Shown piece after piece: positions 1 through 64,000 of a stretch of DNA of 64,000 nt. A program made the translations under genes and the position numbers. Position 1 is the first letter of the stretch; every line of letters begins with the position of its first letter. The DNA comes from an uncultured Candidatus Sumerlaeota bacterium. Its GTDB lineage: Bacteria; CAYMEV01. Under the pieces are notes generated by a model. The model saw only the letters and a list, made by a program, of their open reading frames with translations, was not told where the DNA came from and did not search any database. The stretch lies in the NCBI GenBank assembly GCA_964389675.1, contig CAYMEV010000003.1, positions 65,109 to 129,108 on the forward strand, read 5' to 3'.

Positions 1-930
1 AGAGACGATACCCCTTCTGAAGAAGAGCTTAGCCACATATTAGAGGGCTACAGAGCTCAGAAGGCGATCATCAAGCCATTTGACGGCCCTGTTGATTCAG
101 ATACCATAATATACGGTGATTTAGTTGTCAGCAGTGTTGACAGCCCGGATAAGACCGAAACCCAGAATGATTTTTCAGTTGCCAGGGGTACTTTTGTTAT
201 AGGGGAGGCTATTTTTGAGGACCTGATAGGGAAAAAGGCAGGGGATGTCTTTGAAAAGGAACTGGAGCTCAGCGCAGCCTTTCTGTCATTTTCTGCAAAT
301 GAAAAGGTCAGTGTGAAATACACATTAAAAAGCCTGAAGAAACAGGAGCTTCCAGCTTTGGACGATAATCTTGCAAAGCAGATCGATGAGAATACAAAAA
401 CCATTCAGGAGCTTAAGGATAAGATAAAAAAGGATGTAGAAACACGTAAAAAAGAACAGAACAGGCAGAGGATGCTGAACGACATAGACAGCCATCTCAC
501 TGAAAAGCTTGATTTTACTCCTCCGCCGGCACTTGTCGAATTTGAGCTTTACAAGCTGCTGAATCACTACCAGGCCCAGATGGCACGTTATAATATTGGT
601 TTTAACAGCGAGGAAGAAAGAGAGAGCTTTATTGAAAAGAGAAAAGATGACGCGGCAAGACTGGCAAAGATTAAACTCATTCTTGATCACATAATAGAAA
701 AGGAAGCGATAGATGTTGAATTTAAGGATGTGAAAGACAGGATCAATGAAATAGTCAAGGACAGAGAGAATGCTTCAGAACTGAGAAAAGAATACCTTAA
801 GGATGAGAACTTCAAGTTCATAAAAGATGGACTGGTCAGGGATAAGCTGTATGACTTTATTATAGAAAATGCCGAGTTCACAGAAGGTGAAACAGAGGAA
901 AAGCCTGCTGAAAAGCCGGCAGACAAATAA
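1..930 (+). CDS. tig: Trigger factor, 5'-partial because it runs off the window start
   Basis: The frame is open from nt 1 with no stop. The upstream translation shows FKBP/PPIase-like motifs (GEAIFEDLIGKKAGDVFEKELE), followed by the trigger factor C-terminal domain. The listed ORF start at 313 is an internal Met. The tig-clpP adjacency is conserved across bacteria. Confidence 0.85.
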   Translation, partial: RDDTPSEEELSHILEGYRAQKAIIKPFDGPVDSDTIIYGDLVVSSVDSPDKTETQNDFSVARGTFVIGEAIFEDLIGKKAGDVFEKELELSAAFLSFSANEKVSVKYTLKSLKKQELPALDDNLAKQIDENTKTIQELKDKIKKDVETRKKEQNRQRMLNDIDSHLTEKLDFTPPPALVEFELYKLLNHYQAQMARYNIGFNSEEERESFIEKRKDDAARLAKIKLILDHIIEKEAIDVEFKDVKDRINEIVKDRENASELRKEYLKDENFKFIKDGLVRDKLYDFIIENAEFTEGETEEKPAEKPADK

Positions 931-945
931 AAGGAGCTGATTATT

Positions 946-1545
946 ATGTCATATCCACCAATTGTAATAGAACAGACAAAATGGGGAGAGAGGACCTACG
1001 ATATATATTCAAGACTGATGAAAGACAGGATAATATTTATTGGTGTCCCTATATCAGATGATATAGCAAACACCATTATTGCCCAGCTTTTATTTCTTGA
1101 GAGCGATGATCCCGACAGGGATATAAATATCTATATCAATTCGCCGGGCGGATCAATTACTGCAGGCCTGGCTATCTATGACACCATGCAGTATGTCAAG
1201 CCTGATATCATGACCATTTGCGTCGGACAGGCGGCATCCATGGGAGCAATACTTCTTATGGCAGGCACACATGGAAAGAGGTATGCACTGCCTTATTCCC
1301 GCATACTCCTTCATCAGCCTATCGGAGGTTATCAGGGGCAGGCAACGGATATCGATATTCATGCAAAAGAGATACTCAGGATCAAAAAGCTCATGCATGA
1401 GATCATCAATAAGCATACGGCCCAGACCGTTGACAGGATAAGCAAAGATACTGAAAGGGACTATATTATGACGGCAGATGAGGCCAGGCAGTATGGCATT
1501 GTTGATGAAGTCATACAATACAAGAAAATGAATATATCAAAATAA
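946..1545 (+). CDS. clpP: ATP-dependent Clp protease proteolytic subunit
   Basis: Carries the ClpP signature [21 protein letters not shown], the catalytic Ser in GQAASMGA and the LLHQP His region. RBS aaggag 9 nt upstream; the gene follows tig. Confidence 0.95.
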
Positions 1546-1565
1546 TTCTCCCGGGACTGTTAAAT

Positions 1566-3872
1566 TTGAAAAAGATGCATAAAAAAGATTACAGGGCAAA
1601 TTTTATCCCACTGAGAGACCTCTTTATTTTTCCAGGAGAGGCAAAGTCCATTATCGTTGGAAGGGCGCATTCTATCGCATCTCTCGAAGAGTCATTAAAA
1701 AACAGTGAGAATATTATCCTGATAACACAGATCAACCCTGAGATTGAAGATACGGAATTAGGCAGTTTTTATGATACAGGCGTGTCAGCCGGCATAAGGA
1801 AGGCCAATAAGAATATTGACGGTTCCTATGAGGTCATTTTCAAAGGGATTGAGAGAGTTTCCATCATAGATATATATTCTGAAAACAATATCAACAGATG
1901 CATTTATAAAAGCCTTGAGGACAAGGAAGACATATCTGATGATCATAAACTGCTCTATAAAGATACATTAAATCTCATAGAAAAATACCCTGAGATTAAG
2001 ATCAGGTACAACCTGACCCATTTAAGGGCAGATACAGCAGATATAACGGCTGTGATCGACCTTATAGCCTCAAAAATCCCATTGAGCCTGAAAGAAAAAC
2101 ATCAATTCATCAGGGAAAAGAACCGCAGAAAAAGACTGGAGCTTTTATACGGTTTTATTCTCAAGGAAGTTAAAAAGCATGAGCTTAATGAGAGCATAAA
2201 GCTCAGGATAAAGGAAAGGATAGAAAAAACTGAGAAAGAATACTTCATAAAACAGCAGATAATGGCCCTTAAGGAAGAATTGGGGCAGGATGCCGGTGCT
2301 GAGGATGAAAAGGAATCCCTGAAAGAGACCATAGAATCATCGCCTTTGCCGAAGGAAGCCAGGGAAAGAGCTCTAAAAGAATATAAAAGGCTGTCCGGCC
2401 TGCCATTTTTCTCGCCGGAAGTAGGGGTCATAAGGAACTATATTGACTGGCTTCTGGCACTTCCATGGGCTACTGCGGAGAAAAAAACCCTGGACATGGA
2501 TTATGCGGCAAGAGTACTTGAGAAACATCACTATGGCCTTGAAAAGATAAAGGAAAGAATTATAGAGCATTTGGCTGTCGAAAGGCTTTCAAAGAAATCC
2601 AGGCCAACGATTATATGCTTTGTAGGTGCACCGGGAACAGGAAAAACAAGCCTTGCAAAATCTATCGCTGAAGCTACCAACCGGGAATTTGTAAGGGTCT
2701 CACTCGGGGGAATAAGGGATGAGGCAGAGATACGAGGGCATAGAATGACCTATATCGGCAGTATGCCAGGCAGGATACTGCAGAGCATGAGAAAAGTCTC
2801 ATCCAATAACCCGGTTTTCCTTCTGGATGAGATAGATAAGCTTTCGACCGATTTCCGGGGTGATCCGGCCTCTGCCCTCCTTGAGGTTCTGGACCCGGAT
2901 CAGAACAGGCATTTCAGCGATAATTACCTCGAGGTCGAATATGATCTGAGCAATGTGATGTTTATCACAACAGCAAATACCCTTGATATACCGAAACCCC
3001 TGATGGACAGGATGGAGATAATCCAGCTCGAGGGGTATACAGATATAGAAAAGCTCAATATAGCAAAGCAGTTCCTGATCGACAGATCAATGGAATCCAT
3101 AGGCCTGGATAAAGACAGTATTCATTTTTCTGATGAAGCACTGCTGGAGATAATCCATAACTATACAAGAGAAGCGGGAGTAAGAAACCTCCAGAGAGAA
3201 ATTGAAAATATCCTCAGGAAGCTGGCTTTAAAAAAGGTCAGGGAGAAGAAAAGGATAAGAATTAAAATAAGCAGGAAAATGGTAGAGGAGTATCTTGGGA
3301 TACCAAGATACCACAAAAGCAGGACATTTTTGGGCAGGGCAGTAGGCGAAGCTACCGGCCTTGCATGGACACCGCAGGGCGGGGATGTGCTGAGCATTGA
3401 AGTTATTATTACCGCGGGAAAAGGGAATATAATCATGACGGGTGCACTGGGCGAGGTAATGAAAGAATCCGCGCAGACAGCCCTGAGTTTTGTCAAGAAC
3501 CGGGTAGGCAAAGAGCAAAAATTCAATTTTGATAAATATGACATACACCTTCATATACCAGAGGGAGCTGTTCCCAAAGAAGGGCCTTCTGCAGGGGTTA
3601 CCCTTGTTACTGCAATATATTCCGCTATATGTGAAAATTATGTGAACAAGGAAATTGCAATGACGGGGGAAATTACGCTGAAAGGCAGGATACTGCCTGT
3701 CGGAGGTATTAAGACAAAGCTTCTTGCTGCACACAGAAGGGGTATCTTTGAGGTAATAATACCATCCGAAAATAAAAGGGACCTTTCAGAACTTGATGGC
3801 TACATTAAGGAAAAAATGAAGATACACCTGTTTTCAAATGTTGAAGAAGTTTTTGGATTAGTAATGCAGTAA
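1566..3872 (+). CDS. lon: Lon protease (ATP-dependent, LonA type)
   Basis: Lon N-terminal domain, then AAA+ Walker [10 protein letters not shown] and LLDEIDK, then the Lon proteolytic domain with the catalytic Ser in [10 protein letters not shown]. 768 aa. Confidence 0.95.
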
Positions 3873-4462
3873 TGGAAATTGTAAAATATGATAAGGTCTT
3901 TGACATAAGCCATATACCGGAAAATTACAGCAGGCATATTGCTTTTGCCGGCAAAAGCAATGTTGGTAAAAGCAGCCTCTTAAATGCCCTTTTTAACAGG
4001 AAAAGGCTTGCGCCCACCAGTTCAAAGCCTGGAAAGACAAGGGGCCTGAACATTTATATTGCCGAGAAAAAATATATCATATGTGATCTGCCCGGATACG
4101 GTTATGCAGCATTCTCAAAGGCTCAGAGAGAACAGTTCCTTATCCTGTCGGCGGATTATTTCAGGGCGTTTTGCGACAGGCTTTTTCTTTTTATACTAAT
4201 TGACATAAGAAGGGATGTTTCGGAGCTTGATCTTTCACTCCTTAATTATGCATCAAGGTATAATATACCATATGGCATAGTACTGACCAAAACCGATAAG
4301 ATAAGCTCTAACAAAAGATCAGCTTCAATCAGCAGGATCAAGTCTGAGCTGAAAGATGCGGACATGGATGCCGATTGCATTTTTCCTGTTTCAGTGAAGT
4401 CGAAGGCAGGAATGGAAGAGCTGTCCGGTTTTATGAAAAACAGGCTTTTTCAATATTCATAG
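3872..4462 (+). CDS. engB: Ribosome biogenesis GTP-binding protein YihA/EngB
   Basis: G1 GKSNVGKSS, G3 DLPGYG and G4 TKTDK motifs. The start overlaps the lon stop as TAATG. A lon-engB pairing is also seen in Bacillus. Confidence 0.85.
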   Translation: MEIVKYDKVFDISHIPENYSRHIAFAGKSNVGKSSLLNALFNRKRLAPTSSKPGKTRGLNIYIAEKKYIICDLPGYGYAAFSKAQREQFLILSADYFRAFCDRLFLFILIDIRRDVSELDLSLLNYASRYNIPYGIVLTKTDKISSNKRSASISRIKSELKDADMDADCIFPVSVKSKAGMEELSGFMKNRLFQYS

Positions 4463-4473
4463 TAACAAATCCT

Positions 4474-4502
4474 TGACTAAACAGAAATCAAAATAATAAT
4501 AT
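4474..4502 (+). promoter_or_regulatory. Candidate sigma70 promoter for metH (TTGACT, 17-nt spacer, TAATAT)
   Basis: TTGACT at 4474-4479 and TAATAT at 4497-4502, about 50 nt upstream of the metH start. Confidence 0.3.
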
Positions 4503-4552
4503 CTGCTTTATAGGCTGCAGAATAAATTACCTTATAATTATCAGGGAAATTA

Positions 4553-7500
4553 ATGAAAAAGATTGAAGAAATCATCAGGAACAGATACTTAATATTTGAC
4601 GGAGCGATGGGGACAAGCCTCCAGAAGATGGATATGGCAGGGCTTGATTTCAGGAATAAGAAGAAGATGAATGAGCTGTTAAACATCTATTATCCTGAAT
4701 ATGTAAGCGCTGTCCACAGAGGGTTCATAGAAGCAGGGGCAGATATTATCGAAACAAATACATTTTCAGCGAGTGCAACAGTACTGAGCCGTTACGGTTT
4801 TTCTGAATTGACATGCCAGATAAACAGGGAGGCGGTAAGAATAGCCATAGAGTCTGCAAACAGCTATGACAGGGATATTTATGTAGCAGGGTCAGTAGGC
4901 CCTACTGACAAGCTTCCTTCATTAGGGCAGATAAGCTTTGATGATATGGTTGAGGGATACCAGCCCCAGATGGAGGGACTGATTTCTGGACGAGCTGATA
5001 TCGTTATTCTGGAGACCTTTCAGGATCCTCTCGGCATAAAAGCTGCCCTGAAAGCCCTTGAAAGATCTGCAAAAAAACACAATCATTTTCCTTATATAAT
5101 GGTATCAGTTACCTTTTCCGAAAATGGAAATATGCTCCTTGGGACCACCCCTGAAGCTGTGCTTTATATTCTTGAGCCATATGATCTGTTCTCGGTCGGC
5201 ATTAACTGCTCTCTGGGGCCATCCGGTCTTAGAAAGCCTCTTGAGGTATTTGCACGGCATTATAATGGATACATATCATTTATGCCTAATGCAGGGTTGC
5301 CTAAAAAAGAGAATCAGATACTCCACTATGACCTTAAAGCGGATGATTTTGCTCAAATAATGTCACAGTATGCCTCTGAACTTGGCATAGATATTATCGG
5401 AGGATGCTGCGGCACGGACAGTGAATATATAAGAAAGCTGAAAGAAGCATCAGAATCACTTGAGAAGAAGAGCAGGGAAATAGAACCATACAGCGGTGTT
5501 GCAAGCCTTTATAAAGGCTTTGAATATAAGCAGACCCCTGCCCCTTTTATAATCGGTGAAAGGACAAACATGGCAGGAAGCAGGAAGTTCTCAGCATTAG
5601 CCAGGGAAGGCGATATTGAAAAAACTGCAATGTTTTGCAGAGATTATTCTCTTTCAGGCATGCACGGGATAGACCTATTCCTGAAAAAAGGCGGTAATAT
5701 TGACGACGAATATACTGTTGATCTGGTCAGGAGGCTTTCATTACTGCTTAATGTTGCATTATGCTTTGACTCAAAAGACATAGGGCTTATTGAAAAAATA
5801 TTAAAGCATTATCCCGGAAGGATGATAATCAATTCTGCAAGCCTTAAGGACGGGGAGAAAAAGCTTCTGGAATATCTCAGGATTACCCGGATATACGGTG
5901 CCTCCATTGTTCTGCTTGCTATCGATGAAAAGGGGATGGCGGTAGGCCAGGGCGAAAAGATAAAAATTTTCAGGAGGATCCTGGAGTGTGCAAAAGAGTC
6001 AGGACTGAAAGACTCACAGATCATCCTGGACCCCCTCACTTTCAGCATAGTAAGCGGTGACAGGCAGTATGCTGATTCTGCCAGTGAATCCCTGAAAACA
6101 CTTAGGGAGATAAAAAGGCTTTTTCCAAGCATATCAACAGTTATGGGTGTATCAAATATCAGTTACGGAGTAAAAGGAGATCTAAGAAGGCTTATAAACA
6201 GCGTTTTTCTCTATGAGGCAGTAAGAAACGGACTTGATATGGCCATCATAAATGCCGGGGATATTCTTCCCATGAATCGGATAGATAAAGATATGGCTGA
6301 CTCTATAAAGGATCTTATACTTAACAGGAATAATGAGGGAAGTGAAATATTAAAAAGGCTTCTGAGCCTGACCTATCATTCAGCGGATATTACTGAAAAG
6401 GCATATGCATCCCCTGCTGACAGAATTAAAGCAGATATTATAAATGGAAATCAGCTGTATATAAAAGATCAGATATCTGACCTGTTGAGATCAGGCGAAA
6501 AGCCGGATTTTATTATTGAAAAAATCCTGCTTGAAGCGATCAGCGAAGTAGGAAGGCTGTTCAAAGAGGGTTATATCCCACTGCCCTTTGTCCTCCAGTC
6601 TGCCCGGGTGATGAAGGATGCATTCTCAGCAATTGCTGAAAAAATGCCCATAAATAATTCAAAAAAAGAAAAAAAGCTTATACTTGCCACGGTAAAAGGC
6701 GATATACATGATATTGGCAAGAACCTTGTTGACATAATAGTATCATCCCATGGTTATAATGTGGTCAACCTGGGCGTTGAGGTCGATATTAAAGATATTA
6801 TTGATACTGTAAGGAATAATGATAACTGTTATCTGGGTTTATCCGGGCTTATAAATGAATCCCTTGATGTAATGGAGGATTATGCTGCTAAACTGGTGAA
6901 AGCAGATGTGGATATTCCAGTGATATTTGGAGGGGCTGCAGTTTCAGAAGGATTTGTCAGGAATGTCCTTAGAAAAATATACAAAAGGGCTTTATATGGT
7001 AAGGACGCTTTTGATGCAGTCAGCATGCTGGAGGGGAAAAAGGGCAGAGATGCAATTGCCGGTATTCAATCAAATAAGCAGGATAAGGTTAAAAAACGTG
7101 GAGAAAAGGCAATAGAAAGAAAAAATACTGATTTAGTGTTCCGGGATAAAGACACTGTTCATTCCTTTCAGCTGGGCCTGAGTGATATAGTTCCGGGGAT
7201 GGATATAAAGAGGCTTTTCAGGGTCAGATGGACATATAAAATCAAAGAGGGGAGCGGTAAAATGCCTGATCTTAAGGAACTGAAAAGCAGGATGGATACA
7301 ATGCTGGATAAATTATATGAATCAAAAGCGGTCGCTCCTGCTGCAAATTACTGTTATGCAAGCGTTATAAGGGAAAAAAACAGGCTGCATATTCTAAAGA
7401 ATGGAAAATTTATGGATTTTCAGAGGGATGGATTTTCCTTTATTGATTATTTTCATGAAAAGAAGGAGGATACCATTATATTCTTTGCTGCAACAGCAGG

Positions 7501-7858
7501 TGAAAAAGCATGGACTGTTAAAAATTCCCTCCTTGACAGGGGTAACTATGCCGGGTACCATCTTATGAACGGGCTGATAAACGAGATTTTGGAGACATTC
7601 CTGAATCTTTTATCTAAACATATAGAAAATGAATGCGGCCTTTACAGGATAGAGGGCATCAAGCCTCTCAGGCTCGCATACGGTTATCCATACTGTCCCA
7701 GGCTGAGAGAGCAGGAGAAGGTATATGGCCTTCTTGATCTTGAAAGAATGGGCCTCAGGTTTACTGAACTTTATCAGATTATTCCGGAAGAAAGCTCTTC
7801 CGGCTTTATACTGCCTTTTGTGGCTCATAATAAATCTAAAACAGGAGGGCTGAAATGA
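4553..7858 (+). CDS. metH: Cobalamin-dependent methionine synthase
   Basis: Homocysteine S-methyltransferase domain at the N-terminus, a pterin-binding domain, the B12-binding DIHDIGKN (DxHxxG) motif with GGAAVS, and a C-terminal AdoMet reactivation domain. 1101 aa. Confidence 0.9.
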   Translation: MKKIEEIIRNRYLIFDGAMGTSLQKMDMAGLDFRNKKKMNELLNIYYPEYVSAVHRGFIEAGADIIETNTFSASATVLSRYGFSELTCQINREAVRIAIESANSYDRDIYVAGSVGPTDKLPSLGQISFDDMVEGYQPQMEGLISGRADIVILETFQDPLGIKAALKALERSAKKHNHFPYIMVSVTFSENGNMLLGTTPEAVLYILEPYDLFSVGINCSLGPSGLRKPLEVFARHYNGYISFMPNAGLPKKENQILHYDLKADDFAQIMSQYASELGIDIIGGCCGTDSEYIRKLKEASESLEKKSREIEPYSGVASLYKGFEYKQTPAPFIIGERTNMAGSRKFSALAREGDIEKTAMFCRDYSLSGMHGIDLFLKKGGNIDDEYTVDLVRRLSLLLNVALCFDSKDIGLIEKILKHYPGRMIINSASLKDGEKKLLEYLRITRIYGASIVLLAIDEKGMAVGQGEKIKIFRRILECAKESGLKDSQIILDPLTFSIVSGDRQYADSASESLKTLREIKRLFPSISTVMGVSNISYGVKGDLRRLINSVFLYEAVRNGLDMAIINAGDILPMNRIDKDMADSIKDLILNRNNEGSEILKRLLSLTYHSADITEKAYASPADRIKADIINGNQLYIKDQISDLLRSGEKPDFIIEKILLEAISEVGRLFKEGYIPLPFVLQSARVMKDAFSAIAEKMPINNSKKEKKLILATVKGDIHDIGKNLVDIIVSSHGYNVVNLGVEVDIKDIIDTVRNNDNCYLGLSGLINESLDVMEDYAAKLVKADVDIPVIFGGAAVSEGFVRNVLRKIYKRALYGKDAFDAVSMLEGKKGRDAIAGIQSNKQDKVKKRGEKAIERKNTDLVFRDKDTVHSFQLGLSDIVPGMDIKRLFRVRWTYKIKEGSGKMPDLKELKSRMDTMLDKLYESKAVAPAANYCYASVIREKNRLHILKNGKFMDFQRDGFSFIDYFHEKKEDTIIFFAATAGEKAWTVKNSLLDRGNYAGYHLMNGLINEILETFLNLLSKHIENECGLYRIEGIKPLRLAYGYPYCPRLREQEKVYGLLDLERMGLRFTELYQIIPEESSSGFILPFVAHNKSKTGGLK

Positions 7859-8679
7859 GATTATTCGTATCAATCGATCTTGAAGGGGCATCGGGTATCT
7901 TCCGCTGGGGAGATGAAAAAGAGGATGCAGGCAGGATGGTCAGGGACCTTAATATAGTGCTGAATACCATAAAAAATGATGATATATGGAAAGATATTGA
8001 AAGGATAGTGGTCGCGGACAGCCATGCCTTCGGAAAGAATATACATATATCGGAAATCGAAAATGACAAGACCTGGCTTATATCAGGAAGCCACCGGACA
8101 GATTATATGATGGAGGGTTTAAGCAGGGAATTTACAGCCTGCTTGTTTATAGGCTATCATTCAAGGGTTGGCGAGGCTGCAGCCATACTGGACCATACTT
8201 ATTCAGGAAGCACAGTAAAAGAGGTAAAAATTAACGGCCGGATATGCGGAGAAACAGAAATAAATGCATTTCTTGCAGGTTACTATGATGTACCGGTAAT
8301 TTTTGCCTCCGGCGATGACAAGCTTCAGAAACAGATATCAGATTTTTATGGTAATGAATTTCCCTATGCACTTGTTAAGTACGGTATAGCAAAGGATGCA
8401 GCAATGCTTTTATCAGAAGGGGACAGCAGGAAAAGCCTGGTGTCCGCGGCAGAGAAAGCAATAAAGATACTTAAGAGCGGTTCTCAGGACAGGTATATAA
8501 GAAAGGCAGAAAGCCCGGTGAAATTTTCAGTCAGGTTCAAGGATTCCCTTCATGCTTATAATGCATCAATTATTCCTTTTGTGGAATATGCAAGCGGTGA
8601 TACTCTGGAATTTACAATGAAGGATTACAGGGATGCATTCAGGCTGTTTGAGGCTCTTGTCTCTCTGGCCAGGGGGTAA
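7855..8679 (+). CDS. DppA-like D-aminopeptidase (peptidase M55 family)
   Basis: 274 aa, the same length as B. subtilis DppA. The N-terminus MRLFVSIDLEGASGI resembles MK.Y.S.DMEGISG, and YYDVPVIFASGDD matches YYDVPVLMVAGDD. Overlaps metH by 4 nt. Confidence 0.6.
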   Translation: MRLFVSIDLEGASGIFRWGDEKEDAGRMVRDLNIVLNTIKNDDIWKDIERIVVADSHAFGKNIHISEIENDKTWLISGSHRTDYMMEGLSREFTACLFIGYHSRVGEAAAILDHTYSGSTVKEVKINGRICGETEINAFLAGYYDVPVIFASGDDKLQKQISDFYGNEFPYALVKYGIAKDAAMLLSEGDSRKSLVSAAEKAIKILKSGSQDRYIRKAESPVKFSVRFKDSLHAYNASIIPFVEYASGDTLEFTMKDYRDAFRLFEALVSLARG

Positions 8680-8684
8680 TGCCT

Positions 8685-9257
8685 TTAAAATTTCCTGTAG
8701 TACTTTCTTAATATTACATAAACTGCTTCATCAGAGAAGCCTTTGCCTTCGACATAAACATATTCTCTGAGTATGCCTTCAAGCTTCATTGCAAATTTTT
8801 CTGCAATTGCCACTGAACCGGTGTTTTTTGGATTGCACCTCAGTTCACAGCGGTTAATGTCAAAATTCTCAAAGGCAAAATTAATAATGGGTGCAGTGAT
8901 TTCAGATGCAATTCCACGGCCCCAAAGCTTTCTATTAATATCAGCTCCAAGTTCAATCCTTCTGTTCTTTGGATGCCAGTTGTGCAAAGCAGCAGTGCCA
9001 ATAAGCGTGCGAGGCTCATCCCTGTTCACTACAGCCCAGCGGATGGATATTTTGTTCCGGAAATTATCGTTCCAGCTGTTTATTAGCTCTTTGCACTCTT
9101 GTACTGTTTTTGCAGGCATTCTTTCCATGTAAAGCATGCTGGCTGGATCGCCATAGATCTCAAACAGGTCTTCAGCAAATGAGATTTCAGGCCTGATAAG
9201 CAAAAACCGCTTTGTACTGATCACTGGGAATTTCCTGAAAATTTCCGGGTTAATCAT
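8685..9257 (-). CDS. GNAT family N-acetyltransferase (RimJ/RimL-like)
   Basis: GNAT acetyl-CoA-binding core: IGTAALHNWHPKNRRIELGADINRKLWGRGIASE. Confidence 0.7.
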   Translation of the reverse strand: MINPEIFRKFPVISTKRFLLIRPEISFAEDLFEIYGDPASMLYMERMPAKTVQECKELINSWNDNFRNKISIRWAVVNRDEPRTLIGTAALHNWHPKNRRIELGADINRKLWGRGIASEITAPIINFAFENFDINRCELRCNPKNTGSVAIAEKFAMKLEGILREYVYVEGKGFSDEAVYVILRKYYRKF

Positions 9258-9370
9258 TTACCTGCCTTATATAAAACCTGCTTAAGGTGTATTTTCTGAT
9301 TTATCGGTGAAAAAAAGCGAAGCAGAAATAAATCTGCTTCGCTTATGCTTATCCTGATAATGATTATTTA

Positions 9371-10831
9371 TTAAAAGTAATAGGTAAATCCGGCAAGAAT
9401 TATATGCTGGTTGTCAAACTCACGGTTTCCGCCGAATGGTATGCGCAGTTCAGCAAAGACTGTGCCCTTGTCCTGTATGACATCATATCCAAGTGTTACA
9501 ATTGCATCCATTCCGTCTTCCATGGGATCTCCATGCAGTACATCCAGGCTTTCCCTTTCCAGGTATTCAAGGTATTTCGTTGAATACCCGAGGCCTGCAC
9601 CTATAAAGAATTTATTGAAGTTCAGGTTCAGTGTAGCCCCTGCCATAAAGAAATTCTTAAATTTATCACTGTCGCAAAGGCCTGCGCCAACAGTTGCCTT
9701 TATGTCAAGTTTACGCGGAACAATGCGGTAAAGCAGACCAAAGCGGGCTGATGTGTAATAATGGTAAGTCCCGTAGGCAAGAGTGGGAGCAAGTTCTGCA
9801 AACCAGAGAAGGCGAGGCCTTACCTTTACAAGGACATTGCATGTATCAGATGTAGCATTGAAATCATCTGTGACAACCAGGTATATATTATAAAGCGATG
9901 GTTTGTCAAAGACTGGCTCCATTATATATGGTTCGCTGGTCAGTTTTTCCGTCATTACAAGGTTTTCATCCTCGTCAAAGAACTCAAAATTCAATTCAGT
10001 GAGGGTTCCGTCAACATCTCTGGAGCCTGATGCGTCCAGTACAAGCTTTTCTCCAAGGATTATCTCATCAGCAGATGCTTTCAGGTCACATACAGGTGGA
10101 TAATTTACATAAACCTTTGCTTCACATTCGCCTTCAACAGGCCAGGTATCAATTCCCCTGACCGTGGTTCTGAATGTATAATGGCCCGGTATGTCAAAGC
10201 TGGTCTCCATGACAGGGTTGTCTACCGAAAGATCCTTGCTTTCAAGCTCTATGCCCTCTTCATTAACTATCTTTACATGAATTTCACTTGCATTCTGGGT
10301 GTCGTTCATGTCAGCAACGACCTTATCATTAATGTTTACCTTCTGGGGAGTAACTGTAATCCCGCATACAAGGCGTGGAAGGTCCTCTGATTTATAAAAG
10401 GACAGGTTGCCGCATTTTTTGGGTACTATAAAATGATAGACAGTGCCCTCCTTTGTAATGGAAAAGGCAAAAACATCAAGGGGCTTTTTACCCATCCACT
10501 GGCCGTTTTCTATCAGCGAAAGCTTATTGCGTTTCTTGTAGATCATCCATGGTATAATTTCTCCGACCTGAAGCTCCCGTGCTTCTATCTCAGCCTCTCC
10601 AAACTGTTGCAGAAATGTCTCTACAAGGTCAGCATGACCGGCCATCTCGAGAGCTTCCCGCAATTCGACAGGGGATTTCTTAAAAGCTTCCCTCATCTGT
10701 TCAGGATCCTGGAACCCACCCTTAAATAATGGATTATCTCCGACCCTGGTGATCTCAACAGCATCCTGGGCATAGCAGAAGACGCTCAAGGCCAGGACTA
10801 GAAAAAGTGTATACACTATTCTGAGTTTCAT
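9371..10831 (-). CDS. Secreted or outer-membrane protein with a PKD-like domain and a C-terminal beta-barrel
   Basis: Signal peptide MKLRIVYTLFLVLALSVFCYAQ. A PKD-like DASGSRDVDGT segment. The C-terminal region alternates hydrophobic residues and ends in ...GFTYYF, a terminal Phe typical of proteins handled by the BAM outer-membrane insertion machinery. Confidence 0.5.
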   Translation of the reverse strand: MKLRIVYTLFLVLALSVFCYAQDAVEITRVGDNPLFKGGFQDPEQMREAFKKSPVELREALEMAGHADLVETFLQQFGEAEIEARELQVGEIIPWMIYKKRNKLSLIENGQWMGKKPLDVFAFSITKEGTVYHFIVPKKCGNLSFYKSEDLPRLVCGITVTPQKVNINDKVVADMNDTQNASEIHVKIVNEEGIELESKDLSVDNPVMETSFDIPGHYTFRTTVRGIDTWPVEGECEAKVYVNYPPVCDLKASADEIILGEKLVLDASGSRDVDGTLTELNFEFFDEDENLVMTEKLTSEPYIMEPVFDKPSLYNIYLVVTDDFNATSDTCNVLVKVRPRLLWFAELAPTLAYGTYHYYTSARFGLLYRIVPRKLDIKATVGAGLCDSDKFKNFFMAGATLNLNFNKFFIGAGLGYSTKYLEYLERESLDVLHGDPMEDGMDAIVTLGYDVIQDKGTVFAELRIPFGGNREFDNQHIILAGFTYYF

Positions 10832-11103
10832 AATAACCTCCTTAAGTTTTTTATATGAAATAAGATTCCTTTTGCCAAAAACTATCAGTACTTCTATATG
10901 ATAATTGTAGAACTTGATAATAAAAAATCAAGTAAAATTAATAAAAATGGCCAAATATTTTTTATTTAAGCAAAGATATATACTGGACAAACGACTGCCC
11001 TATTGCCTCATCAGTTCTGACTGAATAAAACAGGCATAAACAGGTAGATGCCAGGCTGACAACTGGATGAAATATTTAAGCTTTTTGCAGTGAATATCTT
11101 ATG

Positions 11104-11141
11104 AAAAAATTACAGTAAAGGGACAGGGTCAGCCCCTGTCC
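11104..11141 (-). terminator. Rho-independent terminator candidate downstream of the decarboxylase operon
   Basis: An 8-bp GC stem GGACAGGG/CCCTGTCC with a 5-nt loop at 11121-11141, followed on the minus strand by a T-rich tract (cttTacTgTaaTTTTTT). Confidence 0.4.
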
Positions 11142-11150
11142 TTCATCATT

Positions 11151-12275
11151 TTATGAAAATATGCTTAAAAGAACACCGGCTGCAATAGCGCTTCCGATCA
11201 CACCCGCTACATTGGGACCCATGGCATGCATTATAAGATAATTGGTAGGGTCTTCCTTTGCTCCGACATTCTGAACTACCCTTGCAGAAAGAGGCACAGC
11301 CGATACCCCTGCAGCCCCGATAAGCGGGTTCACCTTGTTTTTGCAGAAGATATTCATTATTTTTGCAAAGACCACTCCACTGGCTGTTGCAATAGAGAAT
11401 GCAATGGCACCCAGCAGTAATATCCCCAGAGAAGAAACGCTCAGGAACCTTCCTGCCTCTGTTGATGCTCCTACCGTAAAACCCAGCATTATGGTAACAG
11501 AGTCAATTAGAGCATTTCTGGCGGTATTTGCCAGTCGTTCAGTTACTCCCGATTCCTTCAGAAGGTTGCCGAAGAACAGCATACCTAAAAGCTCAAGTGA
11601 GGCCGGGACCATCAGAGTACAGACAATCAACCCGAGTATGGGGAAAAGTATCTTTTCAGTCTTTGAAACCTGCCTTAATGGTTTCATTCTGATCAGCCTC
11701 TCCTTCCTGGTAGTAAGGAGCTTCATTATAGGGGGCTGGATCACAGGGACAAGGGCCATATAAGAGTATGCAGCTATGGCGATTGCTCCAATAAGCTCCG
11801 GTGCCAGTTTTGATGACAGGAAGATAGCTGTTGGCCCGTCTGCACCGCCTATTATGCCTATTGAGCTTGCTTCCAGAGGGTTGAACCCCAGAAAAAGGCC
11901 GCCTATTAATGTAATGAATATACCTATCTGAGCTGCTGCGCCAAGCAGAAAGAGCTTCGGGTTTGACAGCAGGGCTGTAAAATCAGTCATTGCACCCAGG
12001 CCCAGAAATATAATAGGTGGGAATATACCCTTTTTTACGCCGAAATAGATATAATTTAATACCGATCCTTCATCCCCTATGCCGATTGCCAGTTCTTTCG
12101 GATATGGGATATTCCCGACTATTATTCCAAGGCCTATCGGGATCAGAAGAAGGGGTTCAAAGCCCTTTTTTATAGCAAGATAGACTAGAACAAGCCCGAT
12201 AATTATCATTATTGTCCGGTCCAGAGTCAGGAGAGAGAATCCTGTCGATCGCAAAAAACCGAATATCATGTCCAT
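11151..12275 (-). CDS. Na+-translocating decarboxylase beta subunit (OadB/MmdB/GcdB family)
   Basis: Polytopic membrane protein with the family-typical N-terminus MDMIFGFLRSTGF..LTLDR..MIIIGLVLVYLAIKK and a conserved ...AMGPNVAGVIGSAIAAG tail. Confidence 0.9.
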   Translation of the reverse strand: MDMIFGFLRSTGFSLLTLDRTIMIIIGLVLVYLAIKKGFEPLLLIPIGLGIIVGNIPYPKELAIGIGDEGSVLNYIYFGVKKGIFPPIIFLGLGAMTDFTALLSNPKLFLLGAAAQIGIFITLIGGLFLGFNPLEASSIGIIGGADGPTAIFLSSKLAPELIGAIAIAAYSYMALVPVIQPPIMKLLTTRKERLIRMKPLRQVSKTEKILFPILGLIVCTLMVPASLELLGMLFFGNLLKESGVTERLANTARNALIDSVTIMLGFTVGASTEAGRFLSVSSLGILLLGAIAFSIATASGVVFAKIMNIFCKNKVNPLIGAAGVSAVPLSARVVQNVGAKEDPTNYLIMHAMGPNVAGVIGSAIAAGVLLSIFS

Positions 12276-12277
12276 AT

Positions 12278-12718
12278 TTATTCTCCTCCAATCTCAAACA
12301 GCGGATCGGATTCCAGGACATTCTGCCCTTCCCTGACATGTATCTTTTTTACCCTGCCATTAATAGGGGTTTGTATCTCATTTTCCATCTTCATTGCTTC
12401 CATCAGCAGGATACATTGTCCCGCCTTAACCTTTGCCCCTTCTTTTTCAGCTATTCTGGTTATGACTCCTGGTATCGGGGCCTTAATGACATTAAATGAG
12501 TGGGATGTCTTTGGAGATTCGGTCTTCTTTGCCTGCTCAAAGGCTGTGGAGATTGCCGGCTTAGTCCTGACCGATGTGATATCGACTGCCTGAGACTCCT
12601 TTTCAATGTTTACAGTATATTCAACGCCATTAACGATTATATCAGCTTTTTCTTCCGTTATGGATTTTATCTTAACCTCGTATGGATTTCCATTTATTAT
12701 TAGCTTATAATTTGACAT
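12278..12718 (-). CDS. Biotin carboxyl carrier subunit of the decarboxylase
   Basis: Biotinyl domain with the EAMKM motif (CILLMEAMKMENEIQ) near the C-terminus. Confidence 0.85.
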   Translation of the reverse strand: MSNYKLIINGNPYEVKIKSITEEKADIIVNGVEYTVNIEKESQAVDITSVRTKPAISTAFEQAKKTESPKTSHSFNVIKAPIPGVITRIAEKEGAKVKAGQCILLMEAMKMENEIQTPINGRVKKIHVREGQNVLESDPLFEIGGE

Positions 12719-12740
12719 CTGTTTACCCCTTCTATTATAT

Positions 12741-13427
12741 TTATCTGTTTTTTTGGTTTATTGACAATCTTCCGCTCATATTCCAGGGAGAGAACCTTCT
12801 GAATCTTCTGTCCCAGGTGAGGATCTGTTTCTGCTCCTCCTGGTAAACATTCAGGTGTATATATAATGCAGTTGAAATTGCGCTGATTAATTCGCCGGTT
12901 AAAGGAGCAGATGAAATTTCCTTATGAGTCTTACTGAATATCTTTTTCTTTCCAAAATCGAGAGTAACAGGCACCAGGGAGAATATTGCCGCAAGAAGGA
13001 TAAGCCCTGCAAAAACTGTAGATACTCCAATAGATGTCACGATAAAACCATCAACAGTGGAAATTTCTGCGAGAGCCTTTACATTCCTGGTTACATTATC
13101 ATCGGCTTTCATCTTCTTGAGGTCCCTGTAAATAGCCTTTACCTTCTCATGGTAAAGCATCCAGTTGTCGTCATAGGTTTTTGTGTCTTCCGAAAGCAGT
13201 TTACTTGTTTTATCAAGTACCTCAGTGATAAGGATGCGGATATTGTCAGGCAGTGATGATGTTCTGCTGAGATAATCCTTAAGGTTTGAGACTGCCGGAT
13301 TGATCTTTTTCTCTGCCCGGGCCCTGGCATGGAATTCCTCCTGTTCTTCCTCTGCAGATATTGACATGCCCGCTGTTAATACCAGTGCCAGCAATAAACA
13401 AGCTGTTATTATTCTGTTAATATTCAT
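12741..13427 (-). CDS. OadG-like small membrane subunit (delta/gamma) with an about 130-aa N-terminal signal-peptide extension
   Basis: The C-terminal 100 aa (DGFIVTSIGVSTVFAGLILLAAIFSL...ISAISTALYIHLN) resemble the OadG anchor subunit. The N-terminal half carries a signal peptide. The true start and the odd C-terminal tail are uncertain. Confidence 0.4.
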   Translation of the reverse strand: MNINRIITACLLLALVLTAGMSISAEEEQEEFHARARAEKKINPAVSNLKDYLSRTSSLPDNIRILITEVLDKTSKLLSEDTKTYDDNWMLYHEKVKAIYRDLKKMKADDNVTRNVKALAEISTVDGFIVTSIGVSTVFAGLILLAAIFSLVPVTLDFGKKKIFSKTHKEISSAPLTGELISAISTALYIHLNVYQEEQKQILTWDRRFRRFSPWNMSGRLSINQKNR

Positions 13428-13438
13428 ATTGTTTTCTC

Positions 13439-14989
13439 CTAAAGAGGGATATTGCCGTGCTTTTTCGGGGGATTTGAGTCCTTCTTGGATTCCAGGAGCT
13501 CAAATGCCCTGATAACCCGGAACCTTGTTTTGGATGGTATGATTATATCATCGATATATCCTCTTTCTGCAGCCGGGTATGGAGTTGCAAACATATCGCG
13601 GAATTCCTGCTCTTTCTGGGCTGTTAATTCTTCCTTGTTCTCACTTTTTGAGATATCCTTTGCATAAAGGATCTCTACAGCGCCCTTTGGCCCCATTACT
13701 GCTATTTCCGCTGCCGGCCAGGCATAGTTGATATCACCCCTGAGATGCTTGGAGCTCATGACGCAATAAGCACCGCCATAAGCCTTTCTTGTAATTATTG
13801 TAACTTTTGGGACCGTAGCTTCTGCATATGCGTATAAGATCTTTGCTCCATGGATTATTATCCCGTTATGCTCCTGGTTTGTACCTGGCATAAAGCCCGG
13901 GACATCAACAAGCGTCAGGATAGGTATATTAAAGGAATCGCAGAATCTTACGAACCTGGCGGCTTTCCTTGATGCATTTATATCCAGGACGCCTGCAAGA
14001 TACTTTGGCTGATTGGCTACAATCCCTACACTTTTGCCATGAAACCTGGCAAAACCGCATACAATATTGGGTGCAAATGTTTCGTGTATTTCAAGAAAAT
14101 CTGCTTCATCAGAAATCAGCCTGATTATCTCCTTCATATCATATGGTTTATTCGGATTATCAGGGACAATTTCATTCAGTTTTTCTTCTGCCCTGTCAAC
14201 AGGGTCTTTGCAGGGGATTATCGGCGGTTCCTCCAGATTGTTCTGCGGCAGATAGGACAACAGCTTCTTTATTATTGAGATGCCCTGAAGTTCATCATCT
14301 GCAAGTATATGCGAGACCCCGCTTTTTGAGCCGTGTATCATCGGGCCGCCAAGATAATCAGATGTCACATCTTCAGCGGTAACGGTCTTTACTACCTTTG
14401 GCCCTGTTACGAACATATATGAGGTATCCTTGCTCATGATTATGAAGTCTGTTATTGCAGGAGAATATACTGCACCTCCTGCACAGGGCCCGAAGATTGC
14501 GGATATCTGCGGGATTACACCTGATGAAGTAACATTCCTTAAGAATATATCAGCATATCCTGCAAGCGATTCCACTCCCTCCTGGATTCTGGCTCCGCCG
14601 GAATCGTTAATGCCTATTATAGGTACCCCCATTTTCAATGCCATTTCCTGTACCTTTATAATTTTTTCAGCAAAGGTCTCGGATAAGCTTCCTCCGAATA
14701 CTGTAAAATCCTGGCTGTATAGAAAAACAGGCCTCCCGTTGATGGTGCCGAATCCTGTGACAACTCCATCTGTCAGGATCTTCTGTTTTTCAAGGCCAAA
14801 ATTTGTACACCTGTGAGATTTGAACATATCAAATTCTTCAAAACTGTCTTCATCGACCAGTGCCTCGATTCTTTCTCTTGCTGTCAGTTTTCCTTTCTCA
14901 TGCTGTTTATCGATCCTCTTCTGGCCGCCCCCAAGCCTTGCAATTTCTCTCTTTTGCTGAAGCTCCAAAAGCTTTGACCTTATGTCCAT
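13439..14989 (-). CDS. Acyl-CoA carboxyltransferase alpha subunit (methylmalonyl-CoA decarboxylase MmdA / PccB-like)
   Basis: Close match to the MmdA/PccB family: [54 protein letters not shown]... and [12 protein letters not shown]. 516 aa. Confidence 0.9.
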
Positions 14990-15167
14990 AAAATTGCTCC
15001 TTTTATATAATTATAAAACGATTTAATTACTCTGGTTTTAATATAAATAAGTTTTGTTAAATCTATAAATAATTCTTGATGTTTTGTCAAAATTATTTTA
15101 CTTTAGGAGGCATTAATATCTTTAATATCTTGAAACTAACTGGAACTGGACCTCAGATGGCTATATT

Positions 15168-17168
15168 ATGAGTATTGTATTAATATTCCCTCCGACATGG
15201 GATGTCAGCCTGCCATACCTTTCTCTGCCATGCCTTTCAGCATACCTGAAAAAACTTGGGGTTGAAGTATGTTCCATTGATGCAAATATAGAATCCTTTT
15301 ATTTTCTTCTGGAAACGTCTAACCTGGAAGAAGTGAAGGAATATATAACCGGAAAGATCAGAAACCCGCTGGATAAAAAGCATGAGGTCTTCATAAGGAG
15401 AGCCCTTGCAACATGTGATTTTATCATTGAAAAAAAGGATGAAGCTCTTGATTTCTTCAGGATCCCGGAAAACCTCAATAATTATCAGGGGCTCCTGTGG
15501 GCCAGCGATATCATTGAACAGACAATGGACCTCTATACGGCAAGGTATTACCCTATGTATTTCACCCTGTACGGGATTATAAACATGGTGAAAAAGTTTA
15601 ATCCTGATGAGATCATTGACTTTGCTGAAAACCCTTCCTATCCACTGGCAGTGTTCTACCGGGACAGGCTTCTGCCCCGGATAGAGGCTGAAAAGCCATC
15701 AATTGTGGGCTTTTCCGCTATATCAAGGGACCAGATGCTGCATTCCGTCTATCTTGCAAATCTGATAAAGGGGCATTTTCCTGAAATCCATACCACTATC
15801 GGGGGTTGTTTTATCAATGTGATCTCAGAGAAGATAAAAAGGGATTTCTATCCTCTGGGCAAGTATTTTGATACTGTTATCTTCGGCCAGGGCGAGATTC
15901 CGCTCTATAATCTGTACAGAATTATAAATGAAAAGAGTGATTATGAGAAAGACAGGAGAAATATACTCTCTCTCAGCGGGAAAGAAACTCCCATGAAGCA
16001 CTGCAATCTTTCATCCGAATATAAGGATTTTCCAGTCCCTGACTTCAGCGATTTTCCACTTGATAAATATATCTCAAATGACATTATGCTTCCATATCAG
16101 ATGGCAAGCGGCTGTTATTATGGCAAATGTGCTTTTTGCAACAGCAAAAGCGCAACAGTGCCGGATTATACTGCCAAGAATCCATCGAAGGTATACCAGG
16201 ACCTTAAGGAACTGCAGAGCAGGTATAACTGCAGTATATTTCATATTAACGATGAAGCCCTGAACATCAATCTCTTCAGCAGTATTGCCGGGGACCTGTC
16301 AGGCCTTGGCCTGACTGTCTTTACTCAGGCACGTTTTGAGAAAGGGCTTGACAAGGAAAAACTGCTGAAACTTAAAAAGGCCGGAATAAAGAAGATAGCA
16401 TTCGGGTTTGAATCTGGGAATGAACGGGTGCTTGGCCTGATGGAAAAGGGTTATGACCTGAAAGATGCAGGGATCATACTTGAAAACTGCCATAGACTGG
16501 GAATAGAAGTCCATCTCTTTGGGATTATAGCCTTCCCTGGTGAAACAGATAAGGAAAGGGAAGACACTGTAAAATTTGTCAAGAATCTTTCATCTTATAG
16601 AAAATCTCTTATGTTCGGTTATTTTTTCCATACATTTCTAATGGAGTACAATTCAAAGGTCTACAGGAACCCTTCTGATTATGGCATAGCGGAGATAATT
16701 GACAGGGAAAAGTTTAATTTTTATGCTGATTACCGCCTGAAGGATGAAAAAGAGATAATTGACGGCGAGACATTTCTTGAAATTAGGGATAAAATCCATA
16801 AGGAACTCTACGACAGCAAACCGGTGTCATGCAGGACACCATTTTTCAGTGATATTGTCTATCTGCATCACTTTGAACGAAGGCAGTATACCGATATCAT
16901 TGGTAATAATGAAATGCCCTATGAAAAGAGGTTCATAACAAAGACAGTAATATCCGGAAAGGATGGGAATGCTCAGGACTACATATTCGATCTGCAGAAT
17001 AAGAACCTGTTTTCCGTTGACAGAACTATGCAGGATATTTTCAATGCCTTGTTAAAAAATAGTTCCGGGGATCTGTCTTTTATAGCTCAGGAACTGGGTA
17101 TTCCTAAAATAATAGTAAAGCAGAAGATCCGTGATCACGGCTTTGAGTTTCTGTTTGAAAAAGCCTGA
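15168..17168 (+). CDS. B12-binding radical SAM protein (class B) with a C-terminal extension
   Basis: N-terminal B12-binding-like segments (IVLIFPP...LPYLSLPCLSAYLKKLGVEVCSID and IVGFSAIS...TTIGGCF). A radical SAM cysteine cluster C-YYGK-C-AF-C, which is CX4CX2C rather than the usual CX3CX2C. The C-terminal about 90 aa are PqqD-like (FDLQNKNLFSVDRTMQDIFNALLKNSSGDLSFIAQELGIP). 666 aa. Confidence 0.8.
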   Translation: MSIVLIFPPTWDVSLPYLSLPCLSAYLKKLGVEVCSIDANIESFYFLLETSNLEEVKEYITGKIRNPLDKKHEVFIRRALATCDFIIEKKDEALDFFRIPENLNNYQGLLWASDIIEQTMDLYTARYYPMYFTLYGIINMVKKFNPDEIIDFAENPSYPLAVFYRDRLLPRIEAEKPSIVGFSAISRDQMLHSVYLANLIKGHFPEIHTTIGGCFINVISEKIKRDFYPLGKYFDTVIFGQGEIPLYNLYRIINEKSDYEKDRRNILSLSGKETPMKHCNLSSEYKDFPVPDFSDFPLDKYISNDIMLPYQMASGCYYGKCAFCNSKSATVPDYTAKNPSKVYQDLKELQSRYNCSIFHINDEALNINLFSSIAGDLSGLGLTVFTQARFEKGLDKEKLLKLKKAGIKKIAFGFESGNERVLGLMEKGYDLKDAGIILENCHRLGIEVHLFGIIAFPGETDKEREDTVKFVKNLSSYRKSLMFGYFFHTFLMEYNSKVYRNPSDYGIAEIIDREKFNFYADYRLKDEKEIIDGETFLEIRDKIHKELYDSKPVSCRTPFFSDIVYLHHFERRQYTDIIGNNEMPYEKRFITKTVISGKDGNAQDYIFDLQNKNLFSVDRTMQDIFNALLKNSSGDLSFIAQELGIPKIIVKQKIRDHGFEFLFEKA

Positions 17169-17232
17169 ATTATTAGATAATGATGAATATTAAAAGAGGA
17201 TATAGAATTATGAGGGGAATGAGCAGAAGAAA

Positions 17233-17817
17233 ATGAAATGCCCTGAATGCAGTGCGCAGATATATATTCATCCTTCTGCCCTTATGGCATACTGTGAATC
17301 ATGCAGCAGCATTATTGCAAATGATGGCAAGCTGATGGCTGGCCAGAAACTGGCCCATATTGCAAAGACCCCGACCCGGTTTTTAATTGGAAGAAAGATC
17401 AGCATTGATGGCATCATCTATGATATTTGCGGCTGTTCGAGGTTTGGGCATAAGCTTGGATTCTGGGATGAATGGCATCTGTTATCCGGTGATTCAGACC
17501 CCTCCCTGATAATAGAGAATGAGGGCCTGCATGTCATTTGCAGGAAAACAGAGGTTCTGCCTTTATTTAAATTTCAGCCTGTGAATAGATATGAAAGGGC
17601 AAATCTGGCAGGCTACGATACATTTGTCCAGGAGGCCGGCAAAGCAGTACTGATCGGTATGAAGGGCAATATTTTTGAAAAACTGCTGCCGGTATCTGAA
17701 TTTTATTTTATAAAAGGGCTGAGCGGTGATAAAGTAATCAATATGTCATTCTTTGATGACAGGACTGCTGTCAAGGAAGGCAGTCCCCTGAAGTATGACC
17801 AGATAAAAATAGAATAA
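17233..17817 (+). CDS. Zinc-ribbon protein, DUF4178-like
   Basis: N-terminal CPEC...CESC zinc ribbon. Paralog of the ORF at 18186. Found in a DUF350 context. Confidence 0.35.
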   Translation: MKCPECSAQIYIHPSALMAYCESCSSIIANDGKLMAGQKLAHIAKTPTRFLIGRKISIDGIIYDICGCSRFGHKLGFWDEWHLLSGDSDPSLIIENEGLHVICRKTEVLPLFKFQPVNRYERANLAGYDTFVQEAGKAVLIGMKGNIFEKLLPVSEFYFIKGLSGDKVINMSFFDDRTAVKEGSPLKYDQIKIE

Positions 17818-17833
17818 TGAAGGAGGAGCTATT

Positions 17834-18175
17834 ATGAAAAAATATGCTGCATATTTTCTGATCTTGCTTTTTATGTTTTTCAGCTTCAGTAATCTTTTAT
17901 TTGCCGAGAACGGCGGCAGGGATATCGGCAGTATGATACAGAGGGCTGACAGGAACAGGTCTAATCTTTCATCATTTATAAGGGAACTTGTTTCAAGCAT
18001 GATCTTCGGCCTGATAGGAATTCTTCTTGCTATCATAGGGTATAAGCTGTTTGACATAGTAACACCCTTTTCCCTGGCAAAAGAACTTGCTGAAGACCAG
18101 AATATTGCTGTTGGAATAGTTGTCGGAGCGATAATTATAGGTATCTCAATAATAGTATCAAAAGCGATCATTTAG
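17834..18175 (+). CDS. DUF350 family small membrane protein
   Basis: Signal or TM segment, then the DUF350-like pattern GLIGILLAIIGYKLFDIVTPFSLAKELAEDQNIAVGIVVGAIIIGISIIV. RBS ggagg upstream. Confidence 0.5.
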   Translation: MKKYAAYFLILLFMFFSFSNLLFAENGGRDIGSMIQRADRNRSNLSSFIRELVSSMIFGLIGILLAIIGYKLFDIVTPFSLAKELAEDQNIAVGIVVGAIIIGISIIVSKAII

Positions 18176-18185
18176 AAAAAACCTG

Positions 18186-18830
18186 ATGATGCCTGTTTTA
18201 GAAAATGTCGTCTGCACGGTATGCGGAGCTTATAATAAGCTGTGCAATCCCAGGTCCATGTCTGTTGTCTGCCGCAGCTGCAGGTCTCTTATCGACCTTA
18301 AAGGCGATGCCTGTCAGATTATTGGAAGATTCCCCGGGCATTTCCATAAACTGCCCCTTCATACAGGCTGGGAAGGAGTATATGCCGGGGAGAGCGTAAA
18401 GGTGGCAGGCAGGCTCAGATATGTTCTTGGCCTTAAGAAAAGAGATGATTATTATATCCTTTCTGAAGGGGGAAGGAACCTTCTGCTCATGGCCTGCGAC
18501 GGCAAACCGGCTTTCTATGAATTAATCATGCCGATTGAGGCCATAGATCCGTATGATATAAAGAAAAGTCTTGTGATTGATAATAAAGAACAGGCCATAA
18601 TTTCCAGCGGGATGGGAAGAATAGTACAGGCTGACGGTGAGGTCATCTGGAAAATAAGCAGGAATGATTACCTGGGATGGGTAGAGACAGCTGACTATGC
18701 GATCAGGTTCAGCAGGTATAATGTACGATACTATCGGTGCCTTGGCAGGAGCTGGATCGGTATCAGGGACATATTCGGCAGCCTTGACAGGACACCATAT
18801 ACTGAAGTATTTCTCAAAAGTGGCCTTTAA
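18186..18830 (+). CDS. Zinc-ribbon protein, DUF4178-like (paralog of 17233)
   Basis: N-terminal CTVC...CRSC zinc ribbon. Shares the downstream architecture of 17233, including the LSEGGRNLLLMACDG segment versus IENEGLHVICRK. Confidence 0.35.
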   Translation: MMPVLENVVCTVCGAYNKLCNPRSMSVVCRSCRSLIDLKGDACQIIGRFPGHFHKLPLHTGWEGVYAGESVKVAGRLRYVLGLKKRDDYYILSEGGRNLLLMACDGKPAFYELIMPIEAIDPYDIKKSLVIDNKEQAIISSGMGRIVQADGEVIWKISRNDYLGWVETADYAIRFSRYNVRYYRCLGRSWIGIRDIFGSLDRTPYTEVFLKSGL

Positions 18831-18983
18831 CAGCAATTCTGAAATGGGCAGGGGCATGTGCAGGGTATTATAATAAAACTTTGCCGGGAAAACTGGAAAT
18901 ATGGTTTTCTTACACAGGGTTCTCTGCAGGGGTATAAAAAAATTGTTAATCAGTAACAGATATGATACCATTGATCAGCTGAA

Positions 18984-19967
18984 ATGAAAGAGTCAAAAAA
19001 ACCTGACAAGAAGAAACTGCTTAAAGAGCTGGTCGAGACCAATATAGAGAACAGGAAATCCCCCAAAAGAAAAGGCATGTACCGAAGGCAATCCTCCTCC
19101 GGAGTTATTACTGATACCCTGAACATAGAATCATTTATCATTTCCTTTTTCATAATACTGCTTCTGGGAGTTTTCCTCTACAACTCGAACATTTTCCCTG
19201 AAAGGACTGAATCTGAGAATGACCTTTACAGATTTAACGCTGATATTGTCAGAAAAAACCATGAGCAGTTTACTATCAGTGACCTGTTTAAATTCGGTGT
19301 TTCAACAATAATCATAGACCCTGGCCATGGGGGCAGGGATCCGGGGACTGTCTCATCCTCCGGCCTGCAGGAAAAGGATATAGTGCTTGACATTGCTCTA
19401 TACCTCAAAGAAATACTGATTAAAAATACCCCTTTTAATATAATCATGACAAGGGATTCTGATGAAACATTAAGCCTGAGCAAAAGAGCGGCAATTGCAA
19501 ATTCTGCCAACGGCGACCTTTTCATATCAATTCATCTGAATTATTCTTCCTATACATGGTTTTCAGGCATAGAAACCTATGTTCTTGGAATTGCGGATGA
19601 TACGGATGCATTGGAAACAGCATCCCTTGAGAACTTTTCCGAAAATCTGACGGTATCCGAGATGAATGATATTCTGGAAAGGATAAAAAAGGATTTCATA
19701 TCCCAGGAGAGCAGCAGGTTTGCAGGTTTTATGCAGAAAAACCTTGTAGAATCACTTAAAAGCTATAATAATAAGCTTAAGAACATAGGAGTTAAAAAGG
19801 CCCCTTTTGTTGTCCTTGCAAAGGTAAAGATGCCCAGTTCGCTGATCGAAGTTGCGTTTTTATCAAGCAAAAAGGATGAGAAGCTCCTGAAAGACCCTTT
19901 ATATCTCAGAGATATTGCAGAGGGGATATACAGGGGTATTATTGAGTATCTGGAAAATGAGGATTAA
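18984..19967 (+). CDS. N-acetylmuramoyl-L-alanine amidase (Amidase_3, AmiC-like), membrane anchored
   Basis: N-terminal TM segment, then the Amidase_3 core IIIDPGHGGRDPGT...DLFISIHLN. Confidence 0.85.
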   Translation: MKESKKPDKKKLLKELVETNIENRKSPKRKGMYRRQSSSGVITDTLNIESFIISFFIILLLGVFLYNSNIFPERTESENDLYRFNADIVRKNHEQFTISDLFKFGVSTIIIDPGHGGRDPGTVSSSGLQEKDIVLDIALYLKEILIKNTPFNIIMTRDSDETLSLSKRAAIANSANGDLFISIHLNYSSYTWFSGIETYVLGIADDTDALETASLENFSENLTVSEMNDILERIKKDFISQESSRFAGFMQKNLVESLKSYNNKLKNIGVKKAPFVVLAKVKMPSSLIEVAFLSSKKDEKLLKDPLYLRDIAEGIYRGIIEYLENED

Positions 19968-20038
19968 AAAACTATTGCAAAAGATTTAATTATTTAGTAT
20001 AAAATCTTTTAGAGTGTTATTAAATTAGGAGATGAAAA

Positions 20039-21106
20039 ATGACCGATTCTAAAAACAGCAGTACCAAGAAGAAATCGCCTGAAACTCTCGATACAGTCTT
20101 TATTGGTATCGACCTGGGGACATCAAGAAGCGCTATTGTCACTAACAGCGGTTCCCAGCAATGGGTAAGGTCTATTATAGGCTGGCCGAAGGATTTTGTA
20201 TCAAAGAAGCTTCTTAAAAAACCTGTCCTTATAGGTGATGAGGTTTTTGAACATAAGCTTGCCCTTGATATTTACAGACCCCTTGAGAGAGGTATTATAA
20301 AAACAGGCAGTGATAAAAGCGAGGAATCTGCATTATTACTGGTAAAACATCTTGTCAGCAGCGGCCTTGAAGCCATCAAGGAATATCAAAAAGCCTTTGC
20401 AGTAGTAGGAGTACCTTCAATGGCTTCAGAAGCCAACAGGGACTCGATAAAGCACTCACTCAAAGGACTCGTGAACGGCCTTATGATCGTAACTGAGCCT
20501 TTTGCTGTTGCATACAATGAAGACAGCCTGTCAAACAGCATCATAATAGATATCGGGGCCGGAACATGTGATTTCTGCATTATGCATGGTACCATTCCCG
20601 GAGATGATGATCAGGTAACCATCTATGAAGCTGGCGATTATATTGATGACCAGCTTTTTGACAGCCTTCTGGAAACATATCCGGAAGCACAGTTCACCAA
20701 GCACATGGCAACAATGTGGAAGGAAAAATACTCTTTTGTAGGAGACCCTCCAGAGCCAGTAAAGGTAACAATGCCGGTAAAAGGAAAACCTGTGACTTTT
20801 GACATCACCGATAATATAAGAAAATCCTGTGAATCCATAGTACCGTCCATAGTGGAAGTAATAAAAGACCTTATTGCGAATTTTGACCCTGAATTCCAGG
20901 AGGAAGCCAGAAATAATATTATAATTGCAGGGGGATGCAGTTCTATACGGGGATTACCGGAATACATAGAGGACAATCTGAGTGAGATTGGCGGTGCCAA
21001 GGTCAGGACAGTAAAGGACCCTCTTTACTGCGGTGCCACGGGAGCCCGTATGATAGCAGAGGATACCCCTATGGAAGACTGGGCAAAGCTTGCAAAATCA
21101 AAATGA
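20039..21106 (+). CDS. MamK-family actin-like ATPase
   Basis: Recalled sequence similarity along the whole length to Magnetospirillum MamK: GIDLGTSRSAIV, GWPKDF...GDEVFE...DIYRPLERGII, IIIDIGAGTCDF, KEKYSFVGDP, AGGCSSIRGLPEYIEDNL and VKDPLYCGATGA. Confidence 0.75.
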   Translation: MTDSKNSSTKKKSPETLDTVFIGIDLGTSRSAIVTNSGSQQWVRSIIGWPKDFVSKKLLKKPVLIGDEVFEHKLALDIYRPLERGIIKTGSDKSEESALLLVKHLVSSGLEAIKEYQKAFAVVGVPSMASEANRDSIKHSLKGLVNGLMIVTEPFAVAYNEDSLSNSIIIDIGAGTCDFCIMHGTIPGDDDQVTIYEAGDYIDDQLFDSLLETYPEAQFTKHMATMWKEKYSFVGDPPEPVKVTMPVKGKPVTFDITDNIRKSCESIVPSIVEVIKDLIANFDPEFQEEARNNIIIAGGCSSIRGLPEYIEDNLSEIGGAKVRTVKDPLYCGATGARMIAEDTPMEDWAKLAKSK

Positions 21107-21826
21107 GGGAGCTGTAATCAGTATCTCAGCGCTTTTCAGGGAAATGGTTGAATTTCCTGATCTTACATAAAGCGTGCCATCATTGCTGATATCTAATATC
21201 CTGCCTGTCACAGGTTCATCGCAAAAGGGCTTTATTATCTGTATATCATGATCCGGCCTGTAGAGCAGGTTCCTGTACATCTCTGTCATTTCCTGTAAAC
21301 CTGTCTTTTTGTCATAAGACTCTATATTTTCAAGAAGCAGGGATAATGCATCTTCAACTGCTATCTTCCTGTCAGAATACCTCTCAAGGCAGGTGTAATT
21401 CTCTATATCTTTGCAGGACTCGTCATAATATATATTTATTCCAATACCCATAATATATAATACATCATTTTCAACGGGGATACCTTCATTGAGGATACCG
21501 CATACCTTTTTGCTTTCAATAAGTATATCGTTTGGCCATTTGATTCTTATATCATTGCAATTTATAAGCGATCTGATAGTATCAAATGCCGAGAGGGATG
21601 ATATCAGCATAAGCCTGAATGCAAGGCCCTGAATGCTTCCGGCCAGATTGCCATAGCTCAGGTATATCCCTTTATTTCTTGGTGATGCCCAGAATCTCCT
21701 GTTCCTGCCCTTTCCTCCTGACTGAGCCTCGGCAGCTACTGCCAGGGGAGTCAGCCCATCTGCCTTATAAAGGCGTTTGAGCTCTTCATTGGTGGAATCA
21801 AGCTCTTTATACCGTTTGATCAGCAT
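21098..21826 (-). CDS. birA: Biotin--[acetyl-CoA-carboxylase] ligase (group I BirA, no HTH)
   Basis: LDSTNEELKR...AEAQSGGKGRNRRFWASPRNKGIYLS matches the BirA catalytic core. 242 aa. Confidence 0.75.
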   Translation of the reverse strand: MLIKRYKELDSTNEELKRLYKADGLTPLAVAAEAQSGGKGRNRRFWASPRNKGIYLSYGNLAGSIQGLAFRLMLISSLSAFDTIRSLINCNDIRIKWPNDILIESKKVCGILNEGIPVENDVLYIMGIGINIYYDESCKDIENYTCLERYSDRKIAVEDALSLLLENIESYDKKTGLQEMTEMYRNLLYRPDHDIQIIKPFCDEPVTGRILDISNDGTLYVRSGNSTISLKSAEILITAPSF

Positions 21827-21836
21827 TTATTCAGTA

Positions 21837-22688
21837 TTATTCAATATTGTCAAGAAGGAGGCTTATGTCTACAGCTGTTGATTTCATGATAAGGGAGGAG
21901 CTTGACAGGAAATCTATCTTCAGGTCCTTATATTCATCTATATTGTTCATGTTAATGCCACCTGAAACCTCAATCAATACTTTTCCATGAGAGAAATCGA
22001 CAACCTCTTTAAGACGGTCTCCTGACAGATTGTCGATCAGAATGATATCTGCATTGCTGTCAATAGCTTCCTTTGCCTGCTCAAGGCTTCCTACCTCAAC
22101 TTCTATGGTATAGGCAGGGGGGACTGAATCGCGCACTTTCTGGATAGTTTTTGATATTGAACCGACAGCGCTGATGTGGTTTTCTTTTATCAGGATCCCC
22201 GATTCAAGGTTATACCTGTGGTTATACCCTCCGCCATGTTTTACGGCCCATTTTTGAAAGATCCTTAGTCCCGGAAGGGTTTTTCTTGTATCAAGGAGCT
22301 TGATACCCGTTCCTTTAAGCTTATCCGCCATTTTTCTTGTATATGTTGCAATTCCGGATAGATGGGAAAGGAGGTTTAAGGCAACCCTTTCTGCGGACAG
22401 TATTGAAGCTGTAAAACCGTTAATTGTTATCAGTTTTGTCCCCCTGGAGATGAATGCGCCATTCTTGAAAGGAGAGAAGATGCTTATATTGGCGTCAAGC
22501 TTCTTAAAGCATCTCTCGAATATCACTATGCCCGATATAATAAAATCCTGTTTTGCAATTACAAAGGCTGATGATTTTTTTCCCGGCGAGACAGTGCTTC
22601 GTGTGGTGATATCATTAAATGCCCTGTCTTCGATCAGGCTGTCTTCAATTATCTTGTCTATCAAAAATAAATCTTCATTTCTTACCAT
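21837..22688 (-). CDS. nadC: Nicotinate-nucleotide pyrophosphorylase (quinolinate phosphoribosyltransferase)
   Basis: Conserved NadC blocks IKENHI, IEVEV.SLEQA, ADIILIDN and IEVSGGIN. Confidence 0.85.
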   Translation of the reverse strand: MVRNEDLFLIDKIIEDSLIEDRAFNDITTRSTVSPGKKSSAFVIAKQDFIISGIVIFERCFKKLDANISIFSPFKNGAFISRGTKLITINGFTASILSAERVALNLLSHLSGIATYTRKMADKLKGTGIKLLDTRKTLPGLRIFQKWAVKHGGGYNHRYNLESGILIKENHISAVGSISKTIQKVRDSVPPAYTIEVEVGSLEQAKEAIDSNADIILIDNLSGDRLKEVVDFSHGKVLIEVSGGINMNNIDEYKDLKIDFLSSSSLIMKSTAVDISLLLDNIE

Positions 22689-22728
22689 AAAAAATCCTCC
22701 TGGACAGCTTTTTAATACTTGTGTAATA

Positions 22729-23175
22729 CTATATTATTTTTTCATCCTTAAGTACCTGGATGACATATTCATAAGCTTCTTTGCCTTCTTTGTCCTTATT
22801 CCCATTCTTGTCAAATACAATGAAATGAGGTATCGAACTAAGCCTGAACTGTTTTACAACCGGGCTTTCCCAGTCGATCCTCTTTATTCCCGGCCTGTTG
22901 ATGTCTATCTTTATTACTGCTATATCATCTCTCTTATCCTGGAGTTTGGCAAGAAGAGGTGATATTCTGACGCAGGGAGGGCAATATTCCGAGTAGAAGT
23001 CAATTATGTTTATTTTGCCCCTGTGCAGCATGGATTCAATATCTATCTCCTGATTGCCTGCAGGATTATCAAGAATTCTGCCCTTATCAGGTTCAGCCTC
23101 TTTTTTGCAGTTGATGCTGGCCATAAGCAGGAATAATGCAATTGCTACAAGTAATAATCTGTTTATCTGTTTCAT
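22729..23175 (-). CDS. Thioredoxin-like lipoprotein (CPPC active site)
   Basis: Signal peptide with lipobox ...ASINC. Thioredoxin fold motif FYSEYCPPCV. Confidence 0.6.
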   Translation of the reverse strand: MKQINRLLLVAIALFLLMASINCKKEAEPDKGRILDNPAGNQEIDIESMLHRGKINIIDFYSEYCPPCVRISPLLAKLQDKRDDIAVIKIDINRPGIKRIDWESPVVKQFRLSSIPHFIVFDKNGNKDKEGKEAYEYVIQVLKDEKII

Positions 23176-23202
23176 CCTGAAAATTAATATCCTCCATATT
23201 TT

Positions 23203-24045
23203 TTATTTAGCTTTTTCTATCAGTTCATCAAGCATCAGATCTATCTGGAATTCTTCCAGTATGCTGTTTTCAATATTGTCAATTATCCTGGTTTCGAGCT
23301 TGGGCAGGTACAGGCTGTCTGAAAAGCCTTCTCTTTTCAGCAGGTCCTCATAGCCATTTCTTAGTTTGACAGCCAGTGATTTCCTGTCGAAAAGGTCGCT
23401 GAAATTGGATATTATGCAAAGGAATATGTTTTCAGAGACCTGAGAAGCAAAATAATCCTTATCTGGAACATGGGTTTTAAGAATATCGGAAATTCCGAAA
23501 AGGATTGACAATGCATCATCAGGGCCTGAGTTTGCACTGAAAAGGATAAGGTTGTGCAGGGTAAAAATATATACAAGGAACCTTGAATTTAATGAAACAA
23601 GGTTTTTCAGGTGATCTGAAGCGTCATGATATCCCGGTAATTCCGTGAACATGTTAAAATATTCATACGGGTCATGTTTATGAAGGTGGAATTTGAGCCA
23701 TGCAGTTATTTCTTCCCTGTGAAAGGGCTTTTCAATATAATAATCAACTCCGCATTTAATCGCTTTGATCTTTGTTTTTATGCAGTTCTCACCGGAAAGC
23801 AGGATAATTACAATATTCCTGGTAGAAGGCAGGGCTTTTAATCTCCTGCACATATCAAAGCAATCAGTGTTGCCGGGATCAATCTCAGCGATAATTGCAG
23901 CCGGTTTTGTTTCCTGTATGAGATTAAGTATATCCATGCAGCCTTTGTGTAATACAGGCATAAAATCAAGACTTCTGATGCTTCCTTCCAGCAGGCTTTT
24001 CAGTTCAGGATTATCATGAATTATCAGGATTACATTTTTTGCCAT
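23203..24045 (-). CDS. Response regulator receiver domain fused to a degenerate GGDEF-like domain
   Basis: REC domain ILIIHDNPELKSL...IIAEIDPGNTD...KPF. The C-terminal region has GGDEF-like spacing (ELPGY..., ...SGPDDA...) but lacks the GG[DE]EF motif. Confidence 0.5.
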   Translation of the reverse strand: MAKNVILIIHDNPELKSLLEGSIRSLDFMPVLHKGCMDILNLIQETKPAAIIAEIDPGNTDCFDMCRRLKALPSTRNIVIILLSGENCIKTKIKAIKCGVDYYIEKPFHREEITAWLKFHLHKHDPYEYFNMFTELPGYHDASDHLKNLVSLNSRFLVYIFTLHNLILFSANSGPDDALSILFGISDILKTHVPDKDYFASQVSENIFLCIISNFSDLFDRKSLAVKLRNGYEDLLKREGFSDSLYLPKLETRIIDNIENSILEEFQIDLMLDELIEKAK

Positions 24046-24136
24046 TTCCTATTTTTTTCCTTAATCCAGCAAAATTATCAGGCTTATATTATAATCCTGG
24101 GTCCTGTCCGCGTCAAATTAATTTAATTATGGCCGG

Positions 24137-24748
24137 TTAGCGGAGTTTAGCAAGGATCTTATCCCAGTTAATGCTTCCAGATTCAGCATCATAGCTCCAG
24201 TATGTAAGGAGGCCTCGCCCTTTCACGTAATCCAGGGGGACAAATCCCCAGTATCTGCTGTCATAGCTGTTATCCCTGTTATCTCCCAGCACGAAAATAT
24301 GATCTTCAGGGACTGTGAATTCTTCAATATTGGATGTTCCGGAAGCCATCCTGTTCAGAGGGTTCGTTGAAATGACATATGGTTCTTCAAGCATCTGCCC
24401 GTTTACATACACCTTATTATTCCTGATCTTTATCCGATCCCCCGGAAGGCCTATCAGTCTCTTTATAAAGTCCTTTTTCGGGTCTTCAGGGAATTTAAAT
24501 ACAACTATCTCCTGCCTCTTAAGGTCTCTGTGATACAGGGGGAATATGCCCTTCCAGTAAATGAATCTTAAGAAAAATATCCTGTCCCCCTGCTGTATAG
24601 TGTTCAGCATTGAACCTGTGGGTATTTTTGATGTTTGTATAATAAAAGCCTGAAATATCAGTGCCAGGATTACAGCTGTGACAAATGCTTCAAGATAGTC
24701 CCTGAAGAGTGACAGTTTACGCTTTGGTTCCTTGTTTTTTCCCTTCAT
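24137..24748 (-). CDS. lepB: Signal peptidase I
   Basis: The S26 boxes are present: IPTGSMLNTIQQGDRIF, GLPGDRI and GDNRDNSYDSRYWGFVP. Confidence 0.85.
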   Translation of the reverse strand: MKGKNKEPKRKLSLFRDYLEAFVTAVILALIFQAFIIQTSKIPTGSMLNTIQQGDRIFFLRFIYWKGIFPLYHRDLKRQEIVVFKFPEDPKKDFIKRLIGLPGDRIKIRNNKVYVNGQMLEEPYVISTNPLNRMASGTSNIEEFTVPEDHIFVLGDNRDNSYDSRYWGFVPLDYVKGRGLLTYWSYDAESGSINWDKILAKLR

Positions 24749-24795
24749 TGCATGCTCCTGAATATTATCTCTTAAATCAGATTACGGCCATTATA

Positions 24796-25755
24796 TTAAT
24801 AAAGAATAAAATTATCAAGTTCTTTTCTATTAAATACAAGACAGCATCCAGAAAAGTGCCTCATATCTGAATCTTTGCTTATATCAATGGTTACATCGCT
24901 GAATGTTGCAGAATAGCTGTGTATTTCAAGCTCTTCGAAAAATACCTTTTCAAAGAGGTCAAAAGACCTTGATATTTTTCCTCCGAATACTATGACCTGG
25001 GGATTGAATAAATTTAATACAGATCCCATCCCTCTTCCGAGGTATTTGCCCAGCCGGTCGAAAAGGCCCTTTGCAACCGGTTCGTTTTTGCGTGCAAGTT
25101 CGGCGATATCGCTTATTTCAATACTTTCAGAGACAGGGTTATTGTTCTCAATACATTCCGAGATATAAAACCTTTTGAGGTTGAAACCTCCACAGAAAGA
25201 TTCAAGACAGCCGGACCTTCCGCAGCTGCAAACAGGCCCGGGAGATTCTATGTTCATATGCCCTACCTCAAAACCATAGCCCCTGTAGCCGATAAATGGC
25301 CTCTGATCTATTATGACACCCCCACCTATGCCAGTGCCAAGTGTTATGCCTATAAAAGGCGAAGTCCTTCTGTCATACCTTGAGTATTCACCTAGTGTAA
25401 AGCTTAATGCATCATTCATGATCGAAAGGGGGCAATCAAAGTTATCGCTTATGTCCCTCAGCAGGTTCTTGCCGTTTAAGGATGGAAGATTCGGCGACTG
25501 TGCAATTGTGAAATCGCGGTTGTCTATAAGGCCTGCAAGGGATATTCCCAGTCCCGATGGCAGTACAGGATGAAACTGGTCTTTGATCTTTTTTGCAAGG
25601 AAGTTTATTATTGCTGTTATCTTTGAGTAGGTAAATGTATTTTCAACCTTTTCGTACAGTATCTCAAAATTATCCATCAGTTTCAGGTCTGAAACGTTCA
25701 GGGCAGCAGCTTTAACAGAACTCCCGCCTACATCCAGGGCAATGTAATAATCCAT
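24796..25755 (-). CDS. ROK family sugar kinase (glucokinase or N-acetylglucosamine kinase-like)
   Basis: LDVGGSSVKAA N-terminal ATP-binding motif and the ROK zinc-binding motif CSCGRSGCLESFCGG. Confidence 0.8.
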   Translation of the reverse strand: MDYYIALDVGGSSVKAAALNVSDLKLMDNFEILYEKVENTFTYSKITAIINFLAKKIKDQFHPVLPSGLGISLAGLIDNRDFTIAQSPNLPSLNGKNLLRDISDNFDCPLSIMNDALSFTLGEYSRYDRRTSPFIGITLGTGIGGGVIIDQRPFIGYRGYGFEVGHMNIESPGPVCSCGRSGCLESFCGGFNLKRFYISECIENNNPVSESIEISDIAELARKNEPVAKGLFDRLGKYLGRGMGSVLNLFNPQVIVFGGKISRSFDLFEKVFFEELEIHSYSATFSDVTIDISKDSDMRHFSGCCLVFNRKELDNFILY

Positions 25756-25987
25756 GGCATCTCTCTCTGTTTTTTAGTAATTTATAACTATTACTTATAA
25801 ACCAGGCATTGATAATTATCAAGCAAGATTTTATTGATTATAATAAATTATTATATACTCTATTCATAAAATAATTTGAAATTTTATTAAATTATTTGCA
25901 TAATCTTTTTTTCTTGAAAAATGGATGCTAAAAATATAAGAACTTCAAAATAGGATAATATACTAAAAAAACTAAACGGAGGAAGAT

Positions 25988-27067
25988 ATGGCCATTGTAA
26001 ATGCATTAAAATTTGATAGATCTTCTGTCGGGATCATTGCTGATGAAGAATACTGGTTTCTTGGAAGGAGGAAAAGCTATTTCCAGGATACACTTCAGCA
26101 TCTTACAGACGAAGAAATAATAGAGAAAACGGGTATTGTAGCCGTTTATGGGGGAACAGGCACCCCTTCATTTCATTGGGATATTATCAAAAAAAGCAGG
26201 GCAAAGATAAAGGAGGAATTCTCAAACAGAGCTAAAAATATCAAGACCATATATGATATCAGCAAAATTGTTCTTGATGTTCTGCAGGATGTAAAAAGAG
26301 ATAGAATAAACCAGAAACTGAGATTTATGTACGGCTTTACGATTGATGATATAAACAGGGGGTTTTTTGAATTTGAGGGTAAAAAATACGATATAAAGCA
26401 AAAAAAGATAAAGGATAAATCACTGGGACTGGTCATGGGAAGCGATAAATCTCACCTTACCAAGCCCATACTTGAGAACAAGGCGGTAATATGCGGTTAT
26501 GACCAGAAGGACGGCATATCAATGTACTACCTGAACTCTGAAAACTCTGTTATGTCATTTACTTCCGGGGGATACGAAGCTATCGGTCCTGGCAAATATG
26601 CATCAGGCCTTGCATTTGCGGAATTTTTCCAGGGAATGCCGTTATATAAGAGAAGAGAGGGGTTTTCAAGGATAGAGGGGATGATACAGCTGATAAATTC
26701 GGCTATCATGGCTGCTGACTATTATAATGAAGTTGGCGGGCTTTTTAATATAATATTCATTGATGGAGAAAAGAAAAATCCCAAAGAAAGGGTTATAGAA
26801 GTCTTTGATAATAAAGGCAAACTTGCAAGCGAGATAGTGAGAAGCTTTAAATGGGGCATGATAACAAAGGAAGAGACTGCAAAATTTATCGATGAGCTGA
26901 TATTTAAGCAGTCTTCTGTAGATGCCCTTGAGGATAAACTTTATAAAGCATCAAAGGATCCAGAAAAGCTTGAACTTCTTTTAAGGGGATACAAGGAAAT
27001 GGAGCTTTGCGAACAGGCCAGCGGGAAGCAGACAAAAGAAAAATCAAAGAAGGCAAAAGGAGAGTAG
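25988..27067 (+). CDS. Hypothetical protein with an HslV/proteasome-beta-like (Ntn hydrolase) N-terminal region; Ala2 in place of the nucleophile
   Basis: MAIVNALKFDRSSVGIIADEEY resembles TTIVGVKYDGGVVLAADTR. VAVYGGTGTPSF resembles the HslV segment VIAGFAGGTADAF. AIGPGKYASGLAFAEF resembles AIGSGGPYAQAAARAL. Tandem paralog of 27069. Confidence 0.3.
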   Translation: MAIVNALKFDRSSVGIIADEEYWFLGRRKSYFQDTLQHLTDEEIIEKTGIVAVYGGTGTPSFHWDIIKKSRAKIKEEFSNRAKNIKTIYDISKIVLDVLQDVKRDRINQKLRFMYGFTIDDINRGFFEFEGKKYDIKQKKIKDKSLGLVMGSDKSHLTKPILENKAVICGYDQKDGISMYYLNSENSVMSFTSGGYEAIGPGKYASGLAFAEFFQGMPLYKRREGFSRIEGMIQLINSAIMAADYYNEVGGLFNIIFIDGEKKNPKERVIEVFDNKGKLASEIVRSFKWGMITKEETAKFIDELIFKQSSVDALEDKLYKASKDPEKLELLLRGYKEMELCEQASGKQTKEKSKKAKGE

Positions 27068-27068
27068 T

Positions 27069-28112
27069 ATGACATCAATTAATGCTATGAAGTTTAATGA
27101 AAAGCAAGGTATATTGATCTGTGACGAATCACGAGGCTGGAATCCGGAAGCAATGAAGCTTCAGACCTCTGATAAGATAAAACCTGTCGTTGAACCTGAG
27201 ATTACCAAAGATACCGGACTGGTAGCCTATTATGGAAATACCGGGACCTCATCAATAGGGGACGAGCTTAAATTCTCAATAAAGCAGGCAATCTCAAAAA
27301 GATTTGAGGAAGAAACCTCAAAAAGGCTGTCATTGCCTAAGGATTTTCTTACCATAGAGCAGATAGCCTCTCTTGCATATGATATACAGATTAATATGAA
27401 AAGGGAGCACATTGATGAGACGCTTCTCGGAAGATACGGCTTTTCCGCAAAGGATTTTATCTCAGGGGGATACACCAGGGATGGCCAGAAGATAGAAATA
27501 AAATCAGAAGAGATAATAAATACGGTTGCTGATGATTTAATATGGAACGGGAGAAAGGGCGAGCCGACCCCCATATTTCTTAATGCAGGGATTATTGCAG
27601 GCTATGAGCCTAAAGAGGGGTTCCGCATCTTCCATCTAAGCCTGATCGATTTCAGCTGTGAGCCCGTCCAGGAGCTCTTTTTAGGAGATGGATCGGGAAG
27701 GGATATGACCACAGTGGTATTTACTGAGCACTCCAATAAAAAGACTGTTCCTGAAAAGAGAGGAAATATTGATGTCACAGAGGGGCTTTTTATTGCTATT
27801 AAAGCAGTAAATGCAGCAGCAAGGCATGACCTGGGTGTCGGAGGTCAGTTTTCAATAATGTATATTGACGGAAATCAGAAAGACAATCTCAAAAAGACAA
27901 AAGAAATGTCAGATATGAGGATTAAACTTCTTTCAGAACTTGTTGAGGCAAATTATTATGAGGTCGTCAACAGGGATGTCTGTTACTTTGCCATAGAAAA
28001 GATAATACTTGAAGATCAGGACTTCTATACAACCTATGAGCAGGTAAAGGGCAAAATAAAGGATTTCAGGAAGTTTTCAAGATTCCTCAGAGGCTACAAG
28101 TTTAAGATGTAA
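27069..28112 (+). CDS. Hypothetical HslV/proteasome-beta-like protein retaining Thr2 (possible N-terminal nucleophile)
   Basis: MTSINAMKFNEKQGILICDES resembles MTTIVSVRRNGHVVIAGDG. Also carries the VAYYGNTGTSSI motif. Paralog of 25988, separated from it by 1 nt. Confidence 0.3.
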   Translation: MTSINAMKFNEKQGILICDESRGWNPEAMKLQTSDKIKPVVEPEITKDTGLVAYYGNTGTSSIGDELKFSIKQAISKRFEEETSKRLSLPKDFLTIEQIASLAYDIQINMKREHIDETLLGRYGFSAKDFISGGYTRDGQKIEIKSEEIINTVADDLIWNGRKGEPTPIFLNAGIIAGYEPKEGFRIFHLSLIDFSCEPVQELFLGDGSGRDMTTVVFTEHSNKKTVPEKRGNIDVTEGLFIAIKAVNAAARHDLGVGGQFSIMYIDGNQKDNLKKTKEMSDMRIKLLSELVEANYYEVVNRDVCYFAIEKIILEDQDFYTTYEQVKGKIKDFRKFSRFLRGYKFKM

Positions 28113-28202
28113 CAATACTAAGGGGCACTGATAAGGTGCCCTTTCTATTTTTCACTTATTGAACCACTTTATTTTATATCCCTGGAAAATGGTCTGATCA
28201 AT

Positions 28203-29579
28203 ATGGCTTTAAGGAATAAGATCCGTATTTATGCGTTCTGGTTTTTTTTCGTATTATCCGCTTTGTCTTTTCTCTTTTTAATACTTAATCTTATTGCCGG
28301 GGCTAAACAGCTGGATTTCCTCTTATTCAGGCTCAGCTTCAGGAATACAGGGAAACTCATACAAAATCTGCTCATTATCACTTTTATTGCATATTTGGCC
28401 GATCGCCTTGAGTTTAAGAAGCAGTTAAAAAGATGCAGGCCCATGATTGTAATTATCCTGATGGCGCTTCTTGCCTTTATTCCTGCGAAAATACTTTTCA
28501 GCAATTATTCTCCATATAATAAATTTACCTCACTGATAAATTTCGGGCAGGAACAGTTTAAAGACGCATTGCCGGAAATCCGCGGATCATATCCTGCTGT
28601 TGCTTCAAAATGGGGCTATGACGGTCAGTACTATGCTCAGCTGTCTGCCGACCCGCTCCTGAGAAGTGATAAGCTTCCCAAAGCTCTTGATCTGCCTCAT
28701 TACAGAGCAAGGCGTATTGGACTGCCGTTCCTGGCTTTTTTGCTTGGAATGGGGAAAACATCCCGGGTCCTGAATGTTTATTCAGTCCTGAATGCAGCAT
28801 TCTGGATCCTTCTCCTGGCAATTATTATAGTGCATACAGGCTGCAGGAGGTACAGGGACTTCCTGCTGGCGGCCTCAATGCTGTGGGCTACGGGGACTCT
28901 GGTCTCAGTTGAGAGGGCATTGACAGACCTTCCTGCAGCTGTAATGGGGGTTGCAGCCGTTTTTACGCGCAGTTCATGGATAGCTGCTGCAGTGCTTCTT
29001 AGCTGTGCAGGTCTTATCAAGGAAACCTCAATACTGAGCTTTACTGCTGTTCCTGTCGAACCGGGGTCAAAGCATGAAAGAAGAAAAAGACTGCTGGCAA
29101 CATTGTTTATCTGCCTTCTGCCTGTTCTTGCATGGGCTTTATATGTTCATCTTGTTTTTAAAAATATGGCCGGAATGGGGGGCAATAACTTTAATCTGCC
29201 ATTTTTTGGAATCTTCATGAAATTTCAATCAGCCATATCAGGGCTGATAACAGGTAAAGCGGGAATATTGGGACACCAGCTGTTATTTGAACTTCTATGC
29301 CCTTTTTCTCTTCTGGTTCAGGCATTATACCTTGCAGTATGTTTCCGTCCGGATTCAAAAGAATGGAGATTAGGAGTTGGATTTGCTTTTCTTCTTTTAT
29401 TTCTGGGCTCTGATGTGTGGGCTGAACAGCATGCATATTCGAGAGTCCTTCTTCCTATGACATTTTCCTTCAACCTTCTCCTGCACAGATTTGAAAAGGG
29501 ATATAAATACGCTATTTTATATATATTGGGTAATACCGGAATGTTCTGGGCAGTATTCTGGCATTTCCAGCAGGCCTGA
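28203..29579 (+). CDS. Polytopic integral membrane protein of unknown function
   Basis: More than 10 predicted TM helices. Co-oriented with a downstream GT-C-like gene. Confidence 0.4.
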   Translation: MALRNKIRIYAFWFFFVLSALSFLFLILNLIAGAKQLDFLLFRLSFRNTGKLIQNLLIITFIAYLADRLEFKKQLKRCRPMIVIILMALLAFIPAKILFSNYSPYNKFTSLINFGQEQFKDALPEIRGSYPAVASKWGYDGQYYAQLSADPLLRSDKLPKALDLPHYRARRIGLPFLAFLLGMGKTSRVLNVYSVLNAAFWILLLAIIIVHTGCRRYRDFLLAASMLWATGTLVSVERALTDLPAAVMGVAAVFTRSSWIAAAVLLSCAGLIKETSILSFTAVPVEPGSKHERRKRLLATLFICLLPVLAWALYVHLVFKNMAGMGGNNFNLPFFGIFMKFQSAISGLITGKAGILGHQLLFELLCPFSLLVQALYLAVCFRPDSKEWRLGVGFAFLLLFLGSDVWAEQHAYSRVLLPMTFSFNLLLHRFEKGYKYAILYILGNTGMFWAVFWHFQQA

Positions 29580-29620
29580 TGCCTGGAAAGGATTAAATTG
29601 ATATACCTGGATAAAGAGCT

Positions 29621-30988
29621 ATGTTCAGACTGCTGAAGAATAAGAGAAATATAGTATATCTGATCACAGGTTATGCTGCAGTATTGCTGATATCCTTTAT
29701 CTTTCATTATGCCTTTTATTACCCTGAGCATGAGATAAGGGTGGAGAGTGACGGGATAGGCTATTATTCCTACCTGAGGTCGGTCTTCTTTGACGGCGAT
29801 ATTGAGTTTTCAAATGAATTTGAAAGGCTCGGTTCCGATGATTTTGCCCTGCCTTCTCCGGATGACAGGACAGGTGAAGGCTATACCCCTAATCCATTCT
29901 CGATCGGGCCGGGAATACTCTGGAGCCCTTTCTATATCTGCGCCCATATGGCAGGGTATGCAATGAATATGCTCGGCGCTGATATTGTCCTTGATGGTTA
30001 CAGCGGAATTTATGTCTACTTTTGTGTTGCCGGGACAATCTTTTATGGATATCTGGGATTGTATCTTCTCTTCAAAATGCTGAGCATATTCTTTTCTAAA
30101 ACTATCTCTTTCTCTGTTACAGGATTTATTCTGTTCGGGAGCGCTCTGTTTTATTATATGATATCAGAATATTTCATGTCGCATGTTCATTCGTTCTTTG
30201 CAGTTACACTCCTTTTATACTTCATTTTCATCAGGCTTGACAGGGAAAGGGGCAGTGAGACAGACTGGTTTTTTGCCGGGCTTATTTCCGGGTTTGCCGG
30301 AATTATCAGGTGGCAGAACATAGGTTTTGCAATAGTGCCCGCTTTCCTGCTGATACTGAATACATGCAGAGAGTATAAAAAAGCAGGCAGGAAAAGAGTG
30401 TTTACAGGGCTTATAAGAAGGGCTTCCCTGTTTGGGGCAGGGTTTATTATCATCATTATCCCTCAAATGATTATTATAAAAATGATCTACGGGTTCTGGT
30501 TTGGAATACCGCAGGGGCAGGCTTTCTTCTCATTTGACATTTTAAGGATGTTCTATGTGCTCTTTTCACCGTATCACGGCCTTTTCCAGTGGCATCCCAT
30601 ACTGCTCTTCGGGTTTGCAGGGCTCATATTATCAGGGTTTAAATCCTTAAAGAACCTGTTTTTTCTTATGGCCTTTATTATACAGGTATATATAGTAAGC
30701 CTGCCTTATGACTGGTGGGCAGGGCATTCATTCGGCATGAGAAGGCTTCTGAACAGCAGCGCGCTTCTTGCTTTCGGCCTTTCGGGCATCCTGTATGCCT
30801 TATCCAGAAAGAACAGGGCTGTCTACAGGATCATCTATCTTGTTTTCATAGTATTTTGCCTGATAAACATCCTGATGTCATGTGCATATGTCAAATCTCT
30901 AATACCACATGATATTCCATGGTCCTACATTCAATCCCTTGAAAGCATAATCTTTCTGGTCAGGAAGATTATGCTCAAGCTGTTTTAG
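29621..30988 (+). CDS. GT-C fold membrane glycosyltransferase-like protein (ArnT/PMT-like)
   Basis: Multi-TM protein with a first-loop motif ESDGIGYYSYLRSVFFDGDIEF resembling the ArnT/PMT DE..Y..AR....GDW signature. Paralog of 58071. Confidence 0.45.
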   Translation: MFRLLKNKRNIVYLITGYAAVLLISFIFHYAFYYPEHEIRVESDGIGYYSYLRSVFFDGDIEFSNEFERLGSDDFALPSPDDRTGEGYTPNPFSIGPGILWSPFYICAHMAGYAMNMLGADIVLDGYSGIYVYFCVAGTIFYGYLGLYLLFKMLSIFFSKTISFSVTGFILFGSALFYYMISEYFMSHVHSFFAVTLLLYFIFIRLDRERGSETDWFFAGLISGFAGIIRWQNIGFAIVPAFLLILNTCREYKKAGRKRVFTGLIRRASLFGAGFIIIIIPQMIIIKMIYGFWFGIPQGQAFFSFDILRMFYVLFSPYHGLFQWHPILLFGFAGLILSGFKSLKNLFFLMAFIIQVYIVSLPYDWWAGHSFGMRRLLNSSALLAFGLSGILYALSRKNRAVYRIIYLVFIVFCLINILMSCAYVKSLIPHDIPWSYIQSLESIIFLVRKIMLKLF

Positions 30989-31001
30989 GAATTTAAAAAG
31001 G

Positions 31002-32009
31002 CTATTTCTTTTCTAATTGCAGTGAAAGGGTTTCATAAGCTTTTAAAAGCCTTTTAATTATCTTGATTGCTTTTGCTTTTATTTCCTTGTTTTCCAATTT
31101 TCTTATTTTATCAGGATGGAATTTATGGACAAGCTTATTATAGTTCTTATCAAGCTGTTTCTTTGTATAGGGATCCTTTATTCCCATCAGCTTAAAATCG
31201 TCTATTTTGCTCAGGTTTTTATAGAAAAATTCTATATTGGATATAATGCTGTCATCTTCTTTGGCGAATTTATAAAGCCTTTCAATTATACCGCAGGATA
31301 TAAACCCGAAAAGGGTCTTGTAGGTAAAGTAATCTGGAAGGTTTGAATGTGCACAGATCTGATCATTGGTATTCCTGCCGTTTATCAGCTCCAGGATCTG
31401 GAGTTCTTCCGAGTTAAGCTTAAGTTCCTGAAAACGGAAGATGGGGTTATGCGATATGCAGTAAACAGCATTCAGATCTCCGACTGCTTTCCTTATAGCA
31501 TCCCACTGTCCCATTCTTTTGACCCCGTTGAATATAAGGCTTCCGGTAGAAAGCTCTATCTTTATATTTTCACTTTGAATTTCCTTCTCGAAGAAGCTGT
31601 AATCTCCGTCAGAGAATGAAAACAGGCTGTAGATGATCTCTTCCAGGTGGCTCTGGACAGCTTTGACCAGTTCCTTTTCAGAGATCGCCCCCATATTCAG
31701 CAATGTTGTCCCGATACGGTCTTCATTCTGAACCTTCACTGATTTTTCCAGTTCTTTAAGCGTTATAAGAGAGCGCTTCAGGCAGTAAACGCCAATCCTG
31801 TCGTTAATATCGCTTGATATGGCAAATACTATGTGCCCATCCTGGAAAAGTACCTTTTTTATGGTGTTCTGCCTTATAATCTGCAGTATGCCTGTTTTCT
31901 GAGTCTGGTAAATAGACCTGAAAACAGCAGATATAGGGATATCGCTTAAAGAACCCTCTATTTTGTGCTCCATGGAAGTGATTTTCCATAAATTAAGAGT
32001 GATTGTCAA
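31002..32009 (-). CDS. DUF4388 (PATAN-like) domain protein with a C-terminal DnaJ J-domain
   Basis: N-terminal DUF4388 pattern (GSLSDIPISAVFRSIYQTQKTGILQI....VLFQDGHIVFA). C-terminal J-domain with the HPD motif (YNKLVHKFHPDK). Confidence 0.6.
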   Translation of the reverse strand: MTITLNLWKITSMEHKIEGSLSDIPISAVFRSIYQTQKTGILQIIRQNTIKKVLFQDGHIVFAISSDINDRIGVYCLKRSLITLKELEKSVKVQNEDRIGTTLLNMGAISEKELVKAVQSHLEEIIYSLFSFSDGDYSFFEKEIQSENIKIELSTGSLIFNGVKRMGQWDAIRKAVGDLNAVYCISHNPIFRFQELKLNSEELQILELINGRNTNDQICAHSNLPDYFTYKTLFGFISCGIIERLYKFAKEDDSIISNIEFFYKNLSKIDDFKLMGIKDPYTKKQLDKNYNKLVHKFHPDKIRKLENKEIKAKAIKIIKRLLKAYETLSLQLEKK

Positions 32010-32110
32010 TTAAAAAAGGCTATGCATGCTTTATCATTTTCTTATAAAATTATTCCATATTGCCTCTATCTGGAAAATTTTTGGATTTAATTCAAAGAAT
32101 TAAATGTTTC

Positions 32111-32139
32111 TTGCAAATATAATTTTCTTGTTTTATAAT
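32111..32139 (+). promoter_or_regulatory. Candidate sigma70 promoter (TTGCAA, 17-nt spacer, TATAAT) for the FHA/fliA/T3SS operon
   Basis: TTGCAA at 32111-32116 and a perfect TATAAT at 32134-32139, 59 nt upstream of the 32198 start. Confidence 0.45.
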
Positions 32140-32197
32140 TTTAGCTGTGAAGTTTATAAGATAGCCTCAATTATGATCTTAAAATGGAGTATATGAT

Positions 32198-33124
32198 ATG
32201 GCTGAAATTGTATACAGGGAAAACCAGGAAGAAAGGCTTATAACCCTTGATAAGGATTCATTTGTGATTGGCAGAAGCCCAAGCTGTGAAATTGCAATAA
32301 GCAGTGACACAATATCAAGAAGGCATGCAAAACTGGAAAAAAGGTCAAACCGGTATTATATTACTGACCTTGGAAGCAGGAATGGTGTTTTTGTCAATGA
32401 TGAAAAGATAGTTGAATCAGTACTGAAGGATGGAGATTTTATCAAGCTTGGTGTTTTTGAGTTTACCTTTCATGATAAAGAGCCTGTTATTGTAGACAGC
32501 AATAAGACAATACAGCAGGAGCAGAAGACCATTATGCTGGAAAACCCGCTTGAGAAATTCATATTAAAGGACCTTCCGGCATCTGAGGATACATATATTG
32601 AAAAAAAAGAAAAAGATAAAGTAATTGAAGATGATATAATTGCTGAAGACCGGCAGGAAAGTACGCCTGATGATGATGAAAGCGAAATTGAATCAGATGG
32701 ATACTTCCCCAACCTTCTGATCTTTCATGATGAAAAGGCATTCAGGGCTACCATAAAAAAGAACCGTAATACGATCGGAGGTTCTGCGATTTCTGATATA
32801 CCCATAAATCACGAAGGTTTTCCTGAATCAGCCTGTATTATCAGGAATGAAAAGGGCATTTTCTATTTAGTGGATGAATTTCAGACAGGGGAGATCATGT
32901 ATAATAATGTCCCTGTAATACATAAAAGACTGTTTGATAAGATGATATTTATGATTCAGGATGTGACTTTCCAGTTTATTTCCAATAAGAAGGGTGCTGA
33001 AGCAGTTTTTGAAAAAGTTTATGCTGTCTTCAGGATTTTTATTGAAAAACCTCTGATAGGCATGGCATTTGTTGCTGGAATTCTTATTCTGATCTCTCTT
33101 CTTCTTGTTATATTTTTATTATAA
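32198..33124 (+). CDS. FHA-domain protein (one clear and one probable FHA) with a C-terminal TM anchor; SctD-like cytoplasmic module
   Basis: FHA motif VIGRSP.CEIAI..DTISRRHAKL....YYITDLGSRNGVFVN. A second FHA-like block (NTIGGS...ACIIRNEKGIFYLVD). A C-terminal hydrophobic helix MAFVAGILILISLLLVIFLL. Confidence 0.65.
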   Translation: MAEIVYRENQEERLITLDKDSFVIGRSPSCEIAISSDTISRRHAKLEKRSNRYYITDLGSRNGVFVNDEKIVESVLKDGDFIKLGVFEFTFHDKEPVIVDSNKTIQQEQKTIMLENPLEKFILKDLPASEDTYIEKKEKDKVIEDDIIAEDRQESTPDDDESEIESDGYFPNLLIFHDEKAFRATIKKNRNTIGGSAISDIPINHEGFPESACIIRNEKGIFYLVDEFQTGEIMYNNVPVIHKRLFDKMIFMIQDVTFQFISNKKGAEAVFEKVYAVFRIFIEKPLIGMAFVAGILILISLLLVIFLL

Positions 33125-33140
33125 AAATTAAGGATATTTT

Positions 33141-33845
33141 ATGAGCCTGAGAAGCGAACCTTCTAATGAGCTGTCTGAAGAACTGATACAAAATTACCAG
33201 GATTATCTAAGAAAGATCGCATATTTTGTGAAGATTACGCTTCCTGATAATATTGAGATCGACGACCTGGTCCAGTATGGGGAGATCGGCCTGATAGAAG
33301 CAGCAAGAAAATTTGATCCGAAACTGGGTGTTTCGTTCAAGACATACAGCTATTACAGGATCAGGGGTGCTATATATGACGGGCTCAGGACCATGGGGCT
33401 TTTTAAGGCAAAACAGTATAAGAATCATGTAATGCGCCAGAAAATCAATGACCTGATGATGCAGGAAACAAATAATGTAAATATAAACAGCGATACCTGC
33501 AGAAATGATGACAGCGTTGAAAGACTGCGGGATATATTTTCCAGTGTTGCAACACTTATCACTCTTTCTTATGCATCTTATATGGACCATGAGGTACAGA
33601 ACGGCAATGATGATATAAATAAGGAGCTTATAACCGAGGAAACAAAATCCTTAATTATGAAGGCAATTGAACAGCTTTCCCATAAGGAAAGAAATGTTGT
33701 TAAGCTTTACTATTTTGATGAACTGACATTTGAAGACATCGGCAAAGAAATGGGGCTTTCAAAGAGCTGGATTTCACGTGTACATCTGCAGGCGATAAAT
33801 AAGCTTAAGCAGAAGCTTAAGCAAAGTAATATAACAACATATTGA
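33141..33845 (+). CDS. fliA: Sigma-28 (FliA/WhiG) family RNA polymerase sigma factor
   Basis: Sigma-70 region 2 (DLVQYGEIGLIEAARKFDPKLGVSFKTYSYYRIRGAI) and region 4 (LTFEDIGKEMGLSKSWISRVHLQAINKLK). 234 aa, typical of FliA. Confidence 0.8.
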   Translation: MSLRSEPSNELSEELIQNYQDYLRKIAYFVKITLPDNIEIDDLVQYGEIGLIEAARKFDPKLGVSFKTYSYYRIRGAIYDGLRTMGLFKAKQYKNHVMRQKINDLMMQETNNVNINSDTCRNDDSVERLRDIFSSVATLITLSYASYMDHEVQNGNDDINKELITEETKSLIMKAIEQLSHKERNVVKLYYFDELTFEDIGKEMGLSKSWISRVHLQAINKLKQKLKQSNITTY

Positions 33846-33897
33846 CAGATAGAATCGATAATCTATATGTAATGTTATATAAGGAGGTGTCGCAACT

Positions 33898-34359
33898 ATG
33901 GATCCTGTATCGTCAAAGACTGTAAAAAAAAGCATTAGCAATATTGCTGAGAAGAATATTCAGAATGAGATGAATAAAAATCTTCCGACAAATCCAGATA
34001 AACCTTCCAGCTTTGAGCAGCTTCGGCTTGATAAGGTAAATGAAATACCAAAGGATGCTGAACTTAAGGTTAACGAGGTTGGAAAGCAAAAAGATATGGA
34101 TATATCAAGCACGCAGAAAGTCCAGGACAATAATCCCATAGACGGCTTGAAAAACCTGACCGATAACCTTGAGAAAAGCAATGTAGAGCTTGATAATCTC
34201 ATCAAGAGTGTTATGCAGGATGGCAGGTCATTTTCACCGTCTGAACTGATGGCAATGCAAGCTCAGATATATCAGCTTACCAGGGAGATAGAACTTACCA
34301 GCAAGGTTGTTGAACAGGCCAACCAGGGCATAAAGACCATGCTGAATCAGCAAGTATAA
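33898..34359 (+). CDS. FliE-like or T3SS inner-rod-like protein
   Basis: The C-terminus (SELMAMQAQIYQLTREIELTSKVVEQANQGIKTMLNQQV) resembles the FliE C-terminus (...MQ...KLV.AYQEVMSMQV). Sits in the fliE position before the MS-ring gene. Confidence 0.35.
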   Translation: MDPVSSKTVKKSISNIAEKNIQNEMNKNLPTNPDKPSSFEQLRLDKVNEIPKDAELKVNEVGKQKDMDISSTQKVQDNNPIDGLKNLTDNLEKSNVELDNLIKSVMQDGRSFSPSELMAMQAQIYQLTREIELTSKVVEQANQGIKTMLNQQV

Positions 34360-34370
34360 GGAGAAACTGC

Positions 34371-35171
34371 TTGAAAAAAATAAAAATCTTTTTAACCATG
34401 TCTATTTTACTTATGATGTTCGTATCCTGCGGGAATACAGTTCTGTACCACGGGCTCTCGGAAAGGGGAGCAAATGAGATACTGGTCATACTTGAACAGA
34501 ATGGGATAGCGGGGGAAAAAGTACTGGATGAAACTCAAAAAAAGATCATGCTCTTTAATATTGTCGTGGCAAAAAGCGATAAGAACCAGGCTCTGGAAAT
34601 CCTGAAAGAGAAAGGCCTTCCAAGGATAAACCCGGTTGGCATGAATGAGATGTTCAGCGGGTCCAGCCTTATTCCCACCATTACAGAAGAAAAAGCCAAA
34701 TATCAGATAGCAATGCAGGGTGAGATCGAAAAAACCCTTCTGCAGATGCAGAATGTTATTTCAGCAAGGGTCCATCTTGTTATTCCGGATGCAGATAATG
34801 TCGAACAGCAGAATGAACCTGCGATAGCCAAGGCCTCTGTATTTTTGAAATACTACCAGGGCCTGCAGCAGACACCAATGTTTACGGAAAAGGATGTGCA
34901 GAATATTGTTGCAGGGGCAGTGCTTGAGCTGACTCCAGGCAATGTTACTGTAGTGCTTCAAAGGATACAGCCTGTCGAGGTATCCCAATCATCGCCAAAA
35001 TATACCAGTTTCATGTTCTATAATATCGCGCCTGAATCAAAAAAGAGCATGCAGATAACACTTGTTATTATCTTATCAGTGGTTTTTATACTTTTATTTG
35101 CTATAGTTATAATGTTCCTGAAGATCAAGGATTTGAAAACATCCCTAAGCATTATAAAAACAAAAAAATAA
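34371..35171 (+). CDS. SctJ/YscJ-like lipoprotein (truncated FliF-family MS-ring protein)
   Basis: Lipoprotein signal MSILLMMFVSC. CGNTVLYHGLSERGANEILVILEQNGIAGEKV resembles YscJ/EscJ C.EQLYTGLT.KEANQM.ALLQSNGI.AEK. ISARVHLVIPDADNVEQQNEPAIAKASVFL resembles both the FliF and SctJ ring-building motif. One C-terminal TM. 266 aa, versus about 550 for FliF. Confidence 0.7.
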   Translation: MKKIKIFLTMSILLMMFVSCGNTVLYHGLSERGANEILVILEQNGIAGEKVLDETQKKIMLFNIVVAKSDKNQALEILKEKGLPRINPVGMNEMFSGSSLIPTITEEKAKYQIAMQGEIEKTLLQMQNVISARVHLVIPDADNVEQQNEPAIAKASVFLKYYQGLQQTPMFTEKDVQNIVAGAVLELTPGNVTVVLQRIQPVEVSQSSPKYTSFMFYNIAPESKKSMQITLVIILSVVFILLFAIVIMFLKIKDLKTSLSIIKTKK

Positions 35172-35175
35172 TAAT

Positions 35176-36123
35176 ATGCAGGAAATTAAGACATTTGTAA
35201 GTCTTCTGGCCTTCCAGGATATAGACAGGAAGGATGACCTGCTTGAGTATCTCTGCAATGACTGTAAAGAGATCTGCGCGCAATACCTGCAGGAATTTGA
35301 AGGGAAAACTCAGGAAGAAATACATAAATTATCCCTGATTGAGCTTAAAGAGGATATCGCAAAAAATTTTCTGAAAATATACAGTTCTTTCCATTTCAGC
35401 TGGCTTGAAGATTTTTTCAGGAATGAAAGCCGGGAAACAATATCAACAGTCCTCAAATTCGTCCCTCTTGAGATGTCCGGCGCTATTCTCGGGTTATTTT
35501 CCGAGGAGGAAAGAAATGAGATCCTGCAGACAATACCAAGCTCATTTGTTAGCAGGGAGATAATGGAGATTCTTAAATTCAGCATTATTGAAAGGTACGG
35601 AGCGATTCCAGCTGATGCGGACCAGATTATCCGGAGTGACCAGATACTCAAGTTTCTTATGCAGAATGATGTTGATCTTACCAGCTTTCTTTCCTTTATA
35701 TATTCTTATGAAATATATGCTCTTTTAAGCAAGACAGTTTCTGCTGATAACAGAGCACAGATATGCTCTGAGATGAGTACGGAAAAAGATATAAATGCAC
35801 AGGTTGAATGGTTTAACAGGGCACATGCTTCAATTGATTTTGATTATACTGTATTTTCCAGAGCATGTGATTTCAGGATCTCTGTCAATAAGGGATACCT
35901 TATAATCCCCTTTATCAGGATTTTTACCTGCCTGCAGTCAAAGAACCTTATAAAAAGTGCTGCAAGGGCTATTTCATACAGGATGGAGATGTCAGCGGGG
36001 AATGATTTTCTGCTTTTTTGCGAGGACAATGAAAAAACAGCAAATCCAGTCAATGCAGAGATGAATTCAAAGAGACTGTCAGAAATAATACATAGCTATA
36101 AGTTATTTAAAAGCGAGGCTTAA
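35176..36123 (+). CDS. FliG/MgtE-N-like domain protein in the fliG position
   Basis: SRETISTVLKFVPLEMSGAILGLFSEEERNEILQTIPSSFVSREIMEIL resembles the FliG middle-domain pattern HPQTIALILSYL.PDQAAEIL..LPEELQAEVV.RIA. The C-terminal torque-helix motifs are not evident. Confidence 0.35.
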   Translation: MQEIKTFVSLLAFQDIDRKDDLLEYLCNDCKEICAQYLQEFEGKTQEEIHKLSLIELKEDIAKNFLKIYSSFHFSWLEDFFRNESRETISTVLKFVPLEMSGAILGLFSEEERNEILQTIPSSFVSREIMEILKFSIIERYGAIPADADQIIRSDQILKFLMQNDVDLTSFLSFIYSYEIYALLSKTVSADNRAQICSEMSTEKDINAQVEWFNRAHASIDFDYTVFSRACDFRISVNKGYLIIPFIRIFTCLQSKNLIKSAARAISYRMEMSAGNDFLLFCEDNEKTANPVNAEMNSKRLSEIIHSYKLFKSEA

Positions 36124-36125
36124 AA

Positions 36126-36770
36126 ATGTCATTTTCAGACGATACCAAAAAGGTGGTTATTCAGAAAAGTTCGGACGATATCATCGGCCCGCCTCCTGAG
36201 AGGAAGATCCTTACCAAACAGGAAATTGATGCATCAAAAATGGCTCAGACGATTATCGAAGAGGCAAAGAAGAAGGCTGAGGAGATAATAGGGGAAAAGG
36301 AAAAAATAGTAGAGGAAGCCAAAAATGAGGCTTACAATGAGGGTTATAAAAGCGGGCTTGAAAGTATCAATAAGATTCTTCTGGAGCTTAAGGACCTGAG
36401 GAACAATACAATTGTGGCCATGGAGTCTGAGATAGTAAAACTGGCTTTCAGGATAGCGAGGAAGATACTCGGATATGAAATGCAAAGGGACGATACAACG
36501 GTGTTGTCCATCGTTAAAGAGGTATTAAAGGCTTCAAGGCACCAGAAGTCTATTAAGCTGTCTGTAAACCCTGATGATTATAAAATAATAAAGCAGAACA
36601 GGGAGAGCCTTGTTGCTGTTCTTACAAAATGCGAAAGTTTCCTGATAGAGCCGAATGAACATATTTCAAAGGGAGGCTGTGAGATTGAGACGGAGATAGG
36701 AAATGTATCAGCAAACCTCGATACGCAGCTTGAGGTTCTGGAATCACTGCTCTTGAACAAGGAGGTATGA
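36126..36770 (+). CDS. FliH/SctL family T3SS ATPase stator-regulator
   Basis: Charged coiled-coil N-terminus ([35 protein letters not shown]) followed by a FliH-type C-terminal domain. Immediately precedes the ATPase gene. Confidence 0.6.
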
Positions 36771-38101
36771 AATTGGCTTCATCCCCCATTAAACTGGATA
36801 AGTACCTTAAACTGCTTGATACAGCAAGCACTGTAAAGGTAAGAGGGCGGGTAATTGAGCTTACCGGGCTTATTATAAAGGCTTCAGTACCCGGTGTCAG
36901 GATCGGCGAAACATGTTATATCGAGTCATATAACCGCGTATCGCCTCTTAAAGCAGAGGTAGTCGGATTCAAGGGAGATAATGTAATGCTTATGCCGCTT
37001 GGTGACCTGACAGGCATAGGGCCTGACAGCCAGGTGATACCCACAGGCAAATCCTTCAGCATAAGAATAGGGGACCAGCTTCTCGGCCATGTGCTCGATG
37101 GACTGGGACAGCCTCTGGATATAAGCGAGGAAGAGTTTCAAGGCTTTGATCTCGATACATATTCCGTTAATTCCGATCCCCCGGATCCCCTTAAGCGCAG
37201 AAGGATACTTGATTACCTGTCAATAGGGATCAGGGCAATTGACGGCCTGCTTACTGTCGGAGAAGGGCAGAGGATGGGCCTTTTTGCAGCAGCTGGTGTA
37301 GGCAAGTCAACCACAATGGGAATGATAGCCCGCAATACTGAAGCTGAAGTGAACGTTATTTCATTGATAGGGGAAAGAGGAAGAGAAGTAAGGGATTTTA
37401 TGGAAGAAAGCCTTGGAGAGGAAGGTTTGAAGAAATCAATTGTCGTTGTGGCCACATCTGATAAACCATCTCTTGTAAGGCTTAAATCAGCATTTGTTGC
37501 CACGGCCATAGCGGAATATTTCCGTGATAAAGGCAGAAAAGTGATGCTTATGATGGACAGTGTCACAAGGTTTGCAAGAGCACAGAGGGAAGTTGGGCTG
37601 GCCCTGGGTGAACCGCCTGCAAGGCAGGGATACCCCCCGTCTGTCTTCTATATGCTTCCCAAACTCCTTGAGAGGACAGGGAATTCAGACAGGGGATCAA
37701 TTACGGCTTTCTATACTGTCCTGGTCGCGGGGGATGATATGACAGAACCTATTGCAGATGAGGTAAGGTCCATACTTGACGGGCATGTTATCCTTTCACG
37801 CGAAATGGCATCAAGGAATCATTATCCTGCTATAGATGTGCTAAGAAGCGTCAGCAGGGTAATGACTGCGGTAGTGGACAAGGAGCATATAGAGTTTGCG
37901 GGCAGAATGCGTGACCTTCTGGCTACATACGAGAAACAGAAAGACCTTATACTAATCGGAGCATATAAGAAAGGCTCTGATGAAAAGGTAGACAAGGCAG
38001 TTGAAATGATTGACAGGATCAACGAGTTCCTGAAACAGGGGCTTTATGAGAAGTGCTATATTGATGAAACGATTGAGAAACTGAAAGAGATGTTTGCATG
38101 A
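36767..38101 (+). CDS. Type III secretion ATPase (FliI/SctN)
   Basis: Walker A AAGVGKST, a Walker B region and full-length F1-like architecture. 444 aa. Overlaps the fliH-like stop by 4 nt. Confidence 0.9.
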
Positions 38102-38601
38102 GCGGCAGGATAGTATACAGGCTTGAACCGGTCCTTAACCAGAAGGAAGAAGAGAAGAACGAAGCTACCCGGAATCTTGCCTTTGCACAGAAGAAGCTTG
38201 AAGATATCAGGGAAGAGATCAGGGGGCTTGAGAACCTTGTAATAAAAAGGGTTGAAGAGAAAAAGCAGGCGGAGCTTGCTCACTTTGAAAAACTCAGTAC
38301 AGAGGGGATGGCTGCAAAGTCTATTCAAGGACACCAGGCTGAAATGAAAGCCATTGATATATCAGTTGAGGAGATAAAGGAAAAGATAAGCTTAAAAAAA
38401 ATAGAGGAAAAGAATGCCGAACAGGATCTCAATACTGCTAAGGACAGGCTGGTTGAAGCAACCAAGGAATACAAGACCATGGCGAAACACAAAGAAAATT
38501 TCATCAGGGAACAAAGGGCCATTCTCAGCAAAAAAGAACAGAAGGAAATGGACGAAATTTCCAGTTTGATATATAATTTCAAGGGGAAAGGAGATGAATG
38601 A
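38098..38601 (+). CDS. FliJ/SctO-like coiled-coil chaperone-escort protein
   Basis: 167 aa, predicted all-helical and charged. In the position that follows the ATPase in T3SS operons. Confidence 0.45.
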
Positions 38602-39259
38602 TATGGAAAAGGTATCGACCACAACACAGAAAACAAAAGCAGCACCCAGCGATACCAAGCAGACAAAAGACGCAAAACAGCCATCAGAAAAGTCTTTTGC
38701 AAAGGTATTTCACCGAAAGGGTGAAGATCTGTCAATGCATGACTCAAAGAAGGATATAAATAAGCAGTTAAGGAAGGATATAATACTGGGTGAAGACACA
38801 GAGAAGAAAGAGAAAGGAAAGGAAGGAAGTGAAGAAAAGCTTGATGGATTCATGATCCCGAGACTCATTTCAGAAAAATCAGGTGCTGAAGGCATAAAGG
38901 AATCCATTAAGGTCGGGGAAGCGAAAGTAAAGCTTGACGAGAATCTTATAAACAGGATTGTTGAATCTGCCAGGATCGTGAGAAAAGGTGATACAGCTTC
39001 AATGGAGATCAATATCAAATCGGATGTTTTTGAAAACCTTAAGCTTATTGTCACAGCTGAGGGTAATGCAGTTAAAACAGAGTTCATTACGGACAACCCA
39101 ATGCTTAAGGGGCTTATTAAGGATTCAATGGTCGATCTTGAGCAGAGCCTCGTTGCAAGAGGCCTTGAGGTTCTTGATATTGTTGTCAGGGATGAGCCTC
39201 CTAAGTCTGAAAGCCAGAAACAATACGATGAGTACAGGAGAATAAATGAGCAGAAGTAG
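38594..39259 (+). CDS. FliK/SctP-like length-control / substrate-specificity-switch protein
   Basis: Lys/Glu-rich low-complexity N-terminus. The C-terminal about 100 aa (ENLINRIVESARIVRKGDTASMEINIKSDVFENLKLIVTAEGNAVKTEFITDNPMLKGLI) are T3S4-like. In the fliK position. Confidence 0.4.
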   Translation: MNDMEKVSTTTQKTKAAPSDTKQTKDAKQPSEKSFAKVFHRKGEDLSMHDSKKDINKQLRKDIILGEDTEKKEKGKEGSEEKLDGFMIPRLISEKSGAEGIKESIKVGEAKVKLDENLINRIVESARIVRKGDTASMEINIKSDVFENLKLIVTAEGNAVKTEFITDNPMLKGLIKDSMVDLEQSLVARGLEVLDIVVRDEPPKSESQKQYDEYRRINEQK

Positions 39260-40709
39260 CCTACCAGTCAATATCAGGTCTGTATCTGAGCTGGAGCATA
39301 AAATGAAAATTATTGCAAATCAGCTTGAATCAGACCTTATCTATGAATTCAGCCAGGAGATTGAGAACCTGTTTAAGGATAAGCACATACTTATCAGGTT
39401 CCAGGATAAAGTTGAATTGTCCATGTTTGACAAAGAAACTGATCGTGTTGAAGAAATCTTTTCATACTCAATGGATAAAGGGGAGATAACTCTTGGAAAA
39501 GCCCCAAGCAATGATATCGTCATTATTGAAAGGTATATAAGCAGAGAGCATGCCTTTTTCAAGCTGACTGACAAAGGGGTCTTCCTTACTGACAACGGAT
39601 CAACAAATGGTACTTATATTAATGGAGTAAAAATGAATCCGAATGACCCCCAGCAGCTGAATAATGAAGATATACTGCATTTTGGGGCGCAGAAGATCAA
39701 GTTCTGCATAAAGAAAGAGGCTTCAGATGATATAAGGCTTAAATCCTCCTGTTCCGTAAGCATTGAAAGGAACAGCCCCATTATAAAACCGATCTATAAG
39801 TCTCCGATAATGATCTGCAGATTTATCAAGAGCAATAAAAAAGTAATATTTGAGACAGACCGCTATTTTTTCTATGATATAATAAATTCGCTTCTTGGTT
39901 TTGGCGAAACTGAGGGATTTGTCTATGAAAAACCTGTAACAGAGATCGAAGAGGGCGTTTTCCTGTATCTGTTTGCACTGGTTCTTGATAAAATCAACAG
40001 GATTCTGATACCTGAAGAGGATATTCTGGTATTTGAAAAAAAGGGCACCGGGGATGACCTTATTATCAGCGGAGAATATCTCCAGCTGGGGTTGTGTATT
40101 AATGCAAACAGGAATAAATACGGCATCAGGATATATATTGAAGGTGATTCTTTAGGCATAAAATCAAGCGTCAATAACGGATTCAGGCCTGAAATACTCG
40201 GCATACTTTCTGCTGAACCTGTAAGCCTTGACCTGCATGCAGGCAAGGCAAGCCTTTCATACGATGAACTCAAATCCATTAATAATCAGTCCATACTTAT
40301 AATAGATAAATGGTATCTTAATTCGAGAACTCCCCAGGCGGACGATGTGATTGTCGTAAGCCAGCCTGATACGGGCATATGCTTCAGGGGGCGGGTATCA
40401 GATAATAAGAGTAAATTTCAGGTTATTATCGATCAAATATTCAAAAAGGAGAATCTATCTATGGATGAATTTGATACGGAGAAAGATAAGGTTATCGGCA
40501 ATCTTGATACAGAAATATATGTGGTGCTTGCATCAAAGAAGATTGCACTTTCTGAGCTTTCAAAGATAAAAAAGGGAGATATTCTGGATTTTGAGGGTAA
40601 AATTGATAATAAGGTGAGCCTTGTTGTCAATAAAAGCGTTTTCGCAAAGGGAGAGCTCATTGAATATGAAGGAAAGATAGGCGTTGAGATTACCGATGTC
40701 CTTTATTAA
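39246..40709 (+). CDS. FHA domain fused to a FliM-like middle domain and a FliN/SpoA C-terminal domain (SctQ-like C-ring protein)
   Basis: FHA: ITLGKAPSNDIVIIERYISREHAFFKLTDKGVFLTDNGSTNGTYING. FliM-like block IINSLLGFGE....TEIEEGVFLYLFALVLDKI, resembling IDRLLGG.G....LTEIE. SpoA/FliN C-terminus VVLASKKIALSELSKIKKGDILDFEG...SLVVNKSVFAKGELIEYEGKIGVEITDV. Confidence 0.7.
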   Translation: MSRSSLPVNIRSVSELEHKMKIIANQLESDLIYEFSQEIENLFKDKHILIRFQDKVELSMFDKETDRVEEIFSYSMDKGEITLGKAPSNDIVIIERYISREHAFFKLTDKGVFLTDNGSTNGTYINGVKMNPNDPQQLNNEDILHFGAQKIKFCIKKEASDDIRLKSSCSVSIERNSPIIKPIYKSPIMICRFIKSNKKVIFETDRYFFYDIINSLLGFGETEGFVYEKPVTEIEEGVFLYLFALVLDKINRILIPEEDILVFEKKGTGDDLIISGEYLQLGLCINANRNKYGIRIYIEGDSLGIKSSVNNGFRPEILGILSAEPVSLDLHAGKASLSYDELKSINNQSILIIDKWYLNSRTPQADDVIVVSQPDTGICFRGRVSDNKSKFQVIIDQIFKKENLSMDEFDTEKDKVIGNLDTEIYVVLASKKIALSELSKIKKGDILDFEGKIDNKVSLVVNKSVFAKGELIEYEGKIGVEITDVLY

Positions 40710-49552: not shown

Positions 49553-51541
49553 ATGGAAAACGAAAGATTCAAGGGATATATACTTTTCGAAAAATTCAGG
49601 AAGACTGAACTTATCGAGAGTTACAGGGGTGTAATGCCCAGTGCAAACCCTGCGCATGACCAGATTGACCTGCTGAATACTCAGCTGAGTTCCAATGCAA
49701 AATTCTGCAATATTCTTTCTGAGCACATGGAGAAGATAAAAAGAAATACCGACCTTCAGGGTATTTTTAAGATCAAGGAATCTGGCACCTTTGATGACCA
49801 TTTCTATGTTGTGAAGGATTATAAGAAAGCAAAAAGCCTGAAAGATATAATCACTGAGTCAAATGAGCAATACTTTCCGATCAATCTCGACCATTCAGTT
49901 TATATAGTCAGACAGCTCTCTGCCTTTTTCCAGTATATCCTTGCCAATGTGGACAAAGGGACTGTCCTTTATTTTATTGATCCCGAGGATATAATAATTA
50001 CCTTTGAGGGAGAGATTTTCCAGGATAATCTTTATCTTGCCGATGCTATCACCCAGACATTCGGTAAAAGCATTCCCAGATTCGGGAATTCAGTGTCCTA
50101 TTTTGCCCCTGAATACATAAGCAAAGGAATAATCAGCGAAAAGAACATTATTTTTTCTCTTGGGGCGGTCTTCTATGAGATATTAAGCAATAAAAGGCTT
50201 ATGCCTGATAATATTGATGAATTTAAGAAATCCCTGGATTCTTTTTCATACCCTGAAGAAAGTGATTTTGAGGAGACAATTGACCAGCAGCTTCTGGATA
50301 TTCTGACCAAGATGATACAGATAGACCCCGATGAGAGGTATGAAGACCTGAATGCCCTTCAGGCAGACCTTGATGAGTATATAGAGGAAGGTGATTTTTC
50401 ACCGACGACCTTCCATTTTGTATTCTTTCTTGAGACGCTTTTCAGGGAATATACCGAGAAGCTTCCGAAGGTTATGGAGCAGGAGATAGAAGAAGCCAAG
50501 CACCTTGAGCTGGAAGCAATAAGGGAATCTGAAGAGGAAATGCTTCAGCAGAAGATGGAAGAAACAAAGAAAGAGAGCAAATTCCCTGTACTTCCAGTGG
50601 TCATAGTGCTTCTTTTTATCGGCCTTATTATAGTGGGCCTTACATTGCCGAGAGCATGGAAAGATGAGGCTGAGGCCATGCTTGAGGAGAAGAAGAAGGA
50701 ACTTGAAAAGGCACAGACATATGACCAGACAGAACCTGCAGAAGTCCCTGCAGAAGTGGATACTGAGCCTGCAGAGCCCGATGAGGATTCAGGCCAGACA
50801 GAGCCTGTTGTTACTGAGCCCCCTGTACAGCCTGAAGACATAACAGAAGAGCCTCCGGTACAGGATGATGCGGAACAGAGGAGGCTGGAAGCAGAAAGGG
50901 CTGAAAGAGAGAGGATCGAACGGGAAAGAAGGGAACAGGAGAGGCTTGCTCAGGAGCAGGCGGAGAAGGATCAGGCTGAAAAGGATAGGCTTGACCGTGA
51001 AGAAAAACAGAAACTGGAAAGGATAGATAATCTGGTACAGACTGCACAGTCACAAATAGCAGATAAGAATATTGATGAAGCAAAAAAATCTGTTTCCAGC
51101 ATACTGGAGATCGATCCGGAGAACGAAAAGGCAAATGATCTCAGCATTGAGATTGATAAGATAGAAAGAGACCTGTCCAAACAGCGCAGGGCAGAGCTTG
51201 TAAAAATCCCTATCAACATATCAGAGGCAGATACAGAACCGACTCTTATAAACAGTCCCCGCATAGACCTGCGGCAGGTCGAGGGGCGAATACCCCGGGA
51301 TATCCTCAGGGACCTTAAGAACAGGGTAAACAGAATAACTGTAAGGATGCTTGTATCAGAAAATGGGGATGTAGAGTCTGTTGAGGAAATATTTGTGCAG
51401 AAGTCTGTTTATGGGACATTTGAGAGGACAGGATTGATCGCGGAGATCGATAAGCAGATAAGGTCAGCGAAATATACACCTGCTATTAAGGATGGGATGA
51501 AAAGGAAGTGTTATGTGACACTGACATTTCCCTGGAATTAA
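49553..51541 (+). CDS. TonB-like membrane protein with a cytoplasmic Ser/Thr-kinase-like (pseudokinase) domain
   Basis: Kinase-fold remnants: YFAPEYI matches the APE motif; NIIFSLGAVFYEILS matches subdomain IX. No G-loop, HRD or DFG. One TM helix (FPVLPVVIVLLFIGLIIVGLTL). An acidic Pro/Glu-rich and ER-repeat linker. A C-terminal TonB_C-like domain (ITVRMLVSENGDVESVEEIFV...AKYTPAIKDGMKRKCYVTLTFPW). GGAGGG SD 7 nt before ATG 49553. Confidence 0.55.
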   Translation: MENERFKGYILFEKFRKTELIESYRGVMPSANPAHDQIDLLNTQLSSNAKFCNILSEHMEKIKRNTDLQGIFKIKESGTFDDHFYVVKDYKKAKSLKDIITESNEQYFPINLDHSVYIVRQLSAFFQYILANVDKGTVLYFIDPEDIIITFEGEIFQDNLYLADAITQTFGKSIPRFGNSVSYFAPEYISKGIISEKNIIFSLGAVFYEILSNKRLMPDNIDEFKKSLDSFSYPEESDFEETIDQQLLDILTKMIQIDPDERYEDLNALQADLDEYIEEGDFSPTTFHFVFFLETLFREYTEKLPKVMEQEIEEAKHLELEAIRESEEEMLQQKMEETKKESKFPVLPVVIVLLFIGLIIVGLTLPRAWKDEAEAMLEEKKKELEKAQTYDQTEPAEVPAEVDTEPAEPDEDSGQTEPVVTEPPVQPEDITEEPPVQDDAEQRRLEAERAERERIERERREQERLAQEQAEKDQAEKDRLDREEKQKLERIDNLVQTAQSQIADKNIDEAKKSVSSILEIDPENEKANDLSIEIDKIERDLSKQRRAELVKIPINISEADTEPTLINSPRIDLRQVEGRIPRDILRDLKNRVNRITVRMLVSENGDVESVEEIFVQKSVYGTFERTGLIAEIDKQIRSAKYTPAIKDGMKRKCYVTLTFPWN

Positions 51542-52029
51542 GGCTTAGAGTCTATAGGATGTATTTTCCAGTCCTTTTCAGGATAATACTCTTCAACAGG
51601 ATTATCCTTATATTTTAATACAACCCTTGTTATGCCGGCATTGGCGATGTTTGCCCTGCATTGGTTGCATATGCTGTGGTGCCCGCATATATAGATGGTC
51701 GTTCCCTTAGTTGAGTGCCCGTTTCTTGCGGCAAGCGAAATTGCATTTGATTCGGCATGAGAGCCTACAGCCCGGCACCTTTCCAGCTGAGTCCCGGAGG
51801 GTATCTTATGACGATCTCTGTAGCAGTACCCAATTTCCAGGCAGTTTTTCTGATATTGAGGGGCTCCATTGTAGCCTGTAGAAATAATATCCTTATTGTT
51901 CACTATAATTGCCCCGACCTTATTTCTGAAACATGATGATCTCGAACCCACAAGCCGGGCAATGCTCAGGAAATATTCGTCCCATGTCGGCCTTTTATCC
52001 AGTGAGGCTTTATTTTGTTTATCTTCCAT
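51538..52029 (-). CDS. Deoxycytidylate (dCMP) deaminase, ComEB-like
   Basis: CMP/dCMP deaminase zinc motifs HAESNAI and ...C..C (ICNQC). Confidence 0.8.
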   Translation of the reverse strand: MEDKQNKASLDKRPTWDEYFLSIARLVGSRSSCFRNKVGAIIVNNKDIISTGYNGAPQYQKNCLEIGYCYRDRHKIPSGTQLERCRAVGSHAESNAISLAARNGHSTKGTTIYICGHHSICNQCRANIANAGITRVVLKYKDNPVEEYYPEKDWKIHPIDSKP

Positions 52030-52135
52030 TTAATAAAGGATACCAGCATTCAGTTATTAGTCAAAAATTAAATATTTATTGCAATAAATATAATTTGCTG
52101 TATCCTAAAAAACAGATAATTATCGGAGGTTATAA

Positions 52136-52990
52136 TTGGAACAGCATACCTACAGCTATGCCATGCTTTCACGGCTGAAGAATATTCCGACGCTTCCGAT
52201 GATCATCGATAAGCTTCTGGAGATCCCTTCAATTGACTATTCCATAAAGGATATAATTAAGGTTATTGAGATAGACCAGTCCATTGCCTCAAAGATCCTT
52301 AAATTATCCAATTCTGTCTTTTTCGGTTTTTCAAGGAAGATATCCAGCCTGGCGGAAGCTGTCAGCCTTATGGGTATTGATACAATAAAGGCAATTGCCC
52401 TTGCTACACCTATATTTGATAATGAAAGCTTCGAAAAATTCAGCAGGGATAATATTGAGATCCGGAAGCTCTGGCTTCATACTTCAGTATGTGCATTTTT
52501 AGCAAGGCATATCTGGAACAGGATCGGCATAAGGGAATTTGACTCAGGCACTGTTTTTGCATCTGCCTTGTTTCACGATATAGGTAAATTCTTCTTTTTG
52601 CTGATGTATCCTGAGGAATATCCGAAAATACTGCTTGACTCAGATGCTGAAAAAAAGAACACAAAGTTCTATGAAGAGGAAAGGCTGGGCATTGACCATG
52701 CATTGCTGACATCAATGATATTTGATAAATGGAACTTTCCGCATTCACTGTTCGTTCCGATAAAATTCCATCATAACCTCAATAATATACCAAATATCTA
52801 CCAGAAGGTAGCGATAGTTATTAATGCATGTGATAAGCTTTCCTGGAATACAGGCTATGGATTCATGGGAAGCTGTGACGATGATCAGGAGTCATTAAAA
52901 GAGATAGGAGAACAGACCCTGCAGGATGCGATCCTTTATCTGGAAAATAATATAGAGGATATCAGAGGGATATCTGATTTCATATCATAG
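52136..52990 (+). CDS. HDOD domain signalling protein
   Basis: HDOD pattern: IKDIIKVIEIDQSIASKILKLSNSVFFGFSRKISSLAEAVSLMGIDTIKAIAL...LWLHTSVCAFLARHIW...ASALFHDIGK. Confidence 0.75.
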   Translation: MEQHTYSYAMLSRLKNIPTLPMIIDKLLEIPSIDYSIKDIIKVIEIDQSIASKILKLSNSVFFGFSRKISSLAEAVSLMGIDTIKAIALATPIFDNESFEKFSRDNIEIRKLWLHTSVCAFLARHIWNRIGIREFDSGTVFASALFHDIGKFFFLLMYPEEYPKILLDSDAEKKNTKFYEEERLGIDHALLTSMIFDKWNFPHSLFVPIKFHHNLNNIPNIYQKVAIVINACDKLSWNTGYGFMGSCDDDQESLKEIGEQTLQDAILYLENNIEDIRGISDFIS

Positions 52991-52997
52991 AAAAATA

Positions 52998-54575
52998 ATG
53001 GATACAAAAAAAATTATGAATAACGAAACAAAACAGATCGTATTTGAAGACCTTTATTCAATGGTAAGCTCATTGCCTGCCGGTCAGATCTCATTCCCTG
53101 AAATTGCATTGAATATAATTAATATATTCGTTGACAAGGGTATTGCTGAAAATTCATCGATATACCTGAAAGATGAGGAAAGCAATAAGCTGTACCTTGT
53201 GGCAGCGCGCGACAAAAGCAGGCGTGCTTTTACTGCAAGCAATATAAAGCTTTACAGCGGTGCAAGAGACCTCCCCTTCAAATGGTTCTTTGAAGAAGGC
53301 GAAGGTATTGCGGGTTCGGCGCATGTAAACAAGAAAGCTGTATATGTCCCTGACCTGGACAAGGACAGGAGGTTTGTCGGCAGTGTAACCGCAAGAAAGA
53401 AGCTGCTTGTCCTTCCCCTTCTTATAGGCAAGGAATCAATAGGGATAATGAATATATCAACAACGGGGCAGGGTCTGTCTGATCCATCCGTCAGGGACTC
53501 AATTGAAAAATTAAGCAGATTCTATGCTCTGCTGATTCACTTTTCAAAGGTCTATTCAAAGTACCTTACTGCATCTTTCCTGCTTTCATCACTGATCCAG
53601 TATACTGACAAGGCTATCCTGATGCTGGACAAGGAGGACAGGATCATAGATTTTAATAATACCGCCTCCAATATATTTCCGGTAAAATCCAATGACCTTT
53701 TAGGAATGAGAACATCCTCTTTCAATCCCAAAAGTGAAGAAAAGCTTAAAGACTATATCAGGGATGTCTTTGGGTCCAAGACCCTTCTTTGTGATAAGAT
53801 ACTGTCGAACAAGGGGATTATTTCACAGATACCTTTTGATGACCTTGATAACAAGGTCATTATAAAGGCAATAAAGGAGTTTCCTGACGGTAAATTTATA
53901 ATATTTGATATTGTCAGGCTTAAGGTCATTAACAAGAGTGAAGAATCAATCGGCAGTGTTGAAATATGGAGTACCTATCAAAAGGAGGCTGATCAGAAAA
54001 AATCAACTATACCGCTTGTTGACAGCGGGAAAATAAACAGGATCATCAGCAGGATGAATCTGATCAAAAATGAGATTGAAGCGGGGAAGGTCAACAGGGA
54101 ATTCCTTCTGAAGCATATCAATACATCTGCATTAGAGATGAAAGGAATACTGGAGCCGGGTAGTTACAGGAACCTGAACACACTTATCAATACATCTTTC
54201 AGGATCTATAATGACCATAATAACCTGGGGATGACATATTTTTCAAATATCCCTCATACAGTAAGCATGGAATATCTTCCATACAAGATCATACAGCTCT
54301 TTTACCTGATTATTGATATTGTCGTTCAGTTCGGCAACCCTTCCAAGCCTGTAAACATTAAATACCTTATGCAGGATTCCAAACACGATACTCCCCAGAT
54401 TATGCTGATCATTTCTAATGATGACCTGCATATCCCAAAAAGATTCATGAATGAATTCAGCATAACGCATAGAGAACTGCGAAGCCTCCTTGAGGAACTG
54501 AATGCAGATATAGATATAGTAAAGAATGAAGAATTATCGTCCGTTTCGCTAAGCTTTGGAAATAATCAGTATTAA
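52998..54575 (+). CDS. GAF domain sensor protein with a possible divergent HATPase-like C-terminus
   Basis: GAF core EGEGIAGSAHVNKKAVYVPDLDKDRRF....LLVLPLLIGKESIGIMNI. A C-terminal block (LIIDIVVQFGNP...IMLIISNDDLHIPKRFMNEF) resembles the N box region of histidine-kinase ATPases, but the G boxes are unclear. Confidence 0.5.
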   Translation: MDTKKIMNNETKQIVFEDLYSMVSSLPAGQISFPEIALNIINIFVDKGIAENSSIYLKDEESNKLYLVAARDKSRRAFTASNIKLYSGARDLPFKWFFEEGEGIAGSAHVNKKAVYVPDLDKDRRFVGSVTARKKLLVLPLLIGKESIGIMNISTTGQGLSDPSVRDSIEKLSRFYALLIHFSKVYSKYLTASFLLSSLIQYTDKAILMLDKEDRIIDFNNTASNIFPVKSNDLLGMRTSSFNPKSEEKLKDYIRDVFGSKTLLCDKILSNKGIISQIPFDDLDNKVIIKAIKEFPDGKFIIFDIVRLKVINKSEESIGSVEIWSTYQKEADQKKSTIPLVDSGKINRIISRMNLIKNEIEAGKVNREFLLKHINTSALEMKGILEPGSYRNLNTLINTSFRIYNDHNNLGMTYFSNIPHTVSMEYLPYKIIQLFYLIIDIVVQFGNPSKPVNIKYLMQDSKHDTPQIMLIISNDDLHIPKRFMNEFSITHRELRSLLEELNADIDIVKNEELSSVSLSFGNNQY

Positions 54576-54583
54576 GAAGCTAT

Positions 54584-55390
54584 ATGAATTATACAGTGCA
54601 TCTGATGTCATTTTATCTTGATATCTTCTTTCCCCCGATATTAAAAGAAACTGTTGATAACAGATTATCCAGTTTCCGGAAGGATGTCAGCAGCAGTGAC
54701 AATAGAATAACAGTTGAACTTGAGCTTCAGGAGGAGAGACTGCCTGTTCAGTCATTGATCCCGTATGCTCTGATTAGAAACGGCAGAATAGAGTTTTTCC
54801 GCTATGATATGGAAGGGCACATCAGTATTCCTGATAGATATCTTCACCTGAAGCTGCTGAACAATATATACAGCTTCGATACTGCACTCAGGGTCATATT
54901 CTCGCTTCTTCTCATTCAGAATGGAGGGTTTCTGATCCATTCAAGCTCTGTTTCAGTGGGGCAGAAAGGAATTCTTTTTATCGGAGTGTCTGGATCGGGC
55001 AAAACGACAATTGCCCATCTGAACAGGGAAAATAAGATCCTTAGTGATGAGATATCAGCAGTTGTGAAAGAAGGAGGAAAATACTACCTGTACGGAAATA
55101 CCTTTTTCAGCGATCTTGAGGAAATAGGGCATGACTGTTCTGCAGAACTGAAGCAGATATATTTCCTGAATAAAGCGCCCTATGATGATATAAAGCCTAT
55201 AGTTAAAGCTGATGCACTAAAAATGATCTTAAGGAATGTCATGAATTTTTCAAAAGAGGCTGCTTTCTCTGAGATGATCCTGAACAATGCCTTAAGTATA
55301 CTCCGTTCAGCAGGTGCTGACAATATATATTTTCTGCCTCACAGGGAGATATATAAGAAAATTTATGAACATTTATCAATTGAAAACTGA
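54584..55390 (+). CDS. HprK-related P-loop kinase-like protein
   Basis: GGFLIHSSSVSVGQKGILFIGVSGSGKTTIA resembles the HPr kinase C-domain pattern LHG..V...G.GVL..G.SG.GKS..A. Confidence 0.4.
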   Translation: MNYTVHLMSFYLDIFFPPILKETVDNRLSSFRKDVSSSDNRITVELELQEERLPVQSLIPYALIRNGRIEFFRYDMEGHISIPDRYLHLKLLNNIYSFDTALRVIFSLLLIQNGGFLIHSSSVSVGQKGILFIGVSGSGKTTIAHLNRENKILSDEISAVVKEGGKYYLYGNTFFSDLEEIGHDCSAELKQIYFLNKAPYDDIKPIVKADALKMILRNVMNFSKEAAFSEMILNNALSILRSAGADNIYFLPHREIYKKIYEHLSIEN

Positions 55391-55406
55391 ATAATATATA
55401 AAACAA

Positions 55407-56579
55407 ATGGAGGTTATAACTGTGAAAAGGAACATTATCCTGATCTTTATCGTGCTTTCTTTTGCATCTGCCATGTTCAGCCAGGATGCAGCCCTGTCAG
55501 ACAGATACTCTGATTTTCAGGCTAAGATGAACGATGAGTATGCAAATATAAAAAGCCAGGAAGAATACTCGGTCTTTGTGGATAATTACAAGAAAGGGCT
55601 TTCCCAGCTTATTAAGGATACTGATTATAAAAAGCTTGATACCGGGGATTATTTAACATATCTGGAAATTAAAATGATACTTGAAAAATATGAGGGCATG
55701 AATGATATAATCATATATGGAGAGAAAAAATATCCTGACACCTTAAACGAGATATTGCTCGTTAAAGCTGACCTGATGGCTAATACCGGAGAACCCGGAA
55801 AAGCGGTCTTAATAATCGATGATATCAAAAAGAGGGACATGGATTTTATTAAAAGCAACCTTGATGATATATTTGACATAATGTCAGTACTTTCCTCAGA
55901 GGAATTTTATGAAGAAGCCTATAAGCTCAGGGATTATTTTCTCCTGGGAAAGCTGACAGACAGATACCAGTATTATATGTCAGGCATGATAAGCTCTGTT
56001 TTCCTCAGCCTGGACAAGATTGAAGAAGCAAAGGCCTATCTGGAGAAGCTTAAAGGCATTTATGAAGATGATGCAGTAAAAAAGGTCATAGATAATGAGA
56101 TCAGCCAGATCTCTCTTATAGGGAAAATGCCGCCTTCAATTGGCCTCGCAGGCAATATAAACGGTGATTCATCCCTCGAGAAGCACAAGGGCAAGGTCAT
56201 AATCGTTGATTTCTGGGCGCCATGGTGTAATCCCTGCAGGAAGGCAATACCTCATCTTGTTGAGATCTATAATGAGTACAGGGAAAAAGGGGTTACAGTA
56301 ATTGGAATTACACAGCTGTACGGATCATATAATGATGGCAAAACAGCCAGGAAGGATATTGCACCAGAGGAAGAAACCAGCCTGATCAAGGGCTATATAA
56401 CCGATAATAATATTGTATATCCAAACGGTATAGCTTCAGGCAGGAGTGAGATAGATAAATATCATGTCATGGGTATTCCGCACCTTGTATTCATAGACAG
56501 GGAATTTAAGATAAGGCATATTAAGGTCGGCTATATGGAAAAAGAAGCTGTTGTGAAGATAATTGAAGGGCTCTTATAG
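55407..56579 (+). CDS. Secreted TPR-like / thiol-disulfide oxidoreductase (TlpA/ResA family)
   Basis: Signal peptide, a helical repeat region, and a C-terminal thioredoxin fold with WAPWCNPC. Confidence 0.7.
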   Translation: MEVITVKRNIILIFIVLSFASAMFSQDAALSDRYSDFQAKMNDEYANIKSQEEYSVFVDNYKKGLSQLIKDTDYKKLDTGDYLTYLEIKMILEKYEGMNDIIIYGEKKYPDTLNEILLVKADLMANTGEPGKAVLIIDDIKKRDMDFIKSNLDDIFDIMSVLSSEEFYEEAYKLRDYFLLGKLTDRYQYYMSGMISSVFLSLDKIEEAKAYLEKLKGIYEDDAVKKVIDNEISQISLIGKMPPSIGLAGNINGDSSLEKHKGKVIIVDFWAPWCNPCRKAIPHLVEIYNEYREKGVTVIGITQLYGSYNDGKTARKDIAPEEETSLIKGYITDNNIVYPNGIASGRSEIDKYHVMGIPHLVFIDREFKIRHIKVGYMEKEAVVKIIEGLL

Positions 56580-56648
56580 AAAGGATATACCTGCACAGAG
56601 CATCTATATTGCTCGATATTTCGAAAGAAAGCCCGGGAAAGGCATCTT

Positions 56649-57059
56649 TTATTCAGGGTAATACCTGGATTTTGCGGATATTATCTCATCATTGATCCTC
56701 TTCAGCTCTTCCCATTCCTTCTGTAGACCTTCATGGTTGTACAGGTCAAAATCGGGATGATTTTCTATAAAAGTAGCTTCTTCAGCAGAGAAAAGCTCAG
56801 CAGAGCTCAGAAAAGACTTGAATAATTCATCAAATGCTTCAGTATCCTCACTGTCCAGGGCTTCTATGCTGGCCAGAATATTCTTTGAGTATTCTATCCA
56901 GTGTTTGAGCATCTGGCGGGCCTCTTTTAGATTATCGGGTTCAATGGCCGATACCTCAGGGATGTCAGGTATGTTCTTTTCAGCGGGGGGGCTCTTCCTG
57001 TTGCATTGGGCAGAAATGAGAAGAAGGGATAAGAGAAGGATTATCATCCATTTATTCAT
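56649..57059 (-). CDS. Hypothetical lipoprotein
   Basis: Signal peptide with lipobox LLLISAQC. 136 aa, acidic. Confidence 0.4.
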   Translation of the reverse strand: MNKWMIILLLSLLLISAQCNRKSPPAEKNIPDIPEVSAIEPDNLKEARQMLKHWIEYSKNILASIEALDSEDTEAFDELFKSFLSSAELFSAEEATFIENHPDFDLYNHEGLQKEWEELKRINDEIISAKSRYYPE

Positions 57060-57164
57060 AATTATCCTCCTTGAAAATAAATGTTGAAAAAAGCCATTAC
57101 AAATATAATACCATAAAATTTTTAAAATAAAATAATTTGTTTTTGAAATATGATTTTAATGGGA

Positions 57165-57926
57165 CTATTTTTTAATAAACCAGTACTGGCTTGAGTAAAA
57201 ACAAAAACCGCTATTTTTGGTGACACGCTGTGATAAAAAATTGTCATGCGCAATATAGCAGTGAGGAGCCCAGCCCCGGTCCCTTGCCGATTTGACCATT
57301 TCTGCTGTTAATATCTTTGCCAGGCCCATGTTCCGGTATTCCGGGAGCGTTCGGAGCATTCCCATTGATCCGTTTTCCCTGAAAAGGGCATAAGATGCGA
57401 TTTTATCATCTATGTATATGGCAAATGTGTTCCTGTTCTGTATCTGTTTTCTGATAAATTGTGAAACCTTGCCCCTGCCGAAAGCCCAGTTGTCATTTAC
57501 TTCCCTTATGTCCGATTCCCTTATCTGTTCAACTTTGTATCCCCCTGGGAAGTTCAGGCCAATAGGGGAATCATCATCAATATACCATAGGCCGAATGAT
57601 TCAAAATCCTCTATCTTCCACGGCTTTTTGACATAATTGAATATCGGCTGAGGGACGCATCTGAAATGAAGAGGGGTCCGGTATATGAAGTTTGCCAGGA
57701 AACTGTAATCCTCTGATGAACCATTCATGTATAAGAGCGCATTCTCCCTGTCATCGAAGCCAGACTCCTTAAGTAACACTACAGCTGATTCCATTTCATC
57801 TGAAGATGTATGTATCTTATCAATGCTTTCCCTTGAATGCTTTAAGAAGAATACTAGCCTCGAATATTCGACAGGGTCTGATATACACTCTAAAAATGAT
57901 TGATATCTGCTTTCTTCCAGGATCAT
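57165..57926 (-). CDS. Putative GNAT-fold acetyltransferase
   Basis: The C-terminal half has a GNAT-like motif A/B arrangement (AIYIDDKIASYALF...GMLRTLPEYRNMGLAKILTAEMV). Confidence 0.4.
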   Translation of the reverse strand: MILEESRYQSFLECISDPVEYSRLVFFLKHSRESIDKIHTSSDEMESAVVLLKESGFDDRENALLYMNGSSEDYSFLANFIYRTPLHFRCVPQPIFNYVKKPWKIEDFESFGLWYIDDDSPIGLNFPGGYKVEQIRESDIREVNDNWAFGRGKVSQFIRKQIQNRNTFAIYIDDKIASYALFRENGSMGMLRTLPEYRNMGLAKILTAEMVKSARDRGWAPHCYIAHDNFLSQRVTKNSGFCFYSSQYWFIKK

Positions 57927-58070
57927 GGCTTCATTTTAGCAATTCGGTATGAGGATGTCAATTAAATGTGGATATTGCCTGCTGTCCATGCATCATCAGG
58001 CCAATAACAGCAAGGAAAGCAAATTGTTATTGACATATGGTGAATTTATTTAAAGATAACAGGGGAACTA

Positions 58071-59966
58071 ATGAAAAGATTTAACTTTATTATATTAATA
58101 CTTATCATAAATACTCTTCTTCTGCTGTATTACGGCAAGCCTGTTATTGAGAGCGACGGGCTGACATATTACATTATAGCAAGGAGTTTTGCCGAAGACG
58201 GCGATTTCAATATCTCAGAAAAGAACTATTACCCTGATAGAAGATTCTTCCACTATATACTCAATAAAGAAAAAAACAGGATTGGAGTAACATTTTCAGG
58301 CGGTTATGCCATACTGGTATCACCGTTTATCAGACTGACAAGATTTATTGGTTCTTTCTGTCCTTATATAAATAATCTTTCTCCTTATTATGAGTGGCCG
58401 CCATTCATTGATTGCATAGCCATACTGCTGGCAAACTTTTTCTACCTGAATCTGATGTTCATAATCCTGTACAGGTTTTTAATATCAATATTCAGCCCGT
58501 TAACAGCTTTCTGCTCCATATATACTGCATTTTTAGGCACTCCTTTAATATACTACACATTTACAGCGCCAGCTTTTTCACAGTTTGCAGATACATTTGC
58601 TTTTGCCATGTTCTTTGTCTCATCCATGATGTATTTTCAGAACAGGGCAAAAGGATCGGGGATGATGTACCTGTTTCTCTCCGGGCTATGTCTGGGGCTT
58701 TCTGTATTCATAAGGAATAATAATTTTGTTTTTTTTATTCCATATGCTGTTTTTATACTGCTATATTCCATAAAGGAAAAAATAAGCATCAAGGGTATAC
58801 TGCTCAGATATCTGGTATTATCTGCAAGCGCTGTGCCTTTTGCTGTCCTTTTGCTCATCTATAACCTGGTGCAGTATGGCGACCCTTTTGTTACCGGTTA
58901 TTCGCTCCACGGGAATTTTATCTTCAGAAGCACATTATTATATCAGCTTTTCCACCCTGTGAGGGGGCTTTTTATATATACGCCCCTGGCCGCTGTTGTC
59001 ATCGGCGGCCTGTTATTTGCAAAAAGGCATAAACTGCAGAGAATGCTGAGTATATGGTATGTGATCGCCTTTTTTGCACTATGCCAGTTCTTTCACTATT
59101 GGCGTGGAGGTATCAGCTACGGGCACAGATTTTCTGTTCATTTATACCCTGTTTATGCCTTTGCTCTTGCCCTTATTTTTTCAGCAGGTTTAAAGGGGTA
59201 CAGGAAAGTACTGGTATATGCCCTTATATTGATTTTTACCGCCTATGCATTTGCGCATTACAATCTTTATGTATATGCTTCAGCTACACAGAATTCCAGG
59301 AACTACCTTTTCCGAAACAATGACAAGTATGATATAATTGATATTGCAAGATCAGCAAATATTGCCCTTGATGATGTTAAAAAATGGAGGAAGACCGGCA
59401 CCAGGGGAGGCCTTTACTACCTCAACCTGTACCACTATGCCCCCTCCCTTCTTTTCCTGCCGATAAACAATATACACAGGAATTTTCTTACCTTCCTTAA
59501 GGGTATAAGCATTTCTGAAAAAGGGGAAAACCTGAGCGTTGATATCACATTAAGGTCTTTTGACGGAGGTATCTGGCATCCGAGGATATTTATATGCCAG
59601 TTTGATAAGAGGGGGCATTATCTTGACCAGAGGCTGATCCTATTATCCACCCCGTCATGCGGTATCAAATTTGAAAAGGGGATTAATATCCTGAGATACA
59701 GCATAAGCCCTGAAATGAAATTCAGCATATTCCTGAACGAAAAAATGATCCAGGACGAGAAAGAAATGGAAAAGGCGGATAACTGGATAGAGAGATTGAA
59801 TAATGAGGAAAAAATAGCAATAGTATTATATTATGCTTCTGCTGAAATCCGCGATGGCAAGCCGAAGGTAAATAAATACTACAGGAATTCCGAGGTGTTT
59901 GATGCAGCTCTTTTCAGGGGTCTTATTGCAGAGAATGGATATCCTCTCGATCAAATTCAAAACTGA
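58071..59966 (+). CDS. GT-C fold membrane glycosyltransferase-like protein (paralog of 29621)
   Basis: The first-loop motif ESDGLTYYIIARSFAEDGDF matches ESDGIGYYSYLRSVFFDGDIEF of 29621. About 12 TM helices plus a C-terminal soluble domain. Confidence 0.45.
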   Translation: MKRFNFIILILIINTLLLLYYGKPVIESDGLTYYIIARSFAEDGDFNISEKNYYPDRRFFHYILNKEKNRIGVTFSGGYAILVSPFIRLTRFIGSFCPYINNLSPYYEWPPFIDCIAILLANFFYLNLMFIILYRFLISIFSPLTAFCSIYTAFLGTPLIYYTFTAPAFSQFADTFAFAMFFVSSMMYFQNRAKGSGMMYLFLSGLCLGLSVFIRNNNFVFFIPYAVFILLYSIKEKISIKGILLRYLVLSASAVPFAVLLLIYNLVQYGDPFVTGYSLHGNFIFRSTLLYQLFHPVRGLFIYTPLAAVVIGGLLFAKRHKLQRMLSIWYVIAFFALCQFFHYWRGGISYGHRFSVHLYPVYAFALALIFSAGLKGYRKVLVYALILIFTAYAFAHYNLYVYASATQNSRNYLFRNNDKYDIIDIARSANIALDDVKKWRKTGTRGGLYYLNLYHYAPSLLFLPINNIHRNFLTFLKGISISEKGENLSVDITLRSFDGGIWHPRIFICQFDKRGHYLDQRLILLSTPSCGIKFEKGINILRYSISPEMKFSIFLNEKMIQDEKEMEKADNWIERLNNEEKIAIVLYYASAEIRDGKPKVNKYYRNSEVFDAALFRGLIAENGYPLDQIQN

Positions 59967-60073
59967 GATGTATGCCCAGGGATAATTATTGAAGGCTTGA
60001 TATTTTTTAATTACTGTGTATAGTAATAAATCTAACTGCATTTTATGCAGTATAATTTACGGAGGCTGGAATA

Positions 60074-63000
60074 TTGGAAAAGCCTGATGTTTTCAAACGC
60101 TACAGTATCGGCGAGAAAATTGACTTTGAAAGATATGAAACATATATAGTCTATGATAACCTGTTTGAAAGGAACAAGAGGCTTACCTTTCTAACCCAGG
60201 AAAATCTGAGGAAAACAAATATCAAAAATCTCCTGAATCTTTATATCCTGTTTTCCAACCATAATATAAAGAGTATGGAATATCTTTTTGAGTGGGGCAG
60301 ATTATCTGATAACAGCTATTATTTTGTCAGGGACGCAAGAAGCCTTCTGAAAATCAAACAGCATTCCTTTCTTATTGAGGACCTGAAGCTTTTGATGCTT
60401 GATATACTCATAGCCCTGTACGGGATACACAGAAACGGCAGATACTACGGCAAGGTTCATGAAAACAGCATATATTACTGCTTTAACAGGTATGACAGCC
60501 AGAGAAACATACATTATGTCCTGTCAGCATTATCAGACAATATGAAATATAATGAGCAGCAGCTGGCGCTGGCACAGAAGTGGGATATAATGAGCTTCGG
60601 GATCACTATCCTGAAGCTTCTTTCAAAGGATAATTCAGATGCCCTTCTGAATGAGAATGATTATTCAAGGCTCTCTGAAAAGCTCACAGAGTACAATATT
60701 GACAGCGAGACCAGGGAGATCCTGATAGAACTGCTGGATGCAAATGAAGATGTACTTTATTATATAAAGAAGATCCTGAGCAATGATGAAATGGACAGGG
60801 ATCCCCAGCTTAGGGCTGTATACAACGGCCTGCTCTTTTCACGGTTTCCAAAAAACCATATAGGCATATCAAATATAAAAGAACTGGACGACCCTGATAA
60901 AAGGCTGTTCATTCTGGAGGGAAGCGAGGGAGCTGGAAAAACCGAGCTTCTGAATTTGCAGAGCCAGATCCTCAGGCAGAAAGGGCATTCCATAATAAGG
61001 ATAGAGTCCCTTTCTGAGACAAATACCAGGATAAGCATCTACAACAATTTGCTTAATTATATCAGGAATTTCCTCAGTGATAATGATTCAAAGAGCCAGG
61101 GGAGCAGTCCCGGCTTCAGCGAGCATCATCTTCTTTATGGCCTTTCAATGCTCAGGGACAGAACCAGCCCGGTACTGATGATCGATGACCTGGAGTATGC
61201 TGAGACTGACATATACAACCTAATAGGCATGTTTATCAGTTCTGATATTCCAGTATATGTATCGCACAGGGCCAGTACAGATGGTAATGATCTGATGCAT
61301 GAACTTGTAAGAAGTACAGGCAGTGCAGATATTAAATATTTCAGCCTTGATGACTGGAACAGGGGCCAGATCGAAGAACTGCTGAGAATAGCATTTCCTT
61401 CATACAGAAAAGATGTTTTTGAATTCATGCTCAGCAAACTCTGCAGTTATGGCATTGACAAGCCAAAGGATATAATGAGGATACTGTTCCAGATAAATAC
61501 CTATGCAGGGCTTGATGAGATAGAGACCGGAAAGCTTTTAAGGATTATTACAGGCATAATATCCAAAAATCTTATCCGTAAGCCATTTTACAGTGAGATC
61601 TCAGATATACAGAAGGAGATCCTTATAATCCTCTTTCTATATCCTGGCGGGCTAAAAAGGCTTGCTGATATAATACCTCTTTCTGAAGAAGATGTCTCTG
61701 GTATTATTGAGCCGATGATGAAGGAGGGGTATATTTATGAGAAAAACGGTATCTACAGTGTAAATCGCGAATTAATCAGCAATAATTTAATTTTGGATGA
61801 GAATCCCAGATATATCAGGAAGGTTCATAAAAAGATAGCCAATTTCCTGATCCAGGAAGCAAAAAAGACAAAAAAATACTCTCCCCTTATAATTGCGGAG
61901 CATTTATTCAACAGCGGAAATAAATCCGAAGCAGCACCCTTCTATTTTAATGCTGCTATTAATTTTGAAAAGAGCTATAACTTCGATCAGGCTATAAAGT
62001 ACTATAATATTGCTTTATCAGTTTATAGAAGCTTCAAGAAAACCTTATCACTGGAAAAACAGAGGAAGATCTACCTGAGCCTTTTTGATCTTTATATGAA
62101 ACGGGGGAATCTTTCAAATGCCCTTCAATCACTGAAGAATATGCAGACAGCTTTCAGCAATGACTTTGAATATTATAAAAGATATTCGTATTATTACAGG
62201 AAGAAAGGCGATTATAAAAAAGCGATCACATATATAAACAGGGCTGCTGAGATTATTGCAGGGAAAAAGGATAAGAAGAAGAGACTGGAGATTCAGGCAG
62301 ACCTTATCAATATCCTGATTGAGGTCGGCAAATTTGAAAAAGCCTATAAGCTCATTAACGAATCGCTTGCCTATCAGAAAGATAACGGTCTGCTTGACAA
62401 CAGGGGATATCTGCTTAATCTGCTGGGTATTGTCTATCTGCAGTTCGGTGCTTATGATAAAGCCGAGAAATGCCTGATCGAGGCATCCGAGCTGGAGATG
62501 ACAACAAAGAACTATCTTGTGCTCCCTCTCATATTCAATAACCTCGGGATAATCTACCTTGAAAAGGGTGAATTTAAACGCTCATTATCCTATTATTCAA
62601 AGGGCCTGGATATCTGCCTGAAGGTTAATGATATTATAGGCATCAGCAGGGGCTATCACAATATTGGCGTACTCTGCAAGAACAGCGGACAGCTTTCCGA
62701 GGCCGAGAAATATTTTATGAAGGCAAAGATATACCACGAGAGGTCAAATCTAAGGTATGGCTATTCCAAGGACCTCCAGCAGCTTGGGAACCTGTATACA
62801 ATGAAGGGTGAGCTGAACAGGGCTTTCAGTCTGCTGAAGGAATCCATGAGAGCAAGCGACAGGCTCTATGATAAGGACAGCTCGGCGGAAACTCTTGAAT
62901 ACCTTGGCATTCTTTATTTTTTCCTCGGATCCTACCAGGAATCCATACAGAGCCTTAAAGAAGGAAAAGAAAAGGCAATGAAAACCAGGAACATGAACCT

Positions 63001-63784
63001 TATAATATCCATCAACACTCACCTGTCACTTATAAACATAGACCTTGGAGACTTTGAATCCTGCCTGAAGCATGCAGGGCATGCACTCAATGAACTGAGA
63101 AAGATAAGCTATACTAAAAATATTTTCCTGAATAACTCATTATGCGATATATGCGCAAAATATATTGATATGCAGAAGAATGGCCCTGAAGTGATCCAAG
63201 TCCAGCTGGCCTGCGCTTCTGATCCGGGCTGTAATTATCCTGAAGACATAAAGAAGTCCATAGAGGCGGAAACATTACCCATTTCAAAATTCAGGCTTGC
63301 CAAAATTTACCTTGACTACTTTCTTTCAATTCACTATTTAAGAGAAGAAACGGGAAAGCTGGATAAAACCCTGTCCGGCAGGATACTGGATACGATCCTG
63401 TATCTGTCTGATATTATGAAAGACCTGAACATAACAAAGAATTCCAGGTATTACGACCTGTACTACCGTTTCTATGACTGCCTGATCCAGGCTGATATAA
63501 AAAAGGATGAGAGCTTTATAGCAAATCTGCTGAAAAAATCAATTGAATCACTTGATACATGTATCAATAAGGACTACAGTGAACTGATATGGAGATGGGA
63601 GTTCCTGACAGGGCTGTGCTACCATTTATTCTCTAACAGAGAAAAGGCAAAGGAGCATTTCCGAAATACATGTTCAAGGCTTGAAAGCACAGGGGAGAGC
63701 CTTCCGGAGCCATACAATGAATATTACCTGAAAGTACCCTTCCGGAAAGCTGTCTATAACAGATCTAAGAGTTATTGCCGATAA
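60074..63784 (+). CDS. STAND-type regulator: pseudokinase-like N-terminal domain, P-loop NTPase and TPR repeats
   Basis: N-terminal kinase-fold remnants: IHRNGRYYGKVHENSI has HRN in place of HRD, and WDIMSFGITILKLL matches subdomain IX. Paralogous to the N-terminus of 49553. Walker A LEGSEGAGKTELL. Multiple C-terminal TPR-like repeats. 1236 aa. Confidence 0.65.
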   Translation: MEKPDVFKRYSIGEKIDFERYETYIVYDNLFERNKRLTFLTQENLRKTNIKNLLNLYILFSNHNIKSMEYLFEWGRLSDNSYYFVRDARSLLKIKQHSFLIEDLKLLMLDILIALYGIHRNGRYYGKVHENSIYYCFNRYDSQRNIHYVLSALSDNMKYNEQQLALAQKWDIMSFGITILKLLSKDNSDALLNENDYSRLSEKLTEYNIDSETREILIELLDANEDVLYYIKKILSNDEMDRDPQLRAVYNGLLFSRFPKNHIGISNIKELDDPDKRLFILEGSEGAGKTELLNLQSQILRQKGHSIIRIESLSETNTRISIYNNLLNYIRNFLSDNDSKSQGSSPGFSEHHLLYGLSMLRDRTSPVLMIDDLEYAETDIYNLIGMFISSDIPVYVSHRASTDGNDLMHELVRSTGSADIKYFSLDDWNRGQIEELLRIAFPSYRKDVFEFMLSKLCSYGIDKPKDIMRILFQINTYAGLDEIETGKLLRIITGIISKNLIRKPFYSEISDIQKEILIILFLYPGGLKRLADIIPLSEEDVSGIIEPMMKEGYIYEKNGIYSVNRELISNNLILDENPRYIRKVHKKIANFLIQEAKKTKKYSPLIIAEHLFNSGNKSEAAPFYFNAAINFEKSYNFDQAIKYYNIALSVYRSFKKTLSLEKQRKIYLSLFDLYMKRGNLSNALQSLKNMQTAFSNDFEYYKRYSYYYRKKGDYKKAITYINRAAEIIAGKKDKKKRLEIQADLINILIEVGKFEKAYKLINESLAYQKDNGLLDNRGYLLNLLGIVYLQFGAYDKAEKCLIEASELEMTTKNYLVLPLIFNNLGIIYLEKGEFKRSLSYYSKGLDICLKVNDIIGISRGYHNIGVLCKNSGQLSEAEKYFMKAKIYHERSNLRYGYSKDLQQLGNLYTMKGELNRAFSLLKESMRASDRLYDKDSSAETLEYLGILYFFLGSYQESIQSLKEGKEKAMKTRNMNLIISINTHLSLINIDLGDFESCLKHAGHALNELRKISYTKNIFLNNSLCDICAKYIDMQKNGPEVIQVQLACASDPGCNYPEDIKKSIEAETLPISKFRLAKIYLDYFLSIHYLREETGKLDKTLSGRILDTILYLSDIMKDLNITKNSRYYDLYYRFYDCLIQADIKKDESFIANLLKKSIESLDTCINKDYSELIWRWEFLTGLCYHLFSNREKAKEHFRNTCSRLESTGESLPEPYNEYYLKVPFRKAVYNRSKSYCR

Positions 63785-63887
63785 ATAAAGACTTTTATTT
63801 ATATTCCTTGACAATATATCTGATACAGTTAATTTCTTAATTTGGTATCCTGAACAGAATAACCTAAAGTTTGAAAGGAGCAGAAAC

Positions 63888-64000
63888 TTGGAAAAATCAA
63901 ATGAACTTTCTATAGATAAGATCTTTGAAGAATTATTATCTGATGACGATACAGCGAAAGAAAAAGCCCTCAGGTTTCTTGAGAGCTTTGAAGATGAATT
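63888..64000 (+). CDS. 5' end of a gene truncated by the window edge; probable TTG start
   Basis: Frame open from TTG 63888 to the window end. AAAGGAG SD 8 nt upstream. No in-frame ATG. Confidence 0.25.
   Translation, partial: MEKSNELSIDKIFEELLSDDDTAKEKALRFLESFEDE

What the first reader, a model, noticed from the sequence alone, without database searches (positions are those of the whole stretch)
39246..40709. C-ring protein with an N-terminal FHA domain where FliM normally binds CheY-P
The SpoA (FliN) C-terminus and the FliM-like middle block are preceded by a canonical FHA domain (GxxxxNDIxI...SREHA...GSTNGT). In FliM the N-terminus carries the CheY-P binding peptide. Replacing it with a phospho-threonine reader suggests the switch or sorting platform is wired to Ser/Thr phosphorylation rather than to chemotaxis two-component input. 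FHA-GGDEF, FHA-FHA-TM and kinase-fold proteins are encoded in the same neighbourhood.
Basis: seen in the sequence. Interest (0 to 1): 0.75.

Follow-up and report, generated by a model that had tools for sequence, protein, structure and literature searches.

The report
T3SS ring protein carrying FHA domain
This gene encodes the cytoplasmic-ring subunit (SctQ, a FliM–FliN-type protein) of a flagellum-like, apparently needle-less type III secretion machine, and it has acquired a phosphothreonine-reader (FHA) domain, which suggests but does not prove that the machine's assembly or cargo choice is coupled to Ser/Thr phosphorylation.

Summary
ORF 39246..40709 (+, 487 aa) has five parts:
- a short N-terminal helical segment
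- a full FHA fold (Pfam E 2.6e-19)
- two SpoA domains (FliMN_C E 6e-14; SctQ model TIGR02551)

It lies between sctP and fliO/sctR in a 12-kb cluster with flagellar gene order: σ28-SctI-SctJ-FliG-like-SctL-N-O-P-Q-FliO-R-S-T-U. The window holds no SctV, secretin or SctD.

The same FHA–SctQ architecture occurs in about 25 sequences: four close relatives of an unnamed deep lineage and several Acidobacteriota clades. Relatives of this SctQ type in Myxococcota and Bdellovibrionales lack the FHA.

In the Blastocatellia clade the FHA is an insertion behind a conserved N-terminal segment. It does not replace a CheY-P peptide, which the whole family lacks.

The pThr-contact residues are kept, except Arg→Lys in the window's clade. 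They are lost in one acidobacterial clade. The neighbouring kinase-fold protein is a pseudokinase.

Best reading: a phospho-dependent docking module on the sorting platform (about 0.5). Main rival: a phospho-independent structural adaptor.

This is a new variant of a known kind, and I found no paper describing it.

The parts
39246..40709 (+). FHA-SctQ gene (487 aa): cytoplasmic-ring / sorting-platform subunit with an inserted FHA domain
39246..39398 (+). N-terminal segment (residues 1-51; predicted helices 15-27 and 30-45)
   Evidence: AF2 secondary structure. It aligns by position with the conserved N-terminal segment of the family. Homology is significant for the acidobacterial FHA forms only.
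39399..39719 (+). FHA fold (residues ~52-158; Pfam core 81-147) with G84-K85, S99-x-x-H102 and N121-G122
39723..40145 (+). FliM-middle / CheC-fold domain (residues ~160-300); GGXG motif degenerate (G218-F-G-E)
40212..40445 (+). SpoA1-like domain (residues ~323-400)
   Evidence: TIGR02551 alignment 323-483. Beta-rich secondary structure in the AF2 model, at low pLDDT.
40446..40463 (+). Internal Shine-Dalgarno (AAGGAG) + 9 nt + in-frame ATG (Met406): candidate start of an 82-aa SctQ-C product
   Evidence: AAAAAGGAG-N9-ATG is identical in all four clade members while flanking synonymous sites vary; 12 such motifs in the window, and at least 6 of them lie at gene starts.
40497..40703 (+). SpoA2 (FliN-type) domain (residues 418-486)
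   Evidence: Pfam PF01052 E 6.1e-14. PDB sequence hits to FliY, FliN, SpaO and HrcQ2.
32198..33124 (+). First gene of the cluster: canonical FHA (23-85), a degenerate FHA-like region and a C-terminal TM helix (279-308); no periplasmic domain
   Evidence: GarA-like, E 1e-11. Conserved in L002 and L085.
33141..33845 (+). FliA/WhiG-type sigma factor
   Evidence: Pfam. TIGR02479 E 2.6e-43, below its cutoff.
33898..34359 (+). SctI (inner rod)-like protein
   Evidence: PF17001, TIGR02497; PF09392 in orthologues.
34371..35171 (+). SctJ inner-membrane ring lipoprotein
   Evidence: PF01514. TIGR02544 158 bits against FliF 42 bits.
35176..36123 (+). FliG homologue (middle and C-terminal domains), at the position of sctK / fliG
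   Evidence: PF14841 E 2e-6. Family profile A4 hits FliG structures, 3usw E 2e-12. FliG_C hits in orthologues.
36126..36770 (+). SctL / FliH stator
36767..38101 (+). SctN / FliI ATPase
38098..38601 (+). SctO / FliJ stalk
38594..39259 (+). SctP / FliK-like protein
   Evidence: PF02120 E 7.5e-7, just below its cutoff.
40684..41067 (+). FliO-like single-pass membrane protein
   Evidence: TM helix 29-58. The orthologous position in L003 hits PF04347 FliO.
41048..43957 (+). Export gate SctR (41048..41815), SctS (41817/41859..42086), SctT (42099..42905), SctU (42905..43957)
45747..46703 (+). FHA-GGDEF diguanylate cyclase (GGDEF motif intact), same domain order as Bdellovibrio DgcB
49538..51541 (+). 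Membrane-spanning pseudokinase (HRD->LYF, DFG->DNL, no VAIK Lys or Gly loop)
   Evidence: Conserved in L002.

Best explanation
Shown: the gene encodes the SctQ-type cytoplasmic-ring / sorting-platform subunit of a conserved, flagellum-ordered, non-flagellar T3SS-like apparatus. It is a FliM-middle domain followed by two SpoA domains, in effect a FliM-FliN fusion. A canonical-type FHA domain lies between a short N-terminal segment and the FliM-like domain.

Inferred:
1. The FliM-like domain and the SpoA domains build the ring or pods under SctJ together with the adjacent FliG homologue, and they connect through SctL to the SctN ATPase.
2. An internal start at Met406 probably supplies extra SpoA2-only subunits (SctQ-C), as in YscQ and SpaO.
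3. The FHA domain, placed at the membrane-proximal and peripheral end of the subunit, docks onto a phosphothreonine on a partner. Candidates are the FHA-TM protein, the transmembrane pseudokinase, the FliG-like protein or another envelope protein.
4. Assembly or activation of the export platform is thereby gated by a Hanks-type kinase/phosphatase pair encoded elsewhere. This would resemble the way Fha1/TagH couples the H1-T6SS to PpkA/PppA.
For: Identity and architecture:
- Operon position between sctP and fliO/sctR.
- The same gene order in relatives at 69% and 53% identity, in Acidobacteria and in Myxococcota.
- A FliG homologue next to SctJ.

FHA as a phospho-reader:
- Gly84, Ser99, His102, Asn121 and Gly122 are invariant in the window's clade, and the full GR/SxxH/NG set is kept in the Blastocatellia clade, P0114, L022 and L027.

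Signalling context:
- Two more FHA proteins and a kinase-fold protein are conserved in the cluster.
- In sister loci L035, L040 and L064, catalytically intact homologues of that kinase sit beside FHA-sigma54 activators next to the same T3SS-like cluster.
- There is precedent for STK input into a T3SS: Chlamydia PknD phosphorylates the FHA-bearing SctD homologue CdsD (PMC2765968).

Internal start: AAAAAGGAG-N9-ATG is conserved at synonymous sites in four orthologues. Relatives split the gene at the same point into FliM-like and FliN-like ORFs.
Against: - The phosphate-contacting Arg of the 'GR' motif is Lys in all five members of this clade.
- The Bryobacteraceae/Solibacteraceae FHA-SctQ clade has lost the Ser and Asn yet keeps the domain, so a phospho-independent role exists at least there.
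- The only kinase-fold protein in the cluster is catalytically dead. No active Hanks kinase or PP2C turned up in the window ORFs scanned; six ORFs of 136-214 aa were not scanned.
- No ligand was identified.
- SctV, a secretin and SctD were not found in the window, so it is not shown that the apparatus secretes anything.
- The SpoA regions of the model have low confidence.
Confidence: 0.5

Rival explanations
1. The FHA is a phospho-independent structural adaptor. It plays the part that the cytoplasmic FHA-like domain of SctD (with SctK) plays in injectisomes, tethering the pods or ring to the membrane complex in a system that has no SctD ring.
For: - No SctD with periplasmic domains is present in the cluster.
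- Arg is replaced by Lys at the phosphate-contact position in this clade.
- The Bryobacteraceae/Solibacteraceae and L016/L018 FHA-SctQ forms lost the Ser and/or Asn but keep the domain.
- The GGXG motif that links FliM to FliG is degenerate in every FHA-bearing clade but kept in most relatives without the FHA. This suggests the FHA took over a structural contact.
- Several acidobacterial FHA-type loci show no FliG-like gene between sctJ and sctL.
- The local kinase homologue is dead.
Against: - Ser99, His102 and Asn121 are invariant in this clade, and the full motif set is kept in Blastocatellia.
- The domain is closer to pThr-binding FHAs than to YscD.
- The cluster keeps two other canonical FHA proteins, one with GR/SRRH/RNG.
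Confidence: 0.3
2. The FHA is a cargo or chaperone receptor. The sorting platform selects export substrates, or a regulator such as the FHA-GGDEF cyclase, that are tagged by threonine phosphorylation.
For: - SctQ pods are the substrate-sorting platform in injectisomes (established knowledge; PMC9907115 and PMC10769875 listed).
- The FHA keeps most pThr-contact residues.
- An FHA-GGDEF protein with a 65-residue N-terminal tail is encoded in the cluster, with the same domain order as DgcB. From memory, DgcB's FHA binds a phosphorylated tail (PDB 6hc0 'tail complex').
Against: No substrate, effector or chaperone gene was identified. There is no direct evidence. The same objections about Lys85 and the missing kinase apply.
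Confidence: 0.12
3. It is a genuine flagellar switch protein (FliM/FliY-like) whose chemotaxis input was exchanged for Ser/Thr-kinase input.
For: - The gene order matches fliF-fliG-fliH-fliI-fliJ-fliK-fliM/N-fliO-fliP-fliQ-fliR-flhB, and there is a FliA-type sigma factor and a FliG homologue.
- The core export proteins score equally on flagellar and non-flagellar models.
Against: - The ring protein is a short SctJ lipoprotein (158 bits) rather than FliF (42 bits).
- An SctI-like rod protein is present, and two SpoA domains match the SctQ model.
- No rod, hook, flagellin or Mot genes are present in 64 kb or in the related loci.
- Relatives without the FHA also lack a CheY-binding peptide.
Confidence: 0.04
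4. The fusion is an artefact: a frameshift or mis-assembly joined an FHA gene to sctQ.
For: None, beyond the rarity of the architecture.
Against: The same continuous ORF occurs in independent assemblies and phyla (P0001-P0004, P0013, P0084, P0114, P0162-P0176, L004-L027). There is a strong SD at the start.
Confidence: 0.01

Closest known systems
SctQ (YscQ, SpaO, HrcQ, EscQ): injectisome cytoplasmic-ring / sorting-platform protein
   Same: - C-terminal SpoA1-SpoA2 pair (TIGR02551 aligns to 323-483).
- Operon position between sctP and sctR.
- Neighbours are SctL, SctN and SctO.
- A likely internal start gives a SpoA2-only product.
   Different: - An inserted FHA domain.
- The region before the SpoA domains is a clear FliM-middle/CheC fold.
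- The partner next door is a FliG homologue rather than SctK.
- No SctD, secretin, SctV or needle genes were seen in the window.
- The score is below the family's curated cutoff (49 against 100.8 bits).
FliM / FliN (and FliY): flagellar C-ring switch proteins
   Different: - No CheY-P-binding LSQxEIDALL peptide.
- GGXG motif degenerate (GFGE).
- FliM and FliN parts are fused.
- The FHA is inserted.
- The context is non-flagellar.
'Myxo'-type NF-T3SS of Abby & Rocha 2012 and the needle-less T3SS* of Myxococcus xanthus (PMC3459982, PMC12075869)
   Same: - A T3SS-like cluster with the export gate, ATPase, SctJ and SctI, but without secretin, needle or translocon.
- The nearest SctQ relatives without the FHA are from Myxococcota and Bdellovibrionales MAGs.
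   Different: - The Myxo systems are described as lacking FliG, while this family has a FliG homologue.
- No FHA on SctQ is reported there.
- I did not test directly whether the M. xanthus loci belong to the same subfamily.
- No Tad/Kil genes are present in the window.
SctD cytoplasmic FHA-like domain (YscD, PrgH, MxiG; Chlamydia CdsD)
   Same: An FHA fold at the interface between the membrane rings and the sorting platform. CdsD is phosphorylated by the Hanks kinase PknD (PMC2765968).
T6SS Fha1/TagH with PpkA/PppA (threonine-phosphorylation pathway)
   Same: An FHA protein of a secretion machine whose assembly is gated by a Hanks kinase. The FHA scores on the TagH model (TIGR03354, E 2.9e-9).
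   Different: It is a different machine. TagH is a stand-alone scaffold rather than a ring subunit. No kinase/phosphatase pair has been identified here.
Bdellovibrio DgcB (FHA-GGDEF, PDB 6hbz/6hc0)
   Same: It is the best solved sequence match of this FHA (E 5.6e-8). An FHA-GGDEF protein with the same domain order is encoded 5 kb downstream.
   Different: DgcB is a cyclase, not part of a secretion apparatus.

Membership tests
FHA domain (PF00498), pThr-binding type | FHA beta-sandwich fold | tested here: met
FHA domain (PF00498), pThr-binding type | Conserved phosphate-contact residues: Gly-Arg, Ser-x-x-His, Asn-Gly (Rad53 FHA1 G69/R70/S85/H88/N107; numbering from memory) | tested here: inconclusive
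   G84, S99, H102, N121 and G122 are present and invariant in the clade, but Arg is replaced by Lys85 in all five clade members. The full set is present in the Blastocatellia orthologues and lost in the Bryobacteraceae clade.
FHA domain (PF00498), pThr-binding type | Binding to a phosphothreonine ligand | not testable with these tools
   This needs peptide-binding assays.
SctQ (TIGR02551 / PF01052) | C-terminal SpoA (FliN-type) domain | tested here: met
   PF01052 at 418-486, E 6.1e-14.
SctQ (TIGR02551 / PF01052) | Two tandem SpoA domains (SpoA1 and SpoA2) | tested here: met
   TIGR02551 aligns to 323-483 (profile 136-298 of 300), E 6e-13, but the score is below the curated cutoff. The model is beta-rich over 326-400, at low pLDDT.
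SctQ (TIGR02551 / PF01052) | Encoded in a T3SS operon next to sctN/O/P and sctR/S/T/U | tested here: met
SctQ (TIGR02551 / PF01052) | Internal translation start producing SctQ-C | tested here: inconclusive
   A conserved AAGGAG-N9-ATG lies at Met406 in four orthologues. The protein product has not been observed.
FliM (PF02154) | Middle CheC-like domain | tested here: met
FliM (PF02154) | N-terminal CheY-P-binding peptide (LSQxEIDALL) | tested here: not met
   The N-terminus is MSRSSLPVNIRSVSELE.... The family instead has an RPFxFxNLPKxS segment.
FliM (PF02154) | GGXG motif contacting FliG_M | tested here: not met
   The motif is LLGFGE here. LLGGxGE is kept in most relatives without the FHA.
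FliM (PF02154) | Flagellar gene context (rod, hook, Mot, FliF) | tested here: not met
   None in 64 kb. The ring protein is SctJ rather than FliF.
Injectisome (NF-T3SS) | Core set SctC, SctD, SctF, SctV in addition to SctJ, N, Q, R, S, T, U | tested here: not met
   SctJ, L, N, O, P, Q, R, S, T, U and an SctI-like protein are present. No secretin, SctD, SctF or SctV is in the window. They could be encoded elsewhere: SctV-like ORFs lie 6 kb downstream in L016 and L018.
Myxo-type / needle-less T3SS* | Export gate, ATPase, SctJ and SctI without secretin, needle or translocon | tested here: met
   Gene content, compared with the description in PMC3459982.
Myxo-type / needle-less T3SS* | Phylogenetic membership in the Myxococcales clade; absence of FliG | tested here: inconclusive
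   The nearest relatives without the FHA are Myxococcota and Bdellovibrionales MAGs, but the NJ tree has no support values. A FliG homologue is present here. The M. xanthus loci were not compared directly.

The most novel reading that the evidence does not exclude
A phosphothreonine-gated C-ring. In a flagellum-ordered, FliG-containing, needle-less T3SS-like machine that is equidistant from flagella and injectisomes, the ring subunit itself reads Ser/Thr-kinase output. Platform assembly, or the choice of phospho-tagged cargo, would then be switched by phosphorylation. That would be a regulatory principle not described for any type III system.
Probability: 0.35. Interest if true: 0.8.

Novelty: new variant of a known kind. 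Interest (0 to 1): 0.62.

Why it matters
Sorting platforms and C-rings are where type III machines take regulatory input: CheY-P in flagella, and SctK/SctD contacts in injectisomes. A ring subunit with a built-in phosphothreonine reader would show a third kind of input, Hanks-kinase signalling, acting directly on the platform.

The carrier system is itself informative for how injectisomes arose from flagella:
- It keeps the flagellar gene order, a FliG homologue and a FliM-fold SctQ.
- Its core proteins score equally on flagellar and non-flagellar models.
- In sister lineages the SctQ gene is split FliM/FliN-style.

Its relatives sit in Myxococcota and Bdellovibrionales, groups that include predatory bacteria, and in Acidobacteriota. 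The only studied member of this general kind, the M. xanthus T3SS*, acts in prey lysis.

Tried and rejected
- The first AF2 run on four close homologues gave pLDDT 49 and was discarded.
- The genome-contig scan with the single protein found nothing. The window's genome is not among the GTDB representatives.
- The listing of cluster members returned no names or accessions.
- The Lon search to place the organism gave only unnamed relatives above 58% identity, and under 50% to any named taxon. Taxonomy is unresolved.
- The afdb50 fold library was unavailable.
- My regex for a 'FHIPEP' motif was meaningless, because FHIPEP is an acronym and not a motif. I replaced it with the DAMPGKQ motif of FlhA/SctV, recalled from memory.
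- The NJ tree of SctN does not show whether the FHA insertion arose once or several times.
- The profile of the N-terminal segment from relatives without the FHA matches the acidobacterial FHA forms but not the window's clade. 'Insertion' is therefore shown for Acidobacteria and only inferred by position here.
- Literature searches for an FHA-SctQ or FHA-FliM fusion found nothing.
- The flagellar-switch reading and the assembly-artefact reading were considered and rejected.
Full report
**1. Observation**

It has an AGGAG ribosome-binding site 6 nt upstream and overlaps the end of the preceding gene by 14 nt.

- Pfam finds an FHA domain at residues 81-147 (E 2.6e-19) and a FliN-type SpoA domain at 418-486 (E 6.1e-14).
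- NCBIfam's SctQ model TIGR02551 aligns to 323-483, covering two tandem SpoA domains, although below its curated cutoff.
- The middle block has no direct FliM (PF02154) hit.
- A first AlphaFold model on four close homologues was poor (pLDDT 49).
- A second model on a 17-sequence alignment reached pLDDT about 90 in the FHA and 70-80 in the middle.
- A profile of the window's clade alone finds the acidobacterial protein P0084 end to end (61-483 against 61-524, E 1.4e-21). P0084 hits PF02154 at 168-318 (E 4e-17), and 13 of 17 aligned homologues hit PF02154.

One detail was missed. The 'GR' of the FHA signature is 'GK' in this protein.

**2. Context**

The gene sits in a + strand cluster. In order, the genes are:

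1. an FHA protein with a C-terminal TM helix
2. a FliA/WhiG-type sigma factor
3. an SctI-like protein
4. SctJ
5. a FliG homologue
6. SctL/FliH
7. SctN/FliI
8. SctO/FliJ
9. an SctP/FliK-like protein
10. FHA-SctQ
11. a FliO-like protein
12. SctR, SctS, SctT and SctU

Downstream come an unknown gene, a GT2 glycosyltransferase, an FHA-GGDEF cyclase, further unknowns and a kinase-fold membrane protein.

- This is the flagellar fliF-to-flhB gene order.
- The 315-aa protein between SctJ and SctL is a real FliG homologue. A profile of ten orthologues hits FliG structures in both the middle and C-terminal domains (3usw, E 2e-12).
- The ring protein is SctJ (158 bits) rather than FliF (42 bits).
- The ATPase and the gate proteins score almost identically on flagellar and non-flagellar models.
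- No SctV, secretin, SctD, rod, hook, flagellin or Mot genes occur in the window.

**3. Distribution**

- The word-indexed search of 5.8 billion proteins found only three other close homologues (69, 55 and 53% identity).
- The loci of P0002 and P0004 carry the same gene order. The 2.7-kb contig of P0003 shows only the SctP-like gene, FHA-SctQ and the start of the next gene.
- The exhaustive profile search added P0013, P0084 and P0114 with the same architecture.
- A search with the FHA removed found about 17 more FHA-SctQ proteins in Acidobacteriota, mainly Blastocatellia. NCBI names them 'SctQ' or 'FliM/FliN family'.
- A scan of GTDB species genomes gave 80 loci.
- My HMM scan of those loci shows the FHA fused to SctQ only in one close relative (L004) and in seven Acidobacteriota loci.
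- The Myxococcota and Bdellovibrionales relatives (about 415 aa) lack the FHA. Many 'Deltaproteobacteria' MAGs split the gene into a FliM-like ORF and a FliN-like ORF.
- The cluster order is shared by FHA and non-FHA loci.
- SctV-like ORFs lie 6 kb downstream in two acidobacterial loci.
- Lon places the organism in no named group, at under 50% identity.

**4. Insertion, not replacement**

Relatives without the FHA begin with a conserved segment of about 60 residues (M..RPFxFxNLPKxS..., then a helix) that runs directly into the FliM-like domain. A profile of that segment aligns to residues 1-59 of the acidobacterial FHA forms (E about 1e-10). The FHA is therefore inserted between this segment and the FliM-like domain.

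The window's clade has a segment of the same length and helical pattern, but it is too diverged to score. No member of the family has a CheY-binding peptide.

**5. Is the FHA a phospho-reader?**

For:
- By sequence and by fold it is closest to proven pThr-binding FHAs (DgcB, Rv1747, GarA, FhaA). It is more distant from YscD.
- Gly84, Ser99, His102, Asn121 and Gly122 are invariant in the clade.
- The Blastocatellia clade keeps the full GR/SxxH/NG set.

Against:
- Arg is replaced by Lys85 in all five clade members.
- The Bryobacteraceae/Solibacteraceae clade has lost the Ser and Asn but keeps the domain.
- The FliM GGXG motif is kept in most relatives without the FHA and is degenerate in every FHA-bearing clade. 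This hints at a changed structural contact with FliG.

**6. Kinase context**

The 667-aa kinase-fold protein lacks HRD (LYF), DFG (DNL), the catalytic-loop Lys and Asn, the VAIK Lys and the Gly loop. It is a pseudokinase and is conserved as such in L002.

Its homologues in loci L035, L040 and L064 keep all the motifs. Each lies next to an FHA-sigma54 activator, beside the same T3SS-like cluster. An association of this T3SS-like family with Hanks/FHA signalling is therefore real. No active kinase or PP2C turned up in the window ORFs I scanned (all but six of those of 130 aa or more).

**7. Internal start**

AAAAAGGAG-N9-ATG lies at Met406, 12 codons before SpoA2. It is identical in all four clade members although neighbouring synonymous sites differ. 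Of 12 such motifs in the window, at least six lie at gene starts.

This fits the known SctQ-C products of YscQ and SpaO (established knowledge). It also fits the split genes in relatives.

**8. Interpretation**

The identity is secure: an SctQ-type ring subunit with a FliM-fold middle domain and an inserted FHA.

The most likely mechanism is phospho-dependent docking of the platform to a pThr-bearing partner, gated by a kinase encoded elsewhere. I put this at about 0.5. The precedents are T6SS Fha1-PpkA (from knowledge) and Chlamydia PknD-CdsD (PMC2765968).

The main rival is a phospho-independent adaptor that stands in for the missing SctD/SctK link (0.3). A receptor for phospho-tagged cargo is possible (about 0.1). 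A true flagellar switch and an assembly artefact are rejected.

**9. Novelty**

No paper in the searchable library describes an FHA-SctQ or FHA-FliM fusion. The proteins exist in databases under generic names.

I classify this as a new variant of a known kind, carried by a poorly studied T3SS-like family related to the 'Myxo'/T3SS* systems (PMC3459982, PMC12075869).

Noticed in passing
window 35176..36123 (+); also L002 5937..6872, L003 5294..6271, L008 4984..6027, L033 4593..5564: A FliG homologue (middle and C-terminal domains) is encoded between sctJ and sctL in a non-flagellar T3SS-like cluster. The 'Myxo' NF-T3SSs were described as lacking FliG. It occupies the gene position of sctK.
   Followed up: partly
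window 40446..40463 (+): A conserved internal Shine-Dalgarno and in-frame ATG (Met406) predict a separate 82-aa SpoA2-only product (SctQ-C). The motif is identical in four orthologues at synonymous sites.
   Followed up: partly
window 49538..51541 (+); L035 16661..20229, L040 9049..12856, L064 10427..14519: The cluster's kinase-fold protein is a pseudokinase. Its homologues in sister loci keep all catalytic motifs and are paired with FHA-sigma54 enhancer-binding proteins next to the same T3SS-like cluster.
   Followed up: partly
window 39891..39914 region (residues ~216-223); loci L002-L083: The FliM GGXG motif (LLGGxGE) is conserved in most relatives without the FHA but degenerate in every FHA-bearing clade (LLGFGE, IFGSES, IFMGQES).
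   Followed up: partly
L006, L024, L028, L032, L033, L035, L038, L040, L042, L054, L057, L058, L062, L064, L067, L072, L077: In these MAG loci, variously labelled Deltaproteobacteria, Pseudomonadota, Bdellovibrionales or unclassified bacterium, the SctQ equivalent is two ORFs: about 305 aa (FliM-like middle plus SpoA1) and about 125-180 aa (SpoA2). This is a FliM/FliN-style split at the point where the window's gene has its internal start.
   Followed up: no
window 36767..38101, 41048..43957: SctN, SctR, SctT and SctU score almost identically on the flagellar and the non-flagellar NCBIfam equivalogs (for example 638.4 against 636-638 bits; 342.7 against 341.2 bits). The system looks equidistant from both.
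   Followed up: no
window 1..64000; L016 16375..18489, L018 16540..18678: No SctV/FlhA, secretin or SctD is present in the window. SctV-like ORFs (DAMPGKQ motif) lie about 6 kb downstream of FHA-SctQ in two acidobacterial loci.
   Followed up: partly
window 45747..46703 (+); L003 1..786: FHA-fused cyclic-nucleotide cyclases accompany the cluster in two distant lineages: FHA-GGDEF in the window, and FHA-GAF-guanylate/adenylate cyclase in the Acidobacteria locus.
   Followed up: no
window 31002..32009 (-): A DUF4388 (PatA_N)-DnaJ protein is encoded directly upstream of the cluster, on the opposite strand in the window and in L002 and on the same strand in L085. It is conserved at this position in all three.
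   Followed up: no
window 25988..27067 and 27069..28112 (+), 28203..30988 (+): Two adjacent proteins that look paralogous by eye have no Pfam hit. They are followed by two polytopic membrane proteins, also without a Pfam match. They are partly conserved upstream of the cluster in L002.
   Followed up: no
window 47010..47330 (+): A small ORF (106 aa) with a CxxC...CxxC pattern lies in the otherwise empty gap between the FHA-GGDEF gene and the next gene.
   Followed up: no
window 1566..3872 (+): The Lon protease has unnamed relatives at 58-75% identity and then drops below 50% to any named organism. The window appears to come from a deep, poorly sampled bacterial lineage.
   Followed up: partly

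Follow-up and report, generated by a model that had tools for sequence, protein, structure and literature searches.

The gene and its predicted protein

The window (the whole 64-kb stretch of DNA that was analysed) carries on its forward strand a gene for a membrane protein that begins with a kinase-like domain and ends with a TonB_C-type domain (Table 1). The open reading frame, 49538/49553..51541, has two possible ATG starts. The second is the better choice because a Shine-Dalgarno sequence precedes it at a suitable distance and because the homologs all start with MENE or MQER; the start at 49553 given by the first-pass annotation is therefore preferred. The protein is 100% identical to an NCBI entry (P0001), and in relatives the gene is kept with its synteny at 55–72% identity, the mean column identity of the whole protein in the clade alignment being 73%. 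The order of parts first read from the sequence (kinase fold, TM helix, acidic Pro/Glu-rich then ER-rich linker, TonB_C-like end) is correct.

Table 1. Features of the pseudokinase-TM-TonB_C gene and of the region immediately upstream
Feature	Residues	Position	Strand	Basis
Two co-directional upstream genes, kept beside the gene in all clade contexts		47575..49498	+	Synteny L081-L084
Shine-Dalgarno GGAGG, 8 nt upstream of ATG 49553		49540..49544	+	Read directly; alternative ATG 49538 overlaps
Whole gene, 662-aa pseudokinase-TM-TonB_C protein		49553..51541 (stop codon included)	+	ORF and Pfam scan
Hanks-type kinase fold, cytoplasmic, all catalytic motifs degenerate (pseudokinase)	1-280	49553..50392	+	Pfam, Foldseek, StkP/PknB alignment, motif table
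Family signature EEGxFSPTTFHFVFFLETLFR, start of juxtamembrane helix	278-298	50384..50446	+	Invariant in clade
Charged conserved cytoplasmic juxtamembrane helix (AKxLELEAIRESEEEML.QK)	299-344	50447..50584	+	AF2 helix 285-339
Single TM helix PVLPVVIVLLFIGLIIVGLTL	345-365	50585..50647	+	Kyte-Doolittle 2.9
Acidic Pro-rich linker, predicted disordered	366-438	50648..50866	+	Composition, pLDDT
Long ER/K-rich helix (stalk)	439-503	50867..51061	+	AF2, composition
TPR-like helical hairpin, one copy	504-552	51062..51208	+	Weak Fis1_TPR_C match, AF2
Divergent TonB_C-type domain, two clade-specific insertions, YP region replaced	553-662	51209..51538	+	hhalign, AF2, Foldseek

The N-terminal domain has a kinase fold and has lost every catalytic motif. 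Pfam Pkinase matches residues 61-270 with 44 bits (cut-off 31.7), StkP and PknB are the best PDB sequence matches, and the AF2 model, in which the N-lobe reaches a pLDDT of only 50–65, is matched to PknB by Foldseek with an E-value of 9e-13 and a target TM-score of 0.7–0.79. The position of the G-loop reads RKTELIESYRG, without a Gly; QIDL stands in place of VAIK, so that the lysine is missing; HRD has become LYF, the catalytic-loop Lys and Asn are both Asp, and DFG has become NLY. These losses are invariant across the window clade. APE and subdomains IX–XI are kept, and the C-lobe is strongly conserved. The kinase fold without G-loop, HRD and DFG that had been claimed from the letters was thus borne out by Pfam, Foldseek and the motif table. 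Two NCBIfam models gave matches that represent generic kinase similarity, since both are far under their cut-offs: PknB_PASTA_kin (61 bits against 450) and the antiphage MADS6 kinase (48 bits against 460).

Could the domain nevertheless be an enzyme, an atypical kinase or nucleotide-transferase with migrated catalytic residues, and the protein an active receptor kinase? D143, D146 and D/E158 are conserved acidic residues close to the former catalytic loop, and in some 'pseudokinases' activity, or a novel reaction such as glutamylation by SidJ, has come to light (PMC12599244). Even so we consider this highly improbable. The key residues (glycines of the G-loop, β3 Lys, HRD Asp, catalytic-loop Asn, DFG Asp) are all missing together and clade-wide, and ATP binding is almost always absent from bacterial pseudokinases in which the three motifs have all decayed (PMC12599244).

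Many columns of the juxtamembrane region (311-345) are invariant in the clade alignment. The single TM helix and the acidic Pro/Glu-rich then ER-rich linker that follows it were also found as first described, and the topology is probably N-in. The linker contains 33% D+E and 15% Pro, and AF2 gives its residues 388-438 a pLDDT below 50. The ER/K helix after it (31% acidic, 25% basic, no Pro) is modelled as a helix over 440-503 at pLDDT 70–92, and the TPR-like hairpin as two helices (507-520 and 525-550).

The C-terminal domain is homologous to TonB_C and has the fold of a TonB C-terminal domain (CTD), which bears out the first reading of this end, with Pfam alone staying under threshold (TonB_C, 12.6 bits against a cut-off of 24.6, E 0.19). 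The homology is detectable solely at the profile-profile and fold levels. Comparison by hhalign with the TonB_C ends of Pfam-passing relatives gave a probability of 97.3% and an E-value of 1.7e-11, whereas BLASTP of the window C-terminus against the TonB_C end of P0006 returned no alignment and a clade-only C-terminal profile found no TonB chain among PDB sequences. The AF2 model of the domain has a pLDDT of 82 and was built from 5 sequences only. Of the 17 PDB folds that Foldseek ranks highest for it, almost all are TonB C-terminal domains (6i97_D, 1u07, 9dc4_T, HasB and FusB at the top; the best are TonB CTDs of P. aeruginosa, E. coli, Salmonella, Neisseria and H. pylori). The scores are modest (E 7.8e-4 to 0.1, TM 0.45–0.6, probability up to 1.0), and matches to the TolA CTD are weak (E above 0.7). 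No other part of the protein is as well conserved as this domain (85% mean column identity), which points to a working binding domain. Because the YP region is replaced, binding of a TonB box could have been lost.

A pseudokinase family and its active sisters

On sequence criteria the protein is a member of a widespread pseudokinase-TM-TonB_C family that is marked by PTTFxxxFFxxxLFR and common in Acidobacteriota. All four family features occur in it: a degenerate kinase, the juxtamembrane motif PTTF(N/H)xxFFxxxLFR, one TM helix and TonB_C at the C-terminus. In Acidobacteriota, 29 pseudokinases of about 650 aa likewise have PTTF..FF..LFR, the TM helix and a TonB_C end, and they also share the longer signature listed in Table 1; at the positions corresponding to HRD and β3 the Acidobacteriota relatives have HGF and VVLLRV. 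Two family matches at one locus were seen only once (L025), among the best 80 of 356 loci.

Nine sisters of about 1000 aa have the same TM and TonB_C layout but keep GGMAEVWKA, VAIK, HRD and DFG. An N-terminal receiver (REC) domain was confirmed on the active sisters. Examples of this REC-Pkinase-TM-TonB_C type are P0010, P0229, P0233 and P0235, which agree with the window protein in the arrangement of TM helix, stalk and TonB_C domain and differ from it in their intact catalytic motifs, in the receiver domain and in the absence of the PTTF..FF..LFR signature. These four proteins carry the JGI label 'TonB family protein'. The stalk is poorly conserved in length and sequence and differs greatly between pseudokinase and active sister; the single TPR-like unit of the window protein compares with 3–4 in P0229, and P0229 and P0231 both have TPR matches and multiple matched stretches.

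Across pseudokinases and active sisters, kinase domains cluster by class and TonB_C domains by lineage. For instance, the P0229 kinase shares 60–61% identity with the active kinases of Acidobacteriota and about 21% with window-clade pseudokinases, whereas its C-terminal domain is nearest to that of the window-clade pseudokinases (38–40%, E 1e-20) and has the insertions in common with them. The window protein and the REC-kinase sister of its lineage have the same TonB_C variant. Acidobacteriota active and pseudokinase C-termini also resemble one another. The grouping by lineage could come in part from drift in amino-acid composition (40% versus 69% GC), an explanation that the shared insertions disfavour.

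The sister REC-kinase gene was not found within the window. The P0229 contigs and the ortholog P0002 come from the same sample (SRR29564167), and the P0229 contigs match the window in GC (0.41) and in tetranucleotide composition (r 0.96–0.98, versus 0.69 for a GC-matched control). Sample co-occurrence and composition thus suggest that the window's own genome carries the sister kinase. In a comparison of Lon protease, a very small clade stood above 58% identity, and the remaining matches, under 50%, were spread across Omnitrophica, Deltaproteobacteria and Firmicutes.

A 2025 review lists seven pseudokinase families (ActPs1-3, GLW, CP1, DYD and DLHK) and ties none of the seven to TonB or to Acidobacteria (PMC12599244). 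Members of the GLW family, which is mostly proteobacterial, have GLW for HRD and a poly-Leu (LLLL/W) β3 strand (PMC12599244); the window protein is not one of them, having LYF and QIDL instead. The literature searched contained no description of an architecture combining a pseudokinase with TonB.

Genomic context and resemblance to TonB-like proteins

The two upstream genes encode a 299-aa protein without a Pfam match and an SPL-like radical-SAM protein (SPL, 49.7 bits), and together with the pseudokinase gene they possibly form an operon. Otherwise the neighbourhoods vary by lineage and give no coherent functional hint: the SPL radical-SAM protein and a dCMP deaminase are neighbours in the window's lineage, ruvX-mltG and a CsgG/LpoB-like lipoprotein in Acidobacteriota, and an Amidase_3 gene adjoins P0229. 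A tie to a T3SS-like cluster and FHA proteins was considered and judged weak because the context of P0005 (L083) keeps the order GT2, hypothetical gene, SPL and pseudokinase without the T3SS-like cluster.

A further claim made from the letters, that the N-terminus is paralogous to that of the STAND protein at 60074, did not hold up. No such paralogy is detectable (BLASTP E 2.3; hhalign probability 0.5%), and a profile of the pseudokinase protein ranks the STAND protein of the window 148th of 149. The STAND N-terminus has no Pfam kinase match and no PDB sequence match, and the HMM comparison gave E 0.05, which leaves its kinase-like nature unproven; the sole hint is a MAFFT alignment to a Pkinase-AAA_16-TPR protein at L082. 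The L082 protein was rejected as an ortholog of the STAND protein, the similarity being limited to the TPR region.

How far does the protein mirror TonB, as the first-pass annotation had it, apart from the kinase-like domain? The TonB_C fold, the single TM helix and the Pro-rich and helical periplasmic spacer are indeed as in TonB and TolA. The motor-coupling motif of the TM helix is not. In TonB-type proteins the Ser-His pair of the SHLS motif contacts ExbB or TolQ, and the His is reported to be essential (PMC12215075). A regular-expression search matched the motif in both controls, E. coli TonB and TolA, but found neither Ser-X3-His nor any His in the TM core of any of 47 family members, and the TM helix of the window protein accordingly lacks the Ser-X3-His...Leu...Ser motif. 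No exbB, exbD, tolQ or tolR gene, nor any other of MotA/ExbB or ExbD type, was found among the candidate genes of the window, in the conserved neighbour clusters of 38 related loci or on the clade contigs. The C-terminal domain also departs from that of TonB and TolA in the insertions, the replaced YP region and the sub-threshold Pfam score. Finally, TonB and TolA have a very short N-terminus and TonB proteins are generally without a cytoplasmic domain (PMC8262864), whereas here 344 residues precede the TM helix.

Architecturally the closest analogs are GltJ and GltG, which belong to the Agl-Glt gliding machinery of Myxococcus. In GltJ a cytosolic region of 377 aa, which serves as a regulatory switch or scaffold, is followed by one TM helix, a flexible periplasmic region and a TonB-C domain (PMC11135422). 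The cytosolic modules of GltJ and GltG are however ZnR and GYF domains, with no kinase fold, and GltJ is part of a motility complex of 17 proteins that has a stator of its own. Neither ZnR or GYF domains nor glt or agl neighbours were found in the window protein or nearby, so the resemblance is architectural only.

These comparisons bear on the idea that the protein is a genuine transducer of TonB/TolA type, with its TM helix engaging a distant stator like ExbBD, TolQR or AglRQS, its TonB_C domain pulling on an outer-membrane partner, and the pseudokinase gating or localising the motor from the cytoplasm as GltJ does in the Agl-Glt machine. The fold and homology of the TonB_C domain are in its favour, the Pro-rich spacer and long helical stalk recall TonB and domain II of TolA, GltJ with the same overall layout probably acts together with the Agl motor (PMC11135422), and stator genes may sit elsewhere, 64 kb of the genome being in view. 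Against this stand the missing Ser-His pair and His-free TM helices, the lack of motor genes in the loci searched, the replaced YP region and an active sister whose working kinase and REC domain favour signalling over force transduction. We regard a transducer as unlikely.

A structural role is suggested by another TonB-like protein. SjdR (TonB1) of Anabaena, which acts on septal peptidoglycan and not in siderophore uptake, resembles the window protein in that its N-terminus is extended atypically into the cytosol and the end that would bind a TonB box is altered (PMC8262864), although it has no kinase fold, its C-terminal domain is truncated and it belongs to another lineage. The window protein might be a passive trans-envelope tether or spacer. 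TonB_C would then attach to an outer-membrane protein or to peptidoglycan, the pseudokinase would be a docking surface without signalling, and the ER/K helix would be a rigid ruler, either fixing the width of the periplasm or holding a cytoplasmic assembly at a set site in the envelope. Besides the SjdR precedent, the ER/K-rich helix of about 65 residues, modelled with high confidence, and the peptidoglycan-related neighbours elsewhere (mltG and the CsgG/LpoB-like lipoprotein in Acidobacteriota, Amidase_3 beside P0229) are compatible with this. That said, the length of a ruler should be conserved, whereas stalk length and sequence vary and one TPR-like unit corresponds to 3–4 in the sister; furthermore, the strong conservation of the juxtamembrane helix and kinase C-lobe and the existence of an active REC-kinase sister suggest transfer of information. 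A purely passive tether is in our view improbable, a little more so than a transducer.

A possible envelope-sensing partner of the sister kinase

To our knowledge, bacterial pseudokinases are almost unexplored by experiment. Precedents for the role proposed here are MviN and EssB/YukC, fully degenerate membrane pseudokinases that work as scaffolds (PMC12599244), and also GltJ with its cytosolic switch (PMC11135422) and SjdR with its part in septal peptidoglycan (PMC8262864). Another comparison is with PknB/StkP-type kinases, in which a kinase fold in the cytoplasm is likewise joined by one TM helix to a domain that binds ligands outside it; they differ in that their ectodomain is of PASTA or other type, and that of the window protein is TonB_C.

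The most sensible reading is still the one proposed at the outset, in which events in the envelope are coupled to a scaffold in the cytoplasm. In the specific form that we tentatively put forward, one about which we are somewhat short of confident, the protein is a single-pass inner-membrane pseudokinase that senses the envelope and, itself non-catalytic, serves the sister kinase as partner or scaffold; it is not driven by the proton-motive force. It probably reports on the cell envelope instead of powering transport. On the cytoplasmic side there would be some 280 aa of inactive Hanks-type kinase domain and the conserved juxtamembrane helix; on the periplasmic side the disordered acidic/Pro-rich segment, the rigid ER/K helix, the TPR-like hairpin and the TonB_C-type domain, which together would be long enough to reach the peptidoglycan or the outer membrane.

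The window protein would then be the non-catalytic half of a kinase/pseudokinase receptor pair, the other half being a REC-active kinase-TM-stalk-TonB_C sister such as P0229 from the compositionally matching genome. Since both proteins have the same lineage-specific version of TonB_C, the two domains may bind each other or share one envelope ligand, which could be peptidoglycan or, in an outer-membrane protein, a strand resembling a TonB box. When the TonB_C end is occupied or under tension, the stalk, the TM helix and the juxtamembrane helix could pass this on, whereupon the pseudokinase domain would serve the active kinase as allosteric regulator, scaffold or phospho-acceptor platform. Such a protein would not be an energy transducer of the TonB/TolA type, driven by the proton-motive force. 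The analysis shows the kinase fold and its degeneracy, the TM helix, the composition of the linker, the homology and fold of the TonB_C domain, the family with its active sister, and the split of the two domains by class and by lineage; the N-in topology, the ligand, the partnership with the sister kinase and the way in which the signal runs are inferred.

More speculatively, and with less confidence than in the sensing role itself, the PTTF pseudokinases and their REC-kinase sisters may constitute an unrecognised trans-envelope receptor pair of diderms, the counterpart of the PASTA kinases of monoderms. In such a pair the TonB_C domains of both partners, co-evolving lineage by lineage, would sense the condition of the outer membrane or peptidoglycan without an ExbBD-type motor, mechanical tension through the ER/K helix being one possible signal. 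The live kinase would be under the allosteric control of the dead one and would take in two-component (REC) input as well. Were this so, use of the TonB_C module as a sensor would be new, as would this logic of kinase/pseudokinase signalling in bacteria.

For annotation, caution is due with automatic 'TonB family protein' labels, as this family is without the TonB motor-coupling motif. It makes up an eighth pseudokinase family, membrane-spanning and with a clear signature motif, which is widespread in Acidobacteriota, occurs in at least one other, deep lineage and has an evident candidate for its active partner. If the pairing with the sister kinase holds, the two proteins would offer a tractable model of how envelope information is turned into Ser/Thr phosphorylation in diderms, and of how TonB_C can be reused in sensing and not energy transduction.

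Domains of the protein

The ORF spans 49538..51541 (+), and ATG 49553, which gives a product of 662 aa, is a better start than 49538 because GGAGG (49540-49544) lies 8 nt upstream and the five close homologs begin MENE or MQER. The product is identical to an NCBI protein (P0001) encoded on a 224-kb contig. Pfam Pkinase matches residues 61-270 at 44 bits (cut-off 31.7), and the best solved relatives of the N-terminal domain found by sequence search are StkP, Stk1 and PknB (E 3e-8 at best). Seven sequences went into an AlphaFold2 model, whose quality is moderate (mean pLDDT 67; C-lobe 80-92, N-lobe 50-65) and which superposes on PknB kinase domains (Foldseek E 9e-13, target TM-score 0.7-0.79). 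When aligned to StkP and to a canonical relative (P0010), the protein lacks every catalytic element; it retains APE, a DxWSxG-like motif (FSLGAxFYE) and the subdomain XI Arg. These motif states are invariant across the window clade, i.e., the protein and its close relatives. Judged by its sequence, the domain is a pseudokinase; that it is a still-active, atypical enzyme is most improbable.

Catalytic elements of the protein, and characters of the two classes of its remote relatives
Character	Canonical	Protein	Pseudokinase class	Active class
Gly-rich loop	GxGxxG	RKTELIESYRG	DxLGETFRA	GGMAEVWKA
β3 strand	VAIK	QIDL	VVLLRV	VAIK
Catalytic loop (HRD)	HRD	LYF	HGF	HRD
Catalytic-loop Lys	K	D		
Catalytic-loop Asn	N	D		
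Mg-binding motif (DFG)	DFG	NLY	GFE	DFG
Extra domain			none	N-terminal receiver domain
Length			about 650 aa	about 1000 aa
Members found			29	9

At the C-terminus, the sequence evidence is weak for three tests taken singly: the Pfam TonB_C match reaches 12.6 bits (E 0.19), BLASTP against the TonB_C of a relative gives no alignment, and a clade-only profile found no TonB chain in the PDB. Three further tests converge on a TonB_C-type domain. A clade-only HMM, run against 5,967 ORFs from related loci, returned C-termini of kinase-TonB_C proteins as almost all of its top ~20 matches. By hhalign, the clade C-terminus matched the aligned TonB_C ends of relatives, which themselves pass Pfam TonB_C at up to 1e-17, with 97.3% probability (E 1.7e-11); in this alignment the window-clade domain has two insertions and a replaced YP region. 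Finally, the first 17 PDB matches of a dedicated AF2 model (pLDDT 82, pTM 0.69) were nearly all TonB C-terminal domains, plus FusB and HasB (best 6i97_D, E 7.8e-4; probabilities up to 1.0, TMt 0.5-0.6), whereas the match to TolA was much weaker. The domain is also the best-conserved part of the protein (mean column identity 85% vs 73% overall). The first-pass annotation had described a kinase-fold domain stripped of its catalytic motifs and a TonB_C-like end, and both descriptions hold: the N-terminus adopts a kinase fold and the C-terminus matches the TonB_C fold.

Membrane helix, stalk and the question of a stator

The one transmembrane (TM) helix and the acidic Pro-rich and ER-rich linkers noted earlier were likewise recovered. 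A single strongly hydrophobic segment (residues 345-365, KD 2.9) follows a conserved helix and is succeeded by a predicted disordered stretch (366-438; 33% acidic, 15% Pro), an ER/K-rich helix modelled at high confidence (439-503) and a TPR-like hairpin (504-552). We infer an N-in topology, since the protein has no signal peptide and the cytoplasm is where a kinase fold would be expected.

Is the protein then a transducer like TonB or TolA, driven by a stator and regulated through its cytoplasmic domain? Coupling of TonB and TolA to their stators runs via a TM-helix signature, Ser-X3-His-X6-Leu-X3-Ser, whose Ser-His pair touches ExbB/TolQ and whose His is reported to be essential (PMC12215075). 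Unlike TonB and TolA, the family has a TM helix without Ser-X3-His: neither S-x3-H nor any His occurs in the TM core of any of 47 members, and both positive controls, the TonB and TolA segments of E. coli that PMC12215075 gives, match. The search for exbB, exbD, tolQ or tolR that the first-pass annotation had proposed found no such gene among the small membrane proteins of the 64-kb window, the conserved neighbors of 38 related loci, or the clade contigs. A stator gene could be distant, the window being 64 kb of the genome, but these data argue against a transducer, which we regard as unlikely. A passive envelope tether or ruler seems a slightly poorer candidate still.

Gene neighborhoods

Within the close clade one gene order is conserved: GT2, a 299-aa protein, an SPL-like radical-SAM protein, the pseudokinase, a convergent dCMP deaminase, (HDOD), a GAF protein, ScmC, a TPR-thioredoxin protein and a STAND protein. 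The 299-aa and SPL-like genes lie directly 5' of the pseudokinase gene in all clade contexts; as listed, their ORFs share about 80 nt, and the SPL-like gene therefore probably starts later. The ScmC-type and TPR-thioredoxin/AhpC pair is kept downstream in two clade contigs (L082 and L083).

Features of the window
Feature	Coordinates	Remarks
T3SS-like non-flagellar cluster	32198-43957	
FHA+YscD-like protein	32198-33124	
YscJ/FliF	34371-35171	
EscN-type ATPase	36767-38101	
FliJ/YscO-like protein		in T3SS-like cluster
FHA-FliN_C fusion	39246-40709	unusual
FliP/Q/R and FlhB homologs	41048-43957	
FHA-GGDEF protein	45747-46703	phosphothreonine reader fused to diguanylate cyclase
299-aa protein and SPL-like (spore photoproduct lyase family) radical-SAM protein	47575-49498	299-aa protein without Pfam match; co-directional with pseudokinase gene
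P-loop protein, 268 aa	54584-55390	orthologs match Pfam ScmC (PF27840)
TPR-thioredoxin/AhpC lipoprotein	55407-56579	after ScmC-type protein
STAND protein, 1236 aa	60074-63784	weak AAA_22 match, many TPRs

The T3SS-like cluster, with two FHA-fused components, and the FHA-GGDEF gene lie upstream here and in the clade contig L081. The cluster is missing from the syntenic place in L083; it thus behaves as an indel between close relatives, and a functional tie to the pseudokinase is doubtful. The three FHA proteins point to Ser/Thr-kinase signaling in this genome, the kinase responsible not being within the window.

The first-pass annotation had called the N-terminus of the pseudokinase paralogous to that of the STAND protein. 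No relationship was detectable (BLASTP E 2.3; hhalign 0.5%; rank 148th of 149, below generic kinases, with the N-terminal profile), so the claim is unsupported. The STAND N-terminus has no Pfam kinase match, and neither Pfam nor the PDB gave any match to the first ~260 residues of the protein. A STAND ortholog in L083 is 49% identical. In L082 the analogous position holds a Pkinase-AAA_16-TPR protein with intact motifs and a suggestive alignment; it was rejected as an ortholog, the similarity being limited to the TPR region.

In Thermoanaerobaculia-type genomes (L007 8183-11881; L008 1822-4709; about 10 other Acidobacteriota loci), the gene for the PTTF-motif pseudokinase (motif given below) lies directly 3' of ruvX and mltG (YceG). 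It shares their strand, and a CsgG/LpoB-like lipoprotein gene comes next in convergent orientation. An active sister, P0229, adjoins an Amidase_3 gene. These neighbors hint that the family may have a peptidoglycan or envelope link, and are not evidence of one.

Family relationships and possible role

The protein has very few close relatives. A search of 5.8 billion gave five proteins at 55-100% identity, to which two partial metagenome contigs can be added, and 1.84 billion clusters yielded just two full-length representatives (P0003 and P0228). The Lon protease of the window (1566-3872) shows the same pattern, with five relatives at 58-75% identity and named matches (Omnitrophica, Deltaproteobacteria, Syntrophomonadaceae) below 50%. 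From such sequence comparisons, the host seems to come from a deep lineage that has been sampled very poorly. Scanning species-representative genomes gave about 40 full-length remote relatives (20-26% identity), nearly all from Acidobacteriota (Thermoanaerobaculia, Holophagae, Vicinamibacteria), in a pseudokinase and an active class, both with a single TM helix and ending in TonB_C. The motif PTTF(N/H)xxFFxxxLFR, common to the window clade and the Acidobacteriota pseudokinases and missing from the active class, places the protein in the pseudokinase branch.

P0229 (1174 aa) comprises REC, an intact kinase, a TM helix, a stalk with three to four copies of the TPR-like hairpin (one in the pseudokinase) and a TonB_C with the same insertions as that of the window clade. 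In its kinase domain P0229 shows 60-61% identity to the active kinases of Acidobacteriota and about 21% to the pseudokinases of the window clade, and its C-terminal domain is closest to the latter (38-40%, E 1e-20). The kinase domains thus cluster according to class, the TonB_C domains according to lineage, and Acidobacteriota repeat this pattern. Because the P0229 contigs come from the same sample as the ortholog P0002 (SRR29564167) and agree with the window in both GC content (0.41) and tetranucleotide usage (r 0.96-0.98; GC-matched control, 0.69), a single lineage probably encodes both proteins. A stand-alone receiver-domain gene precedes P0229 (L165/L166, 9351-13525), which, with P0229's own N-terminal receiver domain, suggests two-component input into its Hanks kinase.

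The best-supported reading, still a tentative one, is that the protein pairs with the REC-kinase sister and serves as a receptor or scaffold without catalysis of its own. The two would dock via their lineage-matched TonB_C domains, on a shared envelope ligand or on each other, with the pseudokinase modulating the active kinase or serving as its scaffold. Precedents for such a receptor or scaffold are GltJ (PMC11135422), SjdR (PMC8262864), and MviN and EssB/YukC (PMC12599244). Databases label the Pkinase plus TonB_C architecture automatically as 'TonB family protein', and we found no description of it in the literature; a 2025 review of bacterial pseudokinases covers seven families without naming TonB or Acidobacteria anywhere (PMC12599244). 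Its GLW family does not fit the protein. The protein unites two kinds that were already known: the membrane pseudokinase and the TonB-like protein with a cytoplasmic domain.
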